From positions 320,001 through 384,000 of the forward strand of contig CAVRFW010000009.1 of assembly GCA_963720565.1 (NCBI GenBank): a DNA stretch of 64,000 nucleotides, given 5' to 3'. The notes beneath the pieces are model-generated. The model searched no databases and had not been told where the DNA came from. It worked only from the letters and a program-made list of their open reading frames with translations. The stretch's first letter is position 1. Each line of letters begins with the position of its first letter. The position numbers were made by a program, and so were the translations under genes. This document shows, piece after piece, positions 1 through 64,000 of this stretch. Source of the stretch: Candidatus Bathyarchaeota archaeon. Lineage in GTDB: Archaea; Thermoproteota; Bathyarchaeia; Bathyarchaeales; Bathycorpusculaceae.

Positions 1-247
1 AGGGTACTACGACATAAACGGCAAGAAGCTCTATGTCAACATGAACGGTGGCTTGAAGGCTGATGGCCACCCATACGGCGCTACTGGCGGCGCTCAAATC
101 TTCGAAATATTCAGACAACTAAGGGGCGAAGCGGGCGAAAGACAAGTAGATATTGGACAAAATCTTTCCGGGTTTGGTTGCGCCTTAGAATTTGAGGGTT
201 TTGGCACTAAGGCGTATCTCAGCGTTCTTGGGAGGGAACAACACTGA
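1..247 (+). CDS. Thiolase (acetyl-CoA acetyltransferase), C-terminal part, 5'-truncated by window
   Basis: [20 protein letters not shown]...[11 protein letters not shown] thiolase C-terminal motif; directly upstream of DUF35/HMG-CoA synthase. Confidence 0.9.
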
Positions 248-1752
248 GCAGCGAACCCATAGAGAGACGAGTTTCTTATCTTGGAGATAGACTAAAGGCT
301 ACCCGATGCCAAATTTGCGGAAAAGAATACTTCGAGGTCAGAGACTACTGCGGAAACTGCGGAAGAAAAAGCATCGGAAAAATGGTAAGCGCAGATCTCT
401 TCTATGAAAAGGGGAAACTTGAGCTTTGCACTTTGGTCGACGAGCCTACAAACAAGTTTCTGAAGCTTGGGAACTATGTTTACGGCATCGTGTCTTTTCA
501 CAACGGGAAAATCCGCGTTGCAGGAAGAATAACCGACCTTATCCTGAAGGATGGAGAAAGAATTGATTTTTCCAACCTCGAAGGCAAAGAGGTAGTTCCT
601 AGATTCAGAAGACGATACTCAGTGGGGCCAAGCGAAGTCATCCCGACAATCTCTCTAGCATTCACTCCTGCTAATGAATATTATCCGCATCAAGAATACA
701 CTGTGGTTCAACCCAGCAAAGAATACGAAACCCCTGGCGTAGTAGGCTATAGCGTTTACACCTCACGTTTTAGAATAAAAGAAGATGCACTCGTGCGGTC
801 TGTTCCATACATCGATGAGGACGCAGTAACTGCTGCAGTTGAGGCCGGAAAGCTCGCGCTGATTCATTCTGGAGTTGACAGCTCGCTTGTCGGCAAAGTC
901 TACGTCGGCTCAGAATCAAACCCCTATGCGGTTAAACCAATTGCGTCGAAAGTTGCCCAGGTTCTTAAACTCGGCGAAGAGGACGGGGATATTCAAGGCG
1001 TTGATGCTGTTGACACCGAGTTCGCCTGCAAAGCTGCGTCGAGCATGTTCAAAGACGCCTGCTCCCTCGTTAACTATTCGAAATCGGGTATTAAGTACGC
1101 CATGGCAATCGGCGCTGACAATTCTCAAGCAGCACCCAGAGGCTGTCCAGGTGGAGAACTCGACGCATTCGTCGGATACGGTGGTTCCGCCTACATATTT
1201 GGAAAAAGCGACGTTATAGCCGAGATTGAGGGTTGGTACTCATGCACTTCGGACACGCCAGATTTCTGGCGCAGAGACGGAGAGCATTTCCCCATGCATG
1301 GTGGAAGATTCACAGGCGACCCTGCCTACTTCAAGCATGTCCGGAAAGCGACTGCAAAGCTTATGGAACATCTAAACCTGAAAACAGGTGACGTAGACTA
1401 CTTTGTAACTCATCAGCCAAACCCACAATTTCCAGTGCGAATCGCAAAAGAACTCGGCTTCAAGGAGGAACAATATTCTGTTTCTCTTCAAATAAGAAAA
1501 TTCGGCAACACTTACTCCGCTTGCTCATTAATAGGCTTAGCAGCGGTACTAGACGTTGCCAAACCCGAAGCCCGCATCCTGATGACTAGCTATGGCTCAG
1601 GCGCTGGAAGCGATGCCTATCTGCTTCGAACCACAACTCAGCTTGTCGACAAACGACGCCGACAAAAAATGAACGTCAAACATCAAGCCGAAAACCCATA
1701 CTTGGAATATGTTGACTACACAACTTACAGGCGACTAAAGCTCGGAATGTGA
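244..1752 (+). CDS. DUF35 (Zn-ribbon + OB-fold) fused to hydroxymethylglutaryl-CoA synthase
   Basis: Frame open from 244 (CTG; GGAGGG at 231-236) through CQIC..CGNC Zn ribbon and an OB-like region, then HMGCS motifs [39 protein letters not shown] track starts later, at ATG 382. Confidence 0.88.
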
Positions 1753-1818
1753 CAAACACTATATTAATCTGTATTCTGAAAGCATATGATTTGAAGTGTT
1801 GAACGAGGTCAAAATCCA

Positions 1819-3039
1819 TTGTCTGTTGCTAGCGATATTCTAAAGGTCATATATGCGCCGCACAAAGCATTTAAAAAAATTCTGCAAAAACCCCGGTACA
1901 TAGGCGCAATAATCCTGCTCATCATTTTTGCAGTCGTGCAAGTTAGTTCTTCTTACGTGATTGCATCAAAATCCTATATTGAACAGACAATGCCATCAGG
2001 ATCTGAAGGAGACTTGTGGACTGAAAACGCTACCTTGTGGCAAACTAATCCAGGCGTGACCACCAGAAACAACACGCTTGACCACATTAACAGCACAACA
2101 CTGTACCTTGGAAGTCCCACCTACTTCGGCAGTTCCAGCGTTGAATTCACCGCTTCCAACACCAGCGTCGTTAGGATGGAACTGACTAGCATAAACACGG
2201 ATGAACAAGTGAATTCTGTAGCTGAAGGTTTTAAAAACATCAGTTTCAGATTGAAAATATTATCTCCCCAAGCAAAACCCGCTAATGTCTCTTTGTACTT
2301 AACCTCCTTGGGCGCTTCAAGCTTCTACAACGACTTAACGGCACAATTTCCCGCGAGTGCGGTTAATGTCTGGAACAACATCACGCTTCCCCTCGGTTCT
2401 ACCGCATGGTCTGTGCTCGGAAACGAAGCTTCATGGGAAAACATTACGGGCTTCAAAATGGAGTTCACATGGGAAAACGCTGTAAATGTTGACCTGCTAA
2501 TAGACGGCTTGTTCTTCAGGGGGGAGTACATGACTCCTCTTGAACTCTACGGGCAGGTCGGGTACCTAGCTCAGGCCGCGCTAAACAGTATTGCGCCCTT
2601 CGTTTTTGAATGGATTATCCTTACAGCAATGCTATACTTGGTTATCAAAGGATTGAAGGGGTATGCCACGTGGAAACTTCTGATGGTGGCTGTTGGTTTT
2701 GCACTCGTAGTCCTTGTTGTTCAAGCAATCTTGCTTCTCGTTGTTTATTCTGCGTTGCCTAATCTTTTCTATCCGCTTGAAGTCTTGGCGAGCGTGCCCG
2801 GCGAACAGGCAATGGCGCCCGCTGAAACTTTGGAAGCTATAGCTTCTGCAAATCTGACAGGCAGCATAATTCAGGTTGGAGTGTGGCTTTGGCTTGGTGG
2901 TCTATGCACTTTCATAACTCGCGAGGTGACAGGCATGGATACTGAGGTACCTTCCTTCGGATGGCTCAAGTGCATAGCTGTTTCAGGAACGAGTGTGCTT
3001 TTGACGCTCATAATCGTGGGTTTCTTGCTTGGAGTATAG
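1819..3039 (+). CDS. Yip1-like membrane protein with large inserted extracytoplasmic domain
   Basis: ILKVIYAPHKAFKKI Yip1-type start, one N-terminal and about four C-terminal TM segments, Asn/Ser/Thr-rich insert. Confidence 0.6.
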   Translation: MSVASDILKVIYAPHKAFKKILQKPRYIGAIILLIIFAVVQVSSSYVIASKSYIEQTMPSGSEGDLWTENATLWQTNPGVTTRNNTLDHINSTTLYLGSPTYFGSSSVEFTASNTSVVRMELTSINTDEQVNSVAEGFKNISFRLKILSPQAKPANVSLYLTSLGASSFYNDLTAQFPASAVNVWNNITLPLGSTAWSVLGNEASWENITGFKMEFTWENAVNVDLLIDGLFFRGEYMTPLELYGQVGYLAQAALNSIAPFVFEWIILTAMLYLVIKGLKGYATWKLLMVAVGFALVVLVVQAILLLVVYSALPNLFYPLEVLASVPGEQAMAPAETLEAIASANLTGSIIQVGVWLWLGGLCTFITREVTGMDTEVPSFGWLKCIAVSGTSVLLTLIIVGFLLGV

Positions 3040-3149
3040 ACCTTCGGAAACCTTCTACAGCGTCAGATATGGTCTTGGCTTAGGGTTAGCAAGATTTATA
3101 CGCTATTAAACTATCACTTTATAAGCCTGAATTTACTATCTATCCAGCC

Positions 3150-4459
3150 GTGAACTCCCCAATGCTGAGCCAGAAAATGTTGAAAGGCGACAAAACCGCT
3201 GAAAAATGGTTATCCGACTTCCCCAAAGACACAACCAAAAGAACCTACCTAAACGCCCTCAACAACTTCAAGAAAATACTGGGAATAGCCGATCTAGGCG
3301 AATACCTCAAAAGCAACCCCGACGCAACAGCCGACTTTAAACGGTTCCTCACAGCATATAACGGCAAGCCAAGCAAAACCGTCGCCACATACTCAGGAGC
3401 CATAAAGATGTTTTTTGAAGACCACAACCTCAAAATTGAACGCGCCGACTGGCGCAAAATGAGGCGACGCGGTTTCATGCCTAAACGCATACGGGCGGAG
3501 ACAAAAGACAGAAGTCCCGACACCCCAAGAGTTAAGGAATATTCTGAAACACGCAGACATCAAATGTCGAGCTATGGTTCTGTTCTTATCAGCAGCGGCG
3601 GAAGAATCGGGAGAGCTTTGCAGTTGAAGGATGAAGACCTCAAGCTTGACGCTGACCCGCCGGAGGTGAATATTCGCAGAGAGTACACTAAAGGTGGGGT
3701 GGGCGGCAGAATCGCTTATTTCAGCTACGAAGCCCGAGACGAGATCAAAGAATGGCTGAAAGTGAGAGACACGACAACCAAACACGACGGAACAGGAACT
3801 TACAAAAGCGACAGAGTTTTTCCCTGAGGATTTTGGAACAGCCCGTTTCATGTTTAACAACGCGGTTAGGAAGGCAAAGCTGGAAAGCCGAGACACCGGA
3901 ACAAACCGCCTAGTTCCTGCACTTGCACAGCCTACGCAAATTCTTCAGAAGCAACATTGGCTTAGACATTGACGTAACACACGCCCTAATGGGACACACT
4001 GAGTATTTGGATGAGGCTTACCTGCGTCTTGAGCAAGACGGTGAAATAGCGAAGGCATACAAAGAAGGCATGGGCAACGTGTCAATTTTCGACAAAGAAG
4101 AACTTGCCCTCAGACAGAGAACTAACGGTCTTGAAGCTGAGAACAGAGAGTTGAAAGAGCGAATAACAAAGATGGAAAGCGAAAAAGATGATTTGCAGAA
4201 TCGCGTGTCAACAACCGAGAACAAATTGTCAGACTTGGAAAGCACCCGCGCTACCATAACGCAGGCCTTTACGGAAAAGAACGCGCAAATCATTGAGGAT
4301 CTTGGGCTACATCGAAGAAGCAGCTTGCGGAGCTGCAGACCGCCTTGGCCATAATTCGAGACGTTGTTCCTTCTGATTTGCTGGTTAGGCTTCAGCTTAA
4401 AAAGCTTCACAGGGAACAGAAAGAAATTCCCGGGGAGCAACGAAGCAAAGAACCAATGA
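3150..4459 (+). CDS. Tyrosine recombinase/integrase with C-terminal coiled coil (several frameshifts; end approximate)
   Basis: Catalytic motifs across frames: SGGRIG (R), EYTKG (K), HSLRKFF (HxxR), LMGH (H), LDEAY (Y); SAM-like N-terminus TKRTYLNAL..F. Confidence 0.88.
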
Positions 4460-5080
4460 AACTTCGCGCAGCGAACTGAGAGACACTGATTTCGCGTACG
4501 CTTCAGCGTGGTGGGCTATCCTTTTTCACACACGTTTTTTCCCATGGTTAAATGGTGTTTTCCATAAGTTTCGGCCCGTCTTTTCCCGCAAGGATGCACA
4601 GGTATACGAAGGATGGGAGAGGATGGGATGAGGATGCGAAGGATGAGATAAGGACGGGATGGGATGCTACCGCAAAATGAAGCTCTCCGCTTCTTCCTAT
4701 GGTAATTACCGTCGTTTCACATTGTCCTCCTTTATTTTGCTCCTTAGCGAGCGTAAGGAGGAAGCAAGGAGGAACCTCTAGCGTCCATCCTGTACGCGTC
4801 GCATTAACGGTAAGTGCATGCGTTCCGGATCTCCGGCGGCAACCCTCTCTTTCAGTCTGATGGTTCTGACCCATTTGGGTCTAGTCCCTTTCGACCTCGG
4901 ATTTAAATCAAAAAGGGGAAATAAAACAGTACATTGTCGCATACCTATTGAGCGGTTCCTTTCGGCAGCGGCACTTAACCAGGCGTGGAATCACTGGTTC
5001 TGTTGGTTAGGAAAGGAAAAAAGGGAATTGTGGGAGACATCTCCATTTGTTCCAGTTCACATAATCACAGGACGCTTGGT

Positions 5081-5412
5081 TCATGTCTTTCTTTTACGAC
5101 TCGGGCTCCTCAGCGATTCCGCCCATCTCGTGTCTTCTTGAGTTGGTTCCCCCCAGAACCTTTCCAGTTCCTTCTGCGACATGCTCTTCGGAGGGTAATT
5201 TGCGTTGAAGAATCTGCCCTTTCTAGTCACAGGTTTCCAATCGTGCCCTTCCGTGATTGCCAGAATGCCCTTGTAGTCTGAAACTTTGGAGAACGGGTTT
5301 TTGGCTTTAGGGTTCTTCAATTTCGGAATTTCTCTTTTCTTCTGAGACGACTCAAATAGTACTCGATGTCGAGAAGTTTCTTGAACATGTCCTTAAAATC
5401 GGGTTTAGACAT
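5081..5412 (-). CDS. Small hypothetical protein (frameshifted)
   Basis: ATG at 5412 (MSKPDFKDMFKKLLDIEYY) joining the 5081-5320 ORF after a frame change; no recognisable family. Confidence 0.35.
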
Positions 5413-5599
5413 TTGTAGTAAGTCTTTATCGTTTGTTCAACCTTAGGCTTTTTGAATTGCTAATCAGCGCGTTTTAGAAGCTCCATTCATTTGGTAGATG
5501 TTTTTCGGAATCTGAATGGTTTTTTGGGTTTATTTGTGTTGCAATAAGTGTTTTTAAGTAGCTAATTGACTGTGTTAGTGTTGGTGGTTTTATGGCAAT

Positions 5600-5798
5600 G
5601 CCCACGGTTGGAAGGTACAAATCATTCCAATAGAATCAGTAAGATTCCATTTTCAACGGAAAGACTTCCAACGATGGATAAAAGACATCTTTGGAGATAC
5701 AGAACTTGCCGTACAAATGAACAGGATAGAACCAGGGATTATCCGCTGAAGACTTGAGAAAAGAAATTCTCAGTATTGTAAACGCACTTGCAGTTTGA
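5600..5798 (+). pseudogene. DUF5752-like domain remnant
   Basis: Across frames: IPIESVRFHFQRKDFQRWIKDIFGDTELAVQMNRI..DLRKEILSIV, matching the FH...DF..W....GD.ELA pattern; 5' part missing. Confidence 0.6.
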
Positions 5799-6026
5799 TT
5801 GAGGAGACAGAGCGCACCCAAAAAAAGGGGATTGTGCGGGAGACATCTCAATTTTCAAATGGTTCGAATTCAACGTGTGCCAACCGAGAGCCAACCTTCA
5901 CAACAACTGAGGACTTACCGGTACATGCAACGCAACTACAAAGAAAATAATGGGCATGCGCTGGAAAAAGCCTAAATTCTAGTTCAACGAGGATATTTGA
6001 AAGAAATTGTTAAGGTTGACTTTTCA

Positions 6027-6483
6027 ATGAGTTCCTTGCTGGTAATGGTTTCTTACCATCACAATAACACCGAGAAAATCGCCGAAGTCTTCGCAAGAGT
6101 TCTGGATGCAAAGATAAAAACTCCAACAGAAACAACTGCTGACGAACTTCAACAGCGTGAACTCTTAGGCTTTGGCTCAGGCATATACTTTGGAAAACAC
6201 CACAAAGACCTACTCAAATTTGCCGACAGAATTTCCAAAGTCGACAACAGGAAAGCATTTATCTTCTCGACCAGCGGAGACGGAAGAGGCATTAGGTCGC
6301 ACACCCGCCTTAGGAGAAAACTGGAATCGAAAGGTTACAAAGTTGTAGATGAATTCAGTTGCGCAGGGTTCGATACTTTTGGCTTGATGAAATTCTAGTG
6401 GGGGGTATAAAGAAGGGTAGACCTGCGCTGCGGACCTCGAACAAGCTGAAGAGTTCGCTAAAAAACTGCGTGTTCAATCTTGA
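6027..6483 (+). CDS. Flavodoxin family protein (one frameshift near 6395)
   Basis: SYHHNNTEKIA, GFGSGIYFG, FSTSG, FSCAGFDT; continues GGIKKGRP..DLEQAEEFAKKL in another frame. Confidence 0.85.
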
Positions 6484-6632
6484 GTTAGCGCACTAGATTA
6501 ACAGACCGCCTAGTTGAAAGTAATGTTAGTCTATAAGTATCTGAAAAAAGAACATCTCCTCGAGTTCAAAGAGAAAGGCGCAATATTTGTCAACACGTTA
6601 TATAATCTTAGGTTTGCAGATGAATTCACCGA

Positions 6633-7018
6633 ACTAGATGTCAGCGAGATCTGGTAGAGCTGGTCGTGGTCAATCTCGGTCAGCGCTCGTGTATGCCACC
6701 ATCACTTGGCTGTCGAAAACGAGTCAGCTAGGGTCCTCGCATCCGATAGTCTTCCTAAAATCGTGCTTTATTGTTGAGTTTGAAAACAGGAGTTCGGCAG
6801 ACCGCTCATCAATAACGGTACCTATGTCGACGAGTTGTAGCATGCCCGAAGTCGGGATATTCCGCTGTTTTCCATCGCTCGGTACAGCAGGTGAAACTGT
6901 TTTGCCCACCTGACAGCGGCAGGTCGCAAGACTCTTCTGTCGACTCCCACGGGTTTAGTGGATCATCGGCTGAAGGATTGGGTTGTCTTGGAACCGTCTT
7001 ATTTTTCCGTGTCCTAGG
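6633..7018 (-). pseudogene. GH130/PH1107-like glycosidase-phosphorylase, N-terminal fragment
   Basis: Across frames: RRFQDNPILQP, NPWES, FHLLYRAMENSGISRL, GCEDP, LYQISLT; C-terminal two thirds absent. Confidence 0.65.
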
Positions 7019-7432
7019 AGTTAGTCGAGTGGCGAGCCCGAAAGAGTTGATCATCGAGTCTTCTGACGAGCAAGCAATTCCGACCAGTCCCCTTTTTGCC
7101 ATTCACCCTACAGGCAGGTGTCTTAGTCCCGATGCGAGACGATGATTCCGCCTCGCTTCGTCGAAGCGACGCCGCTTCTCCAATCGTGGCGACGTTTTTG
7201 GTCATCACCTGGTCAATTAGGCGTGTCCAGCGGAGACGTCGTTGGCTAACTATTCTTATGGCATCTCGCTCGGTGAAGATCCACCACACACTTCTTGGTG
7301 CTCTGTCCGTTACTGATACAGTTGAGCGCACGTGTTTTTCTTGCAGTATTTTGATGGCGTCTCTGCGACCGTGATGTTGGGCTTTGATGTTACCACCACT
7401 CTTCTCATTATTATGTGCTTTACCATTAGCAC
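7014..7432 (-). CDS. Small CBS-domain protein (frameshifted)
   Basis: MVKHIIMRRVVVTSKPNITV, IFTERDAIRIV, DQVMTKNVATI. Confidence 0.7.
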
Positions 7433-7512
7433 GTCTGTTTCGCCTCTGATGTTTAGTCTTGTTTTTCTTGGATTTATAAGGCGAACGACTGTTTAAAGAT
7501 TCACAATAGGCA

Positions 7513-8619
7513 CTAGAGCAGAGAGACTTCCGAGCTACGAATCAAGAACGGTTCGATTGCTGTGGCGTGCGAGTGGCAATTGGCAGTTTGATTGACGTGC
7601 AGAGAGGTAGCAGACAGTTGCTTCGGCTCCCATGGTTGAGGTTGAGTCCCTTCCTCGGTTATTCCATCGTAGCAGCCGCCTGTTGTCGCGTTGTAAACGG
7701 AGGCGCTTTTGGTGTGTTTATCCCCAGAAACCAGTTGAAGATGGTCCTGCGCGATTGTTTTGTAGTGAAGGTTGTTGTTTGCGCGGCAAGCTGACAGCGC
7801 TAGCTTCCGTCATAGAAAGCTGCTTCCGCCGATTGCTGATCGTACATCGACCGTGGTTCTCCTTTTAGCAGTACCAGCTCTCGTTTCCGATAGGCACGAA
7901 TGACTCGTCTCAGCAATCTGGACTTGTAAGGAGGAACTGCAGCGTTTCCTCCGCGGCGTGAATGCATTTTGTCTGTTTTGTTTCTCGGTAAGCCTCAAAG
8001 AGAGCTTGCGGAAGCCTGCCGTTCTCGTACGTGAGGTAAGGCTCAAACCAGCGCCAGCCGCGGGAACGCGACGTCCCGGCAGTATTTGAGCAAGTCTGTC
8101 TGAAAGTGCTTTTATGTTCTCAGTCAGGTTGCGGTCTCGGTGTAGGCCCTGCGGTAATGCCTGAGGCCAAAGTATTGCGAAAGGCTCGCGCTCGTCGGAG
8201 ATTTGAAGAAACATGCCCAGCGAAAGGCTTTGTCGAAGATTTCTTTTGCCAAGTCGTTTCTTTTCAGCTCGGGCAGTCCGCTGTTTATGACGTATCCACA
8301 AGCCCAAAAGGGTGCGAGCTGCACAGTCTTCGGAGGCTTCCTCGTCAAGGAAGTTTCGGTCGTAGCTTAGGAAGTTGTGCATCTTGCCGTCTGCTCTCTG
8401 CATGTGCAAGAGGAAGCTTAGGTACGTGTCTATCAACGTGTCAGATTGATGAGTTGCTCTGATTTGGCTGTGCTTGGCGACAGCTATGAGGGCGCGCGCG
8501 TTGTCGTCGGTTGTGTATCCTTCAAGCCGGTTTGGCGTTCCGAATTTTGTGTGCTGAAAGACACCGGTGTCATCTGTGATTGCTTCGAGGAAGTCTAGCT
8601 TGATAGGTGGGAGTTTCAT
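7513..8619 (-). CDS. Six-hairpin glycosidase-like protein associated with GT4 (heavily frameshifted; 3' end approximate)
   Basis: [33 protein letters not shown]-terminal GCYDG..LNLNHGAEA. Confidence 0.75.
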
Positions 8620-8634
8620 GATATAGGGGCCCTC

Positions 8635-9813
8635 TTAAGCGTGGATAGCTTGCTTGAATATGTTGTGTATTTTTTTGCGACTTTTGGCCACGTGAAGCTT
8701 CGATCCCCGGTACCTGTAACTTTCTTCTCCATGTCTCTTCTCAGTTCTTTGTTTTCCAAGAGTCTTCCTCACTTCTATGGTGATTGAGTCCGGGTTCCTG
8801 AACTCGCAGAGCAAGCCTCGCCCGTGAGACAGCACCTCTTTAGCGTGAAGGTAAGGAGTTGACACGACCGCTCTGCCAGCCCTGAAAGCGTAGACCAGAG
8901 TGCCGCTGCTGATTTGGTTTGCGCCGAGGTAGGGGCGTGAGGTAGACGTCGGTAGCTTGGAGATATTTTATCAATTCCCTTTTTGCGAGGAAGCGGTTGT
9001 GAAATCTTACGTGGTTCTTTAGCCCCAGTTGGTCGACCAGTTTGACGAGGTTGACGCGGTAGGTTTCGCCTTCGATTTTTCTGACCTCAGGGTGTGTTTC
9101 GCTGATCACGAGGTAGAGTATGTTTGGGTACTTCTCTACCATCGGCGGGAGCGCGTGGAGAACGTCCTGATGCCTTGCCCGCGTTCATCAGGCCAAACGT
9201 AGACAAGACGATTCTTCCTTTCAGGAACCCAGCGAGGGCTTTACGCTGTCACTGGTCACAAACGGAATGTCTGGGCAGCCGTGTTGGACTACGTTGATCT
9301 TGTCGTTTGAGCCGTCGCATTCGGCTTGAGCCTGTTCCCGCCGCTTTTGCCATGACTACGATCGCGTCTGGCTTCGAGCGAGGATTTCTTCAGAGTACGT
9401 TTGGCCTTTGATTCGAAGTCGGGTTGCACCGTGTGGAGTGTAGTGATGACCGGTTTTTGCACGTTTTGCAGGAAGGAGAGGACGTACTTTCCCGATTCGC
9501 CTCCGTATATTCCAAATTCGTGTTGAAGATTAACTGCGTTGATTCGTGATGAGTTGATGTAAGTGGCAGCTTGAATGTAATCTTCTTCGAAATCCTGTCT
9601 TATCTGTTGTTTGACCCTGCTGTCGTAATCGTAGATCGTGTCTATTTCATTCACGGCTATGACTCGGGCTGGTGCGAATTCATCGAGGAGATCCACAGAG
9701 TCGACTAGGTCTTTGGTGAAAGTGGCTATTCCGCACTCTCTTGGAACGTATGTCCCTAGAATAAAGGCAATGTATTTTTTGTTTGATTCTGGAATTCCGG
9801 GTTTTGCGAACAA
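8635..9813 (-). CDS. GT4 family glycosyltransferase (frameshifted)
   Basis: GTYVPRECGIATFT, LQHEFGIYGG, TTLHTV, ETHPEV, ATDVYLTP, STPYLHAKEVL. Confidence 0.85.
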
Positions 9814-10026
9814 TTTCTCACATTACCTTGGCTGGATTTGGCGTTAGTACAAGAAATCGGTTGAATTTCTGCTTGAAAACGCCTTTGTTTATTAATAATT
9901 GTTCGCCACTAAAAAATCTGGTGCTTGTTGCTGTTGTTCTATTATTTGACAAGTGAATAGCACGTTATCAAATTAGCGCGCGTTGGTAGACACAGCAGAT
10001 TCTGTTGGGTTTGAACCAGTAGGTTA

Positions 10027-10209
10027 CTACTCGTGTCCTCTTGTTTCATGGTGCATTGTATCTCGGTGTCTCTCCATCTCCGAGTTGGTTTTGAAGGTTT
10101 TGCCGCAGACTGGACAAGGAATCTGGCTTGGTTCTACTCCCCTCACTGGTATCTCTTGAGACGACGGCGCCCCCAACGTGTGAGGCTGATGAGGTTTCTT
10201 GTCACTCAT
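10027..10209 (-). CDS. Small C2H2 zinc-finger protein
   Basis: CPVCGKTFKTNSEMERHRDTMH. Confidence 0.8.
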   Translation of the reverse strand: MSDKKPHQPHTLGAPSSQEIPVRGVEPSQIPCPVCGKTFKTNSEMERHRDTMHHETRGHE

Positions 10210-10619
10210 AACTTACACCTAAACACTCTACTAGCTGGTTCAAGCTTTCTTAAATATATGTGACTGTAGCGAGACAATGACAAAGTCACCTTTGTTTCAA
10301 GACTCGAGTGGCACGCGTGTGTGTTCCTAAATTCGCTTTAGAGTGAGTCTGATACCTCTCCATGGGATGAGCGAGCGCAGGAGAAGAACAACAACACCCA
10401 TTTTTTTCCGAAACACACAACCGTTTTTCTTTCACACATTCTTCCGAGTTATTTTAGCGCGCGCTCGGGTTTGCCCTCTTTAAACGCGGCTAATATGCAT
10501 CTTTCAGAGAAGCCCATTTCAAGCTCTAAATACCAAAATCTGACTTATCACCATTTTTAACCAATTTCGGGACAGGGCAGCGCGCGCTTATTATTTACGT
10601 AATGAGACCTAAGCTATAA

Positions 10620-11781
10620 TTACGTCAACGGAAATCTTCGCCTTAAATAGTCCTTTGCGAATTCGCGGTCATGTGATAATTCTTTGCTTTTCACAATTTG
10701 GCCCTCAAGCCTATCCAAAGCTACCCTAAACGTCTGTTCCACACCGAATCCCTCACCTGAACTGAAAAACGAGCCCTTCCTCGTTCTGAATTGCAGTCGA
10801 CAGTGAATCAACTGATCACCCTTGAAGGGGGTGCCATGCGTCTTGAAGTAGACAAATAGCGTGCCCGATTCCAATTTTTCTCCGTATCTGTGGGTGAAAG
10901 ATTCGAAGTCACCCATAATGAAGCCTCGTTGGGATTCATCAATCTCCACGTCTTTAACAGAAAACTGCACAGTAAGCCTTTGCACTGGCTGCTCCATCTG
11001 AGCTAAAGGTTCAAGAAAATCCCGTTTAGTTATGATGCCGACAGGTCTTCCTTTGCTGACGATTACCAAAGAGGAAATGTTGAATTTGTGCATTTGCTCT
11101 TCAGCATCTCGCAATTTGGTTTCAGGCAAGACAGTGACCACGGGTTTCACCATTATACCCTTCGCCGGAATACTCAGAACAGGAACTTTCTCGCCTACTC
11201 TTTCGCCAACCCTTTGCACCTGTCTAGGCTGAAAGACAATCTCAATAATATCGGAAATACTTACGATTCCCACGAGTTTTCCTTCTCTGACTATCGGCAG
11301 GTGAGAGATTCCCTCGCGTCTGAAAAGGCTTAGCACCGCCCCTAGCGATTCGTCTTCTTCGATGATGAACGGCTTCTTGGTCATTATCTCTTCAACACGG
11401 GTATTGCCCCATTGCTCATTTACGGCTCCATGGATAACGTCCTCATCGGTAATGAACCCCAAGAGTTTCTCTCCGCTGTAGACTGGGAGTTGCCTAGTTT
11501 CGCTCTCAATCATCAACTTAGCGACCTTGCTGAGAGAATCCTGCAGGGTAACAGCAGGGGCTGGGCGCATCAAAGTCTTGACTTTGGTTCCTGAAGCATC
11601 AAGACTAGACCGTATTATCGATTTGCGAGAAATGACCCCTTTGTACCTGCCTTCATTATCCAATACCGCTAAAACAGGCGGCGTCTCTTTCTTGAAAAAG
11701 TGATAGACAAGAAGAAAGTGTATCGTTCTCATGAACTTCTAAAAAGCCTTTTGAAAAAACATCTTCCACAACCTTAACCAT
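10620..11781 (-). CDS. Four-CBS-domain protein with C-terminal HPF/RaiA-like domain (Hib-type ribosome hibernation factor); one frameshift near 11697
   Basis: Real start MVKVVEDVFSKGFLEVHENDTLSSCLSL at 11781 joins the 10620-11732 ORF; four CBS repeats; C-terminal VQFSVKDVEIDE...CRLQFRT..FFSSGEGFGVEQTFRVALDRLEGQIVKSK. Confidence 0.8.
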
Positions 11782-11918
11782 AGAAACCACTTCAGCAGTA
11801 TCAGTCTCATGGCGTAATTTAAGCATTGAAAGGATAAAGTTGCAGCCTTTTTTCGGAAAATAGGCAACAGTAACGCATGAATTAGCAAAGGGGGGAAGTC
11901 ATAATAAGCGCGCGCCAA

Positions 11919-11955
11919 ATAGTAACACATAGTAATTCATAGTAAAATATAGTAA
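11919..11955 (+). promoter_or_regulatory. Four ATAGTAA direct repeats at exact 10-bp period upstream of the RHH gene (probable operator)
   Basis: ATAGTAA at 11919, 11929, 11939, 11949. Confidence 0.6.
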
Positions 11956-11988
11956 CATGTATTAAACCGCGTACCCAAATACTAATCC

Positions 11989-12144
11989 ATGAAAACACTA
12001 AAAATAACTGAACAAACCCACCAAGAACTAACCCGAATCAAAGGCGCCGTCACGCAAAGAACCGGCACAGAAACCACATACGACGAAGCCATCCAAGAAC
12101 TGATAGCAGTATGGATTCTAAAACATCAAGCATCCGGGCAGTAA
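11989..12144 (+). CDS. Small ribbon-helix-helix / VapB-like DNA-binding protein (51 aa, not in ORF track)
   Basis: MKTLKITEQTHQELTRIKG...ETTYDEAIQELI. Confidence 0.75.
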   Translation: MKTLKITEQTHQELTRIKGAVTQRTGTETTYDEAIQELIAVWILKHQASGQ

Positions 12145-12311
12145 TTGTGTACTATACTATTGAGAACCCCCAACCGTAAACGCGGGCTGACGGGCTTCAC
12201 ACAAACATTTTCTTTAGGCACTAATCACTTGAAACTCAAATTTCATTAGCGCGCCTATGTGAAGTCGGTTAATTAACCTTTCTTCTTTTCATTCTATTCC
12301 CCATTTCTCTT

Positions 12312-12444
12312 TTCATTCTTCCTCGTCCTAAAGGATGGGCACGCGCCTATTCGCTGACAAAGCAGCACTATGGCTACGCATCCAGACCCTCCTCAATCGC
12401 GCTAACGTCCACACCCAAGAGACAGCGCTAAAACGAGGAAGAGT
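12312..12444 (-). ncRNA. Putative IS110 bridge/seek RNA (ends approximate)
   Basis: 10-bp closing stem (12317-12326 with 12433-12442) extended by G-U pairs only on the minus strand; internal segments match target and donor junction sequences. Confidence 0.7.
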
Positions 12445-13438
12445 TCAGGCCTGATCGTAATACGGACGCTTATTCTTCAACACAGAAAAACTGCACAACA
12501 ACAGCTTCCTGGCAGCAGCCACCACCGCAACCTTCTTCCCCTTCCTCTCAGCAATCCGACTATACGCTCGAGTAATCGACGTGTCGTACTTGTGAACATG
12601 AGTCTGAGCAGCCTCAACCATCACCCAACGCAGCCAACGACTACCCTCCTTCGTAATGTTGCCATGCCAAACGGTTCTTCCAGAAGCATGCGTGGAAGGC
12701 AACAAGCCCAGCGTAACTGCAAAGCCTCTCGGGAAAAGGAAACCGGTTAACATCTCCAATCTCACTCTTCACTAGAACCGCCGAGTAATAGCCGATTCCC
12801 GGAATAGTCATCAACAACTTAACATCCTCATCACCCTCAGCTATCCCAACAAGCTCATTAGAAAGAAGCTTAATTTCCTCGTCCAACGGTTCGAGAATTC
12901 GCAAGTAACACTCGATCGAATCAATGTTCAAACCACGCAGCCACTCAACGCCTTTCTTCGTGAACAAGCCACTGATCGGAAGGCCACTTCAAACCCTCAT
13001 GCGTCAAGACGCTTTTGATTTTCACTCTGAGCTTAACGCGTGTCCCTCACTAGGAAAGCTCTACGCCTAACCTTCTCTCGGAGGTTAGCGATTTCTCCAG
13101 TCGGAAAGTAAGCCAACGGCAAAGCGTCCAGCCTGACGAGTTCAGCTATGGCTTTAGAGTCTACTCGGTCGCTTTTAATTTTAGCCTCAGCGATGTAGCG
13201 GGTCTTCTTCGGATGAGAAACCACAACGTCATATCCCTTACTGAGTCAGCTGCCTGAACAGCGGTGCGATCTGGTTGGAAGATTCCATTCCGACCTTGGA
13301 GACTTTGAAGTGCGACAGATACGGCAGTACTCTTTCATTTTCCATTCTTGTTTGGTTAACTATCTTTCCTTCAGGGTTCAAAATTGTCGCATAAGTGCTG
13401 TCCTTATGCACGTCCAACCCGCAAACGAAGGCGCTCAT
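12445..13438 (-). CDS. IS110 family transposase/recombinase (three or more frameshifts)
   Basis: GLDVHKDS, GMESS, KSDRVDSKAIA (DEDD RuvC); TIPGIG, YAGL.PSTHASG, GSRWLRW, AAARKLL. Confidence 0.93.
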
Positions 13439-13899
13439 AACATGGCGTGAGCGCCTCTTGCGTAAAACACTTCCCATACCATCGCGCTAACGTAGTTACG
13501 GTGAAGATGCAAGCGTGTTATATTATGTCTTTTATCGATTTCACTTGTTTAACCTAAAAAATAGATCGCAAAAACCATAAGTGAAAAAGAGATACCTATT
13601 AGGTAACGAATCTATAAGAGAACTAGTTATGAAGCAAGGGATCGATATGCTCCAAGGTCGAATACCTAGCGACATATTCATACGTCAATATTGGAGTCCT
13701 AAGTTAAACAGCTTAGAGATAAGACCTACATAGCATCAAAGGAGCTAGACAGTACAACAACAGATCAGGCAGTTCAGTAAAATAACCCGAGTTTCTTTCT
13801 ATTCTCTATTATTTTAGAATATCAATCTGTGATCTAATCAATATTGACACATCCACATGCTTAAATATTCAGTGCAGAAAGATATCTTATGGATATAGA

Positions 13900-14420
13900 A
13901 TGTCAGAAATAAACAAGAGAAAAAACATAAAGGTAGAGTCTAAGGCTATAGATAAAGAGCTAGAGAAACTTAAGAAAGAGCTATTCGCCGATATTGTATC
14001 AGTGGAATCAGTGGAATCAATTAAGACTAGGAGGAAAAGAAGAGAACCCAAGTACTCTATGGTGGCTGAGGCTATCAAGCTAGTAAGCTAAGATGTCAAG
14101 GAATGCCTATAGACTTAACTTGGAGAAAGTGTTCCAATTAGAGAACTATAGTAAGCTAGGTCCGAAAGAGAAGAGCGCACTGGTTAGAAGGGTCTATCGC
14201 AATACTTGATCGATACCTAAAGGAGTTTGCTCGTGCACATGGCTATGATCTATCTAAGAAAGAATTGAAAAAGAACAGAGCAGGAAATGAAATCATCATT
14301 AAGGGAGTTAAGATGGCTACACTTCCAGAGTACACTAGATTTAAGAAAGAAACTATCAGTATGAGACTAGTTGGATCTGATATCTACCTAATCAAGCAGA
14401 GTGATATGCCAATTGAATGA
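13900..14420 (+). CDS. Hypothetical Lys-rich protein in AT-rich DNA (about two frameshifts)
   Basis: 13900-14091 ORF continues MSRNAYRLNLEKVFQ.. and ILDRYLKEFARAHG..SDMPIE* in adjacent frames. Confidence 0.45.
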
Positions 14421-14458
14421 ACATATTAGCGCGCGCGTTATATATTGGTGAGTAGAGA

Positions 14459-15291
14459 ATGTTAAACGATGAAAACACGGACCTCCTGCTGGGTTTGGGC
14501 TTGAGTCCTAATCAAGCAAAAGTCTACCAAACCATACTTAAATTAGGTTCCGCTACCGTCAGGGATGATAGCGAAATCTTCTGCAGTGCGCAGGGAAGAT
14601 GTGTACAGGATTTTGCCAGCACTTGAAAGGATGGGATTAACAGAAAAACTGCTAGGCAAGCAGCTTACGATTCGGAGCAATGCTCCCTGTCGCTGGCGCT
14701 TTGACTTCATTGATAGTTGATGAAAAAGTTAAATCGGATGAAAGAATAGCCACGATGAAAGAGAAATTCCGAAAATTGGTCAAAGTGAAATGGACACAAC
14801 CCGTTAGTTTGGGTAAAGAAGAAAGTCTCTATGCACTGATACCGGAGGGCAAAGCAATTCTGGCTAAAACCTCCGACTTAATTGTTAACTCAAAAAAGGA
14901 AATTTTCTGGATTGAAAATCAAGGAGAAATCCTGCGTAGTTTATACAATTCTTCTAAGGAGTACGTGGGTGCGATCCGCAGAGATGTGATTGTTCGGATG
15001 ATTTTCGAAGATTGCAGGCCAGATGATCTACTAAGAAAACAGGTGCAATCTCTAATAAACAACAAATCCACTCTTGTCAGGTTTCACCGTCAACTTCTGA
15101 ACCGCTTCATGGTTTTTGATAGCAAAGAAGCGTTGATTACAACCGATAGAAAAAGTGGCTTAACAGAAGCCCCAGTATTATGGACGACTGACAACAACCT
15201 TATCGGCGTGCTAAAAGGATATTTTGAGAATTCATGGAAAGAATCTGAAGAACTGATACAAAACAAGCCACTTCCAAATGACAAACAGTAG
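14459..15291 (+). CDS. TrmB family transcriptional regulator (frameshifted N-terminus)
   Basis: LGLSPNQAKVYQTILKLG..IAKSSAVRREDVYRILPALERMGL wHTH; C-terminal FMVFDSKEALI..WTTD..YFENSW. Confidence 0.85.
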
Positions 15292-15548
15292 TGCCTCACG
15301 GGTCTTCTCAAAAATAGCGCGTGGTTATTCAAAAACTCAGTTTAGGACGCGCAGGCAAGTTAAATAATTGTTTTGCTTCTCGCAGCAGTGCTTCTAACAT
15401 GTCATTTCCCAAGGGTTCTTGAGAGACATTCGCTTTGAATCTCTCCCAAAGACCACTCGACGACTGAAGATTAGCTTCTTGAAAACACTCGTGACCCCTT
15501 CAGAATCGTGGCTCACGCTATTTTACCCTCCAGTTTAATCCCCAGCTT

Positions 15549-16556
15549 TCAAGCAAAATACGCTATGCTGTACCGAAGCTCCGGTCTCCCAATGAAGGCA
15601 GCCGCAATAGCGACGGCGTAGACCAAGCAGAACGCAAGACACGTGTGTATGCAGGCGTTCCAGAGTCCCTGCCAAGTCAATCTACCATACGCCAGACGAG
15701 ATTTCACCCTACCGTTCAAGCTTTCAGATTTCGCCCTCAACATCTTGTAGACAACGCGAAGGTGCTCAGGGCCCTCAACGTCAATGCGATCCTTCACAGA
15801 AAGCACGTCCGAAGGGTTCACCCGGCCCCTCAAACGCCTCCACGCAATGACATCGTCTATCTTCCTGGCTTGAAGCGCATCAAACACTTGACCGGATTCG
15901 AACTGGCTGTCACCAGCGACCAGCTCCACTTCAATGTCTTCTCCAAGCAACCTGTCCAGCAAAGGCTCCACAAGCAGCTTCTCGTTGACGTTGGCTGGAG
16001 CTTCCACGTGGCCAAGCGGGAAGCCCTCGATGTCCACGAGAAACAGAGACTGGTAGCCCAGAACGAAGCCTTTCTTTCCTCTTCCAAGCCTGGCGTCAGG
16101 GTCGCCGAGGCCTCGGCTCGTGTCGTGTGGGTCTCGGCTGCTTCAGGCTGGAAGGTCGGTGCCGTCCACACATGCCGCTTGAACTAAGCCGACGGCAGAT
16201 AGAGGTTGGCTTTCTCTGAGTCTTAGGGCTTCGTGTCGCAGCCACTTCTCTATGGCGCGGAAGCCTTCTGGGCCTATGCGTTTCTTCATCTGGGAGAAGT
16301 GGGCTTCGGTTGGTACTTTGTTGTTGTATCCGCAGGCGGAACGCATTTCTTTGTTTCTTCTGAGGCGTTTGACTAGGTCTTTGATGTAGGGTATCTGTTC
16401 CAGTTGACGTAGCATAAGCGCTCGCAGGTCACACGCCGGATCATACTCGACTGGTCGCCCTGCGCCCTCGAAGTGTAGGCCTTTCCAGAGGATGGAGTGG
16501 AGAGGTTTTAAATTCAAGTTTTCGAATAGAAGGGTTGGAGAACCTGATCTCTCCAT
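15549..16556 (-). pseudogene. IS5/IS1182-like DDE transposase with in-frame nonsense codon at 16143-16145
   Basis: GRPVEYDP..LRALML, CGY..VPTEAHFS, VDGTDL, DPDARLG, GDSQF, RAKSESLNGRVK; the two ORFs are in one frame separated by TGA. Confidence 0.85.
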
Positions 16557-17331
16557 TTCTCATCAAAATAGCGAGGTCAGGCTCTCCTAATATAACTTTG
16601 AATTATTTAATCCGCCTGCGCGCGCCTTGGAAGATAGTCTAGAAGTAGTGAAAAAATTGTTGAGAAAACCAGTGGATTTGATGATGCCCGAAGTATGGAT
16701 TACTACCTTAAAGAGTTGTGTAAGGGCAAGGTGAATGAGTGCAAAAATGTGTTCCAAAATTGGGTTGATACCGAGAAAAATACTGTGTTTAAGTTCAGGG
16801 CGCAAAGAATACTTCAACTTCTCGAGACAAATCAATGCATGTTTCCACCTAATAGGGCTAATTGATAACTGCCTTACGGTACTGTTATCTATCGTTCTTT
16901 CTGATACGCTACTTCCACCCAGAACTCCTTACAAATGGCGATTTAAAGAAGAAGTGATAGGAAAAGAAAACTGCAAAGTCTTTACCTTAGTTGCCCGTCA
17001 GCTGTATCCTCCTGGGGGACTCTATATCAAGTCCAGCATAGTGGAAATGCTTCAAAAGGGGCAGATGAAAAAAACCGGAGAATTTCAACGGCTTATCAAT
17101 TACCTTCAAAATTTGTAGCCCGTGCGCGCTACTCGTCTAAGAATGGACGGTAACAAATCACTTTCGAAGGCCCTGAAAATGGATAATTATGTTGAGGAGA
17201 TCGGTGAGGAGTTCTCGGAAGATTAAGCCGAGATCGTAAACGTGACGTTCTCAAGTAGCTGCAAGACATCTACCTTTAGCAGAGCAAAATCTTTTAGGCG
17301 CGGTGACTATGTACTGTTTGGAGACTTTTGT

Positions 17332-17538
17332 ATGCCTTTTTGGAAGAATGATGATCCAAAGAAGAAGGCTGAAGAAGCAGCCAAGAAGACCGCTGAAGAA
17401 GCTAAGAAAGCAGCCGAAGAAACCGCTGATAAAGCTAAGAAAGCAGCCGAAGAAACCGCTGATAAAGCTAAGAAAGCAGCCGAAAAAACCGCTGAAGAAG
17501 CTAAAAAAGCAGCCAATAAAGCAAAAGAGAAAATGTAA
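17332..17538 (+). CDS. Small LEA-like hydrophilin with 11-aa repeats
   Basis: MPFWKNDDP then repeats of AKKAAEETADK; 33-bp tandem units at 17401-17499. Confidence 0.7.
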   Translation: MPFWKNDDPKKKAEEAAKKTAEEAKKAAEETADKAKKAAEETADKAKKAAEKTAEEAKKAANKAKEKM

Positions 17539-18211
17539 CAAAGCATCTGCGTCTTTATTTTCCTCTCTTTTCTTTTAGGAGCTCACAGTCAACCCAACAG
17601 TTAAGCGCGCGCTTGCGTTACTGGAAGACGCCTTTTAAGGTCCTTCCAAGTGAGTTTATCGTTGAGAAGGGAGAACGGAACAAGAAGAGTTGACGAGTGT
17701 CAACCAAGCGTTGTGCGACCATTCGAAACAGAGGCGTTATACTCAGAAGCAGTTTGACATTCTGAACGGTTTTGATCTGATTGAGACGAGATGCCTCAAC
17801 TGTCACAAGATTCTGGATTTGGCCATTAGCAAGATTAATGCGTGCGCGTCTCCCCAATAGCACTCTGCAGCCAGCAGGCGTCTTTCAACTTCAGAAAGTC
17901 TATTGCTCGCTGGTTTCCAGCTTTGGCGCGCGCGCTTTGGGATGAGAAGCCTGATGGTTAGTGCGTACTATCGAAAACATTAAATGCCTTATCCAGAACA
18001 TAATGTGCGGCGGAAGACCTCAGATCATGGAATCTTGGGGGAAACTTGGACTGAACGCCCAGAAAAATAGTAAAAAAGGGCGGGTAAAGCGCAAGTTTAC
18101 CATGAAATACCAAGATTTATATGAACGAAGGGCACTTCTCCAAGTGAAAAGTTCCCCATAACATGTGCAAAAAGCACGTGGGTTTATGGAGGAACTTAAC
18201 CGAAGGGAGAT

Positions 18212-18508
18212 ATGAATTTGGAAATTAAAGAATTGCGAGATGGTATGAAGCGTGTCAGCGTCGAAGGAAGAGTTGTTGAAAAAGGTAATACCCGTGAAGT
18301 CAGGTCAAAATACAAAGATGAAACTTATAGGATAGCCGATGCAATGGTGGCAGATGAAACTGGAAGCATAAAGCTGACATTGTGGAACGAGCAGATAGAT
18401 CAAGTCAATGTTGACAACATCATCAAAATTGAGAACGGTTACGTGACAAGCTTCAGGGGCGAAATTCAGCTTAACGTTGGAAAATTCGGCAAAATGACCA
18501 TTGAGTAA
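18212..18508 (+). CDS. ssb: Single OB-fold ssDNA-binding protein (crenarchaeal-type SSB/RPA)
   Basis: VADETGSIKLTLWNEQ, IENGYVTSFRGEIQLNVGKFG. Confidence 0.85.
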   Translation: MNLEIKELRDGMKRVSVEGRVVEKGNTREVRSKYKDETYRIADAMVADETGSIKLTLWNEQIDQVNVDNIIKIENGYVTSFRGEIQLNVGKFGKMTIE

Positions 18509-18630
18509 GGCCTTTCTAAACGGGGCTTTTAGCTCATCTAAAGTATAGGCGTTTGTTAAACTGGTTGATTTGTCAGTCTAATTTGGTTTTTGTTTACCTG
18601 CACCTGGAAGAGAAGAGACGGAGTAGTTTT

Positions 18631-21514
<2,884 letters not shown>

Positions 21515-21552
21515 TCTTTCAACTACCTAAGTGTGAACTAGGGATGCTTGTT

Positions 21553-21696
21553 CTATCCGCCCGTTGCTTTGCCATAGCCGGTGCAGCAGTCACAGTCAGA
21601 GCCCTTACCACAGTAAGGACACAAACACTGGCAATCATCAATGAGGTTGCCGCATTTGTCGCAACGAGGCAACTCGTTTTCTTCTTTAGGCATCAT
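21553..21696 (-). CDS. Cys-rich microprotein (47 aa, 9 Cys, ends in GG), not in ORF track
   Basis: MMPKEENELPRCDKCGNLIDDCQCLCPYCGKGSDCDCCTGYGKATGG; ends 39 bp before the korA start, same strand. Confidence 0.7.
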   Translation of the reverse strand: MMPKEENELPRCDKCGNLIDDCQCLCPYCGKGSDCDCCTGYGKATGG

Positions 21697-21883
21697 ATTC
21701 GCCTCTGTTACTATCATACTTGAATTGCCCGCGAATTAAGCTTTCCCAAATCCAGTTTTCATGGTTGCCCCCCGATAGTTGATCAAAAATTCCATTCAAA
21801 GTTCACTTATGCTCTCAACATTAGGGTAGTATATACTTTAGAAGATAAGAAAAATGGGAGATGAGTAAGGCTCTACCGGCGCT

Positions 21884-21934
21884 TTACTTCTTCTTTGCAG
21901 CCTTTTTCTTCTTTCCTTTGGCAGCTTTAGCCAC
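21884..21934 (-). CDS. Putative 16-aa Lys/Ala microprotein
   Basis: GTG start, MAKAAKGKKKKAAKKK*, GAGGT SD just upstream, TTTAAATATA box about 40 bp upstream, T-rich tract downstream. Confidence 0.55.
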   Translation of the reverse strand: MAKAAKGKKKKAAKKK

Positions 21935-22284
21935 GATACTGACCTCGAAACTAATATTATGTCCAATTTATATTTAAAATTTGCTAAAGCCTAAGCTTCG
22001 TGACGCCTCACAACAGAGTCTTTCGAAAACGGTTGTTAATAACGAAACAAGCTTTTTTTGCCCTAATTGAGCAAAAAAGACGCGAAATCAGCCTTTTGAA
22101 TATCTGTGATGACTCAATCGAGCGAAGGATGTTTCCTTTGAATTACTTGCTCTTCATCTTCAATCTTGCATCATTTCCGGCGCAAATCTTTTATATCTAA
22201 TGTAAAAATCTACATAGCAGTGAAAAAAAGTTCCAATGGTGACTCAGAACGAGCAGGTTATCAAACTTTAGCATAAGAACAAAA

Positions 22285-23019
22285 ATGATTGCTACGATAG
22301 CTGTGTTTTCAGCTCTCTATTCAGTTCTCAGGATACTACCGACAGTGCCTATGATAGGGGCTGCTGGAGCAAGCTTTTCATTATCAGATGTTCTCGCCCC
22401 ACTCTATGGAATTCTGTTGGGTCCATACGTTGGAGGCGCGGCCGTAATAATAGGTACCTTTTTGGGAATGCTCATGGGAAAGCCAGTAGTTTTCTTGGGT
22501 TTGGATTTTCTACCTGCATTCATAAACGTAGTCGCACTGGGGTTCCTCATCAAACGCAAATGGTTGCCAGTAATCATACTTAACGTAGCTTTGCTTTTAG
22601 TATTCTCCTTGTACCCTCTTACAAGTCTGCTAATCAATGTTGGTGGCGTCTCAGTTCCCTTCGTTTGGCTGCATATTACAGCTTTCATAGTGCTTCTTTC
22701 ACCTTTAGGTCGAAGAGCGGGTCAATGGGTAGAATCTTTGCAACCGACTAGGCTAGCTGCTGGAATAGCAATACTATCATTCATCGGAACCATGATGCAG
22801 CATCTCATGGGAAACATACTTTTCGAGACCATACTCGCACAGCCCATTGGCTATATCCAAACAACCGCGTACCCTGCAATTTGGAGTGCAATTTTCTTCC
22901 TCTACCCCTTAGAGCGCCTTGCTCTAGTTATACTTGCAACAATAGTTGGGACGCCATTGGTGCGGGTGCTCAAGAAATCACTCCTAAAGGACTCAAAACC
23001 TTCAAATCCGACTCTTTGA
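22285..23019 (+). CDS. ECF transporter S-component-like membrane protein
   Basis: IAVFSALYSVL, YGILLGPYVGG..IIG, multiple TM helices. Confidence 0.7.
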   Translation: MIATIAVFSALYSVLRILPTVPMIGAAGASFSLSDVLAPLYGILLGPYVGGAAVIIGTFLGMLMGKPVVFLGLDFLPAFINVVALGFLIKRKWLPVIILNVALLLVFSLYPLTSLLINVGGVSVPFVWLHITAFIVLLSPLGRRAGQWVESLQPTRLAAGIAILSFIGTMMQHLMGNILFETILAQPIGYIQTTAYPAIWSAIFFLYPLERLALVILATIVGTPLVRVLKKSLLKDSKPSNPTL

Positions 23020-23066
23020 GCCAAGACTTAGTTTTGTTACACTGAACTAGGTCGAGGAGAATTATT

Positions 23067-24644
23067 TCAGAACATTGTTTTATCCTGAATGTATTCCTTG
23101 CCTGTTTTCAATGCAATCTCGGCTTTTTCTAGCTCGCTTCCCAGGTAAGCTGCATGGTCAACTCTTGAAACCAGAGCCAGTTCCGCGATTTTCGCATAAA
23201 TGTTTTCAGCAGTTTTTCCCTTAATTACGATGGTTGGTTTGTCCCTGTCTGGCGAAGCATAATGCATAGCCACAATATTTCCTTCAATTCTGTCCAAGGT
23301 GATTCTGAATGAACCCTTGGAATCCAGCGTAGGTTGCCCGTTCTCATCGAACGCGGGAATGACCTGTGCAGTTTTTTCCAGTTCCTTGCTGTATGGTTCT
23401 TCTCGGTTTCGCTTATCTTTCAAGACAAGTACATCTATTCCAAGATCCTTCGGAACTGAATCTCTCTTCTTAGCCAGAAACATCATCTTCGCCGCGATAA
23501 CTTGCTCGCGAACAGTGCCTTTTGCTTTGTCACTTTTCTCCGTAGCTAACAAAATGCTCGCACCCAATTCGGAGGAAATTCGTGCAAGCAAGGCATTGAC
23601 TCCAACAGAGTCTGCGTCTATAAGTTCAGTAACATTGGAAACACCAACGAAAAGAGGTACGTCCGGATTTCTGCGCGCGAAGTCGTGGAAGGCTATGAGG
23701 GAATCTAGAACGTTGGCTGGTTCCAGAATTAAGTCTCCGATTACCTTGGAGATTCCCAGTTGTTTTGCTTTGGCAATGAGCTCTTCAAGGAAATGCACAC
23801 GTTTCGCAACAGTATTTGGCAGGTAACCTGTGCTCTGATTCGTCGGAATAATCACAACTGCAACATTCTTAACGAAAGGGGCGATTTCTTCAAGGTTCCC
23901 AGCATCGCCACTCAGGACTAGGTCTGCTCCGGCTGCGACTGCTTCACGAATTTCGTCGGGATTAAGTGTGTCAATGCTTACGGGAACATTGACTGCTTGC
24001 TTGACTGCTTCAACAAGGTTTTTCGCCTCTTCTGGTCTGATTTCACCCGCAACCATACCCACGTCAATAATGTCCGCCCCTAATTTTGCGTATTCTTTGG
24101 CTAATCGCTGGATTTCTTTCTTCTGCATCAGAGGCGCATCAACAATCTCTGCCATAATTCGCATGGGGAAATCTCTGCCCACTGCTAGGTCCTTTATCAA
24201 AATGTTGCCGGGTTTTTTCAAGAAGCTATCTCGGTTGCTTTCGGCATTCTCCAGCTCGAATAGGGCTTTTCGCCGAAGCTTCTCTTTGAGCAAATCGCAC
24301 GCTGGCACGGTCGATGAGAGTTCAACTTCGCCAATCGAGTCTAAAACTATTGGTAGGTCTGCAGCATACCTTGGACCCTTGAAAGCGGGAACGCCAACGG
24401 CGTTCGAAATAGCCTTTGTGTCGCCTCGAATCAGTCCTGGCACTAAAATCACGTCAATGTTCTCGAGCTTAGCGCTTCGGAGGGTTGAGGCGATGCCTTC
24501 GGGAGTCAAAAACGCAGCAACGGGAACATTTAGTGCACGTACTTCACATTTGACGCTGCTTTCTTGAACGTAGTGTTTTACAGTTTCTTCTGCGAGAATT
24601 CCTGTTATGACTAGAGCTTTCAAGCCTAATCCCTTTACTGTCAA
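23067..24644 (-). CDS. Dihydropteroate synthase-related protein with C-terminal DUF4346
   Basis: IMAEIVDAP, GADIIDVG, PVSIDT, NVTELIDADSVGVN, HAAYLGSELEKAEIAL..GKEYIQD. Confidence 0.88.
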   Translation of the reverse strand: MTVKGLGLKALVITGILAEETVKHYVQESSVKCEVRALNVPVAAFLTPEGIASTLRSAKLENIDVILVPGLIRGDTKAISNAVGVPAFKGPRYAADLPIVLDSIGEVELSSTVPACDLLKEKLRRKALFELENAESNRDSFLKKPGNILIKDLAVGRDFPMRIMAEIVDAPLMQKKEIQRLAKEYAKLGADIIDVGMVAGEIRPEEAKNLVEAVKQAVNVPVSIDTLNPDEIREAVAAGADLVLSGDAGNLEEIAPFVKNVAVVIIPTNQSTGYLPNTVAKRVHFLEELIAKAKQLGISKVIGDLILEPANVLDSLIAFHDFARRNPDVPLFVGVSNVTELIDADSVGVNALLARISSELGASILLATEKSDKAKGTVREQVIAAKMMFLAKKRDSVPKDLGIDVLVLKDKRNREEPYSKELEKTAQVIPAFDENGQPTLDSKGSFRITLDRIEGNIVAMHYASPDRDKPTIVIKGKTAENIYAKIAELALVSRVDHAAYLGSELEKAEIALKTGKEYIQDKTMF

Positions 24645-25601
24645 GTGAGCTTAATGTAGGCTCCTTTGTTGTTTGCATATGCAGTGAAAGCCTGTCCCCC
24701 AGAGCTTTCTCTTAGGAAAGATTGTACCTTGTCTCTGGCTCCTTTGGCGTCTGCTTCTTTAAACAGTCCGTAGCATGTTGGTCCCCATGAACTCTGTCCG
24801 ACTCCAAATGCGCCGATTTGTTGCATATACATTATGCAGTTGGCAACAGCAGAACTGGAGTATCTTCCTCCTTGAACCTTAGCGAAATAATCGCCTATGA
24901 TGACCTGGATGCTGGTTAGGGCTTCTCCGAAGTTTTCTATATCTTGCTCCATCAAAGATGGAAGAAGCTTCATCATTGTTAGGCGGCATACTTTTCCGAC
25001 GTCTTCAACCGGCATCGGCGGTAACTGCTTGAACGCTGCTTTCTCAGAATCACTATATAGTCCCTTGTCACCGTTTGGAATAGCAATTATGAAACACCAA
25101 TTTTCAGGAAGCGATTTGTGAAAGATTAGTGGAGGAAAAATAGATATTGCTGCTTTGTTCTTCAGCATTTTTCCTCCGTCAAGCACGAATCCACCCTTGT
25201 CAAAAATTGTTGTGCCCACGCTGGTTCTTTGTCCCCTTCCCATTACGTGGCAAGTTCTTGTGTCGTTGCTTTCACATTAAACAGTCTTGCAAGAGCCACG
25301 GCTACAGCCAAGGCTAACTGTGTCCCAGAGCCCAACCCAACGTGTTCTGGAATGGTTTGATAAACTTGCAGACTCACGTTCGTATTGGACATGGTAGGTT
25401 TCGAGAAATTGTTTGGCTAATGCTTTTACAAGGTCAGGTTTTTCGCCTATCACTGATAATTCCTTTGATTGTGTTGCCTCAAGGATAACGTTTGGGTGAT
25501 CTATCGCCTACTCCTAAGCCTCCGAACATTCGACCGAGGTCTCCGTTTAAGTCGATTAGTCCCATCTGAAGTCTTGCAGGGGTCTTAATGTAGACTTTCA
25601 C
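24641..25601 (-). CDS. mptG: Beta-ribofuranosylaminobenzene 5'-phosphate synthase (GHMP family), frameshifted
   Basis: KTPARLQMGLIDLNG..GGLG, HVGLGSGTQLAL, GGFVLDGG, GQSSWGPT, NNKGA. Confidence 0.88.
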
Positions 25602-26250
25602 TTTCAACCCTCCATGCTGTAATCCTTTTTGCTAAATCTGACATTATTTCGGCGTACCTAGAGTTTGGTGCTACACGGTTTACTGTTTCTCTGCAATACG
25701 CAATATTCTCCATTAACATCGAAACTTGTTCTCTTTGTCGCTTATTACCCGACAAAAAAACCTTGATACGGGTTGCGTGAATTATTGCTTCAATTGTAGC
25801 GAATAATGCTCGGCAGTAGACTTTGGGTAATGCTTTTGTTGCCTTAACGAGTTTGACGTCGCACACTGCTTCAGTTTTTTCGGCGTTAATCGACGTTATT
25901 TTCGCAATTGATATCTCGACGGTTGCATCTGCCATGTGCAGTTTCGGCGCATCAAGAATCTCCGCTTTTTCGAACCACTCACGCGGGATTCTTGCGTTAG
26001 GGTTAGCTTCCTTGAAAGCTGACAGAAAAAACAATTCGGGGTCAGAAGTTATGTTTATGACGCCGCATCTTCTTGACAGGAGGTTTTGATAAGTTGATGA
26101 TGATTTGTACAGCTTGATTGTTACGCATTGCTCATTCTTCATGAGTATGCCCATGGGTGCTGCATTTGGCTGGCCGTCTGGGTTGTAGGTTGAAAGAATG
26201 GTCTCAACAACTATGTCCTTTGAGAAGCCCAAATCAGTCAATTTCGTCAT
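25585..26250 (-). CDS. DUF447 family protein (methanopterin cluster)
   Basis: ETILST..PNAAPMG, IEAIIHATR; adjacent to mptG. Confidence 0.85.
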   Translation of the reverse strand: MTKLTDLGFSKDIVVETILSTYNPDGQPNAAPMGILMKNEQCVTIKLYKSSSTYQNLLSRRCGVINITSDPELFFLSAFKEANPNARIPREWFEKAEILDAPKLHMADATVEISIAKITSINAEKTEAVCDVKLVKATKALPKVYCRALFATIEAIIHATRIKVFLSGNKRQREQVSMLMENIAYCRETVNRVAPNSRYAEIMSDLAKRITAWRVESESLH

Positions 26251-26500
26251 CTGACTCGCCTAAGCCTAAGGTTAAAAGACCGTGAGGCATCTTTTTGTTT
26301 CAACCGGATGTAAATTTTCACAGTCGAATAATAAAGTTTTGCCTTTCGCAAACACTTTGCTCCCACATGTTTGGCAGTCTGTTTTGTGCTGAAATAGGAG
26401 TTAGAAATTGCGGAACAGTGTTTTTGGTTTTCGGCTAACAACTCTTAAATATGCCACGCGTCATATTTTATGTGTTGTTCATAGAGAGTGGACATTATAC

Positions 26501-27325
26501 ATGAAAAACACCCGCCAATTTTTATCGGTCTTAACGATAACCATAATATTAGCTGGAGCCAGTTTTGTTTCGTTTCGAAAGCCAATTGTTCAAGCAGACC
26601 TTACAAGAGAAAATTGGCGATTAACTGTTTCAGGCTTGACAAGTCATCCATTGAATCTTTCCTTGACGGACATACAAGCTCTCCCCAAAACATCTGTAAG
26701 CGCAGCAATCTATTGCGTTGATAGACCAGGCTATTTGGTGCAACAAGGCAACTGGACCGGAGTCAGCCTCTCCATCTTGCTGGACCAGGCAGGAGTCTCT
26801 CCAGAAGCCATTAAAATCGCTTTCTATGCAGAAGATGGCTACTCAACTGACCTAGACATTGAAACAGCAAAGCGTGCAGATATAATACTGGCTTACGAGA
26901 AGGACGGTTTGCCACTCTCCGAAGTGTTACGTCTAGTTGTACCTTACAAGTGGGGTTACAAATGGCTAGGTTTACTTTCGGACATTGTGCTTGTTGATTT
27001 CGACTTCAAGGGTAAATGGGAAAGCCAAGGATATTCAGACGTAGCAAACATGACTACCTTAGCTGTGCCTCGTCCTTTTCCTCCGATTCCAAACGTAGTT
27101 GCACCATCCATACCCAGCCCCTCCGTTCCAAATTCGCCTTTTCCATCGAGTCCTCCGCCTTCACCGACTCCAAGCCCAGGCAACTTTCCCGAATCACCGT
27201 TACCAGCATCGCCATCACCGATTACAGAAGAAAAACCAATCGGGGTTCCCTCATCTATCTTTGTTGTGGTGCCGGTAGTAGGAGTTGCGGTCGCTGCATT
27301 AGCCCTCAGAAAGAAAAAACGTTAA
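26501..27325 (+). CDS. Sulfite-oxidase/MsrP-family molybdopterin-binding protein with Pro-rich linker and C-terminal membrane anchor
   Basis: WRLTVSG, IYCV, WTGVSL, DGYST, LAYEKDG.PL, RLVVP..WGYKW, WESQGY; ATG 26501 preferred to 26408. Confidence 0.85.
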   Translation: MKNTRQFLSVLTITIILAGASFVSFRKPIVQADLTRENWRLTVSGLTSHPLNLSLTDIQALPKTSVSAAIYCVDRPGYLVQQGNWTGVSLSILLDQAGVSPEAIKIAFYAEDGYSTDLDIETAKRADIILAYEKDGLPLSEVLRLVVPYKWGYKWLGLLSDIVLVDFDFKGKWESQGYSDVANMTTLAVPRPFPPIPNVVAPSIPSPSVPNSPFPSSPPPSPTPSPGNFPESPLPASPSPITEEKPIGVPSSIFVVVPVVGVAVAALALRKKKR

Positions 27326-27565
27326 ACAATCACCCAAAAGGCTGAGAATCCCGCTGAAACGTTTTCTTTAAAAAACTCAGTCTTATTCAGACACAGTTCT
27401 CTTGGAGCACCATCTTTGCCTTCTTTGTCGAACAGTAAGGCTAATACTGCTAGTGCTTCTGAAAAACACCTCAGCAGGCAGAGTCTCCTCGCTCAATTGC
27501 ATATCAGCTTCGTGAGGCAAATGGTCTAAGCAAGACTTTTAAGTCCTTGAATTTCTTGTGAATTC

Positions 27566-28093
27566 ATGAAATTGCCCGCTGCGATTGCGAGTACGCTCAA
27601 AAACAAGAGGTTCTGGATATGGCAAATAGTAGGTTTGATAATCTATGGCATACCTGCTGCAATTCGTTTTGCAACTGGTAATGTCTTACTCCCCATTTTG
27701 AGTCTCTTGGCGACTCCTTGGATTGACCATTACGTTCCTGCCAACTTGGTAGAAAAAATCTTGGTTAATGCCTTTTTTCCGGGAGGAGCTGGAGGAATCG
27801 CTGGAGAAATCCTTTTTTCAAACCTTGACGACCATGCACTCAGGGGAAAACGGAAATACTTTGCCCGTCTTGCGGGGGCATTAGCACAGACAGCTGTTTG
27901 GTCGGCATTTCAGTTTTGGGGAAATCTGCAAAACATCATAGGTCCGTATGGGAGTAACATATTCGAGTATCCCATGGTCTACCCTCTTAATTTCCTTCTG
28001 GCTTCATTGTCGATCTTTACTCCTGATATTGTGAATTATGTTAAAATGGGATTTTTGCAGGTTTGTCGACGGTTATCTGGAAGCGACAGTTGA
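27566..28093 (+). CDS. Hypothetical membrane protein
   Basis: 175-aa hydrophobic ORF with TATA-like TTTTAAG about 25 bp upstream. Confidence 0.65.
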   Translation: MKLPAAIASTLKNKRFWIWQIVGLIIYGIPAAIRFATGNVLLPILSLLATPWIDHYVPANLVEKILVNAFFPGGAGGIAGEILFSNLDDHALRGKRKYFARLAGALAQTAVWSAFQFWGNLQNIIGPYGSNIFEYPMVYPLNFLLASLSIFTPDIVNYVKMGFLQVCRRLSGSDS

Positions 28094-28156
28094 GGATTAG
28101 GTTCATTTGTCCCTAAAATGTAGATACTATGGTACTCCAAAAGTTAATATCGCACC

Positions 28157-28657
28157 TTGGCTTCGGAAGTTGTTATGTCGTTTCACGTTCGAAGAAAAGA
28201 CCGGGAAATAACTGACAACCAAATCTTGAGGAAAATTCTTGAAAGCACAAAATATGTGACCATTGCACTATGTATGGATATGAAGCCCTACCTGGTATCG
28301 TTAAGTCATGGCTACGACACTGCAAAAAATTGCATCTACTTTCATTGTGCCAACGAAGGCAAGAAACTCATTTACATTAGCGCAAACAACAATACGTGGG
28401 GACAAGCAGTACAAGACTACGGTGTCACCGAAGAATGCGACTATGCTTACACCAGCGTACACTTCTCCGGAAAAATATCGCTTATCGCCAGTTTAGCCGA
28501 GAAGCAGCACGCTATGGAAGTTATGGTACGGCAACTTTCCGCCAATCCCGAGGTGAAGCTTGCCAAAATAAAACCGGAGAAACTTTCAACGACCATCATG
28601 GGTAGAATAGATATTGAATACATGACTGGCAAACAGCACCAAAAACCAGCTCAATAA
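28157..28657 (+). CDS. Pyridoxamine 5'-phosphate oxidase-like / NimA family flavin-binding protein
   Basis: RRKDREI, PYLVSLSHG, IYFHCANEGKK, YTSVHFSG, MTGK. Confidence 0.85.
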   Translation: MASEVVMSFHVRRKDREITDNQILRKILESTKYVTIALCMDMKPYLVSLSHGYDTAKNCIYFHCANEGKKLIYISANNNTWGQAVQDYGVTEECDYAYTSVHFSGKISLIASLAEKQHAMEVMVRQLSANPEVKLAKIKPEKLSTTIMGRIDIEYMTGKQHQKPAQ

Positions 28658-28731
28658 GCGAATAGTATTCGTAGCCTTTCAAGAAAACTTAATTAGTCAA
28701 AGACGATTTTATTCACTGCGCGAAATCTTGT

Positions 28732-28809
28732 GCCCAGGTAGTATAGTCCGGTCCAGTATAAGCGGCTGTCGCCCGCTAGACCCGGGTCCGAATCCCGGCC
28801 TGGGCGCCA
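28732..28809 (+). tRNA. tRNA-Asp(GTC), CCA encoded
   Basis: Acceptor GCCCAGG/CCTGGGC, anticodon arm AGCGG-CTGTCGC-CCGCT, T arm CCGGG-TCCGAAT-CCCGG, G discriminator, CCA. Confidence 0.93.
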
Positions 28810-28942
28810 CTTCACCTAACCTAAGCTATTGTTGAAACCCGTTTTTCAGCAGTTTTTTGTTTACAACTGCTTCAGTAGTCACAAGTTCTTGCTTCTTTTT
28901 TTCAGCATTTCCGTTGCGGAAAGCATATGAAGTCTCGCAGCA

Positions 28943-30325
28943 TTGTTTGAGTTATCCATGACCCTAACGTCTAAACCTGCGCTCTCAAATTCTCAGAGCA
29001 ATTGGCTACTTGATATCCTAAAAAGCAGCAATCACTCCGCCGTCGAAGAGAACCAGATTACAGCGCGCACTTCTCGAAACAGCTTGTGCGTGATATGTAA
29101 GGGCTCACGTTTTCTCTGCGGAAAAACCCGCTGCCCAATAATGCTTAAAGTCAACTACTATCTGAAAAGCGTTCCTTTGATGTCAAGCGAAGACATAGCT
29201 GGAGTTTCACCCCCGAGCGTTTTCATCGGAAGGATCGGCTATCCTTACGTTTATGCGGGACCGCTTGTGCCGCCTGTTCATGAGGATACAACACTCTATG
29301 ATCTGCCTGAACAGTGGTTTGGAAAATCAATCGATGAAATCGTTGGCTTTCGTTCCCTCCTGATACGCGGCAAGCACCGTGTTCATGTCCATAAATTCAA
29401 GGAAGCTGGAAAAATCCTTGATCAAACCCGAGACCTAGCACTAGCAGAGACCAGCGTTGAAACAGAGCTGAACCTTGCTAAGAAACCTCGCGGCTCGATA
29501 ACGCTGGACGATGACGTGCAGCCGTTTGGTCCTTCGGCGCTGATAAGGGATTTGCATGTTGGCAATGCTCGATATGACCATAGGATAGAGAAAGCGTACT
29601 ATGATACTGACTTGTTTGCCACAGGAGCAGTTCGGGAGCTTTACTCTCGAGGCGTCGCGGTCACCAAGATTCAGAAGGCATTTAGTGTGGGCGCCTTCGG
29701 TTTAGAAAAAAATAGGCGACTTGTTCCGACACGGTGGAGCATAACGGCGGTTGACGACATAATCTCGAAGCACCTTGTTGAGTCTGTGAAGGGTTTTGCT
29801 GAAATCAACGAGTTTCGTGTTTATGAGTCAGTCTATCTGGACAATGTCTTTGAGGTTTTAATGATGCCGGCTGCATGGAGCTATGAGTCGATGGAGGCTT
29901 GGTATCCAGGCACAGTCTGGAATCCCAACGGCAGGAACACAGCAATATTTTCCGACTGGGAAGGCAATGATGGACGTACAACCTATGCGCAGATAGGAGG
30001 TTGCTACTACTCTGCCCGATTAGCTGTCTGCGAACAACTCATCAGAGAACGTCGCCAAGCTACTGTAGTTGTGTTGAGGGAAGCCCGACCTGGCTATATC
30101 ATGCCGATAGGAGTTTGGCAAGTGCGCGAAAACGTGAGGAACGCAATGCGACAGAAGCCCTTTCTATTCAAGACGCTGGCTGACTCCCTAAAACACGTTA
30201 GCGGAAGACTGGAAATTCCGCTACAGCGCTGGATTCGACAAAGCGAGCTTCTGAAACGTGCGCTTTTCCAAAAGAGAATAACGGATTTCTTCCAAACTTC
30301 GCCGCCCGTAAACGGCAAATCTTAA
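28943..30325 (+). CDS. nreA: Nre family DNA repair protein
   Basis: CxxCKG..LCGK.RCP, SPPSVFIG..GYP, LVPTRWSITAVDD, GGCYY, GVWQVRE, C-terminal PIP box QKRITDFF. Confidence 0.92.
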   Translation: MFELSMTLTSKPALSNSQSNWLLDILKSSNHSAVEENQITARTSRNSLCVICKGSRFLCGKTRCPIMLKVNYYLKSVPLMSSEDIAGVSPPSVFIGRIGYPYVYAGPLVPPVHEDTTLYDLPEQWFGKSIDEIVGFRSLLIRGKHRVHVHKFKEAGKILDQTRDLALAETSVETELNLAKKPRGSITLDDDVQPFGPSALIRDLHVGNARYDHRIEKAYYDTDLFATGAVRELYSRGVAVTKIQKAFSVGAFGLEKNRRLVPTRWSITAVDDIISKHLVESVKGFAEINEFRVYESVYLDNVFEVLMMPAAWSYESMEAWYPGTVWNPNGRNTAIFSDWEGNDGRTTYAQIGGCYYSARLAVCEQLIRERRQATVVVLREARPGYIMPIGVWQVRENVRNAMRQKPFLFKTLADSLKHVSGRLEIPLQRWIRQSELLKRALFQKRITDFFQTSPPVNGKS

Positions 30326-30351
30326 AACATTACGGCTATCCCTTATACCTA

Positions 30352-32004
30352 GTGACTTGTATGTCAAATAGTACGAGCCCAGAAACCAGGGAGTTCATTT
30401 TGCCTTTCTCGGTTCCATCGGAAAACCGGAAATCCCTCTTTACCTCCGATCTGGAGAATGCATCTATCTTTGCTCTCTCAGAGTATCGGAGGACAAAAGG
30501 TGGTGGGCGTCTTCTGAAGCAGCCTGAAGAAAAGACACTTTTCATCGTGAAAGTAGGTTACCCTATTTGGTTGTTTCCAAGCGGTGAAAGAGCTCTGGTC
30601 TTTGACGGGTTGAACAGAGCTAGTTATACAATGCAGTATTCAGCCCTTCCAGACGTGAAGAGTTTTCTTGAGGAGCTGAGAAGGAGTTCTAAAACCCTCG
30701 AAACTTACGAAGCTTTTCTCTCAGATTATGTCAACTACTTTCAAGCATCCATGACTGAGAAGAGTTCGATAGTGAAAGGATTGATAGGGACTCCGGACTT
30801 CCTGAAGGTGTTCAGGTCGTTCAGAGGCGAAGCATTAGAATTGGCAGAACAACCTGCGAACATGGCACTGCTTAGTTCAGTCTTAGATGAGTCAGCAATT
30901 TCGTCTGCCGTGCTTGACATTGAAAAACTGCAATTGTCTCTTAGGGAGGAAGCTGCAGGACTCAAGAGGGGTATGCGTCTCACAAACAAGATTACTCGTC
31001 ACTACATTAGGGAGGTGCGCGTGAATGCTCTCGCTGGCAGAGAGGAATTTGAAGCCAGAATCAAGGAGCAAGAGGAGATTGTCGCCCCGCAGGTAGCAAA
31101 AATTAGAGAAGACTATGATAGTCAAATTATCAGTTCGACGAAGAACTATGAGCAGCAGATTCTTCCCGTGCAAAGAGATATCATAAAACTCGAAAAATCT
31201 AAACAACAAGCGTTGTCTACAATCGAAAAAACCAAGGGTGAGGCAAAGTCACGCGCAGAAGTGGACGACTCGATTGGAGAGAGGCAATGGAAAGAAAAAT
31301 GTAGTGATGCTAGAAAGGAACTTTCCACTATTGAAGATCAATTGAAAAGAATTGGAAAAGCTCTTAGTGGTTTGGAAGAACAGAAAGCCCTCGTGCTCAA
31401 AAAGCTGCATTCAGACCTAGAAGCCAGCGTCAAAGAAGCCAGGCAGCCTCTGCTGGAACTTGAAGCTTCACGCGACGCGCAAACCCTGATTCACAAACAG
31501 AGAATCGAGAAACTTGAAAGCCAAACCAAGCTGATAAGCGACCTTTTGGGTGGAATTGGCAAACAGAGAGCAGCAACCGTTGCGAAATACAAGCAACTCA
31601 GCCTCAAAAGAGAGCTCAGTTCAGGAGAAATCGGTCTTTACTACGTACCCTTGTATATCACCTGTTACCATGTCGAACTGAAAAAGCGATACTTGATTCT
31701 CCCTCCCTCTTTGGCCAATTCGGTCAGGTTTTCCACAAAACTCAAGGGAGCACTGGGAGGGACAAGAATCAAAGGTCTACTTGTTCCGCGCTTCAAAACA
31801 CTCGATTCTCTGATGGACAATATCCAGGTGTTGATTCAACAGAACCCGCCCTTTGAGGCAGAGATAGGTGATAAAGGTCAGAAGTTTAATCTGTTACGCG
31901 CAAGTTCGGTACGGGAGGAAATCCGGAAGGGTTTGGTCTCTCTTCGGAATGAAGGATGGTTGACAGAGAAAGAATTTGAAGACTTGAACCAGAAAATCGT
32001 CTGA
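30352..32004 (+). CDS. Hypothetical coiled-coil protein
   Basis: 550-aa ORF with long heptad-rich centre; YPIWL and YVPLY motifs. Confidence 0.75.
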   Translation: MTCMSNSTSPETREFILPFSVPSENRKSLFTSDLENASIFALSEYRRTKGGGRLLKQPEEKTLFIVKVGYPIWLFPSGERALVFDGLNRASYTMQYSALPDVKSFLEELRRSSKTLETYEAFLSDYVNYFQASMTEKSSIVKGLIGTPDFLKVFRSFRGEALELAEQPANMALLSSVLDESAISSAVLDIEKLQLSLREEAAGLKRGMRLTNKITRHYIREVRVNALAGREEFEARIKEQEEIVAPQVAKIREDYDSQIISSTKNYEQQILPVQRDIIKLEKSKQQALSTIEKTKGEAKSRAEVDDSIGERQWKEKCSDARKELSTIEDQLKRIGKALSGLEEQKALVLKKLHSDLEASVKEARQPLLELEASRDAQTLIHKQRIEKLESQTKLISDLLGGIGKQRAATVAKYKQLSLKRELSSGEIGLYYVPLYITCYHVELKKRYLILPPSLANSVRFSTKLKGALGGTRIKGLLVPRFKTLDSLMDNIQVLIQQNPPFEAEIGDKGQKFNLLRASSVREEIRKGLVSLRNEGWLTEKEFEDLNQKIV

Positions 32005-32015
32005 ACCATTCTGAA

Positions 32016-32568
32016 CTACAGAATGCCCTGGTCCGCTTGTTTTGTTTTTTCTCTATACAATTCTATGGCGTAGTTCACGATTTCCTTAGCTTCAGCCGCG
32101 TTTTTCCACCCTTTCGTTTTGGCCCACTTGTGTGGTTCAAGTCTTTTGTATGTTTCAAAGAACTCTTGGATTTCTCTCAGCTGGTGTTCGTGCACATCGG
32201 TTATGTCGTTGTAGCCTTCGAATCTTGCGTCGTTCGCGAGGACAGAGAGGATTTTTGCGTCATATCCTTCCTCATCCTCAATTATCAAAGCTCCTATAAC
32301 CCTGACTTTTGCCACGGCGCCGACTTCAAGTGGTTCAAAGCTTAAAGCCATGATGTCCAATGGGTCTCCGTCGTCAAACCAAGTTTGCGGGACAAACCCA
32401 TACTCAACTGGGAACACCACAGATGACGGAATTACTCTATCCAAAACCAGAGACTTCCCATTCAATGTTGTATTCGTACTTGTCTCTGGAGTTGCTCATG
32501 ACCTCTATGACCATGTTGAGCAGTTCCGGAGGTTTTTCTCCTGATGGGATGTCCTTCCAAAAATTCAT
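32016..32568 (-). CDS. ppa: Inorganic pyrophosphatase (family I), one frameshift near 32460
   Basis: MNFWKDIPSG..VIEV..KYEY then YGFVPQT..DDGDPLD, DAKIL, FFETYKRLE. Confidence 0.93.
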
Positions 32569-32896
32569 GGCCTATTTGCACCTTCGAAAGGCAAAATGCA
32601 ACTCGCTGATTTAAGCTTTCTGAGAGCAGTTGTCGCGTCTAAGACTCTTTTTCAACTCGAGAAGACTCCAGGCGTTTTCCAAAATAAGATTGGATGGTGC
32701 AAGGTATTTCTTAATGGAGAATTCAGGAAAAATGTGGACTTGCGAGTTTGGTTTGATTAAAATTCCATTTGGTGTAATAGTTAAAAAGCCATCGTTTGTT
32801 TATAGTAGTCATTTCGCAGAGGCTAGAAGCAGGATAGGCTCGAGGCTGTTCGATGCTAAAGACGTCGTGATTTTCTCAAGAGGAAGAAGAGAACTG

Positions 32897-34198
32897 ATGA
32901 CAGTTCAGACCAGGAGATTCCGCTTGCACGTGCTTTGGGCTTAGTTCAGACTGTTTTTCTAGGCGTTGGCACGGCAATTGGAGGTGTATTGTTCGCTGTC
33001 ATGGGCACAGCTGCGAATGCAGCTGGGCCAAGCGTTGTCATAACTTTTTTAATTGGAGCTGTCTTCGCTTTTTTCATGGGTGTCTGCTATGCTGAGCTCG
33101 GGGCATCGGTGCCTGCAGGATCAGGCGGAGCTGTGAGTTTTGCCAGGCGAGCTTTTGGAGACGGTTCACTCGCTTTCACGTGCGGGCTGGTTTAGCTGGA
33201 TTGGAAGCATAACCGACTGCGCCATTGGCTCGTTAGTTTTCGCCTTTTCAGTTCAGTACTTCTTCGATTGGGTTGAACCTTTTACTCTTGGCAACTTTAA
33301 CATTGGTGTTTTTTGCTTTGCGTAAATTTCCGAGGCACCAAGGCAATGAGTGCTATCCAGTTTGTAGTAACTGCTATTCTGGTGGTAACGCTGTTGTTAT
33401 TTATGACTGGTTCTTTGACAACGTTCGAAATCTCGAGGTTCGATCCCATGTTCCCGAACGGTTTTCTGACGACCTTGTTTATGGTGAGCTATATATTCCC
33501 AACTTATGCTGGTTATGAAACTATTACTCAGCTTTCAGAGGAAGTGAAAGACGGCTGGGAAGACGATTCCAAGGGCTCTCTTTCTCACGTTGGCTCTCAT
33601 AACGATACTTTTTACGGGCTCAGCTCTGGCTCTGGTCGGGGGGGCCCCGACTGAAGTATACGCAAATTCGACTACACCTCTGCAGGATGCAGCTGCCTAT
33701 TTCCTTGGACCTGTTGGAGGAATTGTTGTTTCGATAAGCAGCATAGTTGCGACTTTGTCGACCATAAACGGAAGCATGGCGGGCGGCACACGCATAGCTT
33801 TTGCTCTGGGTCGTAGCAGAATTGCTTCCATCGGTTTTCGACAAGGTTCACCCCAAATATCGTTCCCCTTACACTGCTCTAGCCCTTACATCCATGATTG
33901 CGGTCTTCTTCATTTGGACGCGTTCTGTCGATTTCATTGTCTACGCCATAACATTGGGTTACACGGTTTCTGCAATAATTGTGGCTTTGTCACTAATACG
34001 CTTGCGAAAGACTGAGCCTCACCTTTATCGTCCATTCAAGGTTCCATCTATATCCTCTAACGCCCATCATAGCGATCGGTTTTCTATGCTTTCTGCTTCT
34101 TGACGCTGAGTTTAGGCTCTATGGTTCTCGGTTTGGCGTTAGGTCTTGTTGGATTGGGATTATTCATGTTTTCCAAGGCGGAGAAATCGGAAAAATGA
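32897..34198 (+). CDS. APC family amino-acid permease (several frameshifts)
   Basis: GTAIGG, AGPS, YAELG, YAGYE..SEEV, HPKYRSPY, RPFKVP. Confidence 0.85.
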
Positions 34199-34274
34199 AT
34201 CTGTTCAAAGCACTTAGACTTGAACAAAACTTTTAAGGCATGATAGCTAAGCTTACCCACTGCGGAGATTTACT

Positions 34275-34943
34275 GTGCGCATAATTGTGATAGGTGCTGG
34301 CGACATCGGCATGTCTGTTATTCATTGCCTATCTCAAAGGGGCAATATACTTACAGTTATTGAAGAGGACGAAATGAAGTGCAAGCATATCTCTGACCAC
34401 GCTGACGCTGCAATTTTTAATGGTAGCGGCACCGATTTGAATATCTGGAACAGCATCGAAGCCGACAAAACTGATGTGCTTTTTGTATTGACTAACAATG
34501 ATACTGCAAACATCAGAGCTTGTGATATTGGGAAAAAACAGTTTGGCATTCCATTTGTAATAGCAAGAGCGCATCAGCCTGAGAACATCGAAAAAATCAA
34601 GGAAACTGGGGCTGATGAGGTAATTTGTCCTTCGTTGGAAACAAGACGCCTGTTTCTTAACCCTTTGGAAAGCCGATCGATAGAGACTCTATATGAAAAA
34701 GACGAGGCGGACTACCGGATGGTCATCGTGACTGTGCCTCCTAACGGTAGCGTTATTGGGAAAACAGTTGAGAGAATTGATCTTTCTGAGAAATGCCGAG
34801 TCGCTACAGTTTTCCGTAATGGCGGCTTTGAATTTCCAACCCGGTCTTTTGTCCTTAAGGGTGGAGATCGTGTGCTCGTTCTGGGAACAGTCAAAGATGT
34901 CGAGAAAGCCACGGAAAAACTAACAGGCGTTGAAATAACCTAG
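34275..34943 (+). CDS. trkA: TrkA family K+ uptake regulator (RCK domains)
   Basis: IIVIGAGDIG Rossmann motif, GADEVICP, TrkA-C region. Confidence 0.9.
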   Translation: MRIIVIGAGDIGMSVIHCLSQRGNILTVIEEDEMKCKHISDHADAAIFNGSGTDLNIWNSIEADKTDVLFVLTNNDTANIRACDIGKKQFGIPFVIARAHQPENIEKIKETGADEVICPSLETRRLFLNPLESRSIETLYEKDEADYRMVIVTVPPNGSVIGKTVERIDLSEKCRVATVFRNGGFEFPTRSFVLKGGDRVLVLGTVKDVEKATEKLTGVEIT

Positions 34944-34955
34944 GAGGTTGGCAGA

Positions 34956-35753
34956 TTGACTTTTCTGGCGAAAACCCTTTTACAGTTAAGCTTTGCATTG
35001 ATTGATATTACTGTCTTGACAGATTTTCTGCTGAAGCTTGTTTTTTTCGGTCTAATAGTGCTTGTTACCTTCGTTGTTGCCAGGGTATCTGGAATTCTCG
35101 TTTCTAAGGCTTCTGGGAAAGCCAGTCCGATCCTTGCTCGTCAAGCTCGACGGTTCACAATTTTGCTTATCTGGTTAATTGGCATCTTGGTGGGTTTGGG
35201 TCAACTTGGTCTGGATTTGACTGTTCTACTCGTCATAGTTGCAGTAGGCGGAGTGCTGCTGTTGTTTGCGGTTAGAGATATACTGTCAAATTGGGCGTCG
35301 TATGAGACTATTTCCATTTACAAACCGTTCAAGATTGGGGATTGGATTCAAATTGGCAAGTCTTTCGGAAGAGTTGTCGACATAACCTACATGGACACCG
35401 TTCTGTTGACACCCGACAACGAATCGGTCTATGTGCCAAACCGCAAGATCAGTCAAAGCACTGTAATTAACCGAACCACTCTTGGAGGAATCCGCATATC
35501 GGTGCCTCTCACTGTGAAAGCTGACCTGAACCTTTCAAAGGTTGAAGAGGCATTGATTTCGATAGGCAATGATCTACTTGAGGAATTGGCGTCTGACTCT
35601 AAGCCTGAAGTGCGTGTCCTAAACTTGAACGAAAGATATGTTAAGCTTGCTCTGCTGTTGAGGATAAACAATCCGGCAAAAGCTAAATTGCTTTCGTCAG
35701 AGGTTCGGAAAAAAGCAAAGGAGCGTTTAGATCAGTTAGGACAAGCCAGCTGA
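34956..35753 (+). CDS. MscS family mechanosensitive channel
   Basis: KPFKIGDWI, GRVVDI, VYVPN. Confidence 0.9.
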   Translation: MTFLAKTLLQLSFALIDITVLTDFLLKLVFFGLIVLVTFVVARVSGILVSKASGKASPILARQARRFTILLIWLIGILVGLGQLGLDLTVLLVIVAVGGVLLLFAVRDILSNWASYETISIYKPFKIGDWIQIGKSFGRVVDITYMDTVLLTPDNESVYVPNRKISQSTVINRTTLGGIRISVPLTVKADLNLSKVEEALISIGNDLLEELASDSKPEVRVLNLNERYVKLALLLRINNPAKAKLLSSEVRKKAKERLDQLGQAS

Positions 35754-35809
35754 AAGGCTCCCTTTACTTAATGCGCTGTATTGGAAAAGTTGTCTGACTG
35801 TAGCATTTT

Positions 35810-36598
35810 TTATTGCGTGCTGTTGAAGAATGTTTCAAGTTTTGTTGTTTCCGCTTTCTTTAACACTTCTGCACACTTCGCTGGGTCCAACGCTTTGAAC
35901 TCGAGGCCCATTGTAACCAGCAGTCTTTGTACGTCTTTGGAGAGGCTTGGCGCTGCAAGCACACCTCGGAGTTCCCGGTTTGCTTTAGTCTTGATAGATT
36001 CTATGTACCTGGAAAGTTGGAGGACAGCTTCTTTTCCAGCGGTTTTACGTTTAACCTCAACTACCACAAGCTTTCCGTTCCTGTCAACTCCATAGACATC
36101 TACAAACCCCGGCTCGACTTTTTTCTCGTAGCTGATGGGTTTGAATCCCTCTTCCAACAGTGAAGGTTTTAGCAGAATAGCCTTGTGCATATCTACTTCG
36201 GTGGCGTGAAGCAGAAACTCTCCTGAGTCTGTGAGGCTTAAAGAGGAAAGCATCAAAATGTTGCTGAAGACAATTCTTACGCTCTCGCGGGGTTTCTGTC
36301 TGATGGCATGTATCTCCAAAGAGTCAGGTTTTGTTTGAACGTGAAATACGCTTCCTGCTGGTTGCCAGTTGACGGGTTCATAGCCGACAGGTCGATGCAC
36401 AAGCACCGAACCATCTCCTTTTATGATTAGTAACCGTTCACCCGTCTCTAGTGTCGATTGGGCTCTTCCTTTGTAGTGTACGTTGCACTCGCCTGCCACG
36501 ATTAGTGTTCTTCTTTGCACGAAGGCTTTCTCTATAATGACTGCTGCTTCTGCGAGTTTCGGGTGAAGGGCAACTGTTAGCTTGTTTTGGTTTTGCAT
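35810..36598 (-). CDS. nucS: Endonuclease NucS/EndoMS
   Basis: Y.GRA.S.L..GERLLIIK.DGSVLVH, PVNWQP, GFVD, VEVKR, QLSRY; C-terminal PIP-like KLETFF. Confidence 0.95.
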   Translation of the reverse strand: MQNQNKLTVALHPKLAEAAVIIEKAFVQRRTLIVAGECNVHYKGRAQSTLETGERLLIIKGDGSVLVHRPVGYEPVNWQPAGSVFHVQTKPDSLEIHAIRQKPRESVRIVFSNILMLSSLSLTDSGEFLLHATEVDMHKAILLKPSLLEEGFKPISYEKKVEPGFVDVYGVDRNGKLVVVEVKRKTAGKEAVLQLSRYIESIKTKANRELRGVLAAPSLSKDVQRLLVTMGLEFKALDPAKCAEVLKKAETTKLETFFNSTQ

Positions 36599-36662
36599 TT
36601 TCGTTTTCAGCCAAGTATTTTAGATGGTTCCATTGTAGATAAGATTTCTGAAGGTTCAACCG

Positions 36663-37223
36663 GTGAACAAGTGGGACCAGAAGCGAAGGGTGATGCGACG
36701 CTACGATGTTACTTCCAGATCGTATGACTCGCAATACAGCGAGGAGCAGTACGCAAAATACAACATGGCTCTGGAAAATGCGGTAATACCCTCGGGTAGC
36801 ATTGTTTTAGATGCTGGATGCGGTACAGGTCTCCTTTTCAGTCGAATTGCCCCTATTGCCAAAACAGTCGTAGGAATGGATCTTTCTCATGAACTGCTAC
36901 TGAGAGCGAAGGAAAAGACCAGTAAACTCGGCAATGTACACTTGGTAAAGGCCGATGCTGACTGTCTGCCGTTTAGAAATAGCTGTTTCGACTTGGTTTT
37001 TGCCTTCACAATGCTCCAGAACATGCCGAGACCATTGGACACGCTGAAAGCGTTTGGAAAGACAGCGAAGGAGGAGGCAACGATTATTGTAACGGGTTTG
37101 AAGAAGCACTTTTCAATGGAAGCTTTTGCCAATTTGTTGAAGAACGCTGGTTTCAACATGGTTTCCATTATAACTGATGATGCTTTGAAATGTTACGTAG
37201 CTATTGTTAAGCAAAACTGCTGA
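36663..37223 (+). CDS. Class I SAM-dependent methyltransferase
   Basis: VLDAGCGTG, GMDLS, ADADCLPF..FDLV. Confidence 0.9.
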   Translation: MNKWDQKRRVMRRYDVTSRSYDSQYSEEQYAKYNMALENAVIPSGSIVLDAGCGTGLLFSRIAPIAKTVVGMDLSHELLLRAKEKTSKLGNVHLVKADADCLPFRNSCFDLVFAFTMLQNMPRPLDTLKAFGKTAKEEATIIVTGLKKHFSMEAFANLLKNAGFNMVSIITDDALKCYVAIVKQNC

Positions 37224-37372
37224 ACTTGTTTTAGGCTGAATCTATGGATCGATGCCATGGTTTTTCCAAGCAATATTTATATCGAAAGCGTTGTATTGAA
37301 ACATTCTATAAGCCTATTGAGCGTTGGACATTCTGTGTCGACGCGTAAACAATCTCTTGGTGGTGGGATGAA

Positions 37373-38308
37373 ATGCCGTTAAAAACCGTGAAGAAAGACA
37401 CGGCAGATGCGTTAACTCTTGAGTGGATTCTACACGTAAAGAACTACAAGTTGTCTCTTGACAAAAAAAAGTGTGCAGGTTGCCAAATATGCAGTTTAGC
37501 CTGTCCTAAAGAAGCAATTAAAGTTGAAAAACAGCCTAAAGTTAAGGGTGAAAAGGCAAAGAAAGCCAAGGTCGATATTGACCTTGCGAAATGCAATTTC
37601 TGCGGAATATGTGACGTAACATGTCCATACGGCGCCATTACCCTCACGCTAAACGGCAGCCACGACCTCGCAGTGCTTTCCAAAGAAAGCTATCCTCAAC
37701 TGGTCCGCGACATAAAAGTTGACACTCGCCACTGCCCCAAGGAATGCGACACATGCAAAGACGTTTGTCCTCTAGGCTTGATTTCAGTCACAAAGGTAGG
37801 TTTTGACGGAAAACCAGTTGAAAACTTCGAATCCTTAACCCAGAGTCAGAAGGAGCGCGTCCAAATCAGCCTATCAATAAAGAAAGAGAATTGTCCAACA
37901 TGCAGAGTCTGCGAGTTCAAATGCGCGCCTGGTGTTATCAAAGTGCGCAAGTTCATTGAAGGCAAAATCGCTATTGACCAGGCGAAGTGTCCTGAAGGAT
38001 GCACAGATTGCCTGGATGTCTGCCCGATAACAGGCGCGCTTCACCTTGACGATGGAAAAAAGGTTAATGTAAATGAGTTGTTCTGCGACTATTGTGGCGC
38101 CTGCAAAGTCGTTTGCCCGGTCGATGATGCGCTGACGCTTAAGCGAACGGCGGTTCTCCACACTCCTATTCATTCCGGCACATGGAACAAGGCACTAGAA
38201 CGCCTGACGTCACCTGCAGACGCGGTTAAAGAGTTGAAGGCGAAGGGCACCAATAAACTGAGACAGACAGTGCGAAAGCGGTTTGTTTTCGAGGAGGTTA
38301 TAGAATGA
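37373..38308 (+). CDS. Polyferredoxin (FwdF/MvhB-like), about six 4Fe-4S motifs
   Basis: Repeated CxxCxxCxxxCP motifs. Confidence 0.88.
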
Positions 38309-40756
38309 GTAAGCCAGAAGAAGTTAAGAAGCCTGAAAGAGAAGAGTTGCGCATAGGCGTTTTCGTTTGTCACTGTGGTCTAAACATAGCTGGAACAGTA
38401 GATATTAAGCAAGTTGTCGAGTACGCCAAGACAATACCTGATGTTGTGTACGTTAAAGAAAACCGTTACACTTGTGCTGATCCTGGGCAAGAGGAAATCC
38501 GAAAAGGCATCAAAGAAAACAAACTAAATCGTGTTATTGTAGCGGCATGCTCACCTAGGATGCACGAGCCCACGTTCCGCAGGACGGTTTCCGAGGCTGG
38601 GTTGAACCCGTTCCTCTATGAGATGGCTAACATCCGAGAATTCAGTTCATGGTGTCACCCTAACGCTCCGCAGGAGGCGACTGAGCGAGCGAAAGATGCG
38701 GTACGCATGGCCGTGGCTAAGGCGCGATTGATGATGCCTCTGCAGACTATAGAGGTTCCAGTTACCAACAAAGCCCTGGTAGATAGGCGGCGGAATAGCT
38801 GGAATGAACGCTGCCTTGGATCTCGCTGAAATGGGTTTCAAAGTCTACATGCTTGAAAACACCGAAAGCATAGGCGGACACATGGCCGCGTTGGACAAGA
38901 CTTTCCCAACACTCGACTGCAGCATCTGCATCGAAGGACCAAAAATGGTTGACTGTGGACGACACCCAAACATTCAGATATTCGCAAATTCTGAACTCGT
39001 CAAAGTAGACGGTTACATCGGCAACTTTAAGGTGAAGATACGCAAGAACCCGAGATACGTGAAGGCTGAAAATTGCACCGGCTGCGGCGAATGCAAAGAT
39101 GCTTGCCCAATCGAGTTCCCGAACGAGTGGGACATGAACCTGGGCACGAGGAAAGCTATATCGGTGCCGTTTGATCAGGCGGTACCCCTGATTTATACGC
39201 TTAACAAAGATTACTGCATTGAATGCTTCAAGTGTGTAGACGTGTGCGGTGCTAGAAAAGCGATAGATTTTGACCAGAAACCCGAAGAAGTCGACATAGA
39301 AGTCGGTGCAATAATTGTTTCCACGGGCTTCGACGTTTACATGCCCTATGACATGCCACTATTGGGTTATGGCAAGTATCCCAACGTTATTACCAGTATG
39401 GAGTTTGAGCGTCTAATTCTCGCGGCGGGTCCGACAGGAGGCAAAGTGATCAGACAATCGGACGGCAAAAAGCCGCACACAGTAGCTTTCATACAATGTG
39501 TCGGTTCCCGTGATAAAAACAAGTATCCATACTGCAGCAACTTCTGCTGTATGTACACGCTCAAACATGTTGTTCAGCTGAAAGAGAAGTACAAGGAAGA
39601 TGTTGAAGTCTACGTTTTCTACATGGATATTCGCAGTCCGGGCAAAGGTTACGAAGAATTTTATGACCGTGCACGCGAGAAAGGCGCAAACTTCATCCAC
39701 GGCCGCGTTAGTCGCATCGACGAAGACCCTAAGACTCATAATCTGATAATTCACTCAGAAGACCAAACCTTAGGTCAGCCCATAGAGATTGAGGCTGAAA
39801 TGGTCGTGCTAGCGACTGCGTCGATACCCAAGAAGGGTTCAGACGAGATTGCACGCATCCTAAACCTTTCCCGTGGCGCCGACGGCTTTTTCATGGAGAG
39901 TCATCCCAAACTCAAGCCGATGGATGCACCCACGGACGGCGTTTTCTATGCTGGAGCCTGCCAAGGCCTTAAAGATATCCCGTTCAGCGTTTCCCAAGGC
40001 AGTGGAGCAGCTGCACGAGCGGCAACGGTAATCTCGAAGCCGAAATGGAAGATCGAGCCAATAATCTCGGTAGTGGACGAAACGCGGTGCAGAAACGTAA
40101 CCGCCAAGTGCGGGATATGCGAAGACAAGTGTCCCTACGGCGCAATAAAAATCGAACCCAACAAGGCCGCACAGATAATCACAGCCAGCTGCCACGGATG
40201 CGGAACATGCGTGGCTGAATGTCCGCAAGACGCACTTACACAGATGCACTTCACCGATGCACAGATACTGGCTCAGATACGCGCCGCCCTGGAAAAGGAT
40301 CCTGAAGACAAAATCTTGGCTATCCTCTGCAACTGGTGTAGCTACGCAGGCGCCGACTTGGCCGGCACTAGCCGATTTGAATATCCCGCCAGCGTCCGCG
40401 CGATACGGGTAATGTGCTCAGGAAGAGTGGATCGTGATTTCATACTTGAAGCCTTGAGACTCGGAGCTGGAATGGTGCTTATAGGCGCTTGTCACTTGCC
40501 TTACGATTGCCATTACATAAGCGGAAACTACAAGATGAAAGCCCGCACGGATGCGTTGAAAGGTATGCTGGAGAAACTCGGGATGAGTCCGCAAAGGTTC
40601 AGAGTCGAATACGTTTCAGCTGCTGAAGGCATACGCTACGCGGAAGTTATCAAGGAAATAGATGCCGACATGCGCGCGCTGGGCAAGGAAAAAATCAAAG
40701 CGGAAAACGCAAAGCTTCGACCGATAATCGACAACATGCTGAAGAGAAAGAAATAG
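38305..40756 (+). CDS. hdrA: Heterodisulfide reductase subunit A-like flavoprotein fused to C-terminal MvhD; one frameshift near 38781
   Basis: [23 protein letters not shown](I)GGGIAG split by one extra base, [19 protein letters not shown], then Mvh[24 protein letters not shown]. Confidence 0.93.
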
Positions 40757-40954
40757 ACGACCAGATCGTCTACCTTAGTCTTTTTTCCTTCTTGTTTTTC
40801 CTATCCCAAAGAAACTCAAAAGCAATGCAGCTTTAGTGTATAATAGCCGACCAGAGTATGGTTTTTGCCTTCATTTTCAATTAGCTTTGGTGTGTCAGTT
40901 GCAGAACGAACAGTTTAAGTTGGGATATCTAAACTTAGCTTACGAGGGACGAGA

Positions 40955-41755
40955 GTGTTGAAGGAACTTGTTTTCGTCGGTTTGGGTTTGCATGATGAGA
41001 AAGGAATAAGTCTTAAGGGTATAGAGGAAACCAAGACGGCGGATCAAGTTTTCATGGAGCTCTACACAAATTTGATGTCTGGCTTTTCAACAAAAAACTT
41101 CGCTGAAATCACAGGCAGGCAAGTTTGTATCCTAACGAGGCATGACCTTGAAGAAGAAAATGGAAAGCTCGTTCTGGATGCTGCAGACAATGGCAAAGCA
41201 GTTTTCCTCGTTCCCGGTGATCCATTTATTGCCACTACGCATGTGGCTTTGCGTATTGAAGCTGAAAAGCGTGGAATCAAAACTCGCATTGTTCACGGTT
41301 CGAGCATTATTTCTGCCGTTATGGGCTTATCGGGTTTGCATAATTACAAGTTTGGAAAAACCGTTACTATTCCTTTCGCGGAAAACTTTTCGGAAACGCC
41401 CTACAGAGTCATCGCTCAAAACATGACGCTTGGGCTTCATACGCTCTGTCTTCTGGACATAGCGGCCGACCAGGAAAGGTTTCTTTGTATCAATGAAGCT
41501 CTGAGTATGCTCTTAGAGGTTGAGAAGAAGAATAAACTTGGGATTGCCACTCTAGAGTCACTTGCCGTAGGAATTGCACGGGCTGGAAGCGATACGCCAC
41601 TTCTCAGGGCAGGTTCGATAAAACAGGTTATGGCCTTTGATTTTGGAGGCCCTCCTCAGAGTCTGATTCTTCCTGGTAAACTACATTTTATGGAAGCGGA
41701 AGCGTTGATAGCGTTTGCGAAGGCGCCGGTAGCCCTGCGGAGTGCTGTCAGATGA
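40955..41755 (+). CDS. dph5: Diphthine synthase
   Basis: FVGLGL, ELYT, GDPFIATTH, GLHNYKFG, GLHTLCLLD, LHFMEAE. Confidence 0.95.
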   Translation: MLKELVFVGLGLHDEKGISLKGIEETKTADQVFMELYTNLMSGFSTKNFAEITGRQVCILTRHDLEEENGKLVLDAADNGKAVFLVPGDPFIATTHVALRIEAEKRGIKTRIVHGSSIISAVMGLSGLHNYKFGKTVTIPFAENFSETPYRVIAQNMTLGLHTLCLLDIAADQERFLCINEALSMLLEVEKKNKLGIATLESLAVGIARAGSDTPLLRAGSIKQVMAFDFGGPPQSLILPGKLHFMEAEALIAFAKAPVALRSAVR

Positions 41756-42033
41756 ATGCTGAGGAGTTAACATCCAAGTATATTGTTTCGGCGGAGAAAG
41801 TTCTAGAGGACATGCGACAGTCCAACGCCTCAGTTACTGTGGACGAAAAATGTGCAACCGATCTCATAAGTTATGCCAAAGCATATTTGGAAGACGCAAA
41901 GTATTATAAGGCTCAGAAAAAGTTTGAGACAAGTCTAGTTTCAATCGCTTACTGCGAAGGTCTCTTGGATGCGTTGAGACTAATAGGCGCGGTGAAATTC
42001 GAATGGCCCACAAATGCAGAAGCAAAAAGATAG
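41752..42033 (+). CDS. DUF357 protein
   Basis: AKAYLEDAKYY, IAYCEGLLDALR..G. Confidence 0.88.
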   Translation: MNAEELTSKYIVSAEKVLEDMRQSNASVTVDEKCATDLISYAKAYLEDAKYYKAQKKFETSLVSIAYCEGLLDALRLIGAVKFEWPTNAEAKR

Positions 42034-42464
42034 TATTAGCTTCAGGCGTTTTCGACCTGCTCCATTTGGGACACGTGAGGTTTTTGGAGGAAGCTAAACG
42101 TCAAGGTGGAAAAGATGCTGAACTTCTGGTGGTTATTGCAAGAGATAATACAGTCGAGAAGATGAAGGGCAGAAAACCTGTAATGTCTGAGGATCAACGT
42201 CGTGCTCTTGTGGAATCCTTGAAGGTTGTCGATGAAGCTGTGCTTGGCTTCGAGGATTTCGACATCGGTGATGTAATCGAAAAGATTAAGCCGGATGTGA
42301 TAGCTTTGGGGTATGATCAGACAAGCATGGAGCAGCAGGTGCGAGAATACGTTAACACACACAACCTGGACATAAGAGTTCTTGGCATTAGGAAATTCGA
42401 AGAAGACGCCCTGCATAGTTCGTCAAAAATACGGCAGAAAATTGTTGCAGACTTCGAAAGGTGA
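42003..42464 (+). CDS. ribL: FAD synthase (cytidylyltransferase family)
   Basis: GVFDLLHLGH, VVIARD, KPDVIALGYDQ, SSSKI. Confidence 0.9.
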   Translation: MAHKCRSKKIVLASGVFDLLHLGHVRFLEEAKRQGGKDAELLVVIARDNTVEKMKGRKPVMSEDQRRALVESLKVVDEAVLGFEDFDIGDVIEKIKPDVIALGYDQTSMEQQVREYVNTHNLDIRVLGIRKFEEDALHSSSKIRQKIVADFER

Positions 42465-42470
42465 TTTGCC

Positions 42471-43076
42471 ATGGGTAACAGCGAAAAATTCAGGATAACG
42501 TACATTTTGATCGCGGTTAACATTGCATTCTACGTTTACACTTCAGTTGTTGGTGGAGATTTCGTGGAAACTAGTAACAGCATGATTGGGCAATACGGTC
42601 AGAATACGTTCCTAGTTTTTCGTGGCGAATACTACAGGCTTATTTCGTCGATGTTTGTGCATGCTAGCATCGCGCATCTTGCAGGCAACATGCTTTTTCT
42701 CCTTGTTTTCGGATTAAGGGCAGAAGAAATGTTTTCGCTACCCGAGTACTTGCTGGTGTATTTTCTGGGAGGATTAGCTGGGAACCTGGTTTCGCTGTGG
42801 CTTCTGCCTTCCTCCTTTTCGGTTGGTGCTTCCGGAGCCATTTTTGGCATGTTCGGCGCAGTTACGGTTTTTGCAAGGCGTAGCGTTAACCAGTCCATAA
42901 TCGGGGCGTTGATATACGGTTTCTTTTTGCTTTTCATTAGTTCGGGACAAGGCGTGAACGTTTTTGCCCATTTAGGTGGCTTAGTTTGCGGCTTGATAAT
43001 CGGATATTTGTTGGCGACAAGGCGAAAACCAGAGAATAGGTATTCGTTCCAATACTCTTATTCGGCATTTCCATAA
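42471..43076 (+). CDS. Rhomboid intramembrane serine protease
   Basis: SMFVH..HLAGNM, GASGA, AHLGG. Confidence 0.93.
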   Translation: MGNSEKFRITYILIAVNIAFYVYTSVVGGDFVETSNSMIGQYGQNTFLVFRGEYYRLISSMFVHASIAHLAGNMLFLLVFGLRAEEMFSLPEYLLVYFLGGLAGNLVSLWLLPSSFSVGASGAIFGMFGAVTVFARRSVNQSIIGALIYGFFLLFISSGQGVNVFAHLGGLVCGLIIGYLLATRRKPENRYSFQYSYSAFP

Positions 43077-43079
43077 GTT

Positions 43080-43808
43080 TCAGGGAGTAGTGAAGACTTC
43101 CACCTTCACTTTGTTGCCGTCTTTGAGGTTGAGGTGTTTTCTGAGGCATACGGGAGCAATTATCTCAACGACGGAGACGTCATAGTGACTTCGTAATGCT
43201 GTAATCAAAGCGCCTTTAACCTTATTTTCAATTATGGCAGGATAGCATTTGACCAATCCGAAAGTTCGATCCTCATTCTTGAAGCCCTGGATCTCGACAG
43301 CAGGGTACGCTTCAAGCTCTGATCTAGTCTTGAGGTCGTAGTCTGTTGTGAGTTTGAGGTTAAGGGTGCCAGGGTAAGGGTCAAAACCCAACCTTTCAAT
43401 AAACTGCTTAAGGTAGTAGTCTTTTGAAATGTAGTAGGCTCCTTCGCCTAAACCTGTGAAAACCGTTCCTTCAAGCGTCACAGAGCGTGGATAAGCTCCT
43501 TCGATCAGGATTCGCAGGTTTGAATACAGCTTCTGCAGTTGCGCCGCACCTGCATCTTCAATTTTTATTAGGCTTCCTTCCGGACTGATGTTTCTCTTAA
43601 TCCATCCAATGCGCTCAAGCTCGATGAGGTAGCGTGATGCCGTCTGCTGTGATGTCCCCATTCTCTCAGCTAGGTATTCTGTTGAGATTTTGGCTGTTCG
43701 CTTATGAGCCCCCATTTCTGCCAGCTGAAGAAGTGTTTGAAGGTGCCTCCACTCGTTCCTTTCAGTCAAATGCATAGTTCTCCAGTTGCGACAACAAGTA
43801 GATGTCAA
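43080..43808 (-). CDS. ribK: CTP-dependent riboflavin kinase with N-terminal HTH (start possibly 43775)
   Basis: SQQTASR, GLGEGAYY, PYPGTLN, EIIAP..LR. Confidence 0.93.
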   Translation of the reverse strand: MTSTCCRNWRTMHLTERNEWRHLQTLLQLAEMGAHKRTAKISTEYLAERMGTSQQTASRYLIELERIGWIKRNISPEGSLIKIEDAGAAQLQKLYSNLRILIEGAYPRSVTLEGTVFTGLGEGAYYISKDYYLKQFIERLGFDPYPGTLNLKLTTDYDLKTRSELEAYPAVEIQGFKNEDRTFGLVKCYPAIIENKVKGALITALRSHYDVSVVEIIAPVCLRKHLNLKDGNKVKVEVFTTP

Positions 43809-43989
43809 GGTTGCTATTTAAGCGACTCGAATCGCATTCACAAGAGACTTCTGCCGATAATGTTCCTTGCTATTTGTTTGTTTGGGTGAGAATTTTGGGG
43901 TAGCAGGTCTATGTAGTCCAAGGAAGACTTGGCTGTTTTTCGCATAAGAAATATAAGTTGCCTCGTTAATGAAAAACGAGTGAACTGAA

Positions 43990-44949
43990 GTGGGTCTTTG
44001 GAAACTTCGTTTGTCAATGGTTGCGACTCTGGCCGTGATCTTTGGTTTGTCTACTCTTGTTTTTGCAGTTGTTATGAGCTTGGCAGGCGTTTTTAACATA
44101 GTGACACTTGGTGTTTTAGTCGTAGTTATTAACGTTGTACAATGGCTTATAGCACCTTACGTGGTTGGTGCTCTATACAAAGTGCGTGAGCTCGGAGAAA
44201 CTGAGAAACCAGAGTTGTATCAGACCGTTAAGGATCTCAGCGTGAAAAGCAACATATCTATGCCGAAGTTGATGCTGGCGCGGATTCCGCTTCCGAACGC
44301 GTTTGCGTATGGTTCCCCGCTCAGTGGCAATAGAATCGCTGTCACGGAAGGTCTCTTGAATACTTTAGATTCGGGTGAAGTTGAGGCTGTGGTGGGGCAC
44401 GAATTGGGCCACTTGAAGCACAGGGACGTGCAGGTTATGATGGTAGTTTCTTTCCTGCCAGCGTTGTTCTATTACATTGGTTATTCACTTATGCTCTCGT
44501 TCGCGGGTCAGGGTCAGCGTAGAAACGATGGGTACAGCTCTCTTGTGGGTATAGCTTTCATGGCTTTCTCCTTTGTGCTTAACTTGTTCATTCTATACCT
44601 GAGCAGGCTGCGTGAATACTTTGCTGATAGGCACAGCGTTTCTGTAGTTGACGGAGGAGCGCAGAAACTCTCCATGGGACTGGCAAAGATAGTCAGTGCG
44701 ACCCGAAAAACGAGCACTCCTCAGAAGAGTGGAACAAATCTGAATGCTTTCAAAGCATTGTTCATCTCCGACCCTGACAAGGCAAACTTGGATTCAGAAG
44801 CCATTGCCGGAATGCAATCTCAGAATAGCAGAGATTTGGTTCAAGCCATAATTTCTAAGGAACCGACTTTTGCGGACAATTTTGCTGAGGCATTTTCGAC
44901 TCACCCAAACATAATCAAACGCCTGCGAGCATTGCAACAGCTGCAATAG
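43990..44949 (+). CDS. htpX: HtpX zinc metalloprotease
   Basis: PNAFAYG, HELGH, SRLREYFAD, STHP..R. Confidence 0.93.
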   Translation: MGLWKLRLSMVATLAVIFGLSTLVFAVVMSLAGVFNIVTLGVLVVVINVVQWLIAPYVVGALYKVRELGETEKPELYQTVKDLSVKSNISMPKLMLARIPLPNAFAYGSPLSGNRIAVTEGLLNTLDSGEVEAVVGHELGHLKHRDVQVMMVVSFLPALFYYIGYSLMLSFAGQGQRRNDGYSSLVGIAFMAFSFVLNLFILYLSRLREYFADRHSVSVVDGGAQKLSMGLAKIVSATRKTSTPQKSGTNLNAFKALFISDPDKANLDSEAIAGMQSQNSRDLVQAIISKEPTFADNFAEAFSTHPNIIKRLRALQQLQ

Positions 44950-44978
44950 CCTTTCCGACGGCAATTTTTTTAGGAATC

Positions 44979-46271
44979 ATGTGGTTTGGGGAAAACTTAA
45001 AGCCTCTAAGCCTGCTATCTGAGTATTCATCGGAGGATGCTGCAGTGCTTAATCAGAAGCTTTTTCACGAAATTGAAAAGTTGGAGGCGCAGATGGTTGA
45101 AACGCTGATGGAGCTGGTCCGGATTCCGGCAATAGGGCCTGAAAACGGGGGCGACGGAGAATCCAGGAAGGCTGAAAAACTCGAGAAAATATTAAGTGCC
45201 GCTGGTTTTGACAAGATCGACCATTTCGATGCGGAGGATTCTCGGGTTTCTTCTGGAAAACGGCCCAATCTGGTTGCCTATTCTTATGGAGACAACGACG
45301 CCGCAAGGCTTTGGATAGTTACCCACATAGACGTTGTTCCAGCGGGAGATGAAACGCTTTGGACGGTTACAAAACCTTTTGAGCCAGTTTTGAAGGAGAA
45401 TCGTGTTTACGGCAGAGGCGCCGAGGACAACGGGCAATCGCTTATTGCTTCGTTGTTTGCCCTAAAAGCTATGAAGCGGTTAGGATTGAAACCGAAAAGG
45501 ACTGTTGCTCTGGCTTTTGTTTCGGATGAAGAACAAGGAAACAAGTTAGGCATTCAGCATCTGATAAAGAAAGGGCTTTTCAGAAAAGACGATTTGATCG
45601 TGGTTCCTGACGGCGGTAGCCCAGATGGGGGCTTCATAGAAGTGGCTGAGAAGAGCATTCTATGGTTCAGGCTTCACACGTTGGGAAAACAGACTCATGC
45701 TAGCCTTCCCAATAAAGGCTTAAACGCGCACCGAGTCGGCATGCGGGTTGCCCTAGCGTTGGACACGATGCTGCATGAGAAGTACCCTATCAAGGATGAG
45801 CGGTTCGACGTGCCAGAAAGCACTTTTGAAATCACCAAGAAAGAAAACAACGTTGACGCAGTAAACGTAATCCCCGGCGAGGACACCGTGTACTTTGACT
45901 GCCGGATTCTACCCATCTATGATGTCGACAGAGTTCTCGCAGAAATCAAAAGAGTAGTGGCTGCTTACGAGAAAGAGACGGGCGCAAAAATCACTCTTGA
46001 CATTCTGCAAAAACAAGTCTCGCCAAAAACGAGAGATGACACCTCAGAGATCGCGGTTCTCCTAAAGAAAGCGGTTAAGGCGTCGAGAGGAATAGAAGCA
46101 CGAGTCGGTGGTCTTGGTGGAGGAACTTGCGCTGCTTTCTTCAGAAAAGCGGGCTTTCCCGCCGTGGTTTGGAGCACCGTAGATGAGGTAGCTCATCAAT
46201 CCAACGAGTATTCCAAAGTGGGCAATATTGTGAATGATGCTAAGGTGTTTGCGTTGCTGGCTTTGAGCTAG
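44979..46271 (+). CDS. M20 family metallohydrolase (DapE/ArgE-like); true start possibly about 45046
   Basis: HIDVVP, GRGAEDNG, DEE, HAS, GGGT, AHQ.NE. Confidence 0.9.
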   Translation: MWFGENLKPLSLLSEYSSEDAAVLNQKLFHEIEKLEAQMVETLMELVRIPAIGPENGGDGESRKAEKLEKILSAAGFDKIDHFDAEDSRVSSGKRPNLVAYSYGDNDAARLWIVTHIDVVPAGDETLWTVTKPFEPVLKENRVYGRGAEDNGQSLIASLFALKAMKRLGLKPKRTVALAFVSDEEQGNKLGIQHLIKKGLFRKDDLIVVPDGGSPDGGFIEVAEKSILWFRLHTLGKQTHASLPNKGLNAHRVGMRVALALDTMLHEKYPIKDERFDVPESTFEITKKENNVDAVNVIPGEDTVYFDCRILPIYDVDRVLAEIKRVVAAYEKETGAKITLDILQKQVSPKTRDDTSEIAVLLKKAVKASRGIEARVGGLGGGTCAAFFRKAGFPAVVWSTVDEVAHQSNEYSKVGNIVNDAKVFALLALS

Positions 46272-46334
46272 CATGTTTGGTAGCGTAACGATTTTAAGCC
46301 CTGACTGCTTGTCATTCTCAGCACTCCAATCGGC

Positions 46335-47039
46335 GTGATTGCATTGAGTAGAACTTCGCAGACAATTTGTCAGGCTAGACTTGAAGGTCGGAAAGCCTTG
46401 CTGGAACCAGAAGCTAACAACATCTGCATGGAATACGGTATTCCCGTTGCCGCATTTAAGCTCGCCAAAAACGAAGACGAAGCAGTCAAATCAGCGGAAC
46501 AGTTGGGTTATCCCGTGGTTTTGAAGATTGTATCTCCTGACATACTTCACAAGTCAGACGTTGGTGGCGTTATCGTTAATCTGAGAAGCATTGCTGAAGT
46601 CAGGAGTGCTTACGCCAAGATCTTAGAAAACGCCAAGAAATACAATCCTGCAGTCCAAGTCACCGGTGTTTTGGTGCAAGAGATGGCTCCCAAGTCGACC
46701 GAGGTAATAGTGGGCGCAATAAAAGACTCTCAGTTTGGACAAACCCTGATGTTTGGGCTGGGAGGAATCTTCGTTGAACTCTTGAAAGATGTCACCCTAA
46801 AAATAGCTCCCATAACGGAGGCTGAAGCCGTGGAAATGATAACTGGAGTGAAAGCCTACCCCATTCTGAAAGGCTACCGGAACACGTTACCAGTTGATGT
46901 TGATGCCATAAAGGCGATTCTGCTTAGCACTTCGAGACTTGTTATGGAGAACCCGGAAATCAAGGAACTAGACTTGAACCCGGTCATGGTTTACGAGAAA
47001 GGCGCGAAAGCTGTAGACGCGCGAATCATACTGGAATAA
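46335..47039 (+). CDS. acdB: Acetate-CoA ligase (ADP-forming) beta subunit
   Basis: GYPVVLKIVSPDILHKSDVGGV, FGLGGIFVE, ELDLNP, VDARI. Confidence 0.9.
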   Translation: MIALSRTSQTICQARLEGRKALLEPEANNICMEYGIPVAAFKLAKNEDEAVKSAEQLGYPVVLKIVSPDILHKSDVGGVIVNLRSIAEVRSAYAKILENAKKYNPAVQVTGVLVQEMAPKSTEVIVGAIKDSQFGQTLMFGLGGIFVELLKDVTLKIAPITEAEAVEMITGVKAYPILKGYRNTLPVDVDAIKAILLSTSRLVMENPEIKELDLNPVMVYEKGAKAVDARIILE

Positions 47040-47140
47040 ACAACGCAATAGCCTGTAAAATATGCCTCCTCATGGGACAAAAGCAGAAGCACAGCGTTAA
47101 AATTATATCTTAATGTATTTACTATTCAAGTCTCTGTTGA

Positions 47141-47215
47141 GGGTCCGTGGCGCAGTACGGATAGCGCGTCAGCCTTCTAAGCTGAAAGTCATGGGTTCAA
47201 ATCCCATCGGACCCG
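47141..47215 (+). tRNA. tRNA-Arg(TCT)
   Basis: GGGTCCG/CGGACCC acceptor, TCAGC-CTTCTAA-GCTGA anticodon arm, ATGGG-TTCAAAT-CCCAT T arm; no intron, no CCA. Confidence 0.96.
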
Positions 47216-47217
47216 CT

Positions 47218-47478
47218 TCAAATCTCAAATTCTGACTTGAATTGGGGAGTTTCTGGGTCAATAACTTTGCTTGTAGATGATTGACCTTGGTCAAGCTTGC
47301 TTAATTCCCCAAGTTTCTCCTTGACATATTCAATTGATTGTTTGTGGTAGTGGAATCCTTGTTTGTTCTTGTGTCTGGCTCTAGCGTAGCCTACGCTTCC
47401 ATCTTTACGGTAGAAAACTTGGATTGAACTGGGTTCTCCACATTCTGAGCATTCAAACCTGTAACATTTGATTTTCAA
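47218..47478 (-). CDS. Small Zn-finger/beta-sheet protein abutting the tRNA 3' end; possible intN fragment of an SSV-type integrase
   Basis: CSECG..YARARH..FHYH; a 1-nt shift continues NSSQNLRFEAGPMGFEPMTFSLEG through the tRNA antisense. Confidence 0.6.
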   Translation of the reverse strand: MKIKCYRFECSECGEPSSIQVFYRKDGSVGYARARHKNKQGFHYHKQSIEYVKEKLGELSKLDQGQSSTSKVIDPETPQFKSEFEI

Positions 47479-47608
47479 TCTTTACAACTCCAAATATTTG
47501 GTTCCCTGGAGTGGTCAATTCTGCTTATAAGGACCATTAAAGAACAATTTTGGAGCCTAAATGAGCTGAAGCTAAACCTAATTAGATGCTTCCAATGAAT
47601 AGGAAATT

Positions 47609-47914
47609 ATGCACAAGATGGTCCAGTATGCAATAACAGTTAACATCATATTGGCTTTGGCATTTGTTTATGGTAACTTTTCACTCTGGAGTTTTGTAAA
47701 TGCTGAGTACCCACTTCTGATTGCTAGCCATTGGAGTCCATTCCTAATTACTGCTCCACATTATTATTATAGTAACGGCGACCTTTCAATAGCTACAACA
47801 CTCTTCTTGGCATTCAATACACCATTTTGGATTTTCTGGATTATGTTAGCAGTAAACTTGGGCTTTATCATCTTGCTTGGAAGAAACAAAGAGGCAAAAC
47901 AAAACACAACATAG
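47609..47914 (+). CDS. Small two-TM membrane protein, array family A
   Basis: VNIILALAFV..LWSF..WSPF..NTPFW..NLGFI..GRNKEAKQNTT. Confidence 0.75.
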   Translation: MHKMVQYAITVNIILALAFVYGNFSLWSFVNAEYPLLIASHWSPFLITAPHYYYSNGDLSIATTLFLAFNTPFWIFWIMLAVNLGFIILLGRNKEAKQNTT

Positions 47915-47985
47915 AGTGCATCATTTTTTAGTGCGATCTAAAACAGTTTGACTGGTTGGGAAAAATGTGCGAATCTATGGTTACG

Positions 47986-48155
47986 TTAAGAGAACTTGTG
48001 AAGCTTCTTTATTGCATTCTCCAACCAACCCCAAGGGTTGCCTTCTAACCAAATCGGACTCTTGGGTTCTTCTGTCTGTTTGAAGAACTCTTTTAATCGC
48101 TTGACAAGTTTGTCAAGCCAAAGCCACGGATTGTCAAACCATGTACTTCAGGCAT
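47986..48155 (-). CDS. Small protein with duplicated NPWxWL motif (frameshift near start)
   Basis: WFDNPWLWLDKLVKRLKEFF..GNPWGWLENAIKKLHKFS*. Confidence 0.45.
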
Positions 48156-48197
48156 TTTCTCATCAACTAAAGCATATAACTCATGCCATACTCTTTT

Positions 48198-48225
48198 TGG
48201 TGCGTAGAGAAAACTTTACGGAAAA
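48198..48225 (+). repeat. dif-like 28-bp site, copy 1
   Basis: TGGTGCGTAGA-GAAAAC-TTTACGGAAAA. Confidence 0.85.
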
Positions 48226-48257
48226 TCTTAAAAGCCAATAGCCTTAAAGTTGTAGCC

Positions 48258-48517
48258 ATGTCAAAGCAATTGATGTTGATGGTTTTGTTTAATGCGTTGA
48301 TATGTCTGCTCTATGTGTTTTTCCATGTTTACCTTTCTACACAATCTAGCTATGTAGCGATGGAGGCTTTTTGCTTGGATGCACATGGAGCTGACCCAGC
48401 CTTTTGGACCACGCATTCGGAACTACTTTACTTGGCTATTCGTATTATCAACTTTGGCAAACCTGTACTTCATCATCAAGCTGGGAAGAGGCAGAGAGTG
48501 CAAAACAAAGCGCATAG
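48258..48517 (+). CDS. Array family A membrane protein (frameshifted)
   Basis: MSKQLMLMVLFNALICLLYV..RNYFTWLF..NLYFIIKLGR..AKQSA*. Confidence 0.6.
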
Positions 48518-48534
48518 AGTTCCTTATTCTTTTT

Positions 48535-48562
48535 TGTTGCGTAAAGAAAACTTTACTGAAAA
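48535..48562 (+). repeat. dif-like 28-bp site, copy 2
   Basis: TGTTGCGTAAA-GAAAAC-TTTACTGAAAA (perfect GTAAAG/CTTTAC dyad). Confidence 0.85.
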
Positions 48563-48596
48563 TCTTAAATCTGCAAAAAGTAGAAATAATCTAAAC

Positions 48597-48793
48597 ATGG
48601 GCTATAAGGGCTTACTGAGTTTTGCGTTGGTGGAGTCTTCCTTAACATTGCACTAAATATCATGTTATCTAGTTTTTTGGAAATGATGTTGCATTGATGG
48701 CTGTTCTGGTATGGTGTGCAGCATTGAGTTTTGTTGGTTTTCTGTTGTTGGGCTATGGACTAAATCAGAGAGGCAAAACAAAACACAACATAG
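48597..48793 (+). pseudogene. Short hydrophobic ORF (frameshifted) ending in the family-A tail
   Basis: MGYKGLLSFAL.. and 3' AGAGGCAAAACAAAACACAACATAG identical to the 47609 gene tail. Confidence 0.5.
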
Positions 48794-48803
48794 AGTGTAC
48801 AGT

Positions 48804-48831
48804 TCACTGGTAGAGAAAACTTTGCACAAAA
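48804..48831 (+). repeat. dif-like 28-bp site, copy 3 (divergent)
   Basis: TCACTGGTAGA-GAAAAC-TTTGCACAAAA. Confidence 0.75.
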
Positions 48832-48871
48832 ACTAAATCTCAAAACATCTTCTATTACTCTGGGTGAGTAC

Positions 48872-49213
48872 ATGTCTAAGTGGCATGTGTTTGTTGCAAT
48901 AGTGTTAGTTTTCAATGTGTTAGCGGGAGTAGGTTTTGTTTTGCAAACAATATGTTGTGGGACTACCTGAATAAGCAAATTAATGAAGTAGGAGGTAACA
49001 AAGGGGAAGGTAATTTTGTGATACCGTTCATTTTGGATTCTGGTCTTCATGTGACTGTGGGTCATGAGTTTTGGTTTGAGAATGGGACTCTTGTTAACCT
49101 TGGACCTCTTCCAATAGGAGTTCCTAATTATTCCTTTCATTGTTTTCTGGGTTTACGCGGTGGGTAACTTGGGTTTCATAGCGTGTGCACGAGTTTTCAT
49201 GAAACAGGATTGA
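48872..49213 (+). CDS. Array family A membrane protein (frameshifted)
   Basis: MSKWHVFVAIVLVFNVLAGV..NNMLWDYL..VPNYSF..GNLGFI. Confidence 0.6.
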
Positions 49214-49269
49214 GCAGATTGCTAAGAAGAATGGAGACAGGATTGAGCAGATTGCTAAAAAGAATGGAG
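49204..49269 (+). repeat. 33-bp tandem duplication
   Basis: ACAGGATTGAGCAGATTGCTAA(G/A)AAGAATGGAG twice, one mismatch. Confidence 0.9.
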
Positions 49270-49310
49270 AATAGAACAGCGAAATAGAGAAACATCATAA
49301 TTCAAGCTTT

Positions 49311-49338
49311 TGGTGCGTAGAGAAAACTTTACTGTGTA
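49311..49338 (+). repeat. dif-like 28-bp site, copy 4
   Basis: TGGTGCGTAGA-GAAAAC-TTTACTGTGTA; similarity to copy 7 extends about 60 bp further. Confidence 0.85.
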
Positions 49339-49403
49339 TTCATAAAAACCAAATATCCACAAATTTAACAGTTGAATGCTTAAGCCCTGCAGGAAGTCTA
49401 GCG

Positions 49404-49742
49404 TTGAAACATCCTAAACTTGTTTATGGAATCGTTGCAGTTTTGGGATTGTTCCTTCTGATTACACTTTTTTCTGTGGCTTTTCGGAATTCAATCAATT
49501 ATGGTTCAGGAGAGAATGTAATACTACCTCTTGATTTTATCTGGTTTTCGTTAATAGGTGGAACAATTTTCTTTACAGTTGGAACTTGCGGAGTTGGAAG
49601 GCAATACCTTAGGAACAGTCAAAACCCATTTACACGCAGGTCCGCAGACTCATATACGGTGCTTGCTGCAATTCTAATTCTGTCAATTGTATCTGTCCTG
49701 TTTCTGTATTTTTGGATGGGCAGCCTAACAGTTGGATTCTAA
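49404..49742 (+). CDS. Small three-TM membrane protein, array family B
   Basis: MKHPKLVYGIVAVLG..GVGRQY..LFLYFW. Confidence 0.75.
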   Translation: MKHPKLVYGIVAVLGLFLLITLFSVAFRNSINYGSGENVILPLDFIWFSLIGGTIFFTVGTCGVGRQYLRNSQNPFTRRSADSYTVLAAILILSIVSVLFLYFWMGSLTVGF

Positions 49743-49762
49743 AATCACTATGGAGCTAAACG

Positions 49763-50077
49763 ATGAAACATCCCAAGCTTGTTAATGGTTTTGTTGCAGT
49801 TTTGGGAATTGTTCTTCTAACAATATTCTTTCTCATTCTAAGAACTCTGTTTGGAGTTCCTTTTGGGATGTTTGAACTTTGGGTTTTTAGCTCACTGTTG
49901 GTATGTTTTGTCATTAATGGAATAATTGGCACAGCTGGAATACTTGGAGTTGGAAGGCGATATTTCAAAGATAATCAGAAGTTTGTGCCTGCTGTCCTTT
50001 TGATTCAATCATCATTGACCATAATCTTGTTATATATGTCGCTGGTACTCCCTCTTTCCAGAGTATATCTCCTCTAA
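49763..50077 (+). CDS. Small three-TM membrane protein, array family B
   Basis: MKHPKLVNGFVAVLG..GVGRRYF; tandem paralogue of 49404. Confidence 0.75.
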   Translation: MKHPKLVNGFVAVLGIVLLTIFFLILRTLFGVPFGMFELWVFSSLLVCFVINGIIGTAGILGVGRRYFKDNQKFVPAVLLIQSSLTIILLYMSLVLPLSRVYLL

Positions 50078-50131
50078 AAGGAAATCCATACACCATATTC
50101 AATTGTTGAAAAATCAATATGGGATAATGCG

Positions 50132-50611
50132 TTATTCTTTTTTGGTGCGTAGAGGAAACTTTGCTTTGTATAAAATCAAGATTCCACAAGCTATGGTGAC
50201 AAGTCCAGATGCTAGAAATTCTATTTGAACTAGAACAAAGTACATTATTAAGAGATTGATAGTGGGAAGAAGCAAAATGCAGCCTAATACCTGAAATCCT
50301 ACGCCCATCGCGTTGCTGGGTTGCTGTGATGTTATTGAACCGTATGTCAGCATTACTATTCCGCATGTTAGAGCAAAAAGTCCTAGTATTGCGTACGGAA
50401 AGACAACAAGGATAAAGTCTGGATAATAAATAAATCCAGAAACAACTATTTGGGAAAGTCCAGTGATGCCCCAGAACAAGGCTACTTTTCGATAGTGTGC
50501 TGGGTATCCTAGCAAGGCAACTATTCCTGCTATGATGAATGCTCCCATTAGCCATGTATAATACTGTACATAATCCCACATTGGAGGAATTGGGACAGGT
50601 GAAAATGACAT
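50132..50611 (-). CDS. Multi-TM membrane protein in opposite orientation (start 50611 preferred to 50722)
   Basis: MSFSPVPIPPMWDYVQ.., about five TM segments; its last codons KAKFPLRTKKE are read from site copy 5. Confidence 0.7.
   Translation of the reverse strand: MSFSPVPIPPMWDYVQYYTWLMGAFIIAGIVALLGYPAHYRKVALFWGITGLSQIVVSGFIYYPDFILVVFPYAILGLFALTCGIVMLTYGSITSQQPSNAMGVGFQVLGCILLLPTINLLIMYFVLVQIEFLASGLVTIACGILILYKAKFPLRTKKE
50143..50170 (+). repeat. dif-like 28-bp site, copy 5
   Basis: TGGTGCGTAGA-GGAAAC-TTTGCTTTGTA. Confidence 0.8.
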
Positions 50612-50682
50612 GCTAATTGCAACTGCTCTTAGTGTTTGTTTTCTATGTGTCTTCTTATTATGATAGTTTTGCTTAAGAAATT

Positions 50683-50710
50683 TGGTGTGTAGAGATAACT
50701 TTTCAGAAAA
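50683..50710 (+). repeat. dif-like 28-bp site, copy 6
   Basis: TGGTGTGTAGA-GATAAC-TTTTCAGAAAA. Confidence 0.8.
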
Positions 50711-50751
50711 ATTAAATCCCAAATGCTCTTCTATTGTATCAGGGTGGGTCC

Positions 50752-51066
50752 GTGTTTAAACAGCTGAAACTTGTTATTTTGGTTAATGTTGTGTTGGGTT
50801 TGCTTTTTGTTATTTCTGACTATTTTTTATGGAGTTTTATTCGTTGGGAGAGCTGGAGTTACAATGGTGCAGTGCCAAGTTGGTCTCCTCTATTCATAAC
50901 ACCTACTTACCAGCCACCAATTGAGCCAAGACCTTACATTTTAGCACCTACTCCAGTGCCACATCTGAATATTCCTTTTCTACTGTTCTTGGCAATGTTT
51001 GTAACAAACATGTACTTCATGGTTAAGCTTGGAAGAAACAAAGAGGCAAAACAAAACATAACCTAG
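50752..51066 (+). CDS. Array family A membrane protein
   Basis: VNVVLGLLFV..LWSFI..WSPLF..NIPFL..NMYFM..GRNKEAKQNIT. Confidence 0.75.
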   Translation: MFKQLKLVILVNVVLGLLFVISDYFLWSFIRWESWSYNGAVPSWSPLFITPTYQPPIEPRPYILAPTPVPHLNIPFLLFLAMFVTNMYFMVKLGRNKEAKQNIT

Positions 51067-51079
51067 AGTGTGATTGGAA

Positions 51080-51226
51080 ATGAGCGATTCTAAACCAGTA
51101 AGATGCCAAAAATGTGGAAGACCTGTGGGCTACATTACTGTGTTAGTTAAAGGTCTGATGGGCTTGCAGCAGCCTATACATGATTTAAAAATTTTAGCAG
51201 TTTGCATGGACTGTTCAAAAAAGTGA
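51080..51226 (+). CDS. Small Zn-ribbon protein (48 aa, not in ORF track)
   Basis: MSDSKPVRCQKCGRPVG..AVCMDCSKK. Confidence 0.65.
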   Translation: MSDSKPVRCQKCGRPVGYITVLVKGLMGLQQPIHDLKILAVCMDCSKK

Positions 51227-51278
51227 GTGGCTCAAGCTTTCAACACAGAGCTAGCTTTCAGAAACACAAATGAAGTTT

Positions 51279-51306
51279 TGGTGCGTAGAGAAAACTTTAC
51301 TGTGTA
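51279..51306 (+). repeat. dif-like 28-bp site, copy 7
   Basis: TGGTGCGTAGA-GAAAAC-TTTACTGTGTA, identical to copy 4. Confidence 0.85.
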
Positions 51307-51441
51307 TTCATAAAAATCAAATATTCACAACTTTAGCCAATTGACTGCTTAAGCCTCGCAGGAAAATCGTTAAACATTTAGTGTCTGTTTGAGGTATTGG
51401 GAATTAGGAGGCAGTCTCAAAGATAATCGAGGACTATTTAC

Positions 51442-51852
51442 ATGTACTGTTCTCATAATTCCATTTTGCATCTTTGCTTATTTCATGGCAATATGGTGGG
51501 TGGTCTAACCATTGCAAAAATCAGGAAAAAGAGAAATGGATTCATGGCAGTCTTGGGAATTGTTTTTCTAATCTTTGTTGCTCTGCCTTGGAGTCTTGCT
51601 GATTGGTTTGACCTATTGGCATTTGTGCACTCCAAACAGCTTCTTGAGGATGTTTCTAGTGGTATTCGCACATTCTTGTTCTTCTTTGGCGGAATACTTT
51701 TTCTAGCTCTTGGAATATTTGGAATTGGAAAGCAATATTTCTTCAAAAACATGTCTAAAAGGTTGTTTTGGTTTCATGTTGTTTTAGTTTTATTGCTCAT
51801 CTTTAGCTTGTTTTTTTATTTTTGGAGTAAAGCACTATCCATTGGATGCTAA
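51442..51852 (+). CDS. Array family B membrane protein (true start probably further downstream)
   Basis: NGFMAVLGIVF..GIGKQYF..LFFYFW..LSIG. Confidence 0.7.
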   Translation: MYCSHNSILHLCLFHGNMVGGLTIAKIRKKRNGFMAVLGIVFLIFVALPWSLADWFDLLAFVHSKQLLEDVSSGIRTFLFFFGGILFLALGIFGIGKQYFFKNMSKRLFWFHVVLVLLLIFSLFFYFWSKALSIGC

Positions 51853-51889
51853 AGCGCGCGCGGTTTCTGCATTTGGTTGTGTGTGCTTC

Positions 51890-52120
51890 TTAGGGTACAA
51901 CCAGCACGGTTTGAGTTGCACGTATGTTTGTGATTGTTCTTATTTTGTAAGTAATGATGTGTTTGAGTCTATCCATTGTTTCTGTTTTCACCTTTGCAAC
52001 AATATCATAAACTCCGTACACCATTCCAGCTTCTTCCACGCCCTCTATTGCTTTTACTTTTTTAAGAACCTCTGGCATCGCTGCTGGTTCAGTGTTTATG
52101 AAAACGAAGGCCGTTGGCAA
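51890..52120 (-). CDS. Stand-alone Lrp/AsnC ligand-binding (RAM) domain protein
   Basis: AFVFINTE..V..VYGVYDIVAKV..IR...TQTL. Confidence 0.88.
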   Translation of the reverse strand: MPTAFVFINTEPAAMPEVLKKVKAIEGVEEAGMVYGVYDIVAKVKTETMDRLKHIITYKIRTITNIRATQTVLVVP

Positions 52121-52315
52121 AAAAATCTCCTCGAAATTATAACTATGTACGTTCTGGTATTTTTCAGTGTCGCTTGTTGGGGAATTTGGTTATTGGCTTT
52201 CGATTCGCGTGGTATAATGATTGCGTAAAATTCGAGAAAGAAAATCGGCATCGTTAATTCGCATTAAATCCTTTTATTTTGTAGAGCTGAAGTAAATTGC
52301 AGCGTGAAGACTTAG

Positions 52316-53602
52316 TTGTCAGGGGAAACAGAAACGGATACTCAAACGAAGCTGCGCCGGTCGCTTGGATTGTTTGATGCCTTTTCCATCGGCATAAATG
52401 CAATAGTCGGCGCGGGCATATTCGTCGTTATAGGAATAGCAGCTGGAGCTGCTGGACCAGCCCTCATAGTATCAGTAGCAATCGGGTTCTTCATTTCGGC
52501 TCTCACCGCCACGAGCTTCATCCAACTCAGCAAGAAGATTCCCAGAGAAGGCGGCGCGTACGCTTTCACACATGAACTGATGCCAGCTCCCATAGGGTTT
52601 ATTTCAGGCTGGTTATGGGTATTCTCAAACACGATAGCCGGCGCTGCAGTCGCGATAAGTTTCGCACAGTACCTTTCATTTCTAATCCCAGCGTTTGACC
52701 CGCGAATCTACGCGGTAATAGTGTCGATATTGTTCACCATCGTAAATTACTACAGCGCGAAAGCATCAGCCCTCATGGGTAACGCTATCAACGTTCTCAA
52801 GCTTGGAATACTCTTCTTCTTCGTGGTTCTCGGAATTTTCTTTTTCCGAATGGACAATTTCTTACCGTTTGCTCCCAACGGAGCCATCGGCGTGCTTGGC
52901 GGTACGTCGCTCATTTTTTTTGCGTTCACCGGGTTTGCCAGAATCACCACGGTTTCCGAGGAGGTAGTGGACCCTGAAAAAACAGTTCCTCGTGCAACCT
53001 TCTTGTCCTTGGTGGTTTCAGCAATTATCTATCTGCTCGTGGTGTTTGTCGCGATTGGTCTTGTCGGGGCACCCGCTATTGGGAGCTCTGGATCTCCGTT
53101 AGCAGACGCTATTGCGGTGACTGGATTACCCGTTGCAGTCTTCATCATAACGATTGGGGCGCTCGTCGCCACCTCGGGCGTATTGTTGACTTCAGTTCTA
53201 GGTGTCTCAAGAGTGATGTATGCAATGGCAAAGAACGGAGATTTACCCTCATTTCTTGGAAAAATCCACCCGAAAAGAGGCGTCCCCTACTACGCCATCA
53301 TAGTCTCGGGAGTCTTAATGACACTGTTGGCAGCTTCGAATGACCTTGCGCTCGTCGTGAATGTTAGCAACGTGAGCTCTCTGCTCTACTATGCTTTGTC
53401 AAATGCAAGCGCCACAAAACTAAAAATTAGCCACAGAATGACCGTCATATCGATTATGGGTGTCGTTTCGTGTTTAGTTCTGCTGTTTTTCCTGACACTT
53501 CAATCGCTAATCTTGACTTCTGTAATTGTAGCCTTAGGCATTGGGTACTACATGACAAGACGTGTCTGTTCACGTGAAGGCAACATTAAGCAACATTACT
53601 AA
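52316..53602 (+). CDS. APC family amino-acid permease
   Basis: LRRSLGL, GAGIF, EGGAY, FFAFTGF..EEV.DP, SRVMYAMA. Confidence 0.92.
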   Translation: MSGETETDTQTKLRRSLGLFDAFSIGINAIVGAGIFVVIGIAAGAAGPALIVSVAIGFFISALTATSFIQLSKKIPREGGAYAFTHELMPAPIGFISGWLWVFSNTIAGAAVAISFAQYLSFLIPAFDPRIYAVIVSILFTIVNYYSAKASALMGNAINVLKLGILFFFVVLGIFFFRMDNFLPFAPNGAIGVLGGTSLIFFAFTGFARITTVSEEVVDPEKTVPRATFLSLVVSAIIYLLVVFVAIGLVGAPAIGSSGSPLADAIAVTGLPVAVFIITIGALVATSGVLLTSVLGVSRVMYAMAKNGDLPSFLGKIHPKRGVPYYAIIVSGVLMTLLAASNDLALVVNVSNVSSLLYYALSNASATKLKISHRMTVISIMGVVSCLVLLFFLTLQSLILTSVIVALGIGYYMTRRVCSREGNIKQHY

Positions 53603-53806
53603 TGTTTCGAGCGCGCGGTAAAGGTAGTCTTGATGGTTTTCTCAAATTCCAAGGGTGCAATTCATACATTGTGATAATTAGTATTGGGTTCGGGTACGTT
53701 CCAAATTTGAAACGCTCGTTTCAAAGTGTTCCTCAACTGGAGGATTAACCATTACTACGCGCGCTTCAACGGTTTAATATACTCATTCAACAGGTAATTA
53801 TCTATA

Positions 53807-56359
53807 TTGATGGTAATGGGAAAGCACCAGCGGCTGCTGATTGTTTCCATTGCGTTCGTTTTGCTCCAATTTACCTGCATTTCGACAGCTTCAACTGTCA
53901 ACACAAGTTCAGTCACCGATGAATGGCCCATGTTCCGTCATGACCCAAGCCACAGTGCCTACACGACCGATGCCCGATTAGCAGATTCTATTAGGGTCTT
54001 GTGGACTTTCAAAACCTGGAAAGGAGTGATGTCTTCCCCAGCAGTGACTCATGGCTACCTCCTAGTCGGCTCCAGAGACTGGCGTGTCTACTGTCTCAAC
54101 ATCTCCAACGGAGAACAAATATGGAACTACTCTACTGGGAATGAAGTGAATTCGTCCCCAGCCATCTACGACGGCTCCGTCTACGTTGGCTCAGACGACG
54201 GCTACATTTACCGCATAGATATTCCCACAGGAACGCTTCTTTGGAAGTCCCCGGTCGGAGGGTCAGTGAAGTCTTCTCCTGCAATTGCCAGCGGTTGCGT
54301 CTACATAGGTTCCGGAGACCACGACGTGTTCTGCCTCAACACTTCAGACGGAACCACAATATGGAGATACCCAACTTCAAACCGCGTGCATTCCTCGCCT
54401 GCCATCTCAGACGGAGTAGTCTACGTTGCCACCGACGACTTTCATGTTTACGCGATTAATGCGTCCACAGGTAACGAAATGTGGCGCTCTCACACGGGAA
54501 GCGTTATCTCCTCGCCATGTGTGCACGATGGATCAGTGTTCATAGGATCAACCGACGGTTACGTTTGCGCTCTCAACGCTTCCACAGGCACTAAGATTTG
54601 GCAGTTTCAAACGGAAGGTTCAGTGTCCTCTTCTCCTGCTGCCGCTTACGGATGCGTTTACATAGGCTCTGATGACAACAACGTGTATTGCCTAAATGCC
54701 TCGGATGGCAAGAAAGTATGGATGAGTCAGACTGGATACTGGGTCCGGTCGTCCCCTGCCGTGGCGGATGCCAAAGTGTACGTGGGCTCTAAAGACTTCA
54801 GCATCTACTGTTTTGACGCTTTTACAGGAGTAAAGGACTGGAGTTATGAGGCTGGAAGCTCTGTTGATTCTTCTCCAGCAATAGCAAATGGCAGCCTTTA
54901 CGTTGGTAGCGGTGACTTTAGCGTCTACGCTTTCGCCTTGGGCGATTCTACAGCTGAATCACCGTTTTCTCAATCTGCCAACTCTTTACCGTTGGCAACG
55001 ATTGCTTTTGACGTAATTGCATTCACTGTAGCAGCTGCAACAGTTTTAGCAGTTATGCGCTACGTGCGCTCCACTAAACCAGGAAGAAGAGACGGTGAAG
55101 GTTTGAATAAATCTTGCAGAGAATCCCTATGGCTCGCGGAACACACTGACGCTCTCTTTGTTTTGGCAATTCTGGCTTTTTCATCGATATTCTTCGTTAA
55201 TCTGGGAAGTGGGCCGCTCTGGGTTGCGGACGAGCAGACATACTCTGAATGGGCATTTCACATGTTCAAGACTGGAGATTACCTGACTCCTTGGGCTTTT
55301 GGGCAACTGGAGATAGGGCTTGGCAAGCCACCGCTCTTCATGTGGTTGATGTCTCTTGCCTACCAGGTTTTCGGCGCAGACAACTTCGCTTCAAGGTTTT
55401 GGAGCCCTGTATTCGGCGCCTTGTCCCTGATTCTCGTATTCTATGTAGGCAAAAAACTCTATAATTCGTATGTCGGTTTCCTCTCGGCGGTGGTTTTGGG
55501 CACATTTGCGACCTTCTATGTGTTTGCTAGGCACGCCATGACCGATGTCACTTTCGTCTTCTTCGTTTTGGCAGGCGTCTACTTTTTGCTTCTAAGCGAA
55601 GAAACGGAGGGCTCTAGGCGGTATGTAGTTTTAAGCGGCTTGTTTTTTGGGTTGGCGTTTATGACAAAGCAGCTTCAGGCGTTATTGATTCCGCTGATCA
55701 TCATTTCCTATTTCTTTGCGACACGGAAAGGTATCAGGTTTTTCTTCTCTGGACGCTTTGCTCTTTTCTGGCGAGTTGGTCTTCTGGTTGTTTCTCCTTG
55801 GCTAATTTACATGACACTTCGTTTCGGACCGGACTTCTGGCAGTCTCATTTTCTGTTTTCAGGCGTTACCCGGACCATCAGCCCTATCGAAGGACACGTT
55901 GAAGGCTACCTTTACTATATCAGTTACTTGGTTGACTATGAAAATCTGTTCTGGGTCCTAATGTTGCCTCTTGCGGCAGGGCTCTGTGCATTCAACGCGT
56001 TTGTAAGGCGGTCGAAGGGAGACACGTTGATTCTTGCGTGGATGACAATCGTGCTTGCGGTGTTCACTTTTGCTCAGACAAAACTCTTCTGGTACATCCT
56101 GCCCGCTTTTCCAGCTTTCGCTATTGCTCTAAGCAGTTTACTATTTCAAATGGTGAAGAGAATTCCGCTTCTAATTCGTTATCTTTGTCGGAGTATAGAT
56201 CGAATAGTTGGAATGTTCAAGATTACTGCATTAATTAGAGAAAGGCTTTTGAAACTTCCAATAGTCAAGAATATCCGTTTGCGATTTTCGGGGGAATCCA
56301 AATCAGGCCAACATACAAGTCTTATTAGTGTGCTTCCTCCGACTGAGAATATGGGGTGA
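53807..56359 (+). CDS. Fusion: PQQ-like (BamB-type) beta-propeller + ArnT/PMT-like GT-C glycosyltransferase
   Basis: Signal peptide, WPMFRHD, about eight SSPA..VYVGS.D..VY.LN..G..W repeats, TM, then DE..Y, KPPL..W, SRFWS, MTD, MTK, YILP.FP. Confidence 0.88.
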   Translation: MMVMGKHQRLLIVSIAFVLLQFTCISTASTVNTSSVTDEWPMFRHDPSHSAYTTDARLADSIRVLWTFKTWKGVMSSPAVTHGYLLVGSRDWRVYCLNISNGEQIWNYSTGNEVNSSPAIYDGSVYVGSDDGYIYRIDIPTGTLLWKSPVGGSVKSSPAIASGCVYIGSGDHDVFCLNTSDGTTIWRYPTSNRVHSSPAISDGVVYVATDDFHVYAINASTGNEMWRSHTGSVISSPCVHDGSVFIGSTDGYVCALNASTGTKIWQFQTEGSVSSSPAAAYGCVYIGSDDNNVYCLNASDGKKVWMSQTGYWVRSSPAVADAKVYVGSKDFSIYCFDAFTGVKDWSYEAGSSVDSSPAIANGSLYVGSGDFSVYAFALGDSTAESPFSQSANSLPLATIAFDVIAFTVAAATVLAVMRYVRSTKPGRRDGEGLNKSCRESLWLAEHTDALFVLAILAFSSIFFVNLGSGPLWVADEQTYSEWAFHMFKTGDYLTPWAFGQLEIGLGKPPLFMWLMSLAYQVFGADNFASRFWSPVFGALSLILVFYVGKKLYNSYVGFLSAVVLGTFATFYVFARHAMTDVTFVFFVLAGVYFLLLSEETEGSRRYVVLSGLFFGLAFMTKQLQALLIPLIIISYFFATRKGIRFFFSGRFALFWRVGLLVVSPWLIYMTLRFGPDFWQSHFLFSGVTRTISPIEGHVEGYLYYISYLVDYENLFWVLMLPLAAGLCAFNAFVRRSKGDTLILAWMTIVLAVFTFAQTKLFWYILPAFPAFAIALSSLLFQMVKRIPLLIRYLCRSIDRIVGMFKITALIRERLLKLPIVKNIRLRFSGESKSGQHTSLISVLPPTENMG

Positions 56360-56368
56360 GGTGAGCAG

Positions 56369-57436
56369 ATGTCAGACCAGAAGAGCGAAGGCGTCCTTAT
56401 TCCTATCGATCTCATCCGCGCCGTAGCTATGGTCATGGTAATACTGCTCCACGCAGCAGGCGAGCCGCACGTGGTCATTGACATTATGGCACCAGAAGAG
56501 ATGACGCGATGGTGGGTCTCGAACTTCTACGAGTCCTTGGCTTCACCCTGCATAGCGCTGTTTGTGATGTTGGCTGGCGTTTTGCTGCTTCGACCCAGCA
56601 GACTCGATGAACCGCTCGGAGTTTTTTTCAAGAAACGGTGGCAGCGAATAGGTTTGCCCTGTATTTTTTGGGGTATAATCTATTTTGCTTGGCGCTTCTT
56701 AGTCAATGGGGAAGCAGTTACTGCGGGTTCTATCCTGCAAGGTATCTTGGGGGGACCTTACGTGCATTTCTGGTTTGTTTATCTTTTAACTGGGCTATTC
56801 CTGGTCACGCCTGTTTTGCGAGTGTTTGTGGCGCATTCTAACTGGAAAACTTTGAAGTATTTGATGCTGCTTTGGCTTGTGGGTACAATAATCACGTATA
56901 TTCTTACTTTGTTTGAGCCATTAGTTTTGAATGCTAATGTTTTCTTTCTCACGGGGTGGTTAGGTTACTTCGTCATGGGAACGGGTTTGTTGAGGGTGAG
57001 GCTGCGTCGGTTGGTTCTGTGTATTATGTTGGTCTTGGGTTATTTGTGGACGATTCTCGGCACTTACCTTTTGGTTGGCACTATGGGTGAACGTTTTTCC
57101 CGTTATTTCTACGATTCTTTCAGTTTCAACGTGATAATCGTGTCTGTCGCGTTGTTTCTGCTCCTATCGTCTTTGTCGTCCCAGAACGTCAAGAATCGTT
57201 TTCCCCGCGGCAACCGCTTGATATGTCTGATTAGCCAGAACACTCTGCCGATATACTTGCTTCACATGTTGGTGTTGGAGACGTTGCACAATGGGTACTT
57301 GGGATTCAAGGTAAGCATCACAACTATGAACCCACTGCTTGAAATCCCTTTAGTCACAGTAATCACGCTATTCATATGCTTAGGGCTGATCATCCCGCTG
57401 AAGAAGATACCTTACCTGGACAGAATCATCGGTTGA
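56369..57436 (+). CDS. Acyltransferase-3 family (WecH/YiaH-like) O-acyltransferase
   Basis: DLIRAVA..VILLH, LFVMLAG, KKR..RI, HFWFVY, IYLLH. Confidence 0.9.
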   Translation: MSDQKSEGVLIPIDLIRAVAMVMVILLHAAGEPHVVIDIMAPEEMTRWWVSNFYESLASPCIALFVMLAGVLLLRPSRLDEPLGVFFKKRWQRIGLPCIFWGIIYFAWRFLVNGEAVTAGSILQGILGGPYVHFWFVYLLTGLFLVTPVLRVFVAHSNWKTLKYLMLLWLVGTIITYILTLFEPLVLNANVFFLTGWLGYFVMGTGLLRVRLRRLVLCIMLVLGYLWTILGTYLLVGTMGERFSRYFYDSFSFNVIIVSVALFLLLSSLSSQNVKNRFPRGNRLICLISQNTLPIYLLHMLVLETLHNGYLGFKVSITTMNPLLEIPLVTVITLFICLGLIIPLKKIPYLDRIIG

Positions 57437-57589
57437 AGGCGTCGCTCTTGATCTTTCCATAATAGGTAGACTTTTGTCTGCGCGCGCGCGACTAAAATCA
57501 AAACGAACTCCTTGATAGAGAAAATCCGGCCAACCAAAGCCGTATGACAAAAGCAGTTCAATGATTCTCAGGAATGATGTTTTTCTGTT

Positions 57590-57605
57590 GTCAACGATTG
57601 TTGAC
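57590..57605. promoter_or_regulatory. Palindrome GTCAAC-N4-GTTGAC upstream of the HTH gene
   Basis: Perfect dyad; GTCAA-N6-TTGAC geometry shared with 60384-60399. Confidence 0.5.
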
Positions 57606-57667
57606 CTATTGGTCAAGGTTGATAGAATTATATCGAGCTACCTACCCTATTTATTGTGTGAATTGGT

Positions 57668-58117
57668 ATGAGTTCGGACGAAATGTTCGAAGCAGTCTCT
57701 CATCCACTCAGAATCGATATTGTGCAGAGGTTAGCAGAGAAGCCTTTAGGTTTTGCTGATCTCAAAAGAGAACTGAAGATTAGCAGTAGCGGCTTGCTGG
57801 ATTTCCATTTGAAGAAGCTGGACGAGTTAATAACCATAAACAAGGAAGGGCGATACTCCCTAACTGAAAAAGGGTTTGCGGCATTAACAACTATCGAGGG
57901 TGCAGCTGGATACTACAGGTTGCGTTCAGCCCAAAAGAGATCCTTCTTCCTTGGTTTAGCTGTTGTTGTACTGGTTAACATTGGTACGCTTTGGGTTGTG
58001 TTTGAGACTGAAAACTACGTGTTGTGGTACGCGGTGGTGTTGCCCATTACGTTGGCTTGGATTGTATTCTACAGTTACTGGACTCTTGTCAAAAGAAGAA
58101 TACGTCTCAAAACATAG
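57668..58117 (+). CDS. ArsR-like winged-helix regulator with two C-terminal TM helices
   Basis: FEAVSHPLRIDI..L..SSGLLDFHLKKL..YSLTEKG. Confidence 0.85.
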   Translation: MSSDEMFEAVSHPLRIDIVQRLAEKPLGFADLKRELKISSSGLLDFHLKKLDELITINKEGRYSLTEKGFAALTTIEGAAGYYRLRSAQKRSFFLGLAVVVLVNIGTLWVVFETENYVLWYAVVLPITLAWIVFYSYWTLVKRRIRLKT

Positions 58118-58137
58118 CCGAAAGAAGGGAAAAAATA

Positions 58138-58329
58138 ATGAGGGAAGTTAAGAAGTGCCCAAAGTGCAATGGAGAAGTCGTTCAAGGTGAGTTTCTGAAA
58201 AACCTTCCGAAAGTTGTTGTTTTTCCAAAAGAGGGTAGACGGAGCTTTGATAGGGTCATTCCGACCTACTGCAAAACGTGTGGATTCTTAGAAATCTACA
58301 AGGAATTGAAGGAAGAGATTGAAATTTAA
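58138..58329 (+). CDS. Small Zn-ribbon protein
   Basis: KCPKCNGE..G..YCKTCGFLEIY; ATG 58138. Confidence 0.75.
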   Translation: MREVKKCPKCNGEVVQGEFLKNLPKVVVFPKEGRRSFDRVIPTYCKTCGFLEIYKELKEEIEI

Positions 58330-58426
58330 TGCACAAAAGGTACCCACCGTCAGAAGCAGCACTAAATTCTTATCCCCAAACCCAAACCCGTCAAAACTTA
58401 AATGCTCACCACAACGATAAACAGCA

Positions 58427-59389
58427 ATGGAAGCCCCACAGATGGAATTCGCAATAGAAACCAGCAGCTTAACCAAGAAATACGGTTCACTCGCCGCAGT
58501 GAACAAACTCAACCTGAAAGTTACACGAGGGTCAATCCATGGTTTTCTAGGTCCTAACGGCGCGGGGAAAACCACCACCATAAAAATCTTAGTGGGCTTG
58601 CTCAAACCGGACGAAGGCGCTGTGTCCGTTCTCGGGAAGGAAGTCCACGGAGACCAAGCAGACACGCGGCTAAGCATTGGGTACATGCCTGAACTGCCCA
58701 AGTTTCCGAAGCATTTGAAGGGTGCTGAACTCTTGGACATTTATGGTCGAATGTACGGCATGACTGAGCAGCAACGCACGGAGCAGATACCCAAGTTGAT
58801 CGAGACGGTGGGACTTAAGGGCAGAGAGAATGACCTAATCGGCAAGTACAGCAAAGGCATGCAGCAACGCATCGGAATAGCGCAGGCGTTGCTGAACAAC
58901 CCTGAACTCGTCATTTTGGACGAACCGAGCCTCGGCTTGGACCCTATGGGCATGGTGGAAGTCCGCGAACTCGTGAAAACAATCTCCAAAGAGGGTATGA
59001 CAGTTTTCGTTTCTTCACACTTGCTGTATGAGGTGGAACAAATCTGCACCCATGTAACCATAATTGACCGTGGCACAATGCTTGTCTCCGATACGCTTCA
59101 GAACGTCTCAGGCATGCTTACGGGACCAGCGTTGATTCACGCCGAAGTCGCTAGGATGTCAGACGCGGTTTTCCAAGCGTTGAAGAACTTGCCTTTCGTG
59201 ACAAACGTGTGGCAAACGGGCAACGCATTGAGCATCCAGGTGGCAACTCATGAGGACGTGCGGATTCAAGTGTCTGAGACGATAACGAAGACTGGAGGAG
59301 TCATCGTGGGAATGAGCGTGAAAGGGTCAAACCTTGAAGACGTGTTCATGCAATTAGTCAGCAAGGACCAAGGAGGCAAAGCACAGTGA
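58427..59389 (+). CDS. ABC-2 type transporter ATP-binding protein
   Basis: GPNGAGKTT, YSKGMQQR, ILDEP, SSH. Confidence 0.95.
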   Translation: MEAPQMEFAIETSSLTKKYGSLAAVNKLNLKVTRGSIHGFLGPNGAGKTTTIKILVGLLKPDEGAVSVLGKEVHGDQADTRLSIGYMPELPKFPKHLKGAELLDIYGRMYGMTEQQRTEQIPKLIETVGLKGRENDLIGKYSKGMQQRIGIAQALLNNPELVILDEPSLGLDPMGMVEVRELVKTISKEGMTVFVSSHLLYEVEQICTHVTIIDRGTMLVSDTLQNVSGMLTGPALIHAEVARMSDAVFQALKNLPFVTNVWQTGNALSIQVATHEDVRIQVSETITKTGGVIVGMSVKGSNLEDVFMQLVSKDQGGKAQ

Positions 59390-60345
59390 CCTCAGATACG
59401 CAGAATATTCCAAAGGTGCGTCCCAGCTGGTTCAGCCGTTTCTGGGCAGTTGTAAGATACGAAATGCTCTGGAACATTCGAAAGAAGAAGTTCATAGGCA
59501 TCGTTATCCTCGGATTCGTGCTCGCCTCCCTATCCTTGTTCTTGCCGCCAATCCTCAGCAGCGTGACCGGGCAAGCGTTAACCTCAAACCCTGACTATGT
59601 GATCACATACAGCATTCCTGCTTTCAGCCTCTTTCTTTTCGCCCTTGCAACAGCCATGAACAGCATATCAAGCGAGTTTGAAAGCGGTACAATAGTGCCT
59701 TTGCTGACGAAGCCAATTTCGAGAACCATGGTTTTCCTGGGCAAACTATTTGCAGCCTTCATCATAATTCTGATAACCTACACGGTGTTTTTTGTGTACG
59801 TTGTCATCGGAGGCACTGTTGTCTACGGCACTCAGAACAGTCTTCAACTGGTACCGCTTGGACTACTGGGAAACATCATAACAACTTTCATCTGGATAGC
59901 AATAATCCTGTCTGTGGGATCACTGTCGAAGAACACGCTAATCTCTGCCCTCGCAGCCTTCGGCTTGTTCTTGGCTTTACTCATAGCCGTACCCATTGTT
60001 TCAACTTTTGCCGGTCCTTCAGTTGCCCTGAACTGTGTTCCTGGAAACGGCGCAAGCGGAGCATTTAGCACCCCACAGGGGACGGTAACAATTGGCGGTG
60101 GACCGGACAACCTCGGCGCGAACCTGATCAACTACGTTCTTTATCCTTCAGCGAACGTGAATTTCACCAAGACAAACATAGAACTGCGAGGTGCGGGGCA
60201 GCAGCCTGTGATAACCCAGATTCTGGCTTACAGGGAACCCATTTCAGTGGTGGCTTTGAGAAGTCTTGGCGTTGCGTTGACGTACATTTTCGTGTTCCTG
60301 TTCATCGGGTGGTATGCCCTCAAACGAGCACAAATACTGGAGTAG
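59386..60345 (+). CDS. ABC-2 type transporter permease
   Basis: ISSEFESGT..LLTKPISR..GK, multiple TM helices. Confidence 0.92.
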   Translation: MTSDTQNIPKVRPSWFSRFWAVVRYEMLWNIRKKKFIGIVILGFVLASLSLFLPPILSSVTGQALTSNPDYVITYSIPAFSLFLFALATAMNSISSEFESGTIVPLLTKPISRTMVFLGKLFAAFIIILITYTVFFVYVVIGGTVVYGTQNSLQLVPLGLLGNIITTFIWIAIILSVGSLSKNTLISALAAFGLFLALLIAVPIVSTFAGPSVALNCVPGNGASGAFSTPQGTVTIGGGPDNLGANLINYVLYPSANVNFTKTNIELRGAGQQPVITQILAYREPISVVALRSLGVALTYIFVFLFIGWYALKRAQILE

Positions 60346-60382
60346 ACTTGGCGAAAAAAGCTAGATTTTGGCAGATTTGCTT

Positions 60383-60435
60383 AGTCAAGGAATCTTGACT
60401 GGATAAGGGGCGTGTTTAGTCAAGAAACCTTTACA
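60383..60435. promoter_or_regulatory. Tandem dyads AGTCAAG-N4-CTTGACT (60383-60400) and AGTCAAG-N4-CTTTACA (60418-60435)
   Basis: Seen directly, intergenic between the permease and the surface protein gene. Confidence 0.5.
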
Positions 60436-60546
60436 AAAACCCCTTTATCACGCATTACAATCTGATATTATCGCGAAAAGGCATGAACAAAACTGCAGTA
60501 ATTCTGTGCGCAGACTTACCCTTAACAGCAGTTCTTCCGTCTTTGA

Positions 60547-62388
60547 GTGATCCTCAATCCACTAAAGGAGAGCTTTAGAGTGAGTGAAAAAATGAGCAGG
60601 AGAAGAAGCGGATTACTATTGGCGTTTGCGTTGTGTGTCAGCTTTCTAGGCGCACTATCGCTTCAAGCTGCAGCTCAAACACCAGTTTACTCTGAGACTA
60701 GAATAACAAGCATCGCAATACCCTGGTATCCCGCTATTAGTGGCAACATCATAGTATGGGAAGACTACAGGAACGGCAATGGGGACATCTACGCATACGA
60801 CTTGTCAAACAAAACCGAGACTCGAATAACAACAGATATCCATGACCAGCTTCGTCCAGTAGTTAGTGGCAACAACTTAGTATGGCACGATAATAGGAAT
60901 GGCAACTGGGACATTTACGCTTACGATTTGTCCACTGGAACAGAAACACAGATAACAACAGATACCTGGGACCAGTTTTATTGTGCTGTTAGTGGCAGCA
61001 TCATAGTATGGGAAGACAATAGGAATGGCAATTGGGAAATCTACGCATATGACTTATCCACTAAGACGGAGACTCGAATAACAACAAACCCCGATAGCCA
61101 GTTCATTGCTGATGTCAGTGGCAACGTCATAGTGTGGTACGACTATAGAACTGGGGATGGCAATAATGCTGACATCTACGCTTATGACTTATCCACTAAA
61201 ACTGAAATCGAGGTGAGCACAAACCCTGCACAACAGTGGCATCCTGCCGTTAGCGGCAACGTCATATTATGGGAAGACTATAGGAATGGCAATGCTGACA
61301 TCTACGCCTATGACTTGTCTACTAAAACTGAAAGGCAAATAACAACAAACGCAATGGACCAGTTGTACCCTGAGATCAGCGGCAACACCATAGTATGGGA
61401 AGACCACAGGAACGGCAATGAGGACGTTTACGCGTATGACTTGGCAACCAGAACGGAATTTCCAATAACAACAAACACCGCAGATCAAGAAGTCCCACGT
61501 GTTAGCGGGGACATCATAGTATGGCAAGACTGGAGAAATGGCGGTCTGGATATTTACGTGCGCTCGTCAGCTCCAACTCCCGATCCAACTCCAACTCCCA
61601 CTCTCAGTCCAACCCCTGTGCCGACCCCCACACCGACTTCCAACGCTAGCTTGCCAACACCTGAACTAACAGTCACCTGCAAGAGCGCGACCTCATATTC
61701 TGCATTCAAAGTCGACATAGACGGAAAGTTAACTCATAATGGAAACGGAATCAGTGGAGCAGGCATAGTCCTATCCTACAGCATCACTGGCGGGGCCTCG
61801 TGGAACGAACTATCCTACGCGAACACAGCATCGGATGGGAGTTTCTCGGTCACGTGGATGCCTTCAGCCACTGGAAACTACTTGGTTAAGGCAACCTATG
61901 GAGGAACCGATGTTTATTCTTGGACAAGCGTTATCGTAAACCTGGCAGTGACTCAACAATATGCCCACGAAGACGTTTTTTCAGTCACGTCAAACTCGAC
62001 GGTTTCAAGTTTGGCTTTTAATTCGGAAGATAGGGAACTGAGTTTCATCGTTACTGGGCTTTCAGGCACATCAGGGTTCGCGGACGTTTGCATCGCCAAG
62101 ACTCTGGTTCAGGATCCCTCAGAAATCAGGGTTCAAATAGACGGAGCTTCCTTAGACTGTACCACAATCTCCGGGGAGGACGCCTGGCTGCTGCATCTCA
62201 CTTATGCTCATAGTACCCACAGTGTTATTGTCAGTCTGGGCGCTACTGATGCTGGCAGGAATCTTTTCGGAGACTGGGTAATTTATTTGGTAGTTGCTGT
62301 CATCGTTTCTGTAGTGGTTGCTGCAATGATTGTGGAGCATGCGCGAAGAGGAGACCGCGGGGGAGAACTAATGAATTTTTCTTCCTAG
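60547..62388 (+). CDS. Cell-surface protein with TolB-like beta-propeller repeats, PT linker, Ig-like domains and C-terminal TM anchor (start possibly 60592)
   Basis: Seven repeats of P.ISGN.IVWED.RNGN.DIYAYDL..ET.IT; signal peptide; PTPTP linker. Confidence 0.88.
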   Translation: MILNPLKESFRVSEKMSRRRSGLLLAFALCVSFLGALSLQAAAQTPVYSETRITSIAIPWYPAISGNIIVWEDYRNGNGDIYAYDLSNKTETRITTDIHDQLRPVVSGNNLVWHDNRNGNWDIYAYDLSTGTETQITTDTWDQFYCAVSGSIIVWEDNRNGNWEIYAYDLSTKTETRITTNPDSQFIADVSGNVIVWYDYRTGDGNNADIYAYDLSTKTEIEVSTNPAQQWHPAVSGNVILWEDYRNGNADIYAYDLSTKTERQITTNAMDQLYPEISGNTIVWEDHRNGNEDVYAYDLATRTEFPITTNTADQEVPRVSGDIIVWQDWRNGGLDIYVRSSAPTPDPTPTPTLSPTPVPTPTPTSNASLPTPELTVTCKSATSYSAFKVDIDGKLTHNGNGISGAGIVLSYSITGGASWNELSYANTASDGSFSVTWMPSATGNYLVKATYGGTDVYSWTSVIVNLAVTQQYAHEDVFSVTSNSTVSSLAFNSEDRELSFIVTGLSGTSGFADVCIAKTLVQDPSEIRVQIDGASLDCTTISGEDAWLLHLTYAHSTHSVIVSLGATDAGRNLFGDWVIYLVVAVIVSVVVAAMIVEHARRGDRGGELMNFSS

Positions 62389-62484
62389 CAGAGTTGTTCT
62401 AGGAGTGTCTGCTGGTCAAAAAGAGAGGACTCTTCAATCTCAGATTCTGGAAAAGAATATTAGCCCACGGGTCGGGAAGTTATT

Positions 62485-64000
62485 ATGAAAAATACGCAAC
62501 TAACTGTCTTAATGGTTGTCCTGTTGTTTCTCCATTCCTGTGCTAGCCTCGCCTTCATCAAATATACGTACGCTGAAACAAGCCAAGGTGTCTACGTTGG
62601 AGTCGACATATCCTACGGAGATGTGGCAGAAGCAAAATCATTGATTGATCAGGTCAGTGGCTTCACCAACCTCATCGTCATAGGCACCACCAAGATAACC
62701 TGGTACCCGAATAAACTCACTGAGACATTTCAGTATGCATTCAACAGAGGCTTGTCTTTCATTAGTTTAACCCCTGCCCTTACTGAGATACCTGTCGGAG
62801 AATCTCCGAGCAGAAGCGAATGGTTTCAGTACGCCGAAGAAAACTGGGGAGACCGCTTGCTAGGTTTTTACTATTTGGATGAGCCGGGAGGGCGTCAACT
62901 AGATCGTGCTCAAGGTTGGACTTGGAACGGCTCAGCAACAATAGATAGCTACGCCGAAGCCGCCAGCCTTTACACGACCAATCTCGGCAATAGCTTAGAG
63001 TGGACTAGAACAAGTGTCCTCAACTCTTCCAAGTACCCATTGTTCACATCAGACTATGGCTTGTACTGGTTCGATTACAAAGCAGGATACGATACAATAT
63101 TTGCAGAGTTCGGGTGGAATTATAGCCGACAACTGAACGTTGCACTTTGCAGGGGAGCAGCCGAACTGCAAAACAAGGACTGGGGAGTAATGATAACCTG
63201 GACCTACACTGAACCTCCCTACATCGAATCGGGAGCGGAACTCTACAATGACCTTGTTTTAGCGTATGATAATGGAGCAAAATACATTATGGTCTTCGAT
63301 GGAAATGAAGGCTGGACTGGAGGAATCTTGGAGCAAGAGCATTTGGACGCTCTACGGCAGTTCTGGATCTATGTTCACAATAATCCGCGAAAGAGCTATC
63401 CAGTCAGCGAAAGGACAGCATTTGTGCTTCCTAACGCTTACGGTTACGGTTTCCGCGGACCAACAGACCACATCTGGGGCTTATGGGAAGCAGACGCGCT
63501 CTCCCTTAACATGAGCAAGAACGTTAAAAGCCTGCTAAACAACTATGGAGAAAAGTTGGACATCATGTATGATGACGGTTTGCAGCCTGGCAACACCTAT
63601 GGATACGATCAACTTGTCTATTGGGATTCTTACAGTCCCCTACCTCCCAAGATCTCAATTTCATCACCTGAAAACAGAACGTACACTACAAACAATGTTT
63701 CTTTAACCTTCACCTTAAACAAACCGGCAAGATGGTTAGGCTACAGCCTAGATAACCAGCCGCAGATATCCCTGGCTGGGAATACAACCCTGCTCAACCT
63801 TTCTAAGGGACCTCATAAAGTAACAGTTTATGCAAAGGACGAATTTGAAGAAGTGGGCATTTCCGAAACCATCGACTTTTTCATTGAACAGTCTTCCCCA
63901 GAACCTTTTCCAACGACTCTAGTAATAGCTTCTTCAGCGGTGGCGGCTGCAGTTGCCATTGGAATTCCAGTTTACCTCAAGAAACGCCATCGTAAGCAGA
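62485..64000 (+). CDS. Secreted, membrane-anchored protein with glycoside-hydrolase-like catalytic region and Ig-like domain; runs off the window end (not in ORF track)
   Basis: Open frame from ATG 62485 to 64000: signal peptide, VYVGVD, GFYYLDEPGG, TSDYGLYWFDY, AEFGWN, WGVMITW, ISISSPEN..Y, C-terminal TM then KKRHRK. Confidence 0.75.
   Translation, partial: MKNTQLTVLMVVLLFLHSCASLAFIKYTYAETSQGVYVGVDISYGDVAEAKSLIDQVSGFTNLIVIGTTKITWYPNKLTETFQYAFNRGLSFISLTPALTEIPVGESPSRSEWFQYAEENWGDRLLGFYYLDEPGGRQLDRAQGWTWNGSATIDSYAEAASLYTTNLGNSLEWTRTSVLNSSKYPLFTSDYGLYWFDYKAGYDTIFAEFGWNYSRQLNVALCRGAAELQNKDWGVMITWTYTEPPYIESGAELYNDLVLAYDNGAKYIMVFDGNEGWTGGILEQEHLDALRQFWIYVHNNPRKSYPVSERTAFVLPNAYGYGFRGPTDHIWGLWEADALSLNMSKNVKSLLNNYGEKLDIMYDDGLQPGNTYGYDQLVYWDSYSPLPPKISISSPENRTYTTNNVSLTFTLNKPARWLGYSLDNQPQISLAGNTTLLNLSKGPHKVTVYAKDEFEEVGISETIDFFIEQSSPEPFPTTLVIASSAVAAAVAIGIPVYLKKRHRKQ

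Follow-up and report, generated by a model that had tools for sequence, protein, structure and literature searches.

What are the short GC tracts that lie between unrelated genes in the accessory DNA of this genome (G000), and how did they arise? The window analysed here, a 64,000-nucleotide stretch of contig CAVRFW010000009.1 from a Candidatus Bathyarchaeota archaeon, contains alternating runs of the form (T)AGCGC(GC), which the first-pass annotation had placed at nearly every module boundary and read as recombination cores, joining scars or structural signals. A sequence check found runs at all strong positions that it had named, including one split by an IS110 element and one at the end of a cassette array. 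The site near 15315 has 5 bp only, and the run that adjoins the DDE element on the left is a different one, at 15348–15352; two supposedly weaker tracts, at 5467 (5 bp) and 6488 (GCGC only), are at chance level. The runs are listed below.

9976–9982: 7-bp GC tract closing the module 6624–9981 on the right; G002 contig C5 has the module in common at 85% up to GCGCGC, and its neighbour differs beyond.
10457–10464: 8-bp A(GC)4T tract at the joint of two MITE fragments; the homologues, on G000 contigs C13 and C12, are both without a run here.
10580–10587: 8-bp GC tract flanking an IS/MITE end of type C.
11908–11915: 8-bp GC tract bounding on its left side a 250-bp module that contains a small ORF; G002 C15 matches at 94% over 11904–12153, with another left neighbour.
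12249–12254: left half of the IS110 target TTAGCGCGCTAA.
13483–13487: right half of the same target.
14429–14437: 9-bp GC tract spanned by contigs of X1 and X2; no homologue is informative for the junction test.
15317–15321: short run.
15348–15352: CGCGC run adjoining the left end of the DDE element.
16618–16625: 8-bp GC tract adjoining the right end of the DDE element.
17124–17129: 6-bp tract after a stop codon.
17605–17612: 8-bp A(GC)4T tract in common with L088; a junction relative to G002 C10.
17926–17935: 10-bp tract enclosed by a 7-bp direct repeat; L088 has a type A element here, with runs of 8 and 6 bp.
51854–51862: 9-bp tract at the end of the cassette array; a paralogous array on C5 continues without a run.
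53611–53617 (7 bp), 53758–53764 (7 bp) and 57480–57490 (11 bp): three more tracts, without a homologue for comparison.

The tracts are enriched over a Markov background. Among all 8-mers, GCGCGCGC ranks first for over-representation, with 176 occurrences on both strands against 43 expected (order-4 model), and GCACGCGC variants are likewise enriched; the GC-rich tail of C9 beyond 500,500 is included in the 8-mer and tract-length counts and left out of later ones. Accessory intergenic DNA holds 127 tracts of 7 bp or more, compared with 37–46 in five order-3 simulations, and 63 of 8 bp or more, compared with 10–17. The near absence from core intergenic DNA, previously noted by eye, also held: 4 tracts of 7 bp or more were counted in 94 kb of core versus the 127 in 309 kb elsewhere (p = 1e-10), with core defined as colinear with G002 (1.46 of about 1.5 Mb compared), non-core DNA also taking in core sequence missing from the 74%-complete G002, and the intergenic/coding split resting on a crude custom gene caller. 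Within the window, the core at 18.1–47.2 kb has a single 6-bp match.

This distribution bears on whether the tracts are older functional sites (for protein binding, Z-DNA, chromatin or termination) that draw breaks and elements. They are indeed palindromic and alternate purine with pyrimidine, the GCACGCGC variants are enriched too, and a few tracts are conserved across species (C5:73241, L465/L466). Against a promoter, terminator or chromatin signal, however, the tracts show no orientation bias (34, 34 and 27 per 100 kb), their density in core intergenic DNA is ten times lower, and the 10-mer AGCGCGCGCT is absent from 55 of 150 relatives, ranging from 1 to 53 copies within one genus. New tracts also occur inside genes, and the de novo origin described below largely refutes this explanation, which we regard as quite improbable.

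Microsatellite slippage and assembly artefact are a further pair of candidate explanations. Lengths in G000 do decay, with 65, 41, 18, 6 and 1 tracts of 7 to 11 bp, but in G161 the mode is 8 (16, 41 and 14 for 7, 8 and 9 bp). Of the 24 tract-rich genomes (20 or more copies; the other 126 of the 150 have fewer; all are MAGs, and kin are counted though not independent), 18 have more A(GC)4T than A(GC)3T, e.g. 104 versus 38 in G106, with a reversed control giving 0–8 per genome; the tracts are therefore not slippage products. Nor are they assembly artefacts, since the 17605 tract is identical, and the 17926 flanks 99% alike, in the independent contig L088. Shared tracts show no length change, and we consider this explanation extremely improbable.

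Tracts are placed at junctions. Of 30 tracts informative for the junction test (the other 101 of 131 lacking a homologue), 27 coincide with a junction, against 121 of 292 controls (p = 2.5e-7). The reverse does not follow, and the 'nearly every boundary' part of the earlier reading falls: GCGC lies within 10 nt of only 29 of 193 sharp G000–G002 synteny-break ends in either genome (background 4.5–5.3% per genome), and a run of 6 or more near 7 of the same 193 (0.4–1.0% per genome). The island ends at 3100 and 18111 and the module end at 6624 carry no tract.

The tracts are also usually absent from one or both homologous sides. Out of 484 half-sites, with 15 or 16 non-Bathyarchaeia loci and L302 (a duplicate of G002 DNA) removed from the relatives' loci, 58 were informative; the run is common to the homologue at 23 and missing from it at 35, where 0, 1 or 2 letters are shared in 23, 9 and 3 cases, respectively. 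Both partners are run-free at window position 10457 and at C4:26741, and there, as at L469:698 and L476:1775, the tract letters are absent from both parental ends. In colinear DNA, G000 C2:62153 has gained 12 bp in frame, consisting of a 7-bp duplication and GC filler; L476:1623 has gained 6 bp relative to four homologues; at L476:1775, 27 bp have been replaced; and L469:150 and L469:1962 are further new tracts. Three of the new tracts lie inside 300 bp of L476. Of 53 colinear tracts of 7 bp or more, 25 have a run-free homologue, many of these being plain codon substitutions that were left out of the scars; homologues are 82–99% alike, and polarity is backed by several of them only in some cases. 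The joints are ragged, with deletion, duplication and short microhomology. Taken together with the junction excess, the run-free homologues sustain the joining-scar reading: the tracts are probably de novo join scars that were later reused as landing sites.

The reading that we judge likely to be correct is one of palindromic filler laid down at repaired breaks, with A(GC)4T as its modal product, which afterwards becomes a landing pad. During repair of a break or capture of a foreign fragment, each end would gain a short (T)AGCGC(GC) tail; being self-complementary, such tails could anneal in either orientation and leave a palindrome behind. Mobile elements would then be followers, for which the scar flags DNA that had tolerated a break, and DDE elements would duplicate four of its letters (6 + 6 from 8). 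Known end-joining fillers have either a random sequence or one templated by neighbouring DNA. Filler and N-additions from Ku–LigD NHEJ and from PriSL microhomology-mediated joining in Saccharolobus (PMC12019639) resemble the tracts: in both, letters are gained at ragged joints that show deletions, duplications and 0–3 nt of microhomology; the tracts differ in having one defined palindromic sequence and a modal length, and Ku and LigD are not required. A published description of GC-tract join scars was not found in the literature searched.

As for the maker of the tail, Ku is found in 9 of 24 tract-rich and 16 of 126 other genomes; G000 has both Ku and LigD, but 15 of the 24, including the 100% complete G106, have no Ku match, and the LigD polymerase follows Ku in distribution, so a Ku/LigD NHEJ product was rejected. 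PolX was rejected as well, its thumb domain being present in 15 of 150 genomes and absent from G000; across the 150 genomes, Ku, LigD and PolX proved either dispensable for the tracts or unassociated with them. The part of PMC12019639 at hand reports that archaeal PriSL anneals 2–4 GC pairs and adds untemplated bases, but PriSL is general and therefore would not explain the patchiness. A patchy end-joining activity that is neither Ku/LigD nor PolX has, in our estimate, slightly short of an even chance of being the source of the tail, and is placed above a transposase in that role.

The transposase in question belongs to elements that the first-pass annotation had not reported and that are the main users of tracts in the window.

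15353–16617, minus strand: DDE insertion sequence with end type A, DUF772 and DDE_Tnp_1 and one in-frame TGA, identified by terminal inverted repeats, Pfam and 94% to P0002.
10317–10455, plus strand: MITE with end type B, truncated on the right by the tract that follows; many copies in G002 and G004, the intact ones run-free at this point.
10467–10579, minus strand: IS/MITE end fragment of type C, 83% to G000 C12:91132–91251, end score 24.3.

One IS5/IS1182-like DDE clade, whose five end types are at 26–53% identity, sits with its MITEs and one IS110 lineage in such runs, which bears out the idea of a safe harbour for insertion sequences. Flanks of type A end in GCGC in 136 of 141 cases, whole type A copies have GCGC on both sides in 52 of 56, and a run of exactly 6 adjoins 232 of 355 element ends of all types, the search for type B having demanded a run of 6 on one side. 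The clade's transposases (328–335 aa) score below every NCBIfam family cut-off: P0002 reaches 59.7 of the required 270 bits for IS1182 and 35.5 of 140 for IS5_4, and the L288 protein 142 and 103 against the same cut-offs, so formal membership of either family was rejected for the 15353–16617 element. IS5- and IS1182-type DDE elements, IS1272 among them, have DUF772 and DDE_Tnp_1 domains, terminal inverted repeats, MITEs and a palindromic target in common with the clade (PMC5678879), and the clade differs in protein length, in those scores and in having five end types on one GC-run target. In G000, a PF01609 family search gave no match despite the element being present, and tblastn found one full element and two fragments.

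These elements might themselves make the scars, a possibility to which we give a substantial minority share of the probability. They would carry their GC runs along when moving, insert into breaks or remove target DNA on insertion, and later exit via GCGC overlap, leaving A(GC)4T (6 + 6 − 4); in a variant, both the start of each end and the duplication would be GC, with a gain of two letters per cycle. The clade is the best cross-genome predictor of tracts (found in 19 of 24 tract-rich versus 29 of 126 other genomes), and the type B end count correlates with tract number (Spearman 0.55). In L084, an element with 6- and 8-bp runs stands in place of 336 bp of G000 C2 DNA that is run-free at both joints; several element ends, e.g. 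in L393, L350 and L244, abut run-free homologues; and type A run pairs are mostly 6 + 8 (14 of 49), though 10-bp tracts are rare. Precedents are the replacement of target without duplication by IS1272, in the portion of PMC5678879 available, and the entry of DDE elements into breaks, in that of 10.1101/2024.06.02.596822. Against this, no transposase matched in 5 of the 24 tract-rich genomes, 29 genomes with a match are tract-poor, and the correlation is also expected if elements merely need tracts. The runs at the element in tract-free G081 are only 4 and 2, the three new L476 tracts would require three cycles, and a recognisable element end is present at only 8 of 131 G000 tracts. DDE strand transfer is precise, whereas tract joints are ragged.

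Excision footprints, as with Tc1/mariner (TA) and hAT elements, are short leftovers where an element once sat, and such places can receive another insertion. The tracts are similar in this respect, but colinear DNA yielded no clean GC footprint (0 of 29 four-base gaps; no +2 or +4 in conserved tracts), and host duplication outside the runs was rejected, its 3-bp class being in excess (23 versus 10.7 expected) but without a fixed register in type B. Empty sites were found for 0 of 40 MITEs and for 1 of 103 whole elements (L088). There, comparison of the empty window site at 17926 with the filled one fits a four-letter duplication with a net gain of 4, the border between end and duplication being unfixable inside a GC run. 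A single head-to-head element junction (L334) was uninformative.

The preferred reading, filler at repaired breaks, matters in that end joining of unrelated DNA in Ku-less archaea is poorly known: a fixed-sequence filler would give a readable record of it and would point to a new end-tailing or transposase activity. The tracts are a simple marker of accessory-DNA junctions in a large uncultured group. As a conjecture that we hold to be rather unlikely in full, an enzyme of some Bathyarchaeia may add a defined self-complementary (T)AGCGC(GC) tail to DNA ends, whether these come from a break or are newly arrived. Such a cap would be a natural universal linker by which any two fragments could be joined either way and genes captured without homology or att sites; a reprogrammed IS110, as well as an ancient DDE clade, would have evolved to read the scar. 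A DDE transposase that targets an 8-bp GC site could serve as a site-selective tool.

A last group of candidates comprises site-specific recombinases that shuffle modules (the 3150 tyrosine integrase or the IS110 bridge recombinase) and religated GCGCGC restriction cuts.

12255–13482, minus strand: IS110-family element, transposase in pieces, short left and long right end; PF02371 match, NF033542 below cut-off; single copy.
12342–12431, minus strand: guide-like copies in its right end, CGCGCCTAT (12342), CGCGCTAAC (12398) and AGCGCTAA (12424).
3090–3100, plus strand: CAAGATTTATA, the 11-bp left att-like repeat of a 15-kb island, not a GC tract; joint 3089–18111 with 11 shared letters in X1 and X2.
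18111–18121, plus strand: CAAGATTTATA, the right att-like repeat of the island.

The integrase was rejected as tract maker, and the tract as its att site, the ends of its own island being the CAAGATTTATA direct repeat and the site being empty in G002, X1 and X2 (the sequencing-run comparison used contigs of 4 of 22 runs, share at least 0.2). IS110 was likewise rejected, its presence (4 of 24 tract-rich versus 20 of 126 other genomes) not following tract number; none was found in viral contigs. Ligation at GCGCGC cuts is not tenable either, as the majority of partners have no such site (35 of 58 half-sites), and GCGC is only mildly under-represented (12112 versus 13178). With run-free partners refuting it as origin, we hold this group to be very improbable as the source.

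REP/BIME sequences have a conserved 20–40 bp stem-loop consensus spread through core intergenic DNA, and attC sites have paired RYYYAAC...GTTRRRY arms with an internal stem, one per cassette. REP identity was rejected, with no flank consensus beyond a T at +1 and just the four core tracts, as was an integron attC or cassette joint, the flanks showing no inverted-repeat excess and the Rfam scan matching nothing but two tRNAs. No general excess of direct or inverted repeats was found around 131 tracts in G000 and 179 in relatives; 7-bp direct repeats occur at 2 of the 131 (0.2 expected) and 0 of the 179. The likeness to REP/attC with IS110/IS1111 targeters, as far as the available text of PMC11208160 goes, lies in a short intergenic palindrome serving as landing site for an IS110 with a short left end, a long right end and guide-like site copies; the tracts differ in being 8–12 bp long, without stem-loop arms, accessory-only, born at joints and targeted by a DDE clade as well.

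Two hallmarks of IS110/IS1111 bridge-RNA elements are present in the window's copy: Transposase_20, and a long non-coding end in which guide-like sequences for donor and target occur. Its guide-like copies match the donor and target junctions, including TTAGCGCGCTAA, and may act as a bridge RNA, judging from this pairing; they are unchanged in L040 and all three altered in L039, co-variation being seen in one relative only, and the fold of the end reaches z = −1.85 only. DDE elements and a putatively RNA-guided IS110 would converge on one 8-bp site. Recombinases may also act secondarily between existing tracts: 60 bp (L076 versus G000 C2) and about 160 bp (L487 versus L498) have been lost from tract to tract, and a 3.65-kb module is present twice, with tracts at its ends.

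Alternating-GC tracts were found at the positions named by the first-pass annotation, and the enrichment it proposed for accessory intergenic DNA extends across the genome. GCGCGCGC is the most over-represented 8-mer (176 observed vs 43 expected), and with genes called in-house, we counted 127 tracts of at least 7 bp in non-core intergenic DNA (309 kb), 4 in core intergenic DNA (94 kb) and 13 in core coding sequence (680 kb); order-3 simulations yield 37–46 where 127 were seen. The pattern is real and non-random, and is explained in part. Tract frequency shows no bias with the orientation of neighbouring genes, and the flanks have no consensus other than T at +1. Across 150 genomes of the family, the AGCGCGCGCT count spans 0–115 (55 genomes at 0), vs 0–8 in the reversed-sequence control. 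As AGCGCGCGCT is commoner than the shorter AGCGCGCT in 18 of the 24 genomes with at least 20 copies, and stretch lengths in the related genome G161 peak at 8 bp, the tract is a discrete product and slippage is ruled out as its origin. Another relative, G003, lacks AGCGCGCGCT, yet GC runs as long as 14 bp lie close to the ends of its contigs C23, C35 and C84; beyond position 500,500, contig C9 of the source assembly carries a GC-rich tail unlike the remaining genome, possibly foreign or misjoined.

The proposal that the motif marks nearly every module boundary proved too strong: when synteny was compared with the related genome G002, GCGC lay near 29 of the 193 sharp break ends. Conversely, of the 30 tracts for which a homologue exists, 27 are junctions, vs 121 of 292 nearby control sites; part of the database had been selected because it contains these elements, a bias towards calling junctions. 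A tract-bounded 3.65-kb module without transposase (RNase H-like and Hrq1-like helicase genes) occurs twice in the source assembly (C13:122009–125655 and C1:3–3646; 90% alike). A repeat family of ~90–110 bp, noted at C7:55000–95000, has at least 10 copies, one of which is cut by a tract at C10:2218. At window positions 47500–51853, small membrane-protein ORFs alternate with 45–90 bp repeats; this cassette-like array has no Rfam match, and paralogues of it occur on C5 and C3.

Comparison with homologues shows new GC filler at ragged joints, and elements have specialised on this filler. Of 484 half-sites (single sides of tracts of at least 8 bp, element ends excluded) surveyed in the source assembly and in relatives rich in tracts, a close homologue was available for 58; it is run-free in 35, sharing 0 letters in 23 cases, 1 in 9 and 2 in 3. 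For the window tract at 10457, the run is missing in both partners. In colinear pairs the tract is new DNA relative to the homologue: 12 bp added in frame at C2:62153 of the source assembly (a 7-bp duplication plus filler), and further new tracts at L469:150 and L469:1962. L476 has gained 6 bp at position 1623 and has 27 bp replaced at position 1775. Secondary tract-to-tract loss between existing tracts was seen at loci L076 and L487.

Mobile elements associated with tracts in the window are:

10317–10455 and 10467–10579, MITE remnants with two of the other end types of the DDE clade

12255–13482, IS110 element, splitting TTAGCGCGCTAA

15353–16617, DDE element (DUF772 and DDE_Tnp_1) with inverted ends

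The suggestion that insertion elements exploit the tracts is borne out by DDE elements specialised on GC filler. Among 141 distinct flanks collected from 100 related loci, 136 have GCGC as their end, a sequence that lies on both sides of 52 of 56 whole copies; at L088, a copy sits inside the counterpart of the 17926 tract, with flanks 99% identical and runs of 8 + 6 vs 10 in the window. Transposase relatives at 26–53% identity have four other end types, every one flanked by GC runs, and the clade falls below every NCBIfam IS cut-off (nearest, IS1182 and IS5). A recognisable DDE end adjoins just 8 of the 131 intergenic tracts of at least 7 bp in the source assembly; simple flanking of elements now present therefore does not account for most tracts. 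The IS110 element fits the IS1111-type layout described in PMC11208160, with putative guides. Its long right end carries copies of both junctions, unchanged in locus L040 and all changed in L039 (genome G112); the guide-like segments of this L039 relative indicate another target, again roughly palindromic.

Among the 150 genomes, MAGs and kin for which p-values are consequently overstated, the transposase clade is the best correlate of tract number, present in 19 of the 24 tract-rich genomes (at least 20 copies) vs 29 of the other 126. That the transposase itself writes the tracts is possible, if on the doubtful side; where the source genome has 336 bp without a run at either joint, L084 instead carries an element whose runs are 6 and 8 bp long, and PMC5678879 and 10.1101/2024.06.02.596822 offer precedents for target deletion and break entry. 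A clean footprint was searched for in comparisons of tracts and not found. We tentatively prefer, at a little short of an even chance, an end-joining activity that writes the tracts, with elements following, because element ends are rare at tracts, the element has short runs in the tract-free genome G081, L476 holds three new tracts within 300 bp, and the 4-letter duplication at 17926 is ordinary. Tails added to DNA ends would anneal through GC; PMC12019639 counts in support, describing Saccharolobus PriSL as annealing 2–4 GC pairs and having terminal transferase activity. Ku (9 of 24 tract-rich genomes vs 16 of 126 others; 25 of 150 overall) and LigD polymerase, which follows Ku in distribution, were rejected as required makers; in the source genome their genes stand in a row with an ATP-dependent ligase gene on C3 (L521:4761–7587). 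PolX was likewise dismissed, its thumb occurring in 15 of 150 genomes and not in the source. Neither recombinase candidate of the first-pass annotation is required: IS110 is found in 4 of 24 tract-rich genomes vs 20 of 126 others, and the XerA-like gene at 3150, broken and with a profile score below the cut-off, is likely the integrase of an island at 3100–18111 whose joint is formed by CAAGATTTATA, not by a GC tract. In sequencing runs X1 and X2, contigs pass directly from 3089 to 18111 through this 11-bp repeat, and G002 lacks the island.

Among the papers listed in our literature searches, none was about scars made of GC runs, or elements that target such runs, in Bathyarchaeia; end-joining filler and repeat-targeting IS are the known kinds to which the system is related. 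Our analysis adds the five end types within a single clade, the covariation of IS110 guides and, from the 150 genomes, the 8-over-6 length mode; it also excludes Ku/LigD, PolX, IS110 and integrase as required makers.

The source assembly comprises 13 contigs (2.09 Mb, completeness 89%), and the window spans C9:320001–384000. A sequence pattern built from the window's MITE ends matched mainly records assigned to Bathyarchaeia, the probable host group. Many island genes in 3150–16556 are frameshifted or stopped; some indels there are corrected in other runs, so part of the damage may be assembly error. A recurrent module end at 6624 lacks a tract in the window and in G002, and in run X6 is joined to the end, at 15348, of the DDE element (end type A). 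The AT-rich segment 13490–14407, whose ORFs match none of the tested families, has a depth of 115 in its X6 contig vs ~11 nearby and is possibly part of a multi-copy element.
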